Virus record (IMG/VR): IMGVR_UViG_3300027787_000004
Location: 1 to 46,561 of that record
Strand: one strand, 5' to 3'
DNA: 46,561 nt
Source: a virus
Lineage: Duplodnaviria; Caudoviricetes
Shown here one piece after another: positions 1 to 46,561 of the stretch. A program made the position numbers and the translations under genes. How positions within the stretch are numbered: the first letter of the stretch is position 1; the number at the start of each line of letters is the position of its first letter. The notes under the pieces were generated by a model. The model was not told the DNA's origin. It was given only the letters and a program-made list of their open reading frames with translations, and searched no databases.

Positions 1-4
1 CCTG

Positions 5-1162
5 ATGCCCCCCACACTCTGGTATCAGTCCGACATCGACACCACGGACATGGTCAGCATGTTCACGACCCGGCAGGCCGATTGGGCCTCGGTCCGCAAC
101 AAGATCAGCGCGATGCTCTTTTACGAGGGGCATCTGACCCACATCGACCCGGCCAACCCTTGGGCCTTGAAGCTGAATACCTGGGAGCACCTTCGGGATA
201 ACGGGGTCTTCGAGCAGCTGACCGCGTGGAACATTCCGATTGGGGTCGAGTCGGCGGCGGTCTTCGACAAGCCGGATACCGGGATCGGCATCACCGCGAT
301 GAACGAGGTGCTGAGCAATCTGGCCTCCCGCGGTGCCCATCTGAGCATCCTGAACGTGGATACTCCCCGCGGTCGCTCCATGGGGCTCGGCTACACCGAG
401 GACGAATCGGTCACCGTCTACAAGACCTTCTACGACGCGATGCGGGCGGTCACCCCGGCCCTGCAGATCGGGGAGTGGGAAGCGATCTATACCGTGGGGT
501 CGAGCGCCACGCTCAAGACGTGGTTCACCAAGTGCCGCGCCGCCGGCATCTTCGTGGACTGGTTCACCGCCGACGTGGGGTTTCATCTGGGCCAGACGAT
601 CATGGACGAACTCCTGGACTTCATCGCCTGGGCGAAGGTGCAGAGCCCGCCGCTGCCCGTCACGATTGGGATTCAACCGGGCCAGACAACCCCGGTGGAA
701 CCCGACGACGGCACCTACGTCATTCAGGCGCACGACGCGCTGACGGCAGTCCATAACAACATCCCGGGCGCCGACATCTATGCGCTCGAAGTGACCTCGT
801 GGTATGGGCGCGCGGTCTGGTACGACGATCAGATCGGGGATCGCAGCATTCCGCTGAACCTACCCGAAGGCAATGCGTGGTACAGCCATACCTGGCTGGC
901 GGCCGAGGCCGCGGCCTTCTATGGCATTCCCGACGCCGTCCGGGGCTTGGCCGGATTCAGCCATGTGGACGGGCTGAGCGGCGATCCGGTATCCAGCATC
1001 TACCGCGAGGCCGGGGGATTGGATCTTGAGCCGGCCGGCGCGATCTATGAGCTGGTCGCGGCGGGCGCGCCGGCCCCCCCGCCGACCTATCCGCTCCTGA
1101 CGCGCCTCGGCCGCGCGAGCTGGCGCGGCTCCTGGCGCGGTCCCGGGCGCGGGAGCCACTGA
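5..1162 (+). CDS. Virion accessory protein, possible glycoside-hydrolase-like barrel, with C-terminal Pro linker and RxxWRG tag
   Basis: 385 aa ORF; TGATG overlap at both ends; aromatic/acidic-rich body; ends PPPTYPLLTRLGRASWRGSWRGPGRGSH. Confidence 0.55.
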   Translation: MPPTLWYQSDIDTTDMVSMFTTRQADWASVRNKISAMLFYEGHLTHIDPANPWALKLNTWEHLRDNGVFEQLTAWNIPIGVESAAVFDKPDTGIGITAMNEVLSNLASRGAHLSILNVDTPRGRSMGLGYTEDESVTVYKTFYDAMRAVTPALQIGEWEAIYTVGSSATLKTWFTKCRAAGIFVDWFTADVGFHLGQTIMDELLDFIAWAKVQSPPLPVTIGIQPGQTTPVEPDDGTYVIQAHDALTAVHNNIPGADIYALEVTSWYGRAVWYDDQIGDRSIPLNLPEGNAWYSHTWLAAEAAAFYGIPDAVRGLAGFSHVDGLSGDPVSSIYREAGGLDLEPAGAIYELVAAGAPAPPPTYPLLTRLGRASWRGSWRGPGRGSH

Positions 1163-4100
1163 TGGCCCTCGTCAGCCCGCCGATCCTGCCGACCGAGCCC
1201 CTGCTGGCCGAATTGCTTGGCCCTGGCCCCCGCTCGGGCACGGCCCGCTATGTGCCGAGCCAGTACGCCACGCTCCAGGCGGCCGTGGACGTGGCGCGCT
1301 ACGGCGATACCATCGTCGTGGCCCCGGGCACGCAACTCACGAACACCTTGCTCCCGACCGAGGCCGCCGTGAAGGCGCGCGGCAGCTACCCGACGCGGCC
1401 GGAAAACGGCAACCCGTCGGACATCCTGATCGTCATGGGCCTGCCGTCGGGCAGCAGCCAGAAGTTCTATGACCTCGCGAACAAGACGAGCATCCCGCCC
1501 GCCACGCGCGTCCTCACGAACGCCGCCTATCCCGGCGGCAAGACGGTGATGAAGGTCTCGAACCGCGTCACGCACATCGACGCCGGCTACGATGTCAACA
1601 ACGAGACGCGCGCGACGCCGCTGCTGCCCTACTTCCCGGTCGGCGCGTCGATCAACTTCACCGCCGCCCCCTATCCGGCCTACTGGCGGTTCGTGGGCCT
1701 TGAGTTCTCCGACGGGTTTGGCTTCGACGCCGGCCACGGCTGGAATACGCCGAACAATCAGACCGAACCGCATCATCTGACGTGGGACCGCTGTCTGTTC
1801 AACAGCGATCCCGCCCGCAATGCCAGCCATCAGCTCTGCGGGGCCTACGTGACGGGCCCGGTCCGCAACTACACCGTCATCAACTCGACCTATTCCAATT
1901 TTTGCGGGCACACGGCGGGCGACGCGGGCATCCACATGTTCACGAGTGGGAGCACCTGGTATTTTGAGAACGTCGGGGCGGAATGCCTCAACTTCTTCTT
2001 CACGGGCGGCTCCGGGGGCGGCGCCTACTACGTGGGCGAGAACCCGCACGACATCGTCTTCCGCCGCTGTCACATCTGGCGCCCCGAGTTCTGGCTCCCG
2101 ACGGAGCCGTCCCCGGGCGTGAACGTGCAGCCCTCCGGCCCCTACACGGTCAACATCGACGCCGCTGGGGTGGTGAGTTACGTCTCCGGCACGCCGAGTT
2201 GGCTCGACAACGTCGACATGTTCTCGGGGCAGTGCTTTGAGAAGGGCACGTATATCTACGATCCGGCGACGGGCATCGCGCGGGAGATCGCCGGGGAACC
2301 CTACGGCTTTCGACCGGGTGGGGATGGCTCCGGGGGCTCGCGCTTCAATTTGACCCAGCCGTGGCCCGGCGGCGCCCAGACGAACCTCGTCATCTACCCG
2401 CTCTACGGCCACATGATCCACGTGAGCGGCCTGACCGCGCCCACGCAGGATCGCGCGCAGGTCAGCGGCACGAGCGTGACCTTCCTGGACGCCCCGCTCC
2501 CGGCGAAGGTCGTCTGCGAGGACGATCTGACGGTCGGTGACCGGATCGCCGGGCGCCGCGCGCACTACTTCTCGCTCGCCTCCGAGCACGACGCCAGCAT
2601 CGCGGACGGGGCGAACGTCCGCATGACCCGGCGCAAGATCCAGTCGATTGCCGCGAATCGCCTGAGCTGCACGCTGGCCAGCGCCTATCCGACGAGCGCG
2701 ACCTTCCCGTACCTGATCTCGCCCAACGACGGCCGCCTGCGCGTGGGCGAGGGCGCCTACAGCAACCGGGGCAAGGCCATCATCGAGCACAAGGGCGGCG
2801 AGCGCGTGCTCTTCGAGGGCAACATCGTCGAGAACTTCCGAGAGTATTGGCGCATCCATCCCTCCAACCAGTGGGAGGGCCGCCAGGTCGTCAATTCCAT
2901 GACGATCCAAGCCAACGGCTCCTTCCATATCAATGACGCGGGCTTCAGCCTTGAGCCGTTCATGCAGACGATGGTCACCAATCGCCACAACAACGGCGCG
3001 CCCTGGCCCTATGCCGCGTTCGTGGCCGGGTCGATCGGCTCGCCCTTCACCGGGGCCGTGGCCCTGGTGGACACGATCACCGGCGTCGATGGCACGTTCA
3101 AGGCGGGCGCGAACAATCTCGGAGCCCAGTCCAATTTTGGGCAGTTCTGGAACATGCCCGTGCCGTTCACGCGGGACCAGGACTTCACCATTCGCTACAA
3201 CCACGCGCGCGGCATGCAGCCCGGCCCGAGCATCCACGGCAACGCGATCAATGCCGCTGAAATCTGGCTCGGCGAACGGTTCTCGTACACGCACAACGTC
3301 CAGGAGGACACGGGCGACAAGAGCAAGCTCGGGGTGAATGGCGCGAGCCCCGTCGGGGCCTATGCCGACGGCGAGGCCAATTTTGCGTTCTGGCATGGCT
3401 GCAAGCGCTCGGCAGACGTGTGGCCCGGTCCGCGGTACGGGAAAAACTCCCCCATGCAGGTCGCCCACAATACCTTCGTCCGCTTCCATACCTATAAAGC
3501 CATCCCCGTGATCCAGACGATGCCGCAACTGGGCAATGGCATCCCGCAGCCGGCCGAATACTCCACGGACCTCGACTTCGACGCCAACGTGGCCGATGGG
3601 CTGACCCATGCCGGGTGCCAGATGATGGACGGCACCGGACAATACTGGGCCGCCCCGTACTCGCACGTGAGGAACGTCCTGGTCGGCGCCGGGGCGACGG
3701 CCAACAGCGCCTTCCCCGACAACGCCATCCTGACCGCCCAGGATCGCATCGGCTACGTCAATCCGACGCCCGATCCCACCGGCCTGCCGAGCCGCTTCCG
3801 GGGCGATTACAGCCTGACGGATGTGTACGCCAGCACCGGCACCATTGCGAGCGATGGGCTGGCCCTCACGATCAGCGGCACGTTCCCGGCGACCGTCGTG
3901 CCGGGCCAGTTCGTGCGCCTGACGGTCAACGGAGCGCTCAAGCGAATCATCAGCGGCGGCAGCGGCACGAACATCGTGCGCTGGTCGGGCGATGTGGGCA
4001 ATCACAGCCAGGCCACGGCCTTCACCGTCGGGTTCAAGGGCACGGCGCCGGATGGCACCGACCCGGGCGTGGACTGGGCGGGGCTTGTCGCCATGACCGC

Positions 4101-4191
4101 CGGGGTGGACACGTTGGTCGAGCCCGATAGCGCCCCAGCGGCCCCGAATCCTCGTGCCCTGACCGGCCGCGCGGCCCTGGCGGTCTTCTAG
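1162..4191 (+). CDS. Large tailspike/depolymerase-like protein (parallel beta-helix)
   Basis: 1009 aa; N-terminal VPSQYATLQAAVDVARYGDTIVVAPG typical of pectate-lyase-like beta-helices; PHDIVFRRCHI and ERVLFEGNIVEN rungs. Confidence 0.7.
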   Translation: MALVSPPILPTEPLLAELLGPGPRSGTARYVPSQYATLQAAVDVARYGDTIVVAPGTQLTNTLLPTEAAVKARGSYPTRPENGNPSDILIVMGLPSGSSQKFYDLANKTSIPPATRVLTNAAYPGGKTVMKVSNRVTHIDAGYDVNNETRATPLLPYFPVGASINFTAAPYPAYWRFVGLEFSDGFGFDAGHGWNTPNNQTEPHHLTWDRCLFNSDPARNASHQLCGAYVTGPVRNYTVINSTYSNFCGHTAGDAGIHMFTSGSTWYFENVGAECLNFFFTGGSGGGAYYVGENPHDIVFRRCHIWRPEFWLPTEPSPGVNVQPSGPYTVNIDAAGVVSYVSGTPSWLDNVDMFSGQCFEKGTYIYDPATGIAREIAGEPYGFRPGGDGSGGSRFNLTQPWPGGAQTNLVIYPLYGHMIHVSGLTAPTQDRAQVSGTSVTFLDAPLPAKVVCEDDLTVGDRIAGRRAHYFSLASEHDASIADGANVRMTRRKIQSIAANRLSCTLASAYPTSATFPYLISPNDGRLRVGEGAYSNRGKAIIEHKGGERVLFEGNIVENFREYWRIHPSNQWEGRQVVNSMTIQANGSFHINDAGFSLEPFMQTMVTNRHNNGAPWPYAAFVAGSIGSPFTGAVALVDTITGVDGTFKAGANNLGAQSNFGQFWNMPVPFTRDQDFTIRYNHARGMQPGPSIHGNAINAAEIWLGERFSYTHNVQEDTGDKSKLGVNGASPVGAYADGEANFAFWHGCKRSADVWPGPRYGKNSPMQVAHNTFVRFHTYKAIPVIQTMPQLGNGIPQPAEYSTDLDFDANVADGLTHAGCQMMDGTGQYWAAPYSHVRNVLVGAGATANSAFPDNAILTAQDRIGYVNPTPDPTGLPSRFRGDYSLTDVYASTGTIASDGLALTISGTFPATVVPGQFVRLTVNGALKRIISGGSGTNIVRWSGDVGNHSQATAFTVGFKGTAPDGTDPGVDWAGLVAMTAGVDTLVEPDSAPAAPNPRALTGRAALAVF

Positions 4192-4200
4192 GAGCCCCGC

Positions 4201-4812
4201 ATGCAAGTGCCCGTGCGCTACGCGACGTCGCAAGATGTGTACTTCCGCATGATCGTGCGCGGCAGCACGGACTTCGCTGGGTCGAGCGATTGGACGCCCG
4301 CGACCGGCGACGTGAAGCTCAGCATCGACGGCGGCGCGCTGGCGAACACGACGAACCTGCCCACGGCCGTCGGCAAGTCATGGAAGCTCACGCTGACCAC
4401 GGGCGAGACCACGGGCGGCGTGCTCATGCTCGACATCATCGACCAGGGCACGAAGGCGGTCGAGGATCAGGGGCTCGACTTCTTCACGTTTGGCAACGCC
4501 TCGGCCTACGTGCCGCGCGATCTCTATTCCTCGAATCCGCCCGGCATCAAGAAGAATACGGCGCTCAATAATTACATGTTCCGCATGTCGGACAGCGCCA
4601 CGGGTGACCCCAAGACGGGCCTGACCGTGACGGCCGAGCGGTCGCTGGACGGCGCCGCCTTCGCCGCCTGCGCCAACGCCGTGTCGGAGATCGGGAGCGG
4701 CTGGTACAAGATCACCCTGGCGGCGGGCGATGTGAACGGCGACACGGTGGCGCTCAAGTTCACGGCCACCAACGCCAAGCAGCTCGACGAGCTGATCGTG
4801 ACGGAGCCCTGA
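4201..4812 (+). CDS. Virion adaptor protein with two Ig/BppU-like beta domains
   Basis: 203 aa; two related halves (GDVKLSIDGGALANTTN..WKLTLT / ERSLDGAAFAACAN..WYKITL); RBS AGGAG. Confidence 0.6.
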   Translation: MQVPVRYATSQDVYFRMIVRGSTDFAGSSDWTPATGDVKLSIDGGALANTTNLPTAVGKSWKLTLTTGETTGGVLMLDIIDQGTKAVEDQGLDFFTFGNASAYVPRDLYSSNPPGIKKNTALNNYMFRMSDSATGDPKTGLTVTAERSLDGAAFAACANAVSEIGSGWYKITLAAGDVNGDTVALKFTATNAKQLDELIVTEP

Positions 4813-5510
4813 TGCCCTTCCGGCGCCTGCGCACGGGCGGCTACAGCCGCGTCTTCACCCCGGACTTTGTGCAGACGGCGGGCGTCGGACTGCCGATCAC
4901 GGAGACGTGGACGCACGCCGACCAGGCTAACAACCTCGACGCCGACTATGACTGGGTCTCGGTCGTGAGCGGCTGGGGCATCAGCGGCAATAAGGCCTCC
5001 CTCGCGAACGCCGGGGGCGCCACGCGCATCGACCGGCTGAACGTGGATCTGCAGACCAATGACTTCCGGGTTCGCCTGCCGATCGTGACGTTCCCGACGG
5101 ATCGAGCGGGCACGCAAGTGATCGGCGCCTGCTGCCGCCTCTCGACCGGCGGCGCATCGACGTTTTACACCTGCGGGCTGCTCTGTGCGGACGCCGGGCC
5201 GGTGTCCCTCTTCCTCGCGCGCTGGGTGAGCGGCGTGGCGACGACCTTGGCCAGCCTGACGCTGCCGAGCCTGAGCCTGCCGAATGATCTGGCGGTCAGC
5301 GCCAAAGGCACCGTCATCGGCGGCTGGTGGGCGGGGCGGCGTCGCCTCCGGGCCATCGACGCCGTCATCCCCACGGGGGGGTATGGCGGCATCCAGGGCG
5401 TGGCGCAGGGCGCGACCAACATCGTGGAGGCCTCGCAGGCCACGTTTGAGGCGGTGCCGGCGGCGGTCATCCCGCTCGATTTCGGCCGGTACTCGTTTGG
5501 GAGGAGTTAA
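4812..5510 (+). CDS. Virion protein, lectin/ConA-like beta-sandwich with short terminal tags
   Basis: 232 aa beta-rich ORF; TGATG coupling; ends VIPLDFGRYSFGRS. Confidence 0.5.
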   Translation: MPFRRLRTGGYSRVFTPDFVQTAGVGLPITETWTHADQANNLDADYDWVSVVSGWGISGNKASLANAGGATRIDRLNVDLQTNDFRVRLPIVTFPTDRAGTQVIGACCRLSTGGASTFYTCGLLCADAGPVSLFLARWVSGVATTLASLTLPSLSLPNDLAVSAKGTVIGGWWAGRRRLRAIDAVIPTGGYGGIQGVAQGATNIVEASQATFEAVPAAVIPLDFGRYSFGRS

Positions 5511-6974
5511 GTGAGCGATCGCATCGCGGGCGGCGTGAAGGCCGGCAGCACCAGCGTGACGATCAACATGCCGAAGCTGCGGGCCATCGCCGACGGCACG
5601 GAGATCACCGGGAAGGTCGCCGCCGGCCTGACCGCCTACTACTGGCGCGTCGGCGTGAGCACGCCCGTCGCGCCCACGGCCATCACGCTGTCGGACCTGG
5701 CGGCGATCACCACGGCCTGGACCTCCGGCGGCGTCAAAGAGGCCGACGCGACCAACATGAAGGGCACCTATCGGCTGGACGTGCCCAACGCGGCCTTTGC
5801 CACCGGCGCCGATGCCGTGCAAATCGACCTCTTCGCCACCGACGGCTCCTCGTTCGTCTCCTCGCTGACGATGGCCCTGGAGACCTCGGGCGCGGCCGAG
5901 GTGTTCACGGTGGTGTCGCAGATCAAGACGACCACGGACGGCTATGGCGCCACGCTGGCCGGCCTGCCGGCGTCGGTCTGGCTGAACGGCACCCGCACGC
6001 TGACCTCCGACGTGTGGGACGAGGTCGCGGCCAGCCACAACACGGCCGGCACCACCGGCGCGGTGCTGAATGCGCTGAGCGTGGCCGCCGACCCCTGGAA
6101 CGTGAGCCTGCCGGGCGCCTACGCCTCCGGTAAGGCTGGCAACATCCTCGGCAACCTGCCGGCCCCGGCCAACTCGAGCATCGCGGCCATCAAGGCGGTG
6201 ACGGACCAGTTCACCTTCCCCGCGACCGGCAAGGTGGCCGCCATCCTCCAGATCGCGGGCGACTTCCCGCAGGCGTGCGCGGACAAGGTGTGGACCAGCG
6301 CCGCGCGCACGCTAACGTCCTTCGGCACCCTCGTGGCCGACGTGGCGACGGCCGTCTGGGGCGCGACCACGCGCAGCCTCAACTCGGTTGGCACCATCGC
6401 GGCCGCGGTGTGGGAAGAGACCGCCTCCAGCCACAATACGGCCGGGACCACGGGCAACAAGCTCAACGCGGCGGCCTCGGCGGGCGATCCATGGAACACC
6501 ACCATTCCGGGCGCCTACGCGGCTGGGACGGCGGGCTACGTGGTCGGCAATCTCGGCGGCGATTCGGCCGACATCGACGCGATCAAAGCCAAGACCGATC
6601 AGTTGACCTTCAGCACGCCCAACATCGTGGATGCGACCCCGGCCGCCGGCATCACGACCACGCTGGCGACCATCCAGGCCAAGACGGACCAGCTGACCTT
6701 CACCGTGCCGAACATCGTGGACGCCAGCGGCGGCGCCACCCCGGCGGCCGTGGCCGACGCGGTGCTCAACACGGTGATGACCGAGAGCTACGCGGCTGAC
6801 GGGGCGCAGGCCACGCTGGCGCAGCTGATGTACATGCTGTGGGCGGCGGCCACCGCCGAGAAGGTGATCGTGGGCACCGACGTGTCAGTCAAGGGGCTGA
6901 ATGGCACCACCACGGTGATGCACTTCACCCTGAACGATCCGGTCAACCCGACCTCGATCACGCGGTCCAGCTGA
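5511..6974 (+). CDS. Fibre/adaptor protein with internal repeats
   Basis: 487 aa; N-terminal adaptor-like domain (GTYRLDVPNAAFATGAD); repeated SHNTAGTTG..DPWN..PGAY..IKAKTDQLTF units; RBS GGAGGAG, GTG start. Confidence 0.6.
   Translation: MSDRIAGGVKAGSTSVTINMPKLRAIADGTEITGKVAAGLTAYYWRVGVSTPVAPTAITLSDLAAITTAWTSGGVKEADATNMKGTYRLDVPNAAFATGADAVQIDLFATDGSSFVSSLTMALETSGAAEVFTVVSQIKTTTDGYGATLAGLPASVWLNGTRTLTSDVWDEVAASHNTAGTTGAVLNALSVAADPWNVSLPGAYASGKAGNILGNLPAPANSSIAAIKAVTDQFTFPATGKVAAILQIAGDFPQACADKVWTSAARTLTSFGTLVADVATAVWGATTRSLNSVGTIAAAVWEETASSHNTAGTTGNKLNAAASAGDPWNTTIPGAYAAGTAGYVVGNLGGDSADIDAIKAKTDQLTFSTPNIVDATPAAGITTTLATIQAKTDQLTFTVPNIVDASGGATPAAVADAVLNTVMTESYAADGAQATLAQLMYMLWAAATAEKVIVGTDVSVKGLNGTTTVMHFTLNDPVNPTSITRSS
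6012..6725 (+). repeat. Intragenic tandem duplications in fibre gene
   Basis: ~70-aa unit at ~6012-6218 and ~6408-6635; shorter IQAKTDQLTFTVPNIVDA copy at ~6672-6725. Confidence 0.8.
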
Positions 6975-7498
6975 TGACCCCGCCCCGCTCGTTCGTCAAG
7001 GATCTGGCGGCCTACGACCCGGCGCTCCGGGTGCGGTGGGCGAAGCACATGGGCAAGTGGCTCATCGAGCGCAAGCTGGAGCTCCGCAATCCCGCGTGGC
7101 TCGCGGAGCGCCCGCTCAACCCCTTCGGCCACAGCCCCCGCGCCAAGGATCTGTGGCAGGGCTGGCGCCAGGGCTACGTGCACGTGCTCACGGTCCCGCG
7201 CGAGCTGCTGGCATGGTCCGTCGTCGCGCCGCACCTGGCCGCCGTGGACCGCGAGCAGGCGGGGAGCTGGGAGGCGCTGATCCAGCGCATTGAGGAGGCC
7301 GACGCCAAGCTCGAGGCCGAGCGCGCCCGCAACGTCGTGAACTGGGCCGACGCCGCGGCGGGCGAGGCGGCGGACACGATCATGTGGCGGGAGGGCCACC
7401 GCGTGGCCACCTCGCACGCGCCGTCAGGGGTGGCCTCCAGCGACCGCGTGGAGACGCACGAGGGCTTCACGGTGCGCGTGCGCAAGGGGGCGGCCTAA
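6974..7498 (+). CDS. Phage hypothetical protein (precedes head-tail adaptor)
   Basis: ATG at 6974 overlaps upstream TGA; MTPPRSFVKDLAAYDPALRVRW. Confidence 0.6.
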   Translation: MTPPRSFVKDLAAYDPALRVRWAKHMGKWLIERKLELRNPAWLAERPLNPFGHSPRAKDLWQGWRQGYVHVLTVPRELLAWSVVAPHLAAVDREQAGSWEALIQRIEEADAKLEAERARNVVNWADAAAGEAADTIMWREGHRVATSHAPSGVASSDRVETHEGFTVRVRKGAA

Positions 7499-8205
7499 TG
7501 GCGGCGCCCCGGAAGACGCGCGCGCAGCTGGAGACGGCGATCCGCACCAATCTGGACGAAATCTCGCCGTCCTTCTGGGCGACGCAGGACATCCCGCAGT
7601 ACATCAACCGCGCGAAGGACCGCGTGGCGATGGAGGTGCGCAAGGTCAAGGGCGACTACCTGGAGGTCACGCGCACCTCACTCGACGGGGCGGTGACGAT
7701 CCTCGGGGAGGCCTACGACACGGCGAATTTCCGCACGGTGCCGGGGACCACCGACTACACGCTGCCGCCAGACTTCCAGGAGATGGTGTCGATCCGCTGC
7801 CGCACGGCCGGCTACGAGTGGCTGCGGCTGGCCTCCCGGCGGCAGGCGCAGCCCGACTTCCAGGCCGCGCAGGAGACCACGGCGCCTCAGACGCCGCGCT
7901 ACTACACGCTGCTCGGGGAGCGGACGCTGCGCGTGGAGCCCCTGTCGGACGTGACGCTCGACTGGGAGCTCACCTACGTGGCCGTCGTGCCGGACCTCAC
8001 CGCGCCGGACTCGACGCTCGATCTCCCGCATCCGCTCTACATGGCCGTGGAGTCGTATGCCACCGGATTGGCGCTGCTCAAGGATCACTCGCAGGACGCC
8101 GCGGCGTGGGAAGCGGCCGGCAACGCCACGATGGCGCTCTTCTTCGGCAGCACCGACCGCCAGAGCACGGACGTGGAGTACGTCCGGGCCTACTTAGAGG
8201 ATTAG
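7498..8205 (+). CDS. Head-tail adaptor protein
   Basis: TAATG start; TRAQLETAIRTNLDE..FWATQDIPQYINRA and GTTDYTLPPDF motifs typical of podoviral adaptors; directly upstream of nozzle. Confidence 0.7.
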   Translation: MAAPRKTRAQLETAIRTNLDEISPSFWATQDIPQYINRAKDRVAMEVRKVKGDYLEVTRTSLDGAVTILGEAYDTANFRTVPGTTDYTLPPDFQEMVSIRCRTAGYEWLRLASRRQAQPDFQAAQETTAPQTPRYYTLLGERTLRVEPLSDVTLDWELTYVAVVPDLTAPDSTLDLPHPLYMAVESYATGLALLKDHSQDAAAWEAAGNATMALFFGSTDRQSTDVEYVRAYLED

Positions 8206-9876
8206 ATGGCCCGGCAGTCGGCGCGCGGGCAGGGGAACCTTGAGAACTACGCGGTGTTCTCCTTCGACCGCGGTCTCGACGTGAAGACCTCGCCGCTCAA
8301 GCGCGCGGTGCTGGCCCGCCAGGACGCGCTCGTGAAGGCGAAGAACGGCGTGCTCTCCACGGCCGGCGCGGTGAGCAAGCGCCTGGACGCCGCGCTCAAG
8401 ACGGTGACCATGCTGGGGGCGATCAACACGGTGCCGCATGTGCTGACGGGCGGCCTCGGCGCCTTCACGGCGCTGAGCGACACGCGCTTTCTCGCCACGC
8501 GCGGCTTCGTGCCCACGGGCCACGAGGCGGCCATCACGGGCGGCATCGAGTTCGTGAAGTCGGACGGCACGCGCCAGGTCATCTTCGGCGCCACCGACGG
8601 CATCGTCTACAAGCTGAACCCCGACGGCACGACCACGGCCATCGACACGGGGCACACGACCGGGACGAAGTGGTACTTCGAGCAGTACAACGACAAGCTG
8701 ATCATCTGCAACCGCGCGGACGTGCCTCGCAAGTGGGACGGCGCGACGATGAGCAACCTGGGCGGCAGCCCGCCCGCGAAGGGCGGCCCGGTGCGCGCCC
8801 ACGGCAACCGCATCTTCTTCCTCGACGGCACCAACAAGTCGCGCCTGACATGGAGCGCGCTCGACAACGAGGAGGACTACACCACCACCAACAATGCGGG
8901 CAGCGTGGTCCTGGGCAATAACGATGGCTCCGACCTGGTGGACCTCGTGCCCTCGATCAACGAGCTGGTGCTGCTCAAGGGTAGCCGCCCGTACCGCCTG
9001 CAGGGCACCTCGCCCGCCACGTTCACCATCACCAACGTGGTGCCGAGCACCGGCAGCGTGGGGGCCGTCGCGAGCCGCGCCGCCGCCTTCGCGCTCAACG
9101 ATGTGTGGTACTTGAGCAGCCCCGGCGTGGTGCGCCTGACCGCCGTGCTCGGCTTCGGCGACCTCCGGGCCAGCTTCCCGTCGTCCTCGATCCAGCCGTA
9201 CTTCGACCCCAACACCGAGTTCTCGCTGTCGCTGCTGCATCTGGACGAGGCGGTGATGGTGTACGACGCGCAGTCCAATCGCCTGTACATCGGCGTGGAC
9301 AGCGACGGCGATGCGAAGAACGACACCATGCTGGTCTACGACCTGACCACGCAGGGGTGGACCACGTGGGAGGGCCTGTCGATCGCCTCGCTCTGGCCCG
9401 TGCGCAACGCGCTCACCGGCCAGACGGACATCTACATGGGCGGCTACGACGGGCGCATCCGGGCGCTCAACCAGGCCACGCACACGGAGGCCGTGGACTT
9501 CGAGGTGCGGCATCTGACGGCCCTGGGTGCGCCCGGTGTGGAGAAGAGCCTGCGCCACGTCTTCCTCTACTTCCGGCAGGAGGGCAACGTCACCGTGACG
9601 GTCGATTTCAAGTTCGACTTCGAGTCGAACCCGAGCCAGACGTTCACCGTCTCGCTCCTCGGCGGGGCCAAGACGCTCGGCGTCAACTGGGTGCTCGGCG
9701 TGGATCCGCTCGGGCTGCGCTCCCAGGTGGTCAAGCGGCTGGACGTGCACGGCGGCGGCGAGTTCGTGGAGATCGGCGTGCGCAACACCGAGGCCGGCCA
9801 GCCCGTCACCTGGTACGGCTACGAAGCGCTCTATCGCGTCAAGCGGCTGGTGCGCCGCGGAACCCAGGTGGCCTGA
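8206..9876 (+). CDS. Tail nozzle / DNA-stabilisation protein (beta-propeller, P22 gp10/T7 gp12-like)
   Basis: 556 aa beta-rich; propeller-type motifs (HGNRIFF..SRLTWSALD, LVYDLTTQGWTTW); position after adaptor. Confidence 0.72.
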   Translation: MARQSARGQGNLENYAVFSFDRGLDVKTSPLKRAVLARQDALVKAKNGVLSTAGAVSKRLDAALKTVTMLGAINTVPHVLTGGLGAFTALSDTRFLATRGFVPTGHEAAITGGIEFVKSDGTRQVIFGATDGIVYKLNPDGTTTAIDTGHTTGTKWYFEQYNDKLIICNRADVPRKWDGATMSNLGGSPPAKGGPVRAHGNRIFFLDGTNKSRLTWSALDNEEDYTTTNNAGSVVLGNNDGSDLVDLVPSINELVLLKGSRPYRLQGTSPATFTITNVVPSTGSVGAVASRAAAFALNDVWYLSSPGVVRLTAVLGFGDLRASFPSSSIQPYFDPNTEFSLSLLHLDEAVMVYDAQSNRLYIGVDSDGDAKNDTMLVYDLTTQGWTTWEGLSIASLWPVRNALTGQTDIYMGGYDGRIRALNQATHTEAVDFEVRHLTALGAPGVEKSLRHVFLYFRQEGNVTVTVDFKFDFESNPSQTFTVSLLGGAKTLGVNWVLGVDPLGLRSQVVKRLDVHGGGEFVEIGVRNTEAGQPVTWYGYEALYRVKRLVRRGTQVA

Positions 9877-10466
9877 TGCCCGTCACATTGCCCGTCGTCC
9901 TCGTGAATGGCGTCGTCCCCGTCGCCGAAGACTTCATGGCGGACTTCAACGCGCTCAAGATCGCCATCGACGCGCTCGAGAACACCGGCACCGTCATCCC
10001 GGCCGGCATCGTCAAGGGCTTCGCCGGCCCCGTGGTGCCGACGGGCTGGCTCACGTGCGACGGGGCGGCGGTGAGCCGCAGCAGCTACAGCGGCCTCTTC
10101 GCGGCCATCGGCACCACGTGGGGCGTGGGCGATGGCGCCACCACGTTCAACCTGCCCGATCTGCGCGGGCGCACCCTCGTGGGCGCGGGCGTGGGGACTG
10201 GGCTCAGCGCCCGCACGCTGGCTGCCCTGTTCGGCACGGAGACGCACGTGCTGACCTCGGCACAGATCCCGAGCCACACGCACGGCATCCCCAACCAGGG
10301 CCCGCTCGGGTTCGCGGCGGGCTCGGATTCGGTGACGTTCTCGGGCGCGGGCTACGCGACGAACTTCGGCACCGTGTTCGACGGCGCGCTGTCGGGGGCA
10401 CCGGGCGGCCAGGCCCACCCGAACACGCAGCCCTCTGCCGTCATTCAGTGGGTGATCAAGACCTGA
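9876..10466 (+). CDS. Tail fibre protein with phage tail-collar domain
   Basis: PAGIVKGFAG..PTGWLTCDGAAVSRSSYSGLFAAIGTTWGVGDGATTFNLPDLRGR and ETHVLTSAQIPSHTH: canonical collar domain. Confidence 0.9.
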   Translation: MPVTLPVVLVNGVVPVAEDFMADFNALKIAIDALENTGTVIPAGIVKGFAGPVVPTGWLTCDGAAVSRSSYSGLFAAIGTTWGVGDGATTFNLPDLRGRTLVGAGVGTGLSARTLAALFGTETHVLTSAQIPSHTHGIPNQGPLGFAAGSDSVTFSGAGYATNFGTVFDGALSGAPGGQAHPNTQPSAVIQWVIKT

Positions 10467-10467
10467 T

Positions 10468-12276
10468 ATGGCTGCGCTCAAGGCGCTCGCGTTCGGACCG
10501 CTCCCCGCCAGTCAGGCGCAGGCCGCCGAAGCCTTCGGCCAGGACACGGCCTCGGGCGCGGCGGTGCGCGGCCTGCCCGGTGGTGGGGGCGGCGGGGGTG
10601 GCGCCGTAGACCTGAACGCGCCCGAGCCCATGATGCCGCGCGCGTCGGATCGCCTCGCGGCGCTCGCCAGTAGCAGCGGCGGGGGCGGCAGCACGTTCGG
10701 GGAGCTCGGCGGGGTGGGGAACATCGAGGATCTGCCGGGGGCGCAGCCGACGGGGCAGCCCCAGGTCAACTTCCTCAGCTCGCTCGCCGGGTGGCTCAGC
10801 GGGCGCACGGGCGGCGACACCGGCGACCAGGAGACCGCGCCGCCGGCCAGTGGCCCCGGCGAGACGCCGGACTTCGCCAAGGCGATCCAGGCCTTCAACG
10901 CCGCGGTCAAGGCGGCGAAGGCGGGCAGCACGCTGGCCAAGGGCAGCGGCGGCGGCTGGACGCTCTCCTCAGCGCCGGGCAGCGTCCAGGGCCTGGGCGA
11001 GAACGCGGCGGCCACGGGCTACGCGCCGCTCACCGCCAAGGGGCTGGATCAGGCGCTCGGTCCCTCTGCGGGCAGCAGCTCGAGCGGCCTGGGCGCCGCC
11101 TCGGCGGGCGCCGCCGGCCTCTCGGCGATCCTCAGCCTGTTGGCGGCCGGCACGGGCGACCAGGGCGTGGCGAAAGCCGCCCAGGCGGCCGGGCTCGGCA
11201 CTGGCGTGCTGGGTGCCGTGGGCGGCGGCGGGGGTCTCGGCGGCGTGATCGGCGCGCTCCCCAGTCTCCTGGGCCTGTTCGGCAACACGCACATGGACCG
11301 GGGCGACCTCGCCTTCCTGCAGAGCGCGGCGCAGGCCGAGCAGATCGCCTCGCTGGCCGCGGCCGCCACGGCGACGGGGGCCGTCCCCTACGCCGCGATT
11401 GCCGCCCAGGCGATCAACGACGCGATGGGGCTGGCGAACTACCTCCAGGGCAACCAGAACCTCGCGCAGACGGCGCTCGGGAGCATCCCCGTGGTCGGCA
11501 GCTACGCCACGGCGCTCTATGACCAGCTCAACAAGCCGAGCGCGGGCTACCTGCGCAACAAGATCGCCGGGTCGGCGGGGCCGAAGATCACCGGCGGGCT
11601 CGAGCAGCTAGCCGGGCAGCTCGACGGCGTGGATCTGAGCCAACTGAGCGGCGCCCAGATCGGCTCGCTCGTCACCGCGCTCGGCAGCGGCCTCGGGGCC
11701 TACTACAACCCCAACACCGAGATGGGCGCGTACCTGACGGGCCTGCGCGAGCAGATGCCCGCCGAGTATGGCACCGTGACGGCCACGCGGGACACGGCGC
11801 AGCAGAACCTGCTCCGCAGCATCGCGCTCATGCAGCAGCAGGGCGCGAGCCCCGCCGACATCGGGCGGCTGGTGGACCCGGCGGTGGTGTGGGACATGGC
11901 CAATTCCGACTGGGTGGGCGTGCCCGGCGGGGCGCCGAATATGGGCGCCGTGCGGCAGGGCCTCGAGGGCTATCAGCCCGCGATGAGCCAGGAGCAGGCG
12001 GCCAACTTCTACGGCGGGCCGACGTGGGCCGCGCTCTACGGCATGTACGGCCCCGGCACCGCCGACGTGGCCCGCCAGTACGGCATCACGCTGCCGGGGC
12101 TGAACTACTCCGCGCTGACGCCCGTGGCCCCGGCCGGTGGCCCGGCGGCGCCCCCGGACTTCAACGCGCTCTACTCGCAGTACGTCAACGCCGGCTACAA
12201 CACCCAGGACGCCGCCGCGCTCGCCAGCGGGCGTCTGGGGCAGGCGCTGCTCTACCCCGGCGCGGGAGGTGGCTAG
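10468..12276 (+). CDS. Putative internal virion (ejection) protein
   Basis: 602 aa, Gly/Ala-rich with hydrophobic glycine-zipper segments; located after tail genes. Confidence 0.55.
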   Translation: MAALKALAFGPLPASQAQAAEAFGQDTASGAAVRGLPGGGGGGGGAVDLNAPEPMMPRASDRLAALASSSGGGGSTFGELGGVGNIEDLPGAQPTGQPQVNFLSSLAGWLSGRTGGDTGDQETAPPASGPGETPDFAKAIQAFNAAVKAAKAGSTLAKGSGGGWTLSSAPGSVQGLGENAAATGYAPLTAKGLDQALGPSAGSSSSGLGAASAGAAGLSAILSLLAAGTGDQGVAKAAQAAGLGTGVLGAVGGGGGLGGVIGALPSLLGLFGNTHMDRGDLAFLQSAAQAEQIASLAAAATATGAVPYAAIAAQAINDAMGLANYLQGNQNLAQTALGSIPVVGSYATALYDQLNKPSAGYLRNKIAGSAGPKITGGLEQLAGQLDGVDLSQLSGAQIGSLVTALGSGLGAYYNPNTEMGAYLTGLREQMPAEYGTVTATRDTAQQNLLRSIALMQQQGASPADIGRLVDPAVVWDMANSDWVGVPGGAPNMGAVRQGLEGYQPAMSQEQAANFYGGPTWAALYGMYGPGTADVARQYGITLPGLNYSALTPVAPAGGPAAPPDFNALYSQYVNAGYNTQDAAALASGRLGQALLYPGAGGG

Positions 12277-12279
12277 TCC

Positions 12280-13095
12280 ATGGCAACGCTGGATGAGCTG
12301 ATTCAGCAGTCGCTCGCGCAGCTGGTGCAGCAAGGGGGCGGCCCGACCGAGCAGGCGCTGTTCAACCGATCCGCGGGCGACATCCAGACCGCGTACCAGA
12401 ACAACGCCCAGCAGATCGCGGAGAACACCTTTGCGCGCGGCTTGGGCATCAGCGACATCGCGGCGCATCTGCAGGCCGAGAACCTGAAGAACCAGGCGGC
12501 GGCGGTGGAGAAGGCGCGGCAGGATGCCTTCCTCGGGGGCCAGCAGGCGCAGCTCTCCGCGTTGGGGCAGGCGGCGGCGATCACGCAGGGCGAGGCCAAC
12601 CGGGCGCAGCAGGCGGCGCTGCAGAAGCGGGCGCTCTCGGCGCAGCGGGGCATGGCGAACACGCAGATGCTGGCGCAGGGCCTCGCGGGTGGCGTGGGCG
12701 CGCTCGGCAACGTGGCGGGCCTGGCCTACGGTCCCGAGATTCGCAGCGGGTTGCGCGGCCTCTTCGGGCTGCACACGCCGTCGCTGGGCAGCCCGACGCG
12801 ACCCGGCCCCGGCGAGGGCATGCCTGGCGCTGCCGCGCCCACCATTCCGGCGCTGCCCGACATGAGCGGGCCGAGCGGCGGCCTGGGCGCGTTGGCCGGC
12901 GGCGACATCCCCAACCTCACGCTGCCGGACTTCTCCTCGGCGTTCTCGACCAGCAGCGCGAGCACGCCGAGTTACAGCTTCGATTTCAACCCGTCCCTCG
13001 ACCTCTCCGGGCTCTACGACACGTCGATGCCGAGCCTCGACCTGTCGAGCTACTTCCAGCCGGGCTACGACTGGTCGAACATCGGGTGGGGCTAG
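12280..13095 (+). CDS. Putative DNA pilot/ejection protein
   Basis: 271 aa; Gln/Ala coiled coil, ARGLGIS motif, glycine zipper. Confidence 0.55.
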   Translation: MATLDELIQQSLAQLVQQGGGPTEQALFNRSAGDIQTAYQNNAQQIAENTFARGLGISDIAAHLQAENLKNQAAAVEKARQDAFLGGQQAQLSALGQAAAITQGEANRAQQAALQKRALSAQRGMANTQMLAQGLAGGVGALGNVAGLAYGPEIRSGLRGLFGLHTPSLGSPTRPGPGEGMPGAAAPTIPALPDMSGPSGGLGALAGGDIPNLTLPDFSSAFSTSSASTPSYSFDFNPSLDLSGLYDTSMPSLDLSSYFQPGYDWSNIGWG

Positions 13096-13098
13096 CCC

Positions 13099-14775
13099 AT
13101 GGCCGATTACGGGCTGGCGGCGCTCTCGGGTCTGCTCAACGGGTTGGGCGGACTGCCAGCAGGCATGGTGCAGCGCGAGAAGCTGGATCAGAGCCAGGAG
13201 CACCTGAACCTGCTCCAGCAGCAGATGGCGCAGCAACAGGCGCAGTTCGAGGCGGGCAAGTTCACCGATGTGCCCGGCACGATGCTGCCGAGCGATTACG
13301 GCGCGAAGGTGGATACCACGAGCGGGCTGGCCAAGGTGCCGACCGCCATCGTGCCATCGCTGCTGGGGGCGCGGGAGCGACAGGCGGCCGAGGAGCGGCA
13401 GGGCAAGCGCGGCGCGGCGCTGGCCCTCGCCCTCGGCCCAATGGCCCAGAACGATCCGCAGATGCGGTCGCTGATCGACGCGCTCCAGAGCGGGGCGATG
13501 GAGCCGGACAAGACCGCGCAGGTCTTCGAGACGCTGCGCCAGCATCGCGCTGCTGAGGCGGACCGCGCCAACAATCTCGCCATCCTCAGCAAGCTGACGG
13601 GCTTGGACTTCGGTGCGCCCACCACGGGCCTCGCGGGGCAGCCGCCCGCAGCGCCCATGCCCGCCGCGAAGATCACGCCGACCGGCCTCAGCTCCGAGAG
13701 CCTGACGGTGCCCCCAGTGCCCGCCCCCGCCGCGCAGCAGCCGATCGTGCAGGCGGCGGGCCGCGACCTCAGGACGGCCATCGGGAATCTTGCGGCAGCG
13801 GCCGGGGATTTGCCGGGCGTGCCGCCAGCAGTGCAGGCGCCGGGCGGGTTCGCAGGACGGCCCGGCTATAAGCAGCCCAAGATCAGCTTCAACCCCAAGA
13901 CTGGGGTGAGCGTGGACATCTCGCCAGAAGGCGAACCGACGACCGGCAGCGAATACGTCAAGGCGGTCAACGCGCTGCTGATGCTCGAAGGGCAGGGGAT
14001 CGGCCCGAGTGATCCTCGCTATGCCGCGGCAGCGCGCCGGGTCGATCTGCTGCGCCCCATGGCCATCACTGAAGGCGGCGGGATCGGCGGGCCGTCTGGC
14101 GGGGCGCCCATCCGGGCCCCACTTCCGGCGCGCACCCCCGAAGCTGCGCTCAAGGACTTCCAGGGCATTGATCTCGCGCAGGGCCAGCTCAACGAAATGT
14201 TGCGGCTCGCCCCGAGCGTGCAGTTGCCGCAGATCTCGGGCGGGCTCAAGCCGTGGGTGAACGCCATCATTCAGACGGGCAAGGTCGGGCCGATCCCAGT
14301 GCCCTCGGAACTTACGGGCACGCTCAGCGATGACCAGAACCGTTTCCTAGCGATGCTCCAAGACTACGCCGACCAGGTGCTGCGCCTCCGGTCGGGCGCG
14401 CAGATTAACGAGCAAGAGTTTAAGCGGATGCTCGGCTTCCTCGCATCGCCGGATGTCACCCCGCAGGTTATTGTGCAGCGGCTCAAGCTCCAGCAGGACT
14501 TCCTGAGGGCGAAACGGCAGGCGATGGAGAACACGCTTGGCGCGGCGGGTTATCGGGTGCCGCCCGCTCAGGCTCCCTCGCTCGCGCCGGCCGGACCGCC
14601 GCTTGAGGTGCCGAACGTGCCCCCCCAGCCTGCGCCCCAGCCCGGCCTCCTACAGCGCGTCCTCCCAGGCATCTTCGGTGGCGGACAGCAGCCGCAGTAT
14701 GTCGAAGGCAAGCTCTATAAGGGCTCTGACGGCAAGATGTACCGCTTCCAGGGCGGCCAGATGGTGCCGCAGTAA
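13099..14775 (+). CDS. Putative ejection protein
   Basis: 558 aa; helical; LRSGAQINEQEFKR motif; small C-terminal YKGSDGKMYRFQGG domain. Confidence 0.55.
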   Translation: MADYGLAALSGLLNGLGGLPAGMVQREKLDQSQEHLNLLQQQMAQQQAQFEAGKFTDVPGTMLPSDYGAKVDTTSGLAKVPTAIVPSLLGARERQAAEERQGKRGAALALALGPMAQNDPQMRSLIDALQSGAMEPDKTAQVFETLRQHRAAEADRANNLAILSKLTGLDFGAPTTGLAGQPPAAPMPAAKITPTGLSSESLTVPPVPAPAAQQPIVQAAGRDLRTAIGNLAAAAGDLPGVPPAVQAPGGFAGRPGYKQPKISFNPKTGVSVDISPEGEPTTGSEYVKAVNALLMLEGQGIGPSDPRYAAAARRVDLLRPMAITEGGGIGGPSGGAPIRAPLPARTPEAALKDFQGIDLAQGQLNEMLRLAPSVQLPQISGGLKPWVNAIIQTGKVGPIPVPSELTGTLSDDQNRFLAMLQDYADQVLRLRSGAQINEQEFKRMLGFLASPDVTPQVIVQRLKLQQDFLRAKRQAMENTLGAAGYRVPPAQAPSLAPAGPPLEVPNVPPQPAPQPGLLQRVLPGIFGGGQQPQYVEGKLYKGSDGKMYRFQGGQMVPQ

Positions 14776-16064
14776 TGGCCCAGCCGCTGACCTTCACGCC
14801 CGTCGAAGAAGGCCCCGTCACCTTCACGCCGGTTGAGGAGCCACCGCAAGGCTGGGGCGCACGCCTCAACGCCACGCTCGGCACTGCCAGCGGCAAGGTG
14901 GGCGACTGGCTCCGCTACATTGACACCGTGGGCGGGCGCCTACCCGGCACGCCCGCCGGCAGCTTCGTCACGCCGGGCATGGCGAATCCCGTCCCGCGCA
15001 ACCTCACGGAAGCGGGCGCGCAGCTGGCGCAAGCGGCCGTGCCCGGCGGCAACGCGGCGCTGCGCATCGGGGCGCAGGCGCTCGGCGGGGAGGTGGGCAA
15101 CCAGATCGCCGGCGGGCCGACGGGACAGGGGGCGCTCGAGGGCGGCGGCTCCGCGTTGGCGGGCGAACTCATCGGCGGCGGTCTCGGCTACGTGGCCCGC
15201 GGATTGCCGGGGGCCAAGGGGCGCATCGCCGCGCAGGACGCCGCAGCGTATGGGACGGAGATGGGGCGGCAGTCGCCGCCGCTCGCGGGCGCCCAGAGCG
15301 TGCAGGATCTTCGGGGCCTCGCGCAGGGCGCCGGCAAAGCGCAACTCGGCGCCGCCAAAGAGCGCACCGTGCAGGACATCGAGGGGCTGATTGGCGGCGC
15401 GCAGACACCGCTGTCCGTGCCAGCCCTCAGTCGGGATCGGAATCTGACCTTGCGGGAGGCGAACGATCTCCTCAGCGAAATCGGCGCCCGCGCCTTCAGC
15501 CGCAATCCGCTCGACCGCACCTTCCAAGGCGTCGATCAGCGGAAGCTCTATGGGCAGATCGCCAGCGAACTGGATGCCGCGCTCGGGGCGGCGCACCCGG
15601 AGGCCCCAGCGCTCTGGCAGCAGGCGCAGGCAGATTACAAGCGGGGGCTGGCCCTGCTGCGCCCGCTCCAGCAGCAGAACGCCTACCGGCTCTCGCCCAA
15701 TGACGTGCAATTCAATACGCCCGCGATGCAGCGCTTCGTGCAGAACCCGAGGAACGCCGCGCTGCTGCGCAACAAACTCGGTGACGCCGACTATGAGGCG
15801 CTGGTTAACGTGCTGACTCGGGGCGCCGGGCAGGGGCAAGACATCCTGGCCTCCGGGCGCGGCGGCATGCTGGATGCCTTTCGGCAGACGTTCGGACGGG
15901 GGACCAATTCGGGCGCCGCCGGATACCTCGGCGTCCCGCTCCGCACGCTGCTGCCGAACATCGGCTCCGAGTACGTGGGACGGCAACCCTACAGTTTCCC
16001 CCCCGCGCTCCAGCAGATCCTCGACCTCGCCGTCCAGCGCGGCACCCAGGAGGCGGCCCGCTAG
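14775..16064 (+). CDS. Putative ejection protein
   Basis: 429 aa; TAATG coupling; N-terminal TFTPVEE x2; glycine zippers. Confidence 0.5.
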   Translation: MAQPLTFTPVEEGPVTFTPVEEPPQGWGARLNATLGTASGKVGDWLRYIDTVGGRLPGTPAGSFVTPGMANPVPRNLTEAGAQLAQAAVPGGNAALRIGAQALGGEVGNQIAGGPTGQGALEGGGSALAGELIGGGLGYVARGLPGAKGRIAAQDAAAYGTEMGRQSPPLAGAQSVQDLRGLAQGAGKAQLGAAKERTVQDIEGLIGGAQTPLSVPALSRDRNLTLREANDLLSEIGARAFSRNPLDRTFQGVDQRKLYGQIASELDAALGAAHPEAPALWQQAQADYKRGLALLRPLQQQNAYRLSPNDVQFNTPAMQRFVQNPRNAALLRNKLGDADYEALVNVLTRGAGQGQDILASGRGGMLDAFRQTFGRGTNSGAAGYLGVPLRTLLPNIGSEYVGRQPYSFPPALQQILDLAVQRGTQEAAR

Positions 16065-16066
16065 CG

Positions 16067-17809
16067 ATGCCGGCACTGGGCATTCGGATCACGGCCCCGA
16101 GCACCGTGCCGTCCGTCGTGCTCGACGGTGGGGCGGGCGTCGTGGCGACGATCACGGAGGATGGGCTGACGGATCTGAGCCTCAACGCCACCACGGTCTT
16201 GTCGGGCACGCTGTCGGCTGAGTCGAGCGGCAGCCGCTTCGGGATCGACGATCCGTCGTTCGGCACCCGCCTCTCGGCCTCGGTGCGGCAGCTCTCGGCC
16301 ACCTCCGCGCTCGTGCGGCATTCGTATGCCAGCGCCTTTGCGACATTTACCTATGCGGTGGACGACGAAGACCTCACGATCACCGCGACGGTGACGAATC
16401 AAACGGGGGCGACCATCACCGTGCTCGGCTTCGAGGGGTTGGTGGGGCAGTGGATCACGGCCGAGGACGCCGACGTGATCATGGGCTACCGCACCACGTC
16501 GGGCACGGGACTGGATGCCTTTCATCCGGGCTACTTCACCCCCATCGGGGCCTGGTGCCAAACCGTCACCATCGATGCCACCGCGATTGGCTTCGCCCTG
16601 TACCCGATCAACGTCGGGCTGCATCGCACGCTCTGCTGGGATCGCGTCGGTCCCGCGTCGGTGCCCTGTCCGTCCTTCTATGTCAGCCCGTGCGTGGGGA
16701 GTCAGCCCCTCGGTGTCCCGAGCGGGCAGACCTACTCCGTGTCGTTTGGGCTCCGTCTGTCGTTGACGACGGACTGGCGCCATCTGCTCGCGCCCTATCG
16801 CACGCAATTCCGCGCCACGTTCGGGGCCGTGCAGTACACCGCCGATGACCGTCCCGTGGCCTCGCACAATTTCGACGGCACCGTGGACCCCGTGACGAAC
16901 CCCTACGGGCTGGCCGAGCGGATCGACACCGATGCGGGGGCCACCGCATGGATTGACACGTGGCTGCCGGTGATGACGGACTCGGGTTGCCTCGGCAACA
17001 TCTTCTGGAACCCGTATGGGACCGATCCGCGGTTTCTCGAGTTCAGCCCCGACGTGCATCTCGTTCCGCCCGAAGTCGCCACGCGGTTGCCGAGCATCGT
17101 CACGGCCTTGACGACGGCGGGTTTCCGGGTGGGGCGGCTCGGGCAACCGCACTGGATCGGCAGCCATTCCCAGTGGACGCCGACGGGCACCCCCGGCTAC
17201 CAGAACGGGATGAGGGCGTTCACCGACCAGTTCCTCACGCTCAACGCCGACTCGGCGGAACAAGTCCAACGGACACTTGACAACTTCGCCTCGGCGGCAC
17301 CCGGCAGCGGGTCCGACGACCCGGATCGTGGTTACGTGTCCGGCTTCGACGTGTTCTACCTCGACTCGTTCCCGAATACGCTCAACGACCTCCTGATCTT
17401 GAAGGCGCTACGCGCGCAATGGGGCTCCAGCGTCCTCGCCTATACAGAACAGTTCAGCGATGTCTCGATGGTCTATGCCGGCGTGTATACGGAACTGAAC
17501 GGCACTTCGGCGGACTCCGGCACATGGGCGATTCGCCCCACTCCCGGCGTCGGAGCGCCCAGCACGGCCCTCATGCTCCAAATATGTCGCTGGCTCACGG
17601 CTGCGACCTCGGTCATCTGCCACGATCGCACCGATCCCGGGGCGACCTACGATGATACGTATTTCGATTGGCTCTACAGCCGACAGTTGAGTGCCAAGCC
17701 GCTCACCTATCGCCTGGAGACCGACGTGAAAACGAAGATCCTCGCGCACAACGCGACGTATCTCGACGGCAGCAATCAGTGGATCTACGACTGGGAGGCC
17801 TCGCCCTAA
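16067..17809 (+). CDS. Putative virion-associated glycoside hydrolase (beta-sandwich plus barrel)
   Basis: 580 aa; GFDVFYLDSF and AYTEQFSD motifs resemble (beta/alpha)8 glycosidase strands; family not identified. Confidence 0.45.
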   Translation: MPALGIRITAPSTVPSVVLDGGAGVVATITEDGLTDLSLNATTVLSGTLSAESSGSRFGIDDPSFGTRLSASVRQLSATSALVRHSYASAFATFTYAVDDEDLTITATVTNQTGATITVLGFEGLVGQWITAEDADVIMGYRTTSGTGLDAFHPGYFTPIGAWCQTVTIDATAIGFALYPINVGLHRTLCWDRVGPASVPCPSFYVSPCVGSQPLGVPSGQTYSVSFGLRLSLTTDWRHLLAPYRTQFRATFGAVQYTADDRPVASHNFDGTVDPVTNPYGLAERIDTDAGATAWIDTWLPVMTDSGCLGNIFWNPYGTDPRFLEFSPDVHLVPPEVATRLPSIVTALTTAGFRVGRLGQPHWIGSHSQWTPTGTPGYQNGMRAFTDQFLTLNADSAEQVQRTLDNFASAAPGSGSDDPDRGYVSGFDVFYLDSFPNTLNDLLILKALRAQWGSSVLAYTEQFSDVSMVYAGVYTELNGTSADSGTWAIRPTPGVGAPSTALMLQICRWLTAATSVICHDRTDPGATYDDTYFDWLYSRQLSAKPLTYRLETDVKTKILAHNATYLDGSNQWIYDWEASP

Positions 17810-18513
17810 TGGCGATTGCTGAGGTTGCGAGCCAGCGGGTCCAAACGACCGGGGCCATGGGGGCCGCGTGCGATTTTGTCGATCTCGCATTTCCGAACAA
17901 TGTGACGGCTGGCAGCCTCCTCGTCGTCGCTGGAAATAACTATCACTCACCCCTGACCAGTGCCATCACCGTCACCGACACGGTGTTGACCAATTACACG
18001 GTGATCCTCGGCCCGACCCCGCTCAACAGTTACACGCTCTTTCTGGCCTATGGCTTCGCGCCGTCCTCTGGGGCAAACACCGTGCGTGTGGACCCCGACG
18101 GAACCGGCAATTACATCAACTTCGCCATGGACGAGTTCTCCGGCGTGGATAGTGGATCGCCCATCGACGTGGATGGTGGCGAGTCCACGGGCCACGACGA
18201 TGCTCCCGCCGACAGTCTCGTCACGACCACCGCGGGCGTCCTCATCGTGGCATCGGCGGGATCGCTCAACGACGCAGGCACCTGGACGGCGGGGACTGGC
18301 TGGACCCTATTCGGATCTCAAGGCTCCTCGAGCATCTCCTCGTTTGCCGCAGAGTTCCAGATTGTCGGGGGGGCTGGGACTTACACGGCGGACTTTGTGA
18401 CCACGAACACCCCGAATTGGGGCGTCTACACCGTCGGTTTTAAGGCCGCGGGAGGGGGGGGCGGCCTCCCCATCCCCGTCGCCATGGCCCACTACCGCCA
18501 GAGAGGGAACTAG
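17809..18513 (+). CDS. Virion adhesin-like beta protein with Gly linker and C-terminal IPVAMAHYRQRGN tag
   Basis: ATG at 17809 overlaps TAA; LAFPNNVTAGSLLVVA beta-sandwich; GGGGG linker. Confidence 0.6.
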   Translation: MAIAEVASQRVQTTGAMGAACDFVDLAFPNNVTAGSLLVVAGNNYHSPLTSAITVTDTVLTNYTVILGPTPLNSYTLFLAYGFAPSSGANTVRVDPDGTGNYINFAMDEFSGVDSGSPIDVDGGESTGHDDAPADSLVTTTAGVLIVASAGSLNDAGTWTAGTGWTLFGSQGSSSISSFAAEFQIVGGAGTYTADFVTTNTPNWGVYTVGFKAAGGGGGLPIPVAMAHYRQRGN

Positions 18514-18516
18514 CCC

Positions 18517-19401
18517 ATGCGCTTCCTGCGGACGAATACCGCGGTCATCATTACGGTGGGGCCATTTCTTGACAAGAGTGACGGCGTCACGCTGGAGACC
18601 GCGCTGACGATCACGAACGAGAAGATCACGCTGACCGCCGATACCGACGACGGCTCGGCGCCGACGAACATCCTCGACAACGTGACGGGCGCCACGTCGG
18701 GCACCTCCAACGACCTGAACTACATCACCGGCAACGACGCGGGGATGATGCAGCTCGAATTGTCGGCGGCGAACACGAACCGCCTCGGGCGCATGTTCCT
18801 CTCCATCACCGATGCGGCGAACCATCTGCCCGTGTTCCACGAGTTCATGGTGCTGCCCGCCATGATCTACGACGCCTTCATCCTCGGCACCGACGTGCTC
18901 CAGGCGGACATGACCCAGATCCTCGGCACCGCCGTGTCCACCCCGGCGACCGCAGGCATCCTCGACGTGAACCTGAAGAACATCGCGGACGCGGCGGTGA
19001 GCACCTCCACCGCCCAGCTCGGTGTCAACGTGGTGTCGGTCGCCAATGATGCGATCACGGCGGCGGCCATCGGCACCGGGGCCATCGACGCGGATGCGTT
19101 TGCGGCGGATGCGATCGGCGCCGCCGAGCTGGCGGCCGACGCCATCGCGGAGATCAAGGCCGCCGTGGTCGAGGCGCTCAATACCGACACCTATGCCGAG
19201 CCGGGGCAGGGGGCGCCGGCCGCGACCACGACCCTCGTGGCCAAGATCGGATACCTCTACAAGGCCTGGCGCAACAAGTCCACGCAGACCGCGAGCCAGT
19301 ACAGCCTCTTTGCCGACGATGCGACCACCGTCGATCAGAAGGCCACCTTTGCCGACGACGCCACCACGGCGACGCGCGGTGAAGTGGCGACCGGCCCGTA
19401 A
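18517..19401 (+). CDS. Fibre/adaptor protein (similar architecture to 5511-6974)
   Basis: 294 aa; N-terminal adaptor-like domain, AITAAAI/AIDADAF/AIGAAEL periodic repeats, C-terminal domain resembling that of the 487-aa protein. Confidence 0.6.
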   Translation: MRFLRTNTAVIITVGPFLDKSDGVTLETALTITNEKITLTADTDDGSAPTNILDNVTGATSGTSNDLNYITGNDAGMMQLELSAANTNRLGRMFLSITDAANHLPVFHEFMVLPAMIYDAFILGTDVLQADMTQILGTAVSTPATAGILDVNLKNIADAAVSTSTAQLGVNVVSVANDAITAAAIGTGAIDADAFAADAIGAAELAADAIAEIKAAVVEALNTDTYAEPGQGAPAATTTLVAKIGYLYKAWRNKSTQTASQYSLFADDATTVDQKATFADDATTATRGEVATGP

Positions 19402-19601
19402 TGGCCGCCGACAGCGCCGCCAAGCGGCTCGCGGCCATGAACTTCAGCGCCCCGTGGCGGGGCGTGGGTGTGGTGCCCTCGGGCACCGTGGACGCCAGTG
19501 AGCGCGCGGCGGCGCTCTACCTCTACAGCGGTATTGCAGGCGCCGAGCCGCCAGCGGGCACCGGCGACACCATCATCTTCTACCACCACCACGGAGCGTA
19601 A
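19401..19601 (+). CDS. Small virion linker protein
   Basis: 66 aa; TAATG coupling; DSAAKRLAAM..GTVDASERAAALYLYSGI; ends TIIFYHHHGA. Confidence 0.55.
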   Translation: MAADSAAKRLAAMNFSAPWRGVGVVPSGTVDASERAAALYLYSGIAGAEPPAGTGDTIIFYHHHGA

Positions 19602-19607
19602 AGGCCC

Positions 19608-19985
19608 ATGACGATCTACGGCTGGAACACCGTGCCGGTCAACGTGGCGATGCCCATCAGCGGGGGCACCGTCAACAGCGCGCCGTTCTCGGTGCCGCTG
19701 GACGCCTTCTCGCTGGCGATCCACACCCCGACGAGCCTCGGGGGAGCGACCGTGAAGCTGCAGTCGCTGGATCACGACACCGACCAGGCGACTGAGGTCT
19801 GGCGCGACGTGAGCTGCTTCAACCTCGCGGACGGCACCTTCACGGCGCTCGACGGCATCCCCGAGAACGCGGTGACCACGCTGCCGATCACCGCGACCGG
19901 GGGCGGGGTGCTGCGCTTCGTGGCCTCGGCCACGCAGGCCGCCTCGCCCTCGACCATCAAAGTGGACTTCCTCTGCGGACGCTAG
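19608..19985 (+). CDS. Small beta-sandwich virion protein
   Basis: 125 aa all-beta ORF in the structural operon. Confidence 0.5.
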   Translation: MTIYGWNTVPVNVAMPISGGTVNSAPFSVPLDAFSLAIHTPTSLGGATVKLQSLDHDTDQATEVWRDVSCFNLADGTFTALDGIPENAVTTLPITATGGGVLRFVASATQAASPSTIKVDFLCGR

Positions 19986-20002
19986 CCGCCGCGCTCACCC
20001 TC

Positions 20003-20461
20003 ATGGCCTACGGCGACCGGCGGCGCGCGACGGACCCGGAGGATGACGACTACACCGAGCACCGGAGCGGCCCCTTCGATGGCCGCGAGGTGCCGATGAT
20101 GGCCATCGCATGGGGCAACAAGTCGGTCAAGTTCCGCGGCGCCATCGTCGTGACCATCGTCGTCATCTTCTGCGTGGTCGCCTCGATCATCACCACCATT
20201 GTCTACATCGGCGGGCGGGTGGAGCGGGCCACCAAGGAGGCGACGGATGCCGCGACGGTGGCCATCCAGGCCAATACGCTGGCCATGAAGGAGATCGCCA
20301 AGTCGAGCGCGAGCGAGCACCGGGCGCTCATCGCCGCCTCGGACCGGCAGGCCTGCATCAACTCGTTCGAGATCAAGGACCGGCGCGACATCGTGGCCAA
20401 CGAGCGGGCGCTCCGGAGCGCCTGCTGGTGGCTCGACCCGCCGAATGGCTATCAATGGTGA
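20003..20461 (+). CDS. Membrane protein (holin/antiholin-like)
   Basis: One strong TM segment (AIVVTIVVIFCVVASIITTIVYIG) followed by a helical tail; start of lysis region. Confidence 0.55.
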   Translation: MAYGDRRRATDPEDDDYTEHRSGPFDGREVPMMAIAWGNKSVKFRGAIVVTIVVIFCVVASIITTIVYIGGRVERATKEATDAATVAIQANTLAMKEIAKSSASEHRALIAASDRQACINSFEIKDRRDIVANERALRSACWWLDPPNGYQW

Positions 20462-20466
20462 GCGTG

Positions 20467-20571
20467 ATGGCCGACATCGCGGACGCGGGCCCGCTGATCG
20501 CGTACTTCATCCTCTGCCTGTGGGTCTTCGGCGCGCTGGCCCTGTTCGTCCTCTGGCTGATCGAGCGATGA
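20467..20571 (+). CDS. Small single-TM protein
   Basis: MADIADAGPLIAYFILCLWVFGALALFVLWLIER; ATGA overlap with next gene. Confidence 0.45.
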   Translation: MADIADAGPLIAYFILCLWVFGALALFVLWLIER

Positions 20572-20966
20572 GCTACAACCCCGCCGAGGACTTCGACATC
20601 AAGGCCGTGGCCACCCAGCACGGCATTGACTGGCGGCTACTCAAGGCGCTCCGGCAGGCGGAGAACGGCTCGGCCGGGCGCGAGTTCGGCGTGCTGGCCG
20701 TCTCCGCGCGCACGTGGACGGAGCAGGCCGAGGTGGCGGCGCGCACGATCCGCCACACCATCGGGCGCTACTGGCAGCACGTCAAGGCCGACCCGTGGGA
20801 CGACCAGGTGGGCGCCCACACGGGCGACTTCCTCCGCTACTTCTCGGTGGGCGGCCCCGGCTACGCGGGCTACGCCCCGCTCGGGGCCGACAACGACCCG
20901 ACGCAGCTCAACGACCACCATGCGGCGAACCTTCTGCGGCTCTACGGGAGTGCCTGCGATGGCTGA
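20568..20966 (+). CDS. Endolysin, lysozyme/lytic-transglycosylase-like
   Basis: IKAVATQHGIDWRLLKALRQAENG matches the SLT catalytic-Glu helix; YAPLGADNDP motif. Confidence 0.7.
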   Translation: MSYNPAEDFDIKAVATQHGIDWRLLKALRQAENGSAGREFGVLAVSARTWTEQAEVAARTIRHTIGRYWQHVKADPWDDQVGAHTGDFLRYFSVGGPGYAGYAPLGADNDPTQLNDHHAANLLRLYGSACDG

Positions 20967-21240
20967 CGGACGGCAGCGCGGCAGCATCGGCTTGCTGGGA
21001 CCGGCCCTGCGCTATCAGGGGCCGACGCGGGTGGTAGGCACGACGCAGAACGGCGGGCCGTGGGTGCCCGCGGAGTGCCCGAAGTGCCACGTCGCCCCGC
21101 CGACCTGGGTGCAGGGCGACGTGAGCCGGTGCATCGCCTGCGGCACGCGCTGGTATCAGACGCGCTACACCTTCGAGCCGTCGGCGCGGCGCCATCGGGC
21201 GCTGCACCCGGTCCGGCTCCCCGAGGAGGCGACGACATGA
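20959..21240 (+). CDS. Zn-ribbon protein
   Basis: CPKC...CIAC. Confidence 0.45.
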   Translation: MADGRQRGSIGLLGPALRYQGPTRVVGTTQNGGPWVPAECPKCHVAPPTWVQGDVSRCIACGTRWYQTRYTFEPSARRHRALHPVRLPEEATT

Positions 21241-21605
21241 CCTGGGCGGACTTCAGCACGACGGCAGGGCAGCTCGCGGTCCTCGTGGCGCTCACCGGCC
21301 TGATCTACCGGCTGCTGCGCCTGTTCTTCCCCGACGTGCCCGAGGCCGTGATGCAGTTCGTCGCCGCCATCCTCAGCACCGTGACCAATCTGGCCGTGAG
21401 CTACAAGCCGGACACGCCGCGCTACCAGTGGCTCATCCTCGGCGTGGCGGGCGGCATTCTCATGTCGCAGAACGTGGTGAAGTCGATCGACTGGATCAGC
21501 GCCGCGAAGACGCAGACCGGGGCGCCCTCGGTGGGCGTGGCCGAGAAGCCGCCGCAGTGGTACGTGGACGCGCACCCCGAGCGGTTCCCGAAGGATGGGC
21601 GGTGA
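21237..21605 (+). CDS. Holin-like membrane protein (3 TM)
   Basis: Three hydrophobic segments; RBS GAGGAGG; ATGA overlap. Confidence 0.6.
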   Translation: MTWADFSTTAGQLAVLVALTGLIYRLLRLFFPDVPEAVMQFVAAILSTVTNLAVSYKPDTPRYQWLILGVAGGILMSQNVVKSIDWISAAKTQTGAPSVGVAEKPPQWYVDAHPERFPKDGR

Positions 21606-21787
21606 GGCTCCAGGTCATCCTCACCTGGGGCGAGCGGGACCGGAAGTGGGCGATGACGAGCGCCACCACCGGGCGCTTCCTCTACGACTTCTGGGACTGC
21701 GAGAACTTCAACAAGGTCTTCCGCCACATCGACAAGACCCAGCCCAACCGCTACACGCTCACCGTGGAGCGGAGTAAGGACCGCTGA
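21602..21787 (+). CDS. Hypothetical protein
   Basis: GTGA overlap start; 61 aa VRLQVILTWGERDRKW; TGATG coupling to protease. Confidence 0.45.
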   Translation: MRLQVILTWGERDRKWAMTSATTGRFLYDFWDCENFNKVFRHIDKTQPNRYTLTVERSKDR

Positions 21788-22533
21788 TGCCTCGCAAACT
21801 CGGCTGGACCCGAAGCCTCCCGGATCACCGCGACTTCCTGCGCGCGGAGCCCCCGCCGACGATGGAGCTGCCGGAGGCCGTGGACCTCTCGCCGCTGTTC
21901 CCCTCGCCGCCCTTCGACCAGGGCGACTTCGGCTCCTGCGTGTTCAACGCGGGGGCGGCGCTGATGCAGTACCAGCAACTGCGCCAAGGCTTCCCCGTGT
22001 GGATGCCGTCGCGCCTCTTCTGGTACAAGAACGTGCGCCGCATGGAGGGCACCGGCAACGAGGACGCCGGGGCGCAGATCCGCGACGCCATGAAGTCGCT
22101 GAACACCACGGGCGTCTGCTACGAGGCGTTGTGGCCCTACGATGACGCGCACTTCGCCGCCGATCCGCCCAAGGACTGCTACGACGTGGCGGAGAATCAC
22201 CAGTCGATCCGCTACGCCCGCGTGCGGCAGTACCCCACGCACATCAAGGCCGAGCTCGCGCTGGGCAACCCGATCATCTTCGGCGCGATGCTCTACCGCT
22301 CCTTCGAGTCGGACCTGGTGGCGGCCACCGGGGACGTGCCCTATCCGGGGCGGCTCGAGGAGCCCGTCGGCGGGCACTGCATGCTCCTCACTGGCTACGA
22401 GCGGGACCAGGTGATCGTGCGCAATAGCTGGGGGACCGGCTGGGGCGACAAGGGCCACTGCCGCATGCCCATGGACTACATCTGCTCCACAAATCTTTGT
22501 GATGATCTGTGGAGTTTATCGCTACTAGAGTAG
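21787..22533 (+). CDS. Papain-like cysteine peptidase (family C1A)
   Basis: LPEAVDL, DQGDFGSC (oxyanion Gln/catalytic Cys), GGHCMLLTGY (His), VRNSWGTGWGDKGH (Asn); no signal peptide. Confidence 0.92.
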   Translation: MPRKLGWTRSLPDHRDFLRAEPPPTMELPEAVDLSPLFPSPPFDQGDFGSCVFNAGAALMQYQQLRQGFPVWMPSRLFWYKNVRRMEGTGNEDAGAQIRDAMKSLNTTGVCYEALWPYDDAHFAADPPKDCYDVAENHQSIRYARVRQYPTHIKAELALGNPIIFGAMLYRSFESDLVAATGDVPYPGRLEEPVGGHCMLLTGYERDQVIVRNSWGTGWGDKGHCRMPMDYICSTNLCDDLWSLSLLE

Positions 22534-22537
22534 TGGC

Positions 22538-22660
22538 ATGATCCCCTTTCTCATCGCCATCACCCTCTGGACCGCCGCGTTCGTCGCCCTCGGGGTGACC
22601 TACGAAGTCAACCGGGCCGAGCCGCCCCCTCCCACTCACGCAAAGGAGCAAGCGCCATGA
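22538..22660 (+). CDS. Small single-TM protein
   Basis: MIPFLIAITLWTAAFVALGVTYEV.. 40 aa; ATGA overlap with next gene. Confidence 0.4.
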   Translation: MIPFLIAITLWTAAFVALGVTYEVNRAEPPPPTHAKEQAP

Positions 22661-23076
22661 AACGCCTTGGAACGCTCTGCATCACCCTGCTACTCGCCGG
22701 CTGCGCCACCCTCGGCATCGGCACCGACAACCAGGCCGAGCGCATCCTAGCCGACCTGGGGTGCCTCACCGCGCTGGCCGCTGCGGGCGTACAGGTCGCG
22801 GGCGACCCGACCGTGGGCGGCGCCTCTACCGCGCTCGACGTGCTCTCAGCCATCACCCGGATCGGCAGTTCCTCGCTGCCGGGCACCGTCATCGGCGCCT
22901 GCTCGGCCACGCTCTCATGGGTCGCCCAGGACGTGAAGGGTGCCATCACCACGGTAAAGGCCGAGGCCGCGGCCCCCGAGCCGGTCAAGGCGCAGCTGCG
23001 GCTGAAGGCGGCCAAGCCGGCGCCGAAGGCCCCCGCGCCGCCGGTGCCGATCAAGGTCATCGTGCCGCTGCCGTAG
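22657..23076 (+). CDS. Lipoprotein
   Basis: MKRLGTLCITLLLAGC lipobox; RBS AAGGAG. Confidence 0.75.
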   Translation: MKRLGTLCITLLLAGCATLGIGTDNQAERILADLGCLTALAAAGVQVAGDPTVGGASTALDVLSAITRIGSSSLPGTVIGACSATLSWVAQDVKGAITTVKAEAAAPEPVKAQLRLKAAKPAPKAPAPPVPIKVIVPLP

Positions 23077-23077
23077 C

Positions 23078-23320
23078 ATGCTGCTCCTCGGGCTGGGCGT
23101 CGCGGGCTTCCTGATCGGGGTGGCCCGCCTCGCCCTCGTTTGGTACGGGCAGGCGAAGGCCACGGCGGTCGAGCAGTGGCTCGGGGTGCAGGCGGCGCGG
23201 CTGCGCGATGCGACGGCGGCGGTGCTGCGGCGCTACCAAGAGATTGACCAACAGCCGCCGCCCACTACCGACGAGGAGCGCGAGCGGCGGATCAACGACG
23301 CCTGGAACCAGAAGCCATGA
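23078..23320 (+). CDS. i-spanin-like protein
   Basis: N-terminal TM followed by helical periplasmic segment; precedes lipoprotein. Confidence 0.5.
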   Translation: MLLLGLGVAGFLIGVARLALVWYGQAKATAVEQWLGVQAARLRDATAAVLRRYQEIDQQPPPTTDEERERRINDAWNQKP

Positions 23321-23565
23321 CCCCCGGCAGCACGGCCCTTGGCCTGACCTCGGCCATCATCCTCGCGCTCGCCCTGCTGTTCCTGCTGGGCGGCTGCGTG
23401 CATGTGGCCACGGAGCCGGGGGTGCCCTATCCCGCGCGCCCGCCGCTGCAGGTCATCTGCCGCGCCGGCCAGTGCTGCATGAGCGCCGCGGACGCCGACG
23501 CCTTCCTCAACTGGATTCTCAAGCTCAACGAGTTCGAGCGCGCGCGGGCGGAGTTGTTACGGTAG
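23317..23565 (+). CDS. o-spanin-like lipoprotein
   Basis: LLGGC lipobox, Pro-rich segment, Cys residues; ATGA overlap. Confidence 0.55.
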   Translation: MTPGSTALGLTSAIILALALLFLLGGCVHVATEPGVPYPARPPLQVICRAGQCCMSAADADAFLNWILKLNEFERARAELLR

Positions 23566-23846
23566 TGGACCTCGTCCTGTTCTACGCCGGGTTCTTCACC
23601 CTCGTGGCGATGTGCTTCTGGCTCGGCAAGGAATACGGACGGTATCAGCAGGCCACCGTTGACCGGCGCTACGACCGGCGCCTCATGGAGACCTTCATGG
23701 CCAACACGGCTCGACTGGAAGCGGCAGTGGCCGCCGCCGTCGCCCTCATCGCGCAGCTGAAGGCGTCGCAGGAGAACCCGGCGGATCAGGCGAAGCTCGA
23801 CGAGCTCGCGGGGCAGCTCGAGCAGGCGAGCCAGCCGCCGGCCTGA
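23565..23846 (+). CDS. TM plus coiled-coil protein (possible internal start at 23697)
   Basis: TAGTG overlap; TM segment, then GGAG-n6-ATG at 23697 preceding an Ala/Gln coiled coil. Confidence 0.5.
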   Translation: MDLVLFYAGFFTLVAMCFWLGKEYGRYQQATVDRRYDRRLMETFMANTARLEAAVAAAVALIAQLKASQENPADQAKLDELAGQLEQASQPPA

Positions 23847-23859
23847 CTCCACCTGATCG

Positions 23860-24069
23860 TCAATATCGGGCGGGTGGTCTAGGCGCCGGGCAGTCGGCCA
23901 GCGTCCCGCCGTGCTTTGGACAGCGCGTGGTATAGATATCCACGTCCCACGGGCAGTCAGGTTCTGGCGGCTGGGCGCTGCCTGGCGCACAATCGGAAAG
24001 GAACCTGATGTGCTCCTCCGAGAAGCCGCGCTGACGTAGGATCTCGGCATCGCCCTTGTTCAGCGTCAT
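23860..24069 (-). CDS. Hypothetical Cys/His protein
   Basis: MTLNKGDAEILRQRGFSEEHIRFL..CPKH; RBS GGAGG; ATGA overlap. Confidence 0.5.
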   Translation of the reverse strand: MTLNKGDAEILRQRGFSEEHIRFLSDCAPGSAQPPEPDCPWDVDIYTTRCPKHGGTLADCPAPRPPARY

Positions 24070-24224
24070 GGCGCCTCCATGGTGCCACACATCGGCCGCA
24101 CGCCGGAACTGCACACGCAGCCAGGCACGAACCCGCTGCACACGTACACGTCCGCGCAGCACGTGCCGCCGTTCCAGGTGGAGCAGCAGCAGAGCACGAG
24201 GAGCCAGAGGGCTAGCCGGCGCAT
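24066..24224 (-). CDS. Small Cys-rich, possibly exported peptide (52 aa, 9 Cys)
   Basis: MRRLALWLLVLCCCSTWNGGTCCADVYVCSGFVPGCVCSSGVRPMCGTMEAP; GGAG RBS; ATGA coupling to next gene; not listed in the ORF track. Confidence 0.55.
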   Translation of the reverse strand: MRRLALWLLVLCCCSTWNGGTCCADVYVCSGFVPGCVCSSGVRPMCGTMEAP

Positions 24225-24673
24225 CGGCGTCTCCATACCCCCCACGCCGCCAGCGTGAGGGCCGTCAGGGTGAGCGTCGCGGGCTCGGGGGTCTCCGTCG
24301 GCGCCGGATCATCTGCAGGCGGGTCGGGCACGAACAGCGCGATGCTGTCCACCGCCTTGCCGATCCCCAGCCCGAACGGCCCCCAGTAGAGCCAGTCGGT
24401 GGAGTACCACTCCTGGGTCAGCAGCCCGAAGTAGTCCATCGCCAGCCCCAGCGGCAGGCCGATGGCGGTGGCCTGCCACCGCTCGAGCAGGTGCACGGGC
24501 GCCGCCGTCAGGGCCACCTCCACCACCCCCGTCACGAGCGGCGCCCCGGCGGCGACGCACTCGGTGAGCGCCCCAAGGCTGCAATAGGCCATGACGAGTT
24601 GATCAGGCACGACCGGCACGGCCCCCGCCGGGGCGGGGAGTAAGAGCAGGAGCGCGAGCACGAGTTTCCACAT
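24212..24673 (-). CDS. Secreted PEP-CTERM sorting-domain protein
   Basis: Signal peptide MWKLVLALLLLLPAPAGA; C-terminus TPEPATLTLTALTLAAWGVWRRR = PEP + TM + Arg cluster; RBS AAGGAGG. Confidence 0.82.
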   Translation of the reverse strand: MWKLVLALLLLLPAPAGAVPVVPDQLVMAYCSLGALTECVAAGAPLVTGVVEVALTAAPVHLLERWQATAIGLPLGLAMDYFGLLTQEWYSTDWLYWGPFGLGIGKAVDSIALFVPDPPADDPAPTETPEPATLTLTALTLAAWGVWRRRCAG

Positions 24674-24689
24674 AGATGCCTCCTTGTGC

Positions 24690-25244
24690 TTACAGGGACG
24701 TTTTTCGTCGCCGCCCCGCCCGTCCTTTGCGCGAGGCGCGGGCCGCCCGGCGCATCTCCTGAACCGGCGAGAGGGGAACCCCCACCGCTCGTAGGGGAAT
24801 GGCCAGTGGAGCGGACGGACGGGGCAGCCGGGGCGCCGCCTGGATCTGGATGACGGCCGCCGTGAGCCCCGCGTGTGACAAGTAGTGCGCGATCATGTTC
24901 TCCACCACGGGCACCGGCAGCTCGGCCAGTAATTGCATGGTGCCTCGATGCCAGACGCGAATCGTCCAGCCCGGTTGCAGGTGCTCCTGCCAGCGGTCTT
25001 TGCATAGTTGGAGTTCAATCTGCGGCGGCACCGCCAGCCCCATCATGAGCGGCCGAGCGGGACGGAGATGGGCGTGGATACGAGCGCTCAGCGCGCGCGG
25101 CGGGGTCTTGCGCTCGCCGAACTTGAGCGCGCCGAGAAAGTAGCGACACGTGTGCCCGTGGACGCGCGGCGGGCACGGGTCGGGCGTCAACACATCGAGC
25201 AGGACCACGAGCGCGAAGAGGAGCACAGCGAGCGGACGGGGCAT
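24690..25244 (-). CDS. Hypothetical protein, N-terminal hydrophobic segment
   Basis: 184 aa; RBS AAGGAGAGG; co-oriented with repressor. Confidence 0.5.
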   Translation of the reverse strand: MPRPLAVLLFALVVLLDVLTPDPCPPRVHGHTCRYFLGALKFGERKTPPRALSARIHAHLRPARPLMMGLAVPPQIELQLCKDRWQEHLQPGWTIRVWHRGTMQLLAELPVPVVENMIAHYLSHAGLTAAVIQIQAAPRLPRPSAPLAIPLRAVGVPLSPVQEMRRAARASRKGRAGRRRKTSL

Positions 25245-25289
25245 GAGCGGGCCTCTCCTTTGCCAGCAAGATGTGCCCGCGCACGTCCG

Positions 25290-25685
25290 TCATGCGGGGC
25301 ACCACGTAGGCAGCAAAGGGCGTGCCCAGGACGTGAGCGCACGTCCCATAAGAGACACAAATTCAACGACTTGCACGACACCTGGGGGCAGAATTTCACC
25401 TGAGCCCCCACGGATCGCGCGAGCCATCCGGCGGCCTTTCCCCTTGGGTTCAGGCGGGGCAGCCAGGTTGATCAGGTCGCCGAAGTCGAGCCCGTAGACC
25501 TCAGCCAGCCGGCGCAGCGTGCGGGGCTGGGGATCGCGGATCATCCCGTTGTCCCACTGCTGGACGGTGCCGAGCGCCACCCCCAGGTGCTTCGCCATGG
25601 GGTAGACCTTGCCGTCGTGGTAGGTATCCTTGAGGGCGCGGATCAGGGCGCGGAAGTCGGCGCATTTCTTCGGGTCAACAGCCAT
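25290..25685 (-). CDS. cI: XRE-family HTH repressor (CI-like)
   Basis: VYPMAKHLGVALGTVQQWDNGMIRDPQPRTLRRLAEVYGL; divergent from cro-like gene; RBS GGAGGAGG. Confidence 0.8.
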   Translation of the reverse strand: MAVDPKKCADFRALIRALKDTYHDGKVYPMAKHLGVALGTVQQWDNGMIRDPQPRTLRRLAEVYGLDFGDLINLAAPPEPKGKGRRMARAIRGGSGEILPPGVVQVVEFVSLMGRALTSWARPLLPTWCPA

Positions 25686-25708
25686 GGCAGTGGTTCCTCC
25701 TCCGGGGC

Positions 25709-25738
25709 ATCATAATGGGGCGGTAGTAAGGCAGTCAA
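25709..25738 (-). promoter_or_regulatory. Sigma70-type promoter for repressor
   Basis: Minus strand TTGACT-N18-TATGAT upstream of the cI RBS. Confidence 0.65.
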
Positions 25739-25745
25739 TCTCTAC

Positions 25746-25778
25746 TTGACAGACTCCGCCTACCTGTGGCCTAGTAGT
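25746..25778 (+). promoter_or_regulatory. Rightward early promoter with overlapping operator-like palindrome
   Basis: TTGACA at 25746; CCTAC-N7-CTAGT at 25759-25775; -10 element not canonical. Confidence 0.5.
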
Positions 25779-25781
25779 CGC

Positions 25782-25991
25782 ATGAAAAAGCGACCGCCCG
25801 TCAATCGCATCAAGTTGAAGGCGCTGCGGGAGGCGCGCGGCTGGGAAATTCCAGATGCCGCCTACCACATCGGCGTCTCGCGCCAGACCCTGATGTATCT
25901 GGAACGCGGTCTCGTGCGTCGGCCCAACCCGCTGACGCTGGAGGCCATCGCCAAGACCTACGACGTGCCCGTCGAAGCGCTCGTGTCCTGA
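25782..25991 (+). CDS. cro: Cro-like HTH protein
   Basis: LKALREARGWEIPDAAYHIGVSRQTLMYLERG..PNPLTLEAIAKTYDV. Confidence 0.8.
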   Translation: MKKRPPVNRIKLKALREARGWEIPDAAYHIGVSRQTLMYLERGLVRRPNPLTLEAIAKTYDVPVEALVS

Positions 25992-26020
25992 GTGGTACTA
26001 CTGGCCCACGAGTGGAGTGC

Positions 26021-26230
26021 ATGATGAACGCTGCCGTGCGGAAGCCGCTGGCGAAGCTGGAGAGCAAAGACGAACGCATCGCCTTCCGAGTGCCGCGCTC
26101 GATCAAGGAGCGGCTGGCGGAGGCGGCGGTGGCCCACGGCGACGACCTGAGCACGTTCTGTCGCGATTGCATGTTGCGTGGATGGATGCTGCGGCAGAGC
26201 GAAGCGCTGTACAAGACCACAGTCGGGTAA
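26021..26230 (+). CDS. Ribbon-helix-helix DNA-binding protein (Arc/CopG-like)
   Basis: KDERIAFRVPRSIKERLAEAAVAHGDDLSTFCRD. Confidence 0.7.
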   Translation: MMNAAVRKPLAKLESKDERIAFRVPRSIKERLAEAAVAHGDDLSTFCRDCMLRGWMLRQSEALYKTTVG

Positions 26231-26268
26231 CAACGGTGCACAACTACTCAACAACTCTTGCGAGGCCC

Positions 26269-26475
26269 ATGTCCGACAAAGTTGCCCACTACGTCGTCCT
26301 GCTCCACGCCAGGCTCTGCATTTCGGATGATTGCACGGTGATTTGGGATATGCGGACCTCGCGCATCTGCCCGCGCTGCGGGAGCGCCCACGGGATGCCG
26401 CTCTCGCGCTACATGAACAAGCCGGCGCAGCCGTCGCGCCCAACCCGCCCCGACCCCCGGAGGGAACGCGCATGA
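26269..26475 (+). CDS. Small Zn-ribbon protein
   Basis: CISDDC...CPRCGS; GAGG RBS. Confidence 0.5.
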   Translation: MSDKVAHYVVLLHARLCISDDCTVIWDMRTSRICPRCGSAHGMPLSRYMNKPAQPSRPTRPDPRRERA

Positions 26476-26612
26476 GCACCCCATGGAACCCCGACGCCAC
26501 GGACCAGGATTATCTCCGCGCTGCGCAGGAACCTCGCCGGCCTGCGCCGGTTCGCCCGCCCTGCGATTGCGGGATTAGTCGCACCTGCCGCATTTGCGAG
26601 AACCGGCGATGA
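26472..26612 (+). CDS. Small Cys-rich protein
   Basis: ATGA overlap; CDC..CRIC. Confidence 0.45.
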   Translation: MSTPWNPDATDQDYLRAAQEPRRPAPVRPPCDCGISRTCRICENRR

Positions 26613-26689
26613 CCGAGCACATCCTCGACTTCGTCGGCTTTCTGGTCGCCGCGCTGAGCGTGGTGATCCTGTTGTGGATGGTGGAGTAA
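26609..26689 (+). CDS. Single-TM micropeptide
   Basis: MTEHILDFVGFLVAALSVVILLWMVE; ATGA overlap. Confidence 0.4.
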   Translation: MTEHILDFVGFLVAALSVVILLWMVE

Positions 26690-27142
26690 ATGCCCTTTGC
26701 GATCGGCGTCGAGCACGTGAAGAGCGGCGTGAATGTGGGCACGTTGCTACGGAGCGCCTGGAATTTCGGAGCCGCATTCGTGTTCACGGTGGGGCAGCGG
26801 TACTACCGGCAAAACGCCGATACGGTGAAGGCGTACCGACAGATCCCGCTCTTCCATTTCGCCGATTGGGACGACTATCGGGCGCACGCCCCGTTTGCCT
26901 GGACGCCCGTGGCGGTCGAGATCATGCCGACGGCGGAGCCGCTGGAGACGTACCAGCACCCGAAGTGCGCCAGCTATCTGCTCGGCCCGGAGGATGGGCG
27001 GATCAGTCAGACGGCCCTCGCTCACGCGCGCGATGTCATCAAGATCCCATCGCGGCTTTGTCTGAACGTGTCCACTGCTGGCGCAGTAGTCATGTACGAC
27101 CGGCTAGCGAAGCAATTGCGCGAGAAAGAACCCCATCCATGA
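26690..27142 (+). CDS. SPOUT (SpoU/TrmH/TrmL-like) RNA methyltransferase
   Basis: Motif 1 NVGTLLRSAWNFG, motif 2 YLLGPEDG, motif 3 IKIPSRLCLNVSTAGAVVMYDR. Confidence 0.85.
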   Translation: MPFAIGVEHVKSGVNVGTLLRSAWNFGAAFVFTVGQRYYRQNADTVKAYRQIPLFHFADWDDYRAHAPFAWTPVAVEIMPTAEPLETYQHPKCASYLLGPEDGRISQTALAHARDVIKIPSRLCLNVSTAGAVVMYDRLAKQLREKEPHP

Positions 27143-27297
27143 TCTGCCCCGCCTGCGGCGCGTCGGTGGTGCTGCTGATCCAGGGCTTCGACGAGGGCGA
27201 GGCCTGCGCGGCGTGTGTGACGGAGGCGGAGTACGAGCGGTATCGACGGTCGGCGGAGCGCCAATGGTGGCGCGAGAGGGAGGACCGGGATGGCTAA
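27139..27297 (+). CDS. Small Zn-finger protein
   Basis: CPAC...CAAC; ATGA overlap. Confidence 0.45.
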   Translation: MICPACGASVVLLIQGFDEGEACAACVTEAEYERYRRSAERQWWREREDRDG

Positions 27298-27394
27298 GCT
27301 CACCCTGCTGTTCTACCTGTTCGGCGCGGCGTGCACGTTCCTGGGCTTCCTCGTGGCGGCGATCCTGCACGCGGGGCGGGAGCCGGAGCGGTGA
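27290..27394 (+). CDS. Single-TM micropeptide
   Basis: MAKLTLLFYLFGAACTFLGFLVAAILHAGREPER; GGAGG RBS. Confidence 0.45.
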   Translation: MAKLTLLFYLFGAACTFLGFLVAAILHAGREPER

Positions 27395-27588
27395 TCACCA
27401 CGGTCTGTACGGGCTGGCCGGACGCGGAGGGCAAGCGCGTGCACACCGAGCCGCGCGTGCTGGTGCAGGGCGATGAAGACGGCCCGTGGTCGAACGGCAT
27501 CTGCATTCCCTGCCGCGATGCGTACCTCGAGCGAATCAACCAGCAGTGGGCGGAGCGCCAAGCCGCCCGGAAGGGGGAGGGGACGTGA
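27391..27588 (+). CDS. Hypothetical protein (Zn-binding-like)
   Basis: GTGA overlap; TVC..SNGICIPC. Confidence 0.45.
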   Translation: MITTVCTGWPDAEGKRVHTEPRVLVQGDEDGPWSNGICIPCRDAYLERINQQWAERQAARKGEGT

Positions 27589-27764
27589 ATCTACCAAAGA
27601 CGGTCTATGTGTCGTGGCGCACTGAGGGCAGTGGTGACGCCTACCTCACGGCGGAGTTGACGCCAGAAGAGGCGATCGAGGATGACGGCCCGACGATGAT
27701 CGGCGTCTACCGCCTGGTCGAGACAAAGAAGTTCGCCAAGCGGGCGATGGAGCTGAAGCGATGA
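27585..27764 (+). CDS. Hypothetical protein
   Basis: GTGA overlap, GGAGG RBS; LPKTVYVSW. Confidence 0.5.
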   Translation: MNLPKTVYVSWRTEGSGDAYLTAELTPEEAIEDDGPTMIGVYRLVETKKFAKRAMELKR

Positions 27765-28066
27765 AAAAACTCAGCGAAGTCTTGTCGGGCCCCGAGATGT
27801 GGTGCCAGGGCAAGCTGCGGAAGAGCGCGCGCGGGCCGTTCTGCCTGCTGGGTGCCGTGCAGGAAATGCTGGGGAACATCGACGCCCCGGAGGTCGCCGC
27901 GGAGGCCGAGGGCGTGCAGGACGATCTGCACCGGGCCATCCGCCTTGTGGACCCCGAGTTCTTCGGCAGCGTGTCGGCGTGGAACGACCGCGAGCACCGC
28001 ACGTGGGAGGACATCGCGGCGGTGGTGGACACGTTCGACCGGATGCGGGTGCGCCGTGCTCGCTAG
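27761..28066 (+). CDS. DUF6197-like phage protein
   Basis: WCQG..FCLLGAV..AWNDREHRTWEDI pattern. Confidence 0.6.
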   Translation: MKKLSEVLSGPEMWCQGKLRKSARGPFCLLGAVQEMLGNIDAPEVAAEAEGVQDDLHRAIRLVDPEFFGSVSAWNDREHRTWEDIAAVVDTFDRMRVRRAR

Positions 28067-28217
28067 CTACGAGCGCGCGAAGCGGGAGCGGCGCGTGCCG
28101 CCGCAAGAGTTCGTGGTCGTGTGCGTGTACTGCGGCGAGGTGATCGCGCTGCGCCTAGGCGGGCAGCGCATTCCTGATGCGATCCATATCTGCCCATTGA
28201 AGGAAGGGGAGGAGTAA
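28056..28217 (+). CDS. Small Zn-ribbon protein
   Basis: CVYC..HIC; TAATG coupling to recombinase. Confidence 0.4.
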   Translation: MLASYERAKRERRVPPQEFVVVCVYCGEVIALRLGGQRIPDAIHICPLKEGEE

Positions 28218-28999
28218 TGGCCAAGACGGAACTGGAAGTGGCGAATGGCGCAGCGGCGCAGCTCGTGGAAAAGGTCGTCGTGGGCGGCGACCTAGCCAAG
28301 CTGAGCCCCGGCGAGCGGCTGCAATACTACTCGCGGATCTGCTCGAGCCTCGGGCTCAATCCGCTGACGCGCCCGTTTCAGTACATCTTCCTGAACGGCA
28401 AGCTCACGCTCTACGCGGGGGCGGGCTGCACCGATCAGCTGCGCGGGCTCAATCACGTCAGCATCGACAAGATCGAGCGCGTGACGGACGAGGGCGTCTA
28501 CCAGGTCATCGCCTACGCGAGCAAGCCGGACGGCCGGCAGGACGCGGCGATCGGCGCGGTGGCGATCCAGGGCCTGAGCGGGGAGGCCAAGGCCAACGCG
28601 ATGATGAAGGCCGAGACCAAGGCCAAGCGCCGGGTGACGCTCTCCATCTGCGGGCTCGGCATGATGGACGAGAGCGAGGTTGGCCCCGGCTTCCGCGTGG
28701 ACGACGAGAGCCAGGTGACCGGCATCAGCGAGGCCGTGCGGGCGACGGTGGATCTGGACACGGGCGAGCTGAAGGACGGGGAGCCCGAGCCCGTCGAGAC
28801 GACGATGGAGGAGGAGCGCTCGATCCTGCTCGGCAAGGTCAAGGGCGCGGCCGACAAGCTCATGCTCAAGGCCCCGAAGCGGGCCGAGCTCTGGCGGCAG
28901 CACTGCGGTGAGGCCACCCCCGACAACGTCGATCCGGGGGCGCTGGCGGAGCTTCTGAAGGCCATCCAGCACCTGGGCAAGGACGCGGCCGGGCGATGA
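28217..28999 (+). CDS. RecT/Red-beta-like single-strand annealing protein
   Basis: LSPGERLQYYSRICSSLGLNPLTRPFQYI..LYA and NAMMKAETKAKRRVTLSICGLG..DESE. Confidence 0.7.
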   Translation: MAKTELEVANGAAAQLVEKVVVGGDLAKLSPGERLQYYSRICSSLGLNPLTRPFQYIFLNGKLTLYAGAGCTDQLRGLNHVSIDKIERVTDEGVYQVIAYASKPDGRQDAAIGAVAIQGLSGEAKANAMMKAETKAKRRVTLSICGLGMMDESEVGPGFRVDDESQVTGISEAVRATVDLDTGELKDGEPEPVETTMEEERSILLGKVKGAADKLMLKAPKRAELWRQHCGEATPDNVDPGALAELLKAIQHLGKDAAGR

Positions 29000-29199
29000 G
29001 GCCCGGCGTCGATCCCTACCGCGACTACCGCGGCCAGCACCGCGTCCGCAAGGAGCCATCTCCGACGGGCGCGCCGTGGCTGCTCCTGAGTGAGCAGGAG
29101 ATCGCGGAGTGGATGCTGCGGCACCCCGAAGCCACCTCCCCCAGCGAGACCATCGTGCGCTGCCTGGCGTGGCTGTCCCTGGAGTTCGGCTCTGAGTAA
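28996..29199 (+). CDS. Hypothetical protein
   Basis: 67 aa; ATGA overlap. Confidence 0.45.
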   Translation: MRPGVDPYRDYRGQHRVRKEPSPTGAPWLLLSEQEIAEWMLRHPEATSPSETIVRCLAWLSLEFGSE

Positions 29200-29238
29200 G
29201 ACGCCGCCCATGTTTGCCCCTACCAAGGGTAGATGTGG

Positions 29239-29272
29239 GCAGCGGCGTGCCTACTACCCGCTGCGCTTTTTT
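29239..29272 (+). terminator. Intrinsic terminator with alternative upstream pairing
   Basis: GCAGCGG/CCGCTGC stem then GCTTTTTT; overlaps competing hairpin 29201-29248. Confidence 0.55.
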
Positions 29273-29342
29273 CTTGCTCTCGAAATATGACTAGTGCTCT
29301 AGTAGTGGCGTGGTACCCGACGAGCATGGTAGCGTCTCTACA

Positions 29343-29416
29343 CTTGGCCGGTCTGGGGCTACGGGCCTCCCGTGGCTGTGTCCTCTTCGTCGGGTGCCAC
29401 AACCAGACCGGCCAGG
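29343..29416 (+). ncRNA. C4/P4-CI-like cloverleaf antisense RNA
   Basis: 14-bp closing stem, hairpin GGCTACGGG/CCCGTGGCT, bulged hairpin whose loop and bulge are complementary to 29310-29324. Confidence 0.6.
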
Positions 29417-29450
29417 TTCTCACCTTCCGCCCCCGCGGAGGCCCTAGCGC

Positions 29451-30200
29451 ATGCCGCGTATCCGGACGCTCAAACCGGACCATCGCCAGCACCGCAAAGT
29501 TGGCCCGCTCGATCACGTTACCTACCGGCTCTGGGTGGGCATGATCCTCGAGGCCGACGACGAAGGCCGGCTGGTCTGCGACACCGAGCAGCTCCGCGTC
29601 ACCATCTTCGGCTACCACCCGCGGGTCACGGGAGCACTCATTGAGTCCTCACTGAGCCGTCTGGACAAGGCGGGGCTGGTGCAGCTCTACGCGATGGGGG
29701 GCCTGCGCTATGCCTGGTTCCCGTCCTGGCGCGATCACCAGGTGATCAACCGCCCAACGCCTTCCAGATTGCCACCTTACGAGGACTCACTGAGTGATCC
29801 GGGAGGACTCATTGAGGACTCACTCCTGAAAGGAAGGGAAGGGAATGAAGGGAATGGAGGGGAACGGAATGGAACCGCGCCTGCGGCGCTCGTCGTGAGC
29901 GAGGGCTTCGACACGTTCTGGGCGGCATACCCCAAAAAGCGGTCGAAGGATGAAGCCAAAGCGGCGTGGAAGAAACTGAACCCGGATGCCGCCCTCCAGC
30001 GCGTCATGCTCGCGGCCATCGACCAGCAGCGCCGCAGCGTCGATTGGTCGCGCGACAACGGCCAGTACATTCCCCATCCGGCCACGTGGATCAATAAAAA
30101 GCGCTGGACCGATGAAATCACGGCGGTCGCGCCGCCACTCATGAACCCGCGCAATGAGGCGGTGCTGCGGGATTTTGTCGCCCGGAGAGGCCAAGCATGA
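29451..30200 (+). CDS. Phage replication initiator (O-like/replisome organiser)
   Basis: MPRIRTLKPD..ADDEGR N-terminal domain; FDTFWAAYPKKRSKDEAKAAWKKL..YIPHPATWIN C-terminal domain; internal iterons. Confidence 0.82.
   Translation: MPRIRTLKPDHRQHRKVGPLDHVTYRLWVGMILEADDEGRLVCDTEQLRVTIFGYHPRVTGALIESSLSRLDKAGLVQLYAMGGLRYAWFPSWRDHQVINRPTPSRLPPYEDSLSDPGGLIEDSLLKGREGNEGNGGERNGTAPAALVVSEGFDTFWAAYPKKRSKDEAKAAWKKLNPDAALQRVMLAAIDQQRRSVDWSRDNGQYIPHPATWINKKRWTDEITAVAPPLMNPRNEAVLRDFVARRGQA
29632..29874 (+). repeat. Putative replication origin: 11-bp iterons plus purine tract
   Basis: GAGGACTCAYT at 29781, 29803, 29814; variants at 29632, 29643; GGAAG/GGAAT repeats 29832-29874. Confidence 0.65.
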
Positions 30201-30646
30201 CCACCGCGGAGCGCTTTGCCGTCTGTTTGGCGCGGCTCACCGAGGTCTTCCGCGTGGATCTGACGCCCTCGCTCGCGGAATCGTATTGGGAAGCGCTGGC
30301 GGCCTGGCCGATCGAGGCCTTGGAGGGCGCCGCCAAGGCGCTCATTGCCGGATCGCGGTTCTTTCCGAAGCCCGTGGAATGGGCCGACGCCGCGGCGCAG
30401 TGGCGCCAGGATCGCCAGCTCGAAGCCACGTCCATGCGGGTCCAGCTCGCGGCATCCAACGAGCCGCCGCTCCGGGCGGAAGATGTCCGCGCGCTTGTGG
30501 CCCATCTCGGGGCCAAGCTGCACTGGGGTGAGACCCATCTGTCGCCGGCCGCGTTCGAGCAGCGGAAACGCGAGGCGCTGGACCAGGCGGCACAACTCAT
30601 GAGGCGCGTACGCGATGAAGCGACCGACGGTGCCCAATCCCTTTGA
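30197..30646 (+). CDS. Replication accessory protein (helicase loader/inhibitor-like)
   Basis: Follows initiator with ATGA overlap; YWEALAAWPIEALEGAAKALIAGSRFFPKPVE. Confidence 0.55.
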   Translation: MTTAERFAVCLARLTEVFRVDLTPSLAESYWEALAAWPIEALEGAAKALIAGSRFFPKPVEWADAAAQWRQDRQLEATSMRVQLAASNEPPLRAEDVRALVAHLGAKLHWGETHLSPAAFEQRKREALDQAAQLMRRVRDEATDGAQSL

Positions 30647-30845
30647 CACGATCGAGGAGTACCAGCGGTACCTGCACCATGACCTCGGGCGCATGGACCG
30701 CGAGCAACTGTTCACGGAGCGCTATAAGATCCGGCGCGCGCTGTCGATCTGCGACGAGCAGCGGCAGGCCCGGAAAGCGGACTGGCTGCGGGAGCGGCTG
30801 CGCCACGTGACCCAGACGCTGCGCCTCTTGGGGCGCGCGCCATGA
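30615..30845 (+). CDS. Hypothetical protein
   Basis: 76 aa helical ORF in early operon. Confidence 0.5.
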   Translation: MKRPTVPNPFDTIEEYQRYLHHDLGRMDREQLFTERYKIRRALSICDEQRQARKADWLRERLRHVTQTLRLLGRAP

Positions 30846-30985
30846 AGCGCTGCGAGTGCGGCCGCAAGGCCGTCTGCGTCTACTGCCTGCGCTGCTGCCG
30901 GCGCAAGGCCCACTGCTCGGGCCGCTCGGCGCCCTTCGTGGTGCCGCGCAGCCTGCCGCGGCCGGATGCGGGGCGGGACCGATGA
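30842..30985 (+). CDS. Small Cys-rich protein
   Basis: MKRCECGRKAVCVYCLRCCRRKAHC; ATGA overlaps on both sides. Confidence 0.4.
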   Translation: MKRCECGRKAVCVYCLRCCRRKAHCSGRSAPFVVPRSLPRPDAGRDR

Positions 30986-31473
30986 GCCCCCAGAGGCTCC
31001 CAGGAGACCCCAGGCGGGGCGATCGGCCCACTACCAGGCCAGCAGTCACCCCGGCGGCGATCGCCCCGCCACGGGCCGCTGGCGAGCCCACAGGGGCCAT
31101 CCAGCCCCGGCGCAAGGAGCGCGACCTGACCAACGCCATCCTGGCCCTCCTCCGCGCCCACGGCATCGCGGCCTGGCGCACGGGGGTGGGGGCCTACCGG
31201 GCCTCCTACCAGGGGCGGGAGCGGTTCGTGCGCGTGGGGACGAAGGGGATGAGCGATATTGTCGGCGTGGTGCCCGTCTATCCGCACGCGCAAAAGGTCG
31301 GGGCAATCGGCCGCTTCCTCGCCATCGAGGTCAAGACGCCCACCGGCAAGATCCGCCCCGAGCAGACCGCGTTCCTGCAGACGGTGACGCGGGCAGGGGG
31401 CATCGGGTTCGTGGCGCGCAGCGTGGACGACGTGATCGACAAGCTGGGGCTCCAGGGGAGGCGTGAGGGATGA
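30982..31473 (+). CDS. VRR-NUC domain nuclease / Holliday junction resolvase
   Basis: ERDLTNAI..GMSDIVG..FLAIEVKTPTGKIRPEQTAFL..GGIGFVARSVDDV. Confidence 0.88.
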   Translation: MSPQRLPGDPRRGDRPTTRPAVTPAAIAPPRAAGEPTGAIQPRRKERDLTNAILALLRAHGIAAWRTGVGAYRASYQGRERFVRVGTKGMSDIVGVVPVYPHAQKVGAIGRFLAIEVKTPTGKIRPEQTAFLQTVTRAGGIGFVARSVDDVIDKLGLQGRREG

Positions 31474-32102
31474 GCGAGCGCGACGGGAAGTCACCGCTGA
31501 TGGAAGCCACCGAGGAGCTGATCGTCTTCCGTGCCCGCGTTGCCGCGCTGGAGGAGGCGCTGCGCGAAGTGTGGGAGTCGGTGCCGTCAAGTTATCGGGA
31601 GGATGACCCGATGGTGCAGCGTCATGCGCAGGCGTTGAACGCAATTCCCGCCGCCCTCGCCCGCCCCACCCCGACGCCGCCGCGCCATCTGAGTTTCTGC
31701 GCGTCGCTCCAGCGGAGTGATTGGCCGTGCGATTGCGAGCCCCCGACGCCCGAGGAACATGCCGATAAGGCCGAGGCCCGCGTCGCCGCGCTGGAGGCCG
31801 AGAACGAGCGGCTGCGGGTTCAACTGGAGGGCACAAAGCGAGTGCGTCTCCGTACCGAGGAGCTTGTGCGAGAAGTAGATGTGGAACGTGCCAGCGTCGC
31901 GGCGCTGGAGGCGGCGCTGAAGCTGTTTGCCACACAGCGATTCAGCGATGAGGATTGGTGCTGGGGGCGCATCGGAGAAGTTGGAGCCTGCAAGCCATCC
32001 AGCAGCTCGCAGGGCGGCTGGTATCACGTCGGCAATTGTGCCCAGGCCCGCGCCGCCCTCGCCCGCCCCACCCCGACGCCGCAGGGGGAGGCGCTGAGAT
32101 GA
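31470..32102 (+). CDS. Mosaic coiled-coil (Ead/Ea22-like) protein
   Basis: Repeated ARVAALE and AALARPTPTP modules separated by unique segments. Confidence 0.6.
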   Translation: MSERDGKSPLMEATEELIVFRARVAALEEALREVWESVPSSYREDDPMVQRHAQALNAIPAALARPTPTPPRHLSFCASLQRSDWPCDCEPPTPEEHADKAEARVAALEAENERLRVQLEGTKRVRLRTEELVREVDVERASVAALEAALKLFATQRFSDEDWCWGRIGEVGACKPSSSSQGGWYHVGNCAQARAALARPTPTPQGEALR

Positions 32103-32774
32103 CGCAGAGGGAGGAGCGGCTGGCGAAGCTGCTCGACTCGGGGCGCAAGGGGTACGGCATGCCGGTCCAGGCGACCGATGTGTCGATCCTCCTGCGCTAC
32201 GCGGTGGACATGGAAGCCGAGAACGAGCGGCTGAAAGAAGACATCTCGACTCTGGAGGACTCAAATGATGAGTTGCGGGAAGTAAAACGCCCCGGACGCA
32301 TTCGGGAACTTGCAGCCGAGAATGAGCGGCTGCGGGCTGTCGAAACAAAGTACCACGAAGCCTTGGACGTACTGAGTGCGTGGGACAAGGTGGACAAAGC
32401 CGAAGCAATTGCCCGCGCTCTGCAAGCCGAAGCCCGCGTCGCGGCGCTGGAGGCGGCGCTGAAGACGGCGCTGGACAACGTCCTCGAACACGTCGAAGGG
32501 TGCCTCTACTGCGGGGAAGATGAAGATTACGTGAAGGAGCACGGCGAGACCTCGATGGAGCATCGGGCCGAATGCTGGTATTACATGGCCCGCGCCGCCC
32601 TCGCCCGCCCCACCCCGACGCAGGGGGAATAGGGATGAAGCAGCTTGCGACGTTCATCTGGTGCATCTTCGGGCACCGACGCTGGCACCGGCAGGAGCGT
32701 ACCTACGAGTTTGCTGATGGCGTGGCCTACTACCGCACGCGCTGCCTGCGCTGCGAGCCCCCGACGCCGGGGGA
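31533..32774 (+). repeat. Dispersed linker repeats across adjacent genes
   Basis: Identical 33-mer at 32046-32078 and 32588-32620 (partial at 31650); identical 29-mer at 31894-31922 and 32436-32464; tgcgagcccccgacgcc at 31734 and 32752. Confidence 0.9.
32099..32632 (+). CDS. Mosaic coiled-coil protein with CxxC
   Basis: AENERL x2, AEARVAALEAALK, CLYC..HRAEC, ARAALARPTPTQGE. Confidence 0.6.
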   Translation: MTQREERLAKLLDSGRKGYGMPVQATDVSILLRYAVDMEAENERLKEDISTLEDSNDELREVKRPGRIRELAAENERLRAVETKYHEALDVLSAWDKVDKAEAIARALQAEARVAALEAALKTALDNVLEHVEGCLYCGEDEDYVKEHGETSMEHRAECWYYMARAALARPTPTQGE

Positions 32775-32790
32775 AGGAGCGGGGGAATGA
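32635..32790 (+). CDS. DUF1660-like small protein
   Basis: WCIFGHRRW..RCLRC. Confidence 0.5.
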   Translation: MKQLATFIWCIFGHRRWHRQERTYEFADGVAYYRTRCLRCEPPTPGEGAGE

Positions 32791-33047
32791 GTAAACGCGG
32801 AATGGAAACGGCAGAGCAGCGCAACTTGAGGGCCGGTATGGGTTCGTATCAAGCGCCGACAGGCGATCCACGAGCGCAGCAGGGACATGGCATGCGGAGG
32901 ATCGACATTCTCTATTCGTTGGTGGACCGTGCTCTCGATGGATGCACATACACCGCAGAGGATCGAGATGCGTTTGCGCGGCACATTGATGCCGTTATCA
33001 AGGCATGGGCTGCGGCGTTCAGGCAGCGTGGGACACCGCGTCGATGA
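32787..33047 (+). CDS. Hypothetical protein
   Basis: 86 aa; ATGA overlap. Confidence 0.45.
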   Translation: MSKRGMETAEQRNLRAGMGSYQAPTGDPRAQQGHGMRRIDILYSLVDRALDGCTYTAEDRDAFARHIDAVIKAWAAAFRQRGTPRR

Positions 33048-33385
33048 CCCCGCCCGCCCCGACGCCGGACCCGAGAGTATGCAGGGCGTCTCCTACGAGC
33101 GATCCGCCTGTCGATTGTGACGCTCCGTTCTGCGGATGTGTACCCGCGTGGCAGGACGCGATTGCCATGCTTCAAGAGTGCGGATGGGGTGACATCGCCA
33201 CCGCCCACGCCCGAGGGCGGGAGGAAGAACGCAAGAGCTGGCGCGCGGTGACGGTCCCGATGCTGGAGAGCTTGGAAGCGTGGGACGACAGGGGGCCACA
33301 CGGGGAAGGCTGGCAATCGGCCGAGCTCATGGCGCTGATCAATGCCATCCGCGCCCTCGGCGGGGGCGGGGAGGGGAGGGCATGA
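33044..33385 (+). CDS. Hypothetical protein
   Basis: ATGA overlap; CDAPFCGC; GEGWQSAEL. Confidence 0.5.
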   Translation: MTPPAPTPDPRVCRASPTSDPPVDCDAPFCGCVPAWQDAIAMLQECGWGDIATAHARGREEERKSWRAVTVPMLESLEAWDDRGPHGEGWQSAELMALINAIRALGGGGEGRA

Positions 33386-33600
33386 GTGAGCCCAGAGAGA
33401 ACTTTCTCGGCTGCGTCCACGCGCCGGAGAGCGCGCCGCACACGTGGTGCTGGCCGTGCTTGACGGCCTGCGTCCAGCAGGCCATACGCCCGCTCCAGGA
33501 GCTCGTGGCCGGGGCCCATGCGCTCCGGTGCGCCTGCGCCGGCCCCGGTCCGCTGCGCGATCCGCGCTGCGCGGAGCTCCAGGGTATGGCGGGCGACTAG
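33382..33600 (+). CDS. Small Cys/His-rich protein
   Basis: CVH..HTWCWPCLTAC; last gene of rightward operon, stop overlaps convergent stop (CTAG). Confidence 0.45.
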   Translation: MSEPRENFLGCVHAPESAPHTWCWPCLTACVQQAIRPLQELVAGAHALRCACAGPGPLRDPRCAELQGMAGD

Positions 33601-33776
33601 GGCGGTCTCGGCTTCGCCTGCCGCGCCTTCTCGAGATTCGCCACCGCGGCCGCGCGCTTCTTCGCGGTGCTGACCGCGCCGCCCTTCGCCCCCACGCAGC
33701 ACGGGTAGATCATCACGCCGGGCTTGCCGTGAACGGGGCACCGGGCGGTGGGGAGTGTCTCGCTCTCGTAGCTCAC
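33597..33776 (-). CDS. Small basic protein
   Basis: CPVH..CC..GGAVSTAKKRAAAVANLEKARQAK; GTGA overlap. Confidence 0.5.
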   Translation of the reverse strand: MSYESETLPTARCPVHGKPGVMIYPCCVGAKGGAVSTAKKRAAAVANLEKARQAKPRPP

Positions 33777-34096
33777 AGCTCGCTCTCCTCCGTCTCGGTC
33801 TGCGTGAAGTTGGTGTGGTGGACGTGCTTGAGCTTGTCCTCGGCGAGGATCCAGTTGAAATCCCCGGACCCACCGTCGTCGATCTCGTTGTGGGGATGGG
33901 GATACCGATCTCCGGGGAACCTCGTTGTGGGCATCCCACCCTCGGTGTCGCAGTGCCGACATATCACCCGGTTGCAGCCCTCGCAGTAGTCGTGGATGGC
34001 GCAGGCCAGCCCGGAGCAAATCGAGCAGCGGTCGTGGTAGAGCGCCGTCTGGGCCTTCTCCTCGATGCAGAGCTCGCAGAGGTCAGTGGTCAGCAT
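33773..34096 (-). CDS. Multi-Zn-finger protein
   Basis: CELC, CSIC, CAIH, CEGC, CRHC. Confidence 0.55.
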   Translation of the reverse strand: MLTTDLCELCIEEKAQTALYHDRCSICSGLACAIHDYCEGCNRVICRHCDTEGGMPTTRFPGDRYPHPHNEIDDGGSGDFNWILAEDKLKHVHHTNFTQTETEESEL

Positions 34097-34232
34097 GGGG
34101 TTCCTTCTCCGGGGGGCGACAGACCGGACACAGGCAGGGCGTGTTGAGGCTGGACGGGTAGCCCGAGATCGGAAGGTGCATCGTCCGGATCTCCTCGTCC
34201 GTGAGTCGGAGGCCGATGATCTTGTCGGCCAT
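34083..34232 (-). CDS. Small hypothetical protein
   Basis: MADKIIGLRLTDEEIRTM..CLCPVC; 49 aa. Confidence 0.4.
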   Translation of the reverse strand: MADKIIGLRLTDEEIRTMHLPISGYPSSLNTPCLCPVCRPPEKEPHADH

Positions 34233-34235
34233 GGG

Positions 34236-34634
34236 TTAGTGCCATCCCAGGATGATCAGGCCGTCCGGTGGCATCGCGTTGACGTAGGCGGTGGTGGGGT
34301 GATCGGGGAAGTGCTTGCGTAACACAGGGCCCAAATTTCCGGCCGTGACCATCTTGTAGATGGCACCGTATGGGTCCGTGGTGTACTTGCCGTAGTACAT
34401 TTCGCCCTCGGCCTTGCCGTCGGGAATGATCTGACCGAGGAAGCCGGTGATGTCGTAGCCGGCGAGCGACGTCGCTGGGAGCTTCTGCACCGCTGGCCAG
34501 ACACTCTGCTGGCGGGGCACATCCAGGATCGTGTGGCTATAGCCCCACTTTTTGTCGATGGCGGGACCCGATGACATGCGCACGTTCTCGGTGCTCAGGA
34601 AATCGACCGGGAAGAGTCGAAGATCGACGCCCAT
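34236..34634 (-). CDS. Hypothetical protein
   Basis: MGVDLRLFP..TTDPYG..IILGWH; TGATG coupling. Confidence 0.6.
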   Translation of the reverse strand: MGVDLRLFPVDFLSTENVRMSSGPAIDKKWGYSHTILDVPRQQSVWPAVQKLPATSLAGYDITGFLGQIIPDGKAEGEMYYGKYTTDPYGAIYKMVTAGNLGPVLRKHFPDHPTTAYVNAMPPDGLIILGWH

Positions 34635-34978
34635 CACTCGCCCTCCGGGATGGTGTAGCCGCGGCTCATCCACACTTCCCGCTTGATGTGTCTGAACCAG
34701 TCAGACACGGTCGGAATGAACCCGCCGCAGTCCTCCTTGACGTGCTGCTCACCGATGTACCGGACGGGGACCACGCGACCGTCCGAATTGGTGATGGTGT
34801 GGCCGAACACGCGCTCGGCCTCGAAGATGCCCTGGCTGTGGTGGCGCAGGGCCCGATGGCGGAAGTCCGCGAACGTCTCCTTCGTGGCGTCGAACCAGTC
34901 GTGGATGGCCTGGTAGTCCTCCGGCTTGCCACCGTACCGCCGGGCCGAGCTCTCCGCGTGGATGTAGGGGTGGGTCAT
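34634..34978 (-). CDS. DUF6915-like protein
   Basis: MTHPYIHAESSARRYGGKPEDYQAIHDWFD..HRALRHHSQGIFEAERVFG..EQHVKEDCG. Confidence 0.75.
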   Translation of the reverse strand: MTHPYIHAESSARRYGGKPEDYQAIHDWFDATKETFADFRHRALRHHSQGIFEAERVFGHTITNSDGRVVPVRYIGEQHVKEDCGGFIPTVSDWFRHIKREVWMSRGYTIPEGE

Positions 34979-35184
34979 CCCTTGATCGCCTCCCATTCTT
35001 GAATGGCGCGGTCGAACAGCTCGTCGATCTCCTCAGTGGTCAAGTCCATGGACTCACTGAGGTCTCGGTACTGCTTGGGGGTCAGCCCTACCGAGTTGAT
35101 CTCGGCCAGGAGCCGGGGGAACTGGATCCGGTTGTCGGCCCACAGGCCGTTCGCGGCCAGGGCTTGCCGTCGTGCCCGCCTCAT
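34975..35184 (-). CDS. Hypothetical protein
   Basis: LWADNRIQFPRLLAEI..LSESMDL..LFDRA; ATGA overlaps. Confidence 0.55.
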   Translation of the reverse strand: MRRARRQALAANGLWADNRIQFPRLLAEINSVGLTPKQYRDLSESMDLTTEEIDELFDRAIQEWEAIKG

Positions 35185-35414
35185 GCCACGTCCGGGTCCG
35201 GCGCCGGGCCGGGGCCGAGGATGCGGGAATCGTCCTCGTATGCCTCCACCACCCAGCCGTGGTGCAGGAAGATGAGGTCGCGGGTGACGTCCCACTTGAT
35301 CGTGCCCGACGAGCCTTCGTTGTCGAAGCCGTCGAGTCCGTACTCCTCTAGCAGGGAGTAGAAGAAGTTGTCGAGGTCGTAGTCCGCGTTCTGGCCGTTC
35401 ACCGTGTTCATCAT
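35181..35414 (-). CDS. DUF6878-like protein (short, C-terminal part only)
   Basis: FFYSLLEEYGLDGFDNEGSSGTIKWDV; RBS AGGAGG. Confidence 0.5.
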   Translation of the reverse strand: MMNTVNGQNADYDLDNFFYSLLEEYGLDGFDNEGSSGTIKWDVTRDLIFLHHGWVVEAYEDDSRILGPGPAPDPDVA

Positions 35415-35561
35415 TGGGCCTCCTGGGTTCTGTGTCTCGGTCCTTCTACCCTATGCGTGCTTGGTGAAGAAATCTCGGGTGTGGTACAAGCGGCGGTCGA
35501 TGGCGCCTATACTTACACGGCATGACGCGGTGTCCTTGTGAATCCAAGTATTAGCGCACTC

Positions 35562-35578
35562 ACTACCTGACTAGTAGT
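35562..35578. promoter_or_regulatory. Operator-like palindrome
   Basis: ACTAC-CTGACTA-GTAGT. Confidence 0.6.
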
Positions 35579-35609
35579 AAGCGGGCTTGGGGAGAGATCG
35601 GGCGGGGGA

Positions 35610-35786
35610 CTACTTCACTTCGCGCCGGCTCGCCTGGTGCTGCCGCCACGACCACTCGGCGTAGACCGCGCGCCGCAACGCCTCCGAGCGCAGCTTGTTG
35701 CCCTCGAGCAGCCAGCGCAAGTAGTCGGTGGGCACGTCCACGAGCAGCCAGTCCCGGTACTTCCCGAACGGCAGGATGACGGCCAA
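35610..35786 (-). CDS. DUF3820/QSregVF-like small protein
   Basis: TTG start; ILPFGKYRDWLLVDVPTDYLRWLL motif; 58 aa, not in ORF track. Confidence 0.65.
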   Translation of the reverse strand: MAVILPFGKYRDWLLVDVPTDYLRWLLEGNKLRSEALRRAVYAEWSWRQHQASRREVK

Positions 35787-35864
35787 GCTCGCATCTCTGT
35801 CATGCTGCGTCAGGGCTTGTGCTCCTTTTCACGGACTCGTCAAGCGCCAAATGCCTGGGGAGCA

Positions 35865-35883
35865 CACTACCAGCCAAGTAGTG
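35865..35883. promoter_or_regulatory. Operator-like palindrome between divergent TTGACG boxes
   Basis: CACTAC-CAGCCAA-GTAGTG; CGTCAA at 35838 and TTGACG at 35911. Confidence 0.6.
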
Positions 35884-36025
35884 ACACGCACAAGCGAAAC
35901 GCGAAAATGCTTGACGGGGCTTCCGCGCCTCTGCTCTCCTACGCGCGCGGTTCTTGTAGTTTCCTCTCTGCCGAAGGCTCTCGTGGCCGTACCTGCCCAG
36001 CCCCACCACCCGTAGCGCTTTGTGC

Positions 36026-36055
36026 TTGACCCCGCTACCAGCCCGGTAGTACCGT
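36026..36055 (+). promoter_or_regulatory. Promoter of packaging operon with operator in spacer
   Basis: TTGACC-N18-TACCGT; GCTAC-CAGCCCG-GTAGT at 36034-36050. Confidence 0.6.
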
Positions 36056-36062
36056 CGCGCCG

Positions 36063-36548
36063 ATGAGCCGCCAGGCGAGCGCGGTCGCCACTGTCCAGTA
36101 CGCAGCCGTCGAGGCCACCCCGCATCGCGATTACTTCCGCGGCCATGGCCCCCAGCTCGAGCCCAACTGGCCCGAGCGCTACCTGGTCGCCCTCGCCCAG
36201 ACCGGCAAGGGCTGGCTCTCGGCCAAACACGCCGGCGTCGCCTACAAGACCGTGCAACGCCTCCGCAGCGTCGATCCCCGCTTCGTGGAGGACGAACACG
36301 ACGCCCTCCGCGAGTTCACCGAGTCGCTGGAAGGCAACCTCGACCGCATCGCCGCCGGTGGCGACATGCCCGCCGTCACCGCCAATATCGTGCGGTTGAA
36401 GAAACTCGACCCCGTCGGCTACGTCGAACGCAATCTCACCGTCACCGCCAGCTTCTCCGCCGAGCTCGATCCCGCCGAGGGCAAGCAACTGCTCGCCGCC
36501 ATCCTCAGCCAGGCGCCAGCGCCGAGCGCGCTGCCGGAGACCACGTGA
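36063..36548 (+). CDS. terS: Terminase small subunit
   Basis: WPERYLVALAQTG..SAKHAGVAYKTVQRLRSVDPRF HTH-type TerS pattern; first gene of the operon leading to terL. Confidence 0.65.
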   Translation: MSRQASAVATVQYAAVEATPHRDYFRGHGPQLEPNWPERYLVALAQTGKGWLSAKHAGVAYKTVQRLRSVDPRFVEDEHDALREFTESLEGNLDRIAAGGDMPAVTANIVRLKKLDPVGYVERNLTVTASFSAELDPAEGKQLLAAILSQAPAPSALPETT

Positions 36549-36754
36549 AAGCGATGCGCCCGGAAGCCGCCCCCTGCCCGACCTGCGGCGAGTACCCCGT
36601 GTGGTGGATGGCCTGGGACGGCGACTCACGGCTCACCTGCCGCTGCACGTACCGTGACACCCTCGCCTGGCTGAACCGGATAGCCGGCAACACTGTGCTT
36701 TCGCCCTCGCCCGAGGCGCAGGAAACGCGCGCGGCTGGCGAGGAGCGGGCATGA
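36545..36754 (+). CDS. Small Zn-ribbon protein
   Basis: CPTC..CRC; GTGA overlap. Confidence 0.45.
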   Translation: MKAMRPEAAPCPTCGEYPVWWMAWDGDSRLTCRCTYRDTLAWLNRIAGNTVLSPSPEAQETRAAGEERA

Positions 36755-36813
36755 CGCGGTGTGGTCAGGCCGGCGGCTCTGGCGGTGGCTATGGTGCCGT
36801 CACGCTATACCGG

Positions 36814-36826
36814 CAAGTGCTTGATA
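36814..36826 (-). promoter_or_regulatory. IHF consensus site
   Basis: Minus strand TATCAAGCACTTG matches WATCAANNNNTTR. Confidence 0.5.
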
Positions 36827-36834
36827 ACGTGTGT

Positions 36835-36862
36835 ATGTCCGTTAAGGGCCTTTATGTCAACT
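36835..36862 (+). other. dif-like XerC/XerD recombination site
   Basis: ATGTCCGTTAA-GGGCCT-TTATGTCAACT: 11-6-11 layout, inner TAA/TTA, XerD-type arm TTATGTCAACT. Confidence 0.72.
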
Positions 36863-37069
36863 TCGCCGCGGTGAGCCAGTCAATGCTGCCGCGTACTTAC
36901 GAGCGCGCCGACGATACCCCCGAGGGGTACGCGAGCGTTATCGGACGCCAGGTGAGGGCCGGCCATGACGCGGCGTAGCCAGGCCGGGGTGGCGGACCGA
37001 TCGAGGCCGCCGGGAGTCCCGTCTCCTCGGAGTGCCCGAGCACGGGCCACCCTCCGATCTTCCCGTCCC

Positions 37070-37309
37070 ATGGAGTCGGTAGCGGATCGACGGGCGGAAT
37101 TGCGGCGGGCGGCGAAAAAGGGCGCTGGGTTCTGGTGCTGGCTCTGCGGGGGGCGACATCGGGCGGACGCGCTGTGGGAGATGCCGGACGGAGTGTGGCA
37201 GGTGGAGTGCGCGGGGGTGGCGTCGTTCGTGGAATATCAGGGGAGCGTGGGGCCGCTGGGGGTGCGATGGAGTGGGGCGCCGATTTCGCAGAATGAGCGG
37301 ATTGCGTGA
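37070..37309 (+). CDS. Hypothetical protein (CxxC)
   Basis: FWCWLCGGRH..VEC. Confidence 0.4.
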   Translation: MESVADRRAELRRAAKKGAGFWCWLCGGRHRADALWEMPDGVWQVECAGVASFVEYQGSVGPLGVRWSGAPISQNERIA

Positions 37310-37343
37310 GCCCGGAAAATCGCGGGGCGGGGGGAAAAGGGCG

Positions 37344-37538
37344 GTGAGGCCACTGACGCGGGAAATGGAGGCGCTAGAGGAGCGGATTTCGGAGATGCGG
37401 CACGCCCTGGACTTTGAGCGCGCGTATCTGCGAGACCGGGTGGAATCGATCGCCGACACGCTGGACGCGCTGCGGACGAAGATCCTGGGTGATCTGTCCA
37501 ATCTGCGGGCGGACCTGGTGAAGCGGGGGAGCTTGTGA
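37344..37538 (+). CDS. Coiled-coil protein
   Basis: MEALEERISEMRHALDFERAYLRDRVESIADTLDAL; start uncertain. Confidence 0.45.
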   Translation: MRPLTREMEALEERISEMRHALDFERAYLRDRVESIADTLDALRTKILGDLSNLRADLVKRGSL

Positions 37539-37726
37539 TCCATGTGTGGTCGTGTCGGATTGCGGGGCGGCCCTGCGAGTGCGCGGAGTCGTGGATCAAC
37601 GGCCCTGATGCGGACCCGGCGGTGATGGTGCTCAACGTGCTGCTGTACGGCCATCCCGAGGGGTGCCCGAGTTGTGGTCGCGGGGACTGCCCGTATCACG
37701 TGCCGAAGGAGGAGTTGGGCCTGTGA
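37535..37726 (+). CDS. Small Cys-rich protein
   Basis: HVWSC..CEC..CPSC..CPYH; GTGA overlap. Confidence 0.45.
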   Translation: MIHVWSCRIAGRPCECAESWINGPDADPAVMVLNVLLYGHPEGCPSCGRGDCPYHVPKEELGL

Positions 37727-37917
37727 GCGACCCGCGCGACTGGCCGGGGGCGGCGCGAGAGCGGGCGACGGTGGTGGCGGAGCTCGCCGAGCTCGAGCAG
37801 ATCCTGCGGGAGTACGCGCCGCCGTCGGCGTGGTGTCGGGCAGGGGCGGATGAGGGGGCGCCGTGTCCGTGTTATCGGTGCCGGGCGCTGCGGATCTGCC
37901 GGTACGGGGTGCGATGA
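37723..37917 (+). CDS. Small Cys-rich protein
   Basis: GTGA overlap; CPCYRC. Confidence 0.4.
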   Translation: MSDPRDWPGAARERATVVAELAELEQILREYAPPSAWCRAGADEGAPCPCYRCRALRICRYGVR

Positions 37918-38465
37918 AGTACCGCACGATCGTGGCCGATCCGCCGTGGCCCTATCCCGAGGGATTCGCCACGCAATCGCGGACGGCGGGCGTGTGGGCC
38001 GGTCCGATCCGCACCAAGGCGTTGCCATATGGGGCCTTGCCGCTCACGCAAATCAGAGCCTTGCCGGTGCATACCGTGGCCGCATCCGACGCGCGCTTGT
38101 TTCTGTGGGCGACTAATCGCTACGTGCCGGTCGCATTGGCGATTATGAAGGCGTGGCGATTCCGCTATCGGCAATGCTTGGTCTGGGAGAAGCCGGACGC
38201 GCTGAACGGCTCGATGGCCCCGAATGCCGAATTTCTGCTCGTGGGACAACGGGGGGCGCCGGGACGCCTCGGGCGCTGGCCGAGCGCCGTGATCCGGCAC
38301 GCGCAGCCGAAAACGCATAGCCAGAAACCCGAAGTGTTCACGGATCTGATCGAGACGGCCTCACCCGGCCCGTACTTGGAACTCTTCGCCCGGCGCAACC
38401 GCCTCGGCTGGGACACCTGGGGTAACGAGGCGCTGTGCCATGTGGATTTGGCGACCGGCACATGA
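37914..38465 (+). CDS. MT-A70 family N6-adenine methyltransferase
   Basis: YRTIVADPPW, LFLWAT, HSQKPE, YLELFARR..GWDTWGNE. Confidence 0.92.
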   Translation: MKYRTIVADPPWPYPEGFATQSRTAGVWAGPIRTKALPYGALPLTQIRALPVHTVAASDARLFLWATNRYVPVALAIMKAWRFRYRQCLVWEKPDALNGSMAPNAEFLLVGQRGAPGRLGRWPSAVIRHAQPKTHSQKPEVFTDLIETASPGPYLELFARRNRLGWDTWGNEALCHVDLATGT

Positions 38466-38644
38466 ACGCGCTGGCGATGGTGCAGCGGTGCGCGCGGCAG
38501 CAGACGGGGGATCCGGCGAGCGCGTGGGCGGTGCGGGAGACGCAGAGTAGCGAGGCGAGTTACCAGCCGGCGGTGAACACGTACGTGCCGGAGGATGAGG
38601 CGCCCGAGGCGGAGCGGCCGCTGCCGGCGGCGGAGTGGGCATGA
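38462..38644 (+). CDS. Hypothetical protein
   Basis: ATGA overlaps on both sides. Confidence 0.4.
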   Translation: MNALAMVQRCARQQTGDPASAWAVRETQSSEASYQPAVNTYVPEDEAPEAERPLPAAEWA

Positions 38645-38856
38645 AGTGGCCAGAGGGCGGGCGGACCTACACGGTGCCGGTGATCTTTGCCAAGGGGCAC
38701 GCCGAGCTGGAGGGGGCGCTGCGCATCGTGAACGCGGTGCTGGAGCCGGTGGGGCTGCGGGCGGTGGAGGCCTGTCCCGAGAGGGAACGGGCCCTGGGCG
38801 CGAGCATCTGCCAGATTCGCGTGGAACGGGAGGACCGGAATGCCAGCGAAGAGTAA
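38641..38856 (+). CDS. Hypothetical protein
   Basis: ATGA overlap; GGAG RBS. Confidence 0.45.
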   Translation: MKWPEGGRTYTVPVIFAKGHAELEGALRIVNAVLEPVGLRAVEACPERERALGASICQIRVEREDRNASEE

Positions 38857-39046
38857 GGCGCAGCAGCGGTTCATGGCGATCGCGGAGCACAATCCGGGCA
38901 AGTTGCGGGGCAAGAAGCCGGACATGACGCAGGCGCAGATGCACGACTTCGCGGCGACGCCGACGAAGCGGCTGCCGGCGCACGTGAAGCCGATGATGCG
39001 GGATCACTCGGGCGGCGACGTGCTGAACCGGCTGGCCAGCGAGTAG
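38840..39046 (+). CDS. DUF3008-like small basic protein
   Basis: MPAKSKAQQRFM..MHDFAATPTKRLPAHVK; GGAGG RBS. Confidence 0.7.
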   Translation: MPAKSKAQQRFMAIAEHNPGKLRGKKPDMTQAQMHDFAATPTKRLPAHVKPMMRDHSGGDVLNRLASE

Positions 39047-39047
39047 C

Positions 39048-40793
39048 GTGCCCCGCCCGACGCGCGAGGGCAAGGAAGCCGCGGCCGTCGGCGCCGCGCT
39101 CCGCCAGGCGCTGCTGAGCGACGACCCAGCGGTCCACCAGCACGGCTACGGCCCACTCTACACGCTGCTCCAGCTCCTGCACGCCAATCGCGGGGCGGGC
39201 AACGCCATCGACCCGGCCTTCCACGGCCCGCTCTGCTGGTACGCGCACACGACGCCCTACCGGGAGAATCTCTACCTGATCGCGCGCGGGCATCTGAAGA
39301 CGACGATCCTCACGGTGGCGGGCATCATCCTGCGGATTCTGCGCAACCCGCAGATCCGCATCCTGATCGTGTCGAACAAGGCGGAGAACGCCAATGCGAT
39401 GCTGGCCGACGTGAAGGTCGGGCTCACGCACAAGTGGCTCGTGGCCGCGTTCCCGGACGTGCTCTATGTGGACCCGGAGCGCGAGGCGCGGAAGTGGACG
39501 GAGTCGGTGATCATGGTCAAGCGCCCGCGCCACACGCGCGAGGGCACGGTGGAGTCGATCGGGGCGACGGGCGAGCTCACCTCGCGCCACTACGAGCACA
39601 TCGTGTACGACGACCTGGTGGGGAGTGAGAACAGCCAGACGCGCGAGGAATTGCTGAAGAGCATCGAGTTCATCAAGAAGGTGCAGCCGCTGCTTGATCC
39701 GGGCGGCACGCAGGATTTCGTCGGCACCACGTGGCACTATGCCGACGCGTACGCCTGGCTGCTCGAGCAGAAGACGCACCACGGCCGGGAGATCGGCGTG
39801 TACCGCGAGGAATGCTGGGAGGACGCCCCCGAGGGCGCCCCCGGCGCCGAGTTCGCGCCCGGCTTCGGCTGGAAGCGGGCGAAGTTCGCCACGCGCTTCA
39901 CGGTGTCCGCCGCGGTGCCCGGCAAGGAATCGCTGCTCGGCATCCGGGCCAAGATGGGCTCGGCCTGGTTCGCGGGCCAGTACCTGCTCAATCCCTCCTC
40001 GCCCGACACGGCCTACTTCGACCCGGACAAGCTGGTGCGCGAGCGCCGGGCGGACATGCCGCCGCTCGACACCATGTGGGTCTGCATCACGGTCGATCCG
40101 GCGATCAGCACGAAGGCGTGGGCGGATTACTCCGCGCTGGCCGGCGTCGCCTTCGGCCCCGACGGGCAGCCGCACATCTGGGATCTGCGCCGCGGCAAGT
40201 GGAAGGAGGACGAGCTGATCGCGCGCGTCTACGACTGCTACGACGCGCTGACGGCGAAAGGGGCGCAGGTGGTCGCGGTCGGCTTCGAGGCCATCGCGTT
40301 CGCCAAGATTTTCCGGCGCCTGTTCGAGATCGAGGGCGAAAAGCGCGGCTACTACCTTCCGATCGTGCAGCTGGAGCGCGACACGAAGATCACGAAGAAC
40401 GTGCGCATCCGGGCGCTCCAGCCGGTGTGGGAGGCGGGGGAGCTGCACATCGCCACGGAGTGCGAGGCGCTGGAGGATTTTCAGGAGGAGGCGCGGCACT
40501 TCCGCACCGACCGCGAGAACACGCACGACGACATGCTGGACGCGGTGGTGGATGCGCTCCAGCTGCGCGCGCGCCCGCTCGCGGCGGGGCCGCTGCCGTC
40601 GCTCTACGACGATCCCGAGGTGACGGAGCGCGTGGCCTTCGAGCGCGCGCTGATCGCCTCGCGCAGCGCGGCCGGTCGCCGCGCGCTCGATCAGACGGAG
40701 TTGCGCGTGGCGTGGTCCCATCGCCAGCGCGTGGCGCAGATCGAGGCCGAGGCCGAGCGCGGCGGCGCGACGGCGCTCGCCGAATGGGTTTAA
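39048..40793 (+). CDS. terL: Terminase large subunit
   Basis: Walker A variant ARGHLKTT, Walker B HIVYDDL, VGTTWH, nuclease ITVDPA/DYSA/HDDMLDA. Confidence 0.9.
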   Translation: MPRPTREGKEAAAVGAALRQALLSDDPAVHQHGYGPLYTLLQLLHANRGAGNAIDPAFHGPLCWYAHTTPYRENLYLIARGHLKTTILTVAGIILRILRNPQIRILIVSNKAENANAMLADVKVGLTHKWLVAAFPDVLYVDPEREARKWTESVIMVKRPRHTREGTVESIGATGELTSRHYEHIVYDDLVGSENSQTREELLKSIEFIKKVQPLLDPGGTQDFVGTTWHYADAYAWLLEQKTHHGREIGVYREECWEDAPEGAPGAEFAPGFGWKRAKFATRFTVSAAVPGKESLLGIRAKMGSAWFAGQYLLNPSSPDTAYFDPDKLVRERRADMPPLDTMWVCITVDPAISTKAWADYSALAGVAFGPDGQPHIWDLRRGKWKEDELIARVYDCYDALTAKGAQVVAVGFEAIAFAKIFRRLFEIEGEKRGYYLPIVQLERDTKITKNVRIRALQPVWEAGELHIATECEALEDFQEEARHFRTDRENTHDDMLDAVVDALQLRARPLAAGPLPSLYDDPEVTERVAFERALIASRSAAGRRALDQTELRVAWSHRQRVAQIEAEAERGGATALAEWV

Positions 40794-40887
40794 GCATGCT
40801 GACACGTCCCAAGATCAGGTTACGCGTCCACCTCCTCCCGGCGCGGCCCGGTGCAAAGCCGAGCAACTATCGCTGGGGCGTGTCGGC

Positions 40888-41079
40888 ATGAAGTGCTTTG
40901 TGGTCGTTCGGCAGAACTACGATGAATGGGCGCAGGTGGACCCGACGATCTTTTTGACGAGAGAAGCAGCCCTCGCCGCGCTTGGCCCCGGATGGGTCGA
41001 TCATGGCCAGCGCGGCTTGGCCAATCCGCACGCGGACCCGGAATACGCCGTCATTGTGGAGGCGGAGACCGAGCCGTGA
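40888..41079 (+). CDS. Hypothetical protein
   Basis: 63 aa; coupled to neighbours. Confidence 0.45.
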   Translation: MKCFVVVRQNYDEWAQVDPTIFLTREAALAALGPGWVDHGQRGLANPHADPEYAVIVEAETEP

Positions 41080-41321
41080 TCTGGCGCTTCTGGTCCACCG
41101 CCTACGTCCAGCACCTGGAGGCCGAGATCGAGTACCTGCGCACCGAGCGCGCGAAGGAGGCCCAAAGAGCCAACATCGCGGTGGCCGAGCTGGTGCGCCT
41201 GAAGACGGACGGGCACGCGACGATCCATCCGCGCCCGCTGATGAGCGACAAGGAGGAGGATCTGCGCAAGGAGCTGGCCGGGCTGATGGGCGACGCCGAG
41301 TTCAGCCAGGCGGGCAGCTGA
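41076..41321 (+). CDS. Coiled-coil hypothetical protein
   Basis: GTGA overlap; YVQHLEAEIEYLRTER. Confidence 0.5.
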   Translation: MIWRFWSTAYVQHLEAEIEYLRTERAKEAQRANIAVAELVRLKTDGHATIHPRPLMSDKEEDLRKELAGLMGDAEFSQAGS

Positions 41322-41704
41322 TGCTCCACGCCGGCCACTGCACGGCCTGCGGCGCCCCGATCTTTGTCTCCGCGCGCCACGGCAAGACGGGCGAGTGCTT
41401 TCTCCTCTTCCCGCTGCCCGACTCCGTCTACGCGCGCATCCAGCGGCCGTCGGGGGGCCAGACGCCCGGCATCGGCTACTGCGCCGCCCATGCCCCGGCC
41501 CCCGGCACGCCCGGCCCGGCCGAGGTCAACGGCGATCCCGTCGCGGTACTCGATTCGGCGGGGCAGCGTTATGCCGATTGGTACTCGCCCGACTACGGCG
41601 CGTGGCTCACGTCGTGGGCGACCGACGAATTGCACCTGACCGAACCCGACAAGCAGGCGCTGCTCGCGGAGTGGACGCGCTGCGCGGAGGTGGCCCGTGG
41701 CTGA
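41321..41704 (+). CDS. Hypothetical protein (Zn-binding)
   Basis: TGATG start; HCTACG..YCAAH. Confidence 0.5.
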   Translation: MLHAGHCTACGAPIFVSARHGKTGECFLLFPLPDSVYARIQRPSGGQTPGIGYCAAHAPAPGTPGPAEVNGDPVAVLDSAGQRYADWYSPDYGAWLTSWATDELHLTEPDKQALLAEWTRCAEVARG

Positions 41705-41864
41705 CGAAGAGAGCGTGCCGTCCTGTTCTAGCTGCCGGTACGAAAGCGGCGCGCGCTGTCATCGCTATGCGCCGCGGCCGCAGAGTGCCGTGGCCGACGA
41801 GACATGGACCAGGTGGCCGCTAGTCCTGAATAGTGACTGGTGCGGCGAATATGAGTCTAAGTAA
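41697..41864 (+). CDS. Small Cys-rich phage protein
   Basis: CSSCRY..CHRYAP..WPLV..DWCGEY; GGAGG RBS. Confidence 0.55.
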   Translation: MADEESVPSCSSCRYESGARCHRYAPRPQSAVADETWTRWPLVLNSDWCGEYESK

Positions 41865-42094
41865 TGGCTGATCTGGGCAGACAGCGCTACGCCGTCCCGA
41901 GCAATTGGTGCTACTTCGAGCACCAGATGGTGATCAATCCGATGACCCTAAATGATCCCGGGGTTCCGGCATATCCGATCGTGTCCCGCTGCGTTACTCG
42001 CCGTCCACAACTACGATGTGATTGCGGCATGTTCGACCTGTACTGGGAGCCCACTGCGGCTGAGGTCGATGCCATGAGGGGCCTTGATGGCTGA
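41864..42094 (+). CDS. Hypothetical protein
   Basis: TAATG coupling; 76 aa. Confidence 0.4.
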   Translation: MADLGRQRYAVPSNWCYFEHQMVINPMTLNDPGVPAYPIVSRCVTRRPQLRCDCGMFDLYWEPTAAEVDAMRGLDG

Positions 42095-44453
42095 TCTGGC
42101 CGGCATGCTCGCATCCTCGGACGCCCGCGCGGGCACGATGCTGGGCGCGGCCACTACTGGCCCCGTAGCGGATACCGCCGCGCCGCCCGCCGCTGATCCC
42201 TACACCGACACGCACGCGATTCTGGAGCGCGTGCGCAAGTTCCGCGAGGATTTCGGCAAGCGCGAGCTCCGCGACCGCTTCCTGCGCCCGATGTACCGCA
42301 ACCTGCTCTTCTACCGCGGCATCCAGTGGATCAAGTGGGATCTCGGCACCGGCCGTTGGCGCCCGGCCAACATCCCGCGCGGCGTGCCGACGCCGGTCAC
42401 CAACATCTTCGCGGACACGATGGACACGGTGAACGCCGTCTTCGGCCGCGTGGAGCCGACGCTCAACTGGCGGCCGGGCTCCCCGGACGAGCCGGACGAC
42501 CGCGCCGCCGCCGATGTGGCCGCGCGCGCCATCCAAGTCATCGAGGACGAGGTGAAGATCCGCATGGTGCGCCAGTCGCTGGCCACGTGGGTCGGCTTCA
42601 CGGGCGGCGCCTTCCTCGAGACCGGCTACGACCCCGACCCGGTGTGGGGCGTGCGCCAGGTGCCTGTGGATGTCTGCCAGGCGTGCGGAAACGTCCAGCC
42701 CCAAGGCGCGCCGATGTGCGAGGGGCCGGACTGCGGTATGACGGGGCTGTTGGCGCCCACCCAGCAGAGCGTGCCGGTCGGCAAGATGTACACCGAGGTG
42801 GCGCCGCTCTTCGAGATGTTCTTCGACCCGGCCATCACGCAGTTCGGCCAGCACCGGCGCCTGCTCCGCGAGAAGTGCCTGAGCGTGGAGGACGCCAAGA
42901 CGCGCTGGAAGGACATCAGCGAATCGATCAGCCCCAACGTGGCGGGCTCCGCGGAGGAGTCGTACATGTCGGCGCTGGCCATCCAGGGGCCGGCGCTCGA
43001 CGAGCGGGGCACGGGGCGGCGCGATCAGGCCCTCTCGGGCCTCCTCGGCAACAACCGGGTGACGGAGCGGTGGTACTGGCAGCTCCCCGACGACACCTAC
43101 CCCGGGGGGCTGCTCGCCATCGTGGTCGGCGAGTCGGCGCTGGCCTACGCCAAGCCGCTGCCGTACTGGGCGCGGAGCCAGGACGGGGGCAAGCGCTACT
43201 TTTTGCCCTTCACGTGGTTCCCGCAGAAGCTCGTGCCGGGCACCTTCTGGCCGAAAACGGTCGCCGACGACATCGCGCTCAAGCAGAGCGACCGCAACCG
43301 CTGGGAATCGGCCCTGATGCTCTGCGGGATGCGCATGGGCATGCCGATCTGGCTCGAGCCGCGCTCGGCCAACGTCGTGGGGCTGAAGGAAGGGGGCGGC
43401 GAGGCCGGCGCGGTGGTGAAATACAACGCCCTCGGCCCCGGCAACGCCAAACCGGAGCGGATTCCGGGCCAGCCGCTGCCGATGGCCTTCGTGGAGTGGA
43501 TGCATGACATCGACGCCTCGGTGGAAAAGCTCGCCAAGACGTTCGACGTGCTCAAAGGGGGCCGCCCGGCGGGCGTGTCCGCGGGAATCGCGCTGCAGAT
43601 CCTCCAGGAGCGCGGATTGTCCTCCTACGAGCCGCTGTTCATCATGTGGGGGGACGCCTGGGCCGAGTGGGGGAGCCAGGCGGTCGAGATTTTCCGCCTC
43701 TACTGCACCGAGGAGCGCCTGCTGCGCATCAAGGGGCGCGACGGGCAGTGGCAGGTAGAAAAATTCATCGGCGCCGACCTCCAGGGCAACGTGGACGTGA
43801 TCGCGGAGGCCGGATCGTCCACGCCGCGCTCCACGCTCGCGGATCGGGCCGAAATCGAGCAGCTGATGGCCTACCACGTCGTCAATCCGCTCGATCCCGA
43901 GGCGCAGGGCAAGATTCTGGACCTCTACGGCAAGTCCACGTGGCTGCCGAGCCTCACCTTGGACACCAAGAACGCCATCATGGAGGACGAGGCCTTCCGG
44001 GCCATCGCGGCGCTCCCGATCTGGGGGCAGGCGAGCCCGCAGGACGTGCAGGCCATCGAAATGGCCATCTCCTACCCCGAAGCCGTCGCCCTGATGGAGC
44101 AGTGGGGGCAGATGATGGGCGTGCAGATGCCCGCGCCGTGGCCGAAGGTCTACGCCGGGCTCGACGGGCACGCGGCGCACTCGCGCGAGCACGGCAATTT
44201 CGGGAAAAGCGAGTCGTTCCGCCAATTTCCGCCCGTGGTGCAGGCGATGGTGGAAAAGCACAAGGCCTACCACGACCAGCTGCTCATCCAGCAGCAGGCG
44301 GCGCTCCAAGCCGGCGCCCAGCCGCAGCCGCAGGGCGGCTTCATGACCTCGGGGCAGGCGCAGCCGCTCAACGGGCCGTCGAGCCCGCAGCGGATGGGCG
44401 GTGACTACCAGGAGATGCAGACGGACACGGCGTCCGCCACGGGGGGCATGTGA
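42087..44453 (+). CDS. Portal protein (P22-like) with CxxC insertion
   Basis: 788 aa between terL and scaffold; NLLFYRGIQW, G.RPAGVSAGIALQILQE, Gln-rich C-terminus. Confidence 0.82.
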   Translation: MADLAGMLASSDARAGTMLGAATTGPVADTAAPPAADPYTDTHAILERVRKFREDFGKRELRDRFLRPMYRNLLFYRGIQWIKWDLGTGRWRPANIPRGVPTPVTNIFADTMDTVNAVFGRVEPTLNWRPGSPDEPDDRAAADVAARAIQVIEDEVKIRMVRQSLATWVGFTGGAFLETGYDPDPVWGVRQVPVDVCQACGNVQPQGAPMCEGPDCGMTGLLAPTQQSVPVGKMYTEVAPLFEMFFDPAITQFGQHRRLLREKCLSVEDAKTRWKDISESISPNVAGSAEESYMSALAIQGPALDERGTGRRDQALSGLLGNNRVTERWYWQLPDDTYPGGLLAIVVGESALAYAKPLPYWARSQDGGKRYFLPFTWFPQKLVPGTFWPKTVADDIALKQSDRNRWESALMLCGMRMGMPIWLEPRSANVVGLKEGGGEAGAVVKYNALGPGNAKPERIPGQPLPMAFVEWMHDIDASVEKLAKTFDVLKGGRPAGVSAGIALQILQERGLSSYEPLFIMWGDAWAEWGSQAVEIFRLYCTEERLLRIKGRDGQWQVEKFIGADLQGNVDVIAEAGSSTPRSTLADRAEIEQLMAYHVVNPLDPEAQGKILDLYGKSTWLPSLTLDTKNAIMEDEAFRAIAALPIWGQASPQDVQAIEMAISYPEAVALMEQWGQMMGVQMPAPWPKVYAGLDGHAAHSREHGNFGKSESFRQFPPVVQAMVEKHKAYHDQLLIQQQAALQAGAQPQPQGGFMTSGQAQPLNGPSSPQRMGGDYQEMQTDTASATGGM

Positions 44454-44503
44454 CCCCACCGGCGGTTGCGGAAAAAAGTTGCCACCAGCCTAGTAGTAGT
44501 GCT

Positions 44504-44656
44504 ATGTCTGCGCCGAACGTGCTGCGCTTGCCGCCGTGGGTGCTGAGCAAGATCGCGCTGCGGGCGGGCACCTACACGGGGCAACTGACGATCAATTTCT
44601 TCCAGGGTGGCGTGACCACCGTGGAGTGGCGGCAGATCGAAAAGCAGATGAAGTAA
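44504..44656 (+). CDS. DUF2292/YezD-like leader protein
   Basis: YTGQLTINFFQGGVTTVEWRQIEK beta-hairpin motif; preceded by operator-like site 44481-44497. Confidence 0.55.
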   Translation: MSAPNVLRLPPWVLSKIALRAGTYTGQLTINFFQGGVTTVEWRQIEKQMK

Positions 44657-44690
44657 GCAGCACGTAGTCGGGACACTCGCGTCACCGCGA

Positions 44691-44740
44691 AGCCCGTCGT
44701 TCGGGGGAATCGACCCCCGGGCGACGGGCTTTTTGTGTTT
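44691..44740 (+). terminator. Intrinsic terminator / structured leader before head genes
   Basis: 17-bp stem AGCCCGTCGTTCGGGGG/CCCCCGGGCGACGGGCT (2 G-U), 6-nt loop, TTTTGTGTTT. Confidence 0.75.
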
Positions 44741-44778
44741 CACACGCACGCCGGGCTCGTGACCGGCAAGGAGCCGCA

Positions 44779-45636
44779 ATGGAAGGCGAGGAAGTAGTCC
44801 AGGACGTCGACGCCGGTTCGTCCACCGGCACCGACTCGGGCGCGGACCCGTCTCAGGCGACGACACAGCCTGTTCAGCCGCCCGCCGAGCCGCAGGTTCC
44901 CTTTCACCAGCACCCGCGCTTCCAGCAACTCATCCGCGAAGGCCAGCTCTCCCGGCAGACCATCGCCACCTTGCAGCAGCAGCTGCGGGAGGAAAGCGAG
45001 CGGCGCACGGCGCTGGAAAAGAAGTTCACCGCGGGGCAGTCCACCCCGGAAGAGGCCGAGGAGCTGCGCAAGGCCGCCGGGGCGCTCGAGCGCATCCTGA
45101 TGGGCAACCCCGAGGCGCTGGAGCGGATTCTCCTCGCGCATCCGAAGTTCAAGGCCCTCGCCGAGAACGCCGACAAGCTCATGGCGACCACCGGCGGGGT
45201 GGAGCAGATCCAGCAGGCGCAGAGCCAGGCCCTCTACCGCCAGGCCCAGAGCCATATCCACGACCTGGCGAAATCGGCGGGCCTGCCCAGTGAGCCGAAA
45301 TATCTCTCCCGTCTCGTCCGCGCGGTCGCCGCGGAGGCGCAGAGCCTCCCCGACGGCAATGCTCGGTTCGCGGCGGGGGATCTCTCCGTGCTGGACGAGG
45401 CCTTCAAGGCCCTCCAGACCGATTTTCTGGCGACCACGCAGCGCGCCGGCACGGCGCAGCTGCTCCAGACCAAGAATCGCACCCAATCGCTGCCGCCCGC
45501 CCCTCGGGGAAGCGCTGCGGGGCCTCCCGGTCTCCCGAAGTTCGACCCGAATCAGCCGAACGCGCTGGGCAAGCACATGGCCCAGCTCGACAAGATCGCG
45601 GGGCAAATGCTCGCAGAGGGCGTCGGCAAGGAGTAG
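44779..45636 (+). CDS. Capsid scaffolding protein
   Basis: Acidic/Pro N-terminus, VPFHQHPRFQQL, coiled coil; between portal and capsid; AAGGAG RBS. Confidence 0.72.
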   Translation: MEGEEVVQDVDAGSSTGTDSGADPSQATTQPVQPPAEPQVPFHQHPRFQQLIREGQLSRQTIATLQQQLREESERRTALEKKFTAGQSTPEEAEELRKAAGALERILMGNPEALERILLAHPKFKALAENADKLMATTGGVEQIQQAQSQALYRQAQSHIHDLAKSAGLPSEPKYLSRLVRAVAAEAQSLPDGNARFAAGDLSVLDEAFKALQTDFLATTQRAGTAQLLQTKNRTQSLPPAPRGSAAGPPGLPKFDPNQPNALGKHMAQLDKIAGQMLAEGVGKE

Positions 45637-45639
45637 TCG

Positions 45640-46561
45640 ATGGCCGGACAGGATACCTCCACCTACGATGCCGTCCTGCGGACGGTCTATCAGGACAAGC
45701 TCGCCGAGCTGATCCCCCAGCAGGTGCCCACGCTCGAGATGTTCCAGGGCCCCGACAACTTCAGCTGGGGCGGCAAGTTCGTCGAATACGAGGCCCGCGT
45801 GGGCCGCAACCCCGGCAGCGGGTGGGCGTCGGAAGACGGCGCGCTGCCGACCGCCGGGCGCCAGCAGTACGTCGATGTGCGCATCCCGATGCGGTACATG
45901 TACGGCCGCATCCGCCTCACCAAGCAGGTCATGGAGCACTCGTCCTCGAGCCGGTTCGCCGGCCAGCGGGCGCTCTCGCAGGAGATGCAGGGGCTGGTGA
46001 AGGACATGGCCGCCGCGCAGGCGCGCACCATCTTCGGCGACGGCCGCGGCATCGTCGCCTTCGTCAACGGCACGGCGACCAGCACCACGCAGACGCTCGA
46101 CACCCCCGGCGGCTGGACCAGCACCGGGGCCACCGCCACCAACGGCTCGCGCTTCATGTACAAGGGGCAGATCCTGGCCACGATCAACCCGGCCACGGGC
46201 GCGCTCCGGGCCTCCTCGGCGACCGTCGTGCAGACGATCCCGGCCGCCGGCACCACCATCACCGTCTCGCCCTCCGTCACCTGGACGGACAACGACTACA
46301 TCGTGACCGCGCAGAACACCTCGGTCACCGACGTGGCCGACACCGGCTACGCGAAGGAAGCGATGGGCCTGGGCGGGCTCATCGACGACGGCACCTACGT
46401 GGCCACGCTGCACAACGTCAACCGCACGCTCTACCCGATCTACGCCTCGACCGTCATCGGCTCCGTGGGAGGTCTCTCCGCCGACGTGATCCAGCGCGGC
46501 TGCGACGTGTCCGACGAGAAGGGCAGCGGCGAGATCAGCGACCTCATCACGCACCAGGCCG
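45640..46561 (+). CDS. Major capsid protein (partial, runs off window end)
   Basis: MAGQDTSTYDAVLRTVY..EDGALPTAGRQQY..YMYGRIRLT..EMQGLVKD..IFGDGRG; open to 46561, so absent from ORF track. Confidence 0.82.
   Translation, partial: MAGQDTSTYDAVLRTVYQDKLAELIPQQVPTLEMFQGPDNFSWGGKFVEYEARVGRNPGSGWASEDGALPTAGRQQYVDVRIPMRYMYGRIRLTKQVMEHSSSSRFAGQRALSQEMQGLVKDMAAAQARTIFGDGRGIVAFVNGTATSTTQTLDTPGGWTSTGATATNGSRFMYKGQILATINPATGALRASSATVVQTIPAAGTTITVSPSVTWTDNDYIVTAQNTSVTDVADTGYAKEAMGLGGLIDDGTYVATLHNVNRTLYPIYASTVIGSVGGLSADVIQRGCDVSDEKGSGEISDLITHQA

Follow-up and report, generated by a model that had tools for sequence, protein, structure and literature searches.

Gene content of the phage and search for a recombinase

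The window, by which we mean the whole stretch of 46,561 nucleotides that was analysed, belongs to a podovirus-like, temperate soil phage (Table 1). Besides the terminase, replication initiation and capsid genes, it encodes a P22-like portal, an SU10 adaptor and an Arc-like protein. The large terminase subunit matches NF033889 with E 5.7e-23 and 81.5 bits, under the cut-off of 150. A cI/cro switch is present as a divergent pair of HTH genes, as the first-pass annotation of this DNA had recognised. Accessory genes code for a papain-like peptidase (21787-22533, +), a PEP-CTERM-tailed protein that suggests a Gram-negative host (24212-24673, -), a SpoU rRNA methylase (26690-27142, +) and an MT-A70 DNA methyltransferase (37863-38465, +). 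Thirty cluster look-ups named no host.

Table 1. Positions of the genes and sites discussed, numbered along the window.
Feature	Position	Strand	Remarks
Conserved orphan gene adjoining site B	24690-25244	-	Homologues P0083, P0084, L321
cI-like XRE repressor	25290-25685	-	Ends ...SLMGR-ALTSWARPLLPTWCPA
Site B, candidate attP	25341-25368	+	ACGTCCCATAA GAGACA CAAATTCAACG; in last codons of cI-like gene
cro-like HTH gene	25746-25991	+	Pfam HTH_31, E 2.6e-11; divergent from repressor
Replication initiation protein	29451-30200	+	phrog_270, E 2e-27
Terminase small subunit (terS)	36063-36548	+	phrog_4044, E 4.5e-10
Direct repeat, left copy flanking site A	36748-36773	+	Spacing 214 bp
IHF consensus, exact WATCAANNNNTTR	36814-36826	-	Candidate IHF box, 8 bp upstream of site A
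Site A, dif-like 11-6-11 core	36835-36862	+	Two near-canonical arms; predicted self-by-self XerCD site
Lone XerC-arm-like half site	36938-36948	-	Between site A and conserved motif
Direct repeat, right copy flanking site A	36962-36987	+	
Clade-wide motif, about 60 bp, close to terminase genes	36993-37054	+	nhmmer
Terminase large subunit (terL), nearest T7 type	39048-40793	+	phrog_38, E 4.5e-68
Major capsid gene, cut by contig end	45640-46561	+	

A six-frame search of the 46,561 bases found no tyrosine recombinase (PF00589), serine resolvase (PF00239) or ParA (PF13614); the controls of this search were positive in 14, 13 and 14 of 14 genomes. The earlier claim that integrase and parA are missing holds for these bases; about 3,421 nt more of the genome lie outside the window. 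By CheckV the linear record is 97% complete. A contig of 5,977 nt from run X1 is found at both ends of the window, at the same depth and on the same strand. From length, depth and strand we infer that its two occurrences are one record. The genome would therefore close, with the unread nucleotides falling between the cut capsid gene and position 1. Scanning for exact copies of the right end of the window gave no match.

A dif-like site between the terminase genes

Site A is what the first-pass annotation described: an XerC arm, ATGTCCGTTAA (36835-36845), a GC-rich spacer, GGGCCT (36846-36851), and a canonical XerD arm, TTATGTCAACT (36852-36862). The word TTATGT[TCA]AA has a single occurrence on both strands of the window, in this site. 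A matrix scan like the one that had been proposed singled it out as well, at 21.1 bits against 10.1 bits for the runner-up place in the window, using a matrix built from the sites of six relatives with the window's own site left out. The XerC arm has a T at a position where dif has a conserved A. The reported IHF consensus was also confirmed; positions 36814-36826 read CAAGTGCTTGATA, the sole exact copy of WATCAANNNNTTR on both strands. The description of the locus as an AT-rich island needs tempering: the DNA is AT-rich, but the AT count of the 28 bases is equalled by 37 islands and that of the 49-base stretch by 5. Site A and the IHF box are genuine sequence features.

For comparison with dif we used the supplement of PMC3025954, whose rows, in the part accessible, are predicted dif sites. 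By eye, both arms of site A agree at 10 of 11 positions with the Acidobacteria Ellin345 row, i.e. at 20 of 22, and the XerD arm agrees at 11 of 11 with the Solibacter row. Neither TAAGGG nor CCTTTATG occurs in any row of the dif table as accessible, and hence GGGCCT is no dif spacer listed there.

The pair of direct repeats around site A recurs around the sites of two relatives (L004 and L007). The repeat's 15-bp core has a third copy at 35519-35533, upstream of terS. Joints seen in run X4 at 36769-36961 are probably due to the direct repeat and were set aside. A near-identical strain (L002:1-1183) differs upstream of terS, where about 33.4-35.6 kb seem replaced or missing (run X4 joint 33373-35613). 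The lone XerC-arm-like word that separates site A from the motif has the sequence of the left dif arm listed for Geobacter FRC-32 in the accessible PMC3025954 table; another dif-like half arm lies on the other side of site A (36817-36827, +), and arm-like words occur close to the sites of L004 and L007 as well.

Site A and its flanking motif among relatives

With an nhmmer profile, the motif of about 60 bp was found above 20 bits at 19 distinct loci, duplicates dropped and the window included; the others are L003, L004, L007, L010, L011, L015, L016, L018, L023, L025, L026, L028, L030, L031, L089, L097, L107 and L120. These span phages with terL identities of 41-65%. The profile had no match in the long fragments L005, L006 and L024, which also have no strong site, and weak ones only in L029 and L094. 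A search of the window against Rfam matched no family at the motif. It is likely to be a packaging or genome-end signal, and it could also be a small RNA. GC skew is negative in terS and strongly positive past the motif (positions 37001-37400), and L004 and L007 are alike in this. In L089, at about 6810-6855, the dif-like site is missing and the palindrome GACTACA-T-TGTAGTC stands twice just upstream of the motif.

Within a search span of 300 bp, a dif-like core lies 96-189 bp upstream of the motif at 12 of the 18 loci that have a full 300-bp flank (the window included), compared with 30 of 1443 background windows, by a pattern that was widened after the data had been inspected. The strict pattern TAA-N6-TTA occurs at 7/18 motif loci and in 5/1443 background windows. 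Wrong-spacer controls of 4, 5, 9 and 10 gave 1, 0, 0 and 0 of 18 loci, and no core lies downstream of the motif (0/19). By a quick tree the 18 loci are akin, hence not independent, and at six of them site A is wanting within 300 bp of the motif. L010 has motif and site both upstream of terS, and the site is therefore tied to the motif and not to the terS gene. As to conservation of the 28-mer in relatives, a check that the first-pass annotation had proposed, the core recurs with the motif, but its spacers vary, with orientation either way; each of the three closest phages has a GC-rich spacer of its own. The IHF box is conserved only in part. WATCARNNNNTTR is exact at 4/19 loci against 8/1443 background windows, but its place is not kept: the three relatives have it on the opposite side and strand of the site.

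Counterparts of site A are also found in phages that carry an integrase (L011, with a 7-bp spacer, L025, L026 and L030). We had first favoured the idea that at site A dif replaces an integrase, and dropped it once looser scans showed sites in these integrase carriers. Xer-like recombinases of 328-356 residues, below the XerC/XerD cut-offs, are encoded at L174:1426-2496 (-), L175:1081-2100 (+) and L176:1117-2103 (+), and the near-symmetric sites of L025, L026 and L030 could be loxP-like targets of those phages' own recombinases. In the relative L182 (G003, 1-20000) the capsid operon seems to be inverted, as it runs in the direction opposite to terL and portal; neither the motif nor a dif-like site was matched there.

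A link between dif-like sites and terminase genes may be wider. Out of 121 loci retrieved, eleven GC-rich viral ones, chosen by a dif pattern alone, were annotated, a twelfth being too short. In four of the eleven a terminase gene follows the site within about 2 kb, a proportion that has no background count beside it. Unrelated GC-rich viral contigs gave a full dif-like site followed by an IHF-like word (L221, about 5242-5269) and another near a replication initiator, 240 bp from the contig end (L229, about 5998-6025).

A second dif-like site within the 3' end of the repressor gene

Listing half sites across the window revealed site B, 16 codons ahead of the repressor stop. Its XerC arm is intact and equals the arm of four Geobacter dif rows in the accessible part of PMC3025954, and its spacer GAGACA is that of the Acidothermus and Propionibacterium rows of the same table, which are actinobacterial. 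The right (XerD) arm is degenerate. An intact XerC arm with a degenerate XerD arm is the arrangement of TLC-type attachment sites; site A has instead two 11-bp arms around a centre within the 6-8 bp of cer and psi. Such an arm next to a host-like spacer was seen once, against 0.007 expected per resampled genome (300 resamples, with the pattern chosen post hoc). Read in reverse, the spacer end and XerC arm of site B encode SLMGR of the repressor, and the 16 residues that follow, ALTSWARPLLPTWCPA, are predicted from their sequence to be a degradation tag.

At the DNA level site B is represented in two phages, the window and L007. The repressor of L007 is 40% identical, and its gene carries at the equivalent position a half site that shares the 6-mer. 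This half site retains an XerD-like arm, the window an XerC arm, and for that reason the L007 half site is not of TLC type. The repressor ends in CPA in the window and in LAA in L007, where the last residues are MELAA.

Sites A and B are 11.5 kb apart in direct orientation, with the immunity, replication and terS genes between them, and their spacers differ at four of six bases. For the product of the orphan gene adjoining site B we obtained no Atlas match, and a structural model of low confidence (pLDDT 60.9) matched no fold; the gene is possibly an Xer helper, a role for which we found no support. PF12375 (XafT/DUF3653) is absent from the genome at E values up to 10. Site B is a better attP candidate than site A, and it is likely the real integration site of the phage.

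Dif arms in the tails of the repressor family

Of the repressor homologues, 221 passed an E value of 0.001; the best 150 were taken, and 104 of these are of single-domain size. A translation of a dif arm occurs in the last 45 residues of 67 of the 104, at the protein level and with peptide classes defined after the tails had been read; shuffles averaged 9.8 and reached 18 at most. By frame, the reversed XerC arm accounts for 28, 8 and 8 homologues and the XerD arm for 12, 12 and 0, one XerC-arm class (8) just equalling its shuffle maximum. Because five of the six frame and strand classes are found among the tails, what is conserved would be a DNA motif and not a protein motif. The dif-arm peptide lies a median of 20 residues from the C-terminus.

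The tails also share their last residue. Alanine stands at the C-terminus of 52 of the 67 homologues with a dif-arm peptide, 12 of the 37 without one and 6 of 81 terminase controls, and Ala-ending tails of this kind look like a degradation tag. One homologue of 119 aa, P0160, stops exactly at YYVN, a reading of the XerD arm, without an Ala tail, and may be the integrated form. A profile of the repressor family hit the window and the L007 contig only and nothing in the long, integrase-carrying records G008, G016 and G019; no integrase was seen in either record with the family. The repressor-based scan returned the L007 contig alone.

Search for integration junctions

Neither at A nor at B did a prophage junction appear in the genome_contigs scan (2 loci, both lacking host flanks), in the contigs over site A, or in a scan of viral sequences for the dif predicted for the host (8 loci, all unrelated to the phage). 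The phage split at site A beside a host dif, which the first-pass annotation had suggested looking for, was not found: contigs from runs X1, X2 and X3 span site A without a break, and X1 and X2 are possibly the source samples.

Several leads were set aside. A loose viral scan for an IHF box plus dif returned 30 loci, mostly AT-rich and apparently unrelated, of which L002 alone was informative. The Hyphomicrobiaceae bin with L168 may hold a misbinned phage contig; a dif pattern occurs in 2 of 41 genomes of its order, and matches of the bin to ATAA-N6-TTATG named no host dif. The KOPS polarity (10 plus, 1 minus) was rejected as a signal, many G-rich octamers being equally skewed.

A two-site model for host XerCD

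Lysogeny through host XerCD is likely. This agrees with the first-pass annotation as regards the use of host Xer; the site that it flagged is not the one through which integration probably runs, which is site B. We favour a model, at a probability of roughly 0.55, in which host XerCD is used twice, at site B as the attP for recombination with dif and at site A for recombination of the site with itself. Upon injection of terminally repeated DNA, recombination between two copies of site A would make the genome circular or break down multimers, a part played by loxP in P1. The terminal repeats are weakly suggested by the T7-type terminase match below cut-off and by analogy with phage Jasmine, for which a 1,330-bp repeat is described in the accessible text of PMC5513430 and whose capsid protein is only 25% identical to that of this phage.

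Recombination of site B with dif would then place the phage in the chromosome. One junction would regain a working dif, its XerC arm coming from the phage and its XerD arm from the host. Across the other, the reading frame of the repressor would run on into host DNA and its 16-residue Ala-ending tail would be replaced, so that the protein would likely be stabilised. If the tail is a degradation tag, lysogeny would be locked only upon integration, an integration-dependent immunity with no phage recombinase. Since the spacers of A and B share only two of six bases, deletion by A x B and recombination of A with the host dif would be blocked. Xer requires FtsK or accessory factors according to the accessible passages of PMC6744903. 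It is tempting to go further and picture a widespread family of tailed soil phages that rest the entire lysogeny decision on the host chromosome-dimer machinery, with two Xer sites of incompatible spacers, a tag removed upon integration and possibly an undescribed Xer activator beside site B; we offer this tentatively, at somewhat less than an even chance.

Several alternatives were weighed. Site A could have some other role while site B is the Xer attP, docking XerCD or IHF at packaging or injection, capturing cassettes, or serving in relatives as the target of a tyrosine recombinase. One third of the motif loci do without site A, the sites of L025, L026 and L030 are near-symmetric in phages that encode Xer-like recombinases of 330-360 residues, additional half sites surround site A and the terS-terL interval differs between strains. 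Yet arms and 6-bp spacing are kept while the letters of the spacer vary, which is the pattern of recombining sites, and no recombinase was seen in this phage; we regard such a role as unlikely. To a plasmid prophage, in which site A would resolve dimers like cer and psi and site B would be a relic or a mere XerC-binding site, we give nearly the same low chance. With its two intact arms, its conserved flanks and the IHF box, site A looks like a core with accessory sequence, and the genome has a replication initiator and an Arc-like gene. The plasmid-like option, which the first-pass annotation had allowed, has however lost ground, for no ParA was found and a candidate attP of chromosomal type exists; it also leaves unexplained the dif arms about 20 codons from the end in 67 of 104 repressors, in several frames and with Ala tails, and the presence of site A in integrase carriers.

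That site A itself is the attP, with integration at dif between terS and terL, is improbable. Its arms come near to Acidobacteria and Deltaproteobacteria dif predictions, no integrase was seen, and the record behind L003 stops inside the XerD arm of its site, which might mark the edge of a prophage or a break in the assembly. We judge it probably not the attP because integrase-carrying relatives have it too, because it is linked to a non-coding motif and not to the immunity region, because its spacer is unlike the published dif spacers, differs even among the three closest phages and stands in both orientations, and because the contigs of three runs cross it unbroken; site B fits better. An ordinary integrase in the unread gap, using site B or another attP, is less probable again. 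The gap is big enough, and 6 of 22 related virus records have tyrosine recombinases, but it comes after the cut capsid gene, within the structural operon, whereas in G008, G016 and G019 a distance of 17-22 kb separates recombinase and capsid genes, and no integrase adjoins the repressor in the window or in the L007 record. We give hardly any credence to the sites being chance matches or protein-coding artefacts. The loose IHF-plus-dif scan did yield mainly unrelated AT-rich records, and some patterns were broadened post hoc; against this stand the strict patterns, the wrong-spacer controls, the leave-one-out scoring and the multi-frame result for the repressors.

Comparison with known systems

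The accessible literature reports integration by way of Xer in filamentous, tailless and satellite phages as well as in islands. Among the publications searched, which include the accessible parts of PMC12715192 and 10.1101/633727 and lie mostly outside subscription journals, we found no tailed phage or phage-plasmid that uses dif. If the two-site model is true of a tailed phage, "no integrase" cannot be equated with "not integrating", and dif becomes a place to seek missed prophages of soil bacteria. The repressor tail is a protein-level marker for such phages, with 67 candidates from one search, and two Xer sites with different spacers offer a direct test of short-repeat phage circularisation and of Xer activation away from the septum.

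The closest parallels to site B are integrative elements that exploit XerCD. The attachment sites of the TLC phage of Vibrio cholerae and of the gonococcal genetic island (GGI) have a layout with a degenerate XerD arm (PMC5357621, accessible passages), and TLC combines a degenerate-arm attP with XafT (PMC6744903 and PMC9226527, likewise). This phage resembles these IMEX elements in site B, where an intact XerC arm and a degenerate XerD arm enclose a centre of host type as judged by two published dif spacers, and no integrase was seen in the 46,561 bases; it differs in being a tailed phage of about 50 kb with no DUF3653/XafT, a candidate attP in the repressor and a second full Xer site. XacF1/Cf1c and phiRSS0 are 7-kb filamentous ssDNA phages (inoviruses) with a dif-like attP in the 3' end of a repressor-like gene, as described in the accessible passages of PMC4076744 and PMC3816273, which name no degradation tag. 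XerCD integration would alter the C-terminus of the repressor-like protein there, as it would for site B; the present case differs in the tailed phage, the large repressor family and the Ala-ending tails.

Mycobacteriophage BPs integrates by its own integrase. Tag removal and integration-dependent immunity are described for it in the accessible text of PMC4557955. The likeness lies in a candidate attP in the repressor 3' end, here site B, 16 codons before the stop; the difference is that here no phage integrase was seen and the site mimics dif.

Site A has other counterparts. The layout of loxP is 13-8-13. P1 circularises its terminally redundant DNA by Cre-lox or by RecA, according to the accessible part of PMC3973344, and for site A too we propose a site-specific site that circularises terminally redundant injected DNA. 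In our case, however, the recombinase would be host XerCD acting on an 11-6-11 site, no phage recombinase was seen and we infer the terminal redundancy. The plasmid resolution sites cer and psi have a two-arm core that recombines with itself (PMC5357621, accessible passages). Such cores go with accessory DNA of some 180 bp to which PepA binds together with ArgR or ArcA. Site A shares with them a two-arm core with conserved flanking DNA, and differs in its IHF box, the lack of a partition gene and the tie to a motif in the terminase region.

By these analogies, the phage would combine the workings of a TLC-type IMEX with a switch of the BPs type. We class it under neither type, since it has neither XafT nor an integrase of its own that we could see. 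Each part taken singly has a precedent.
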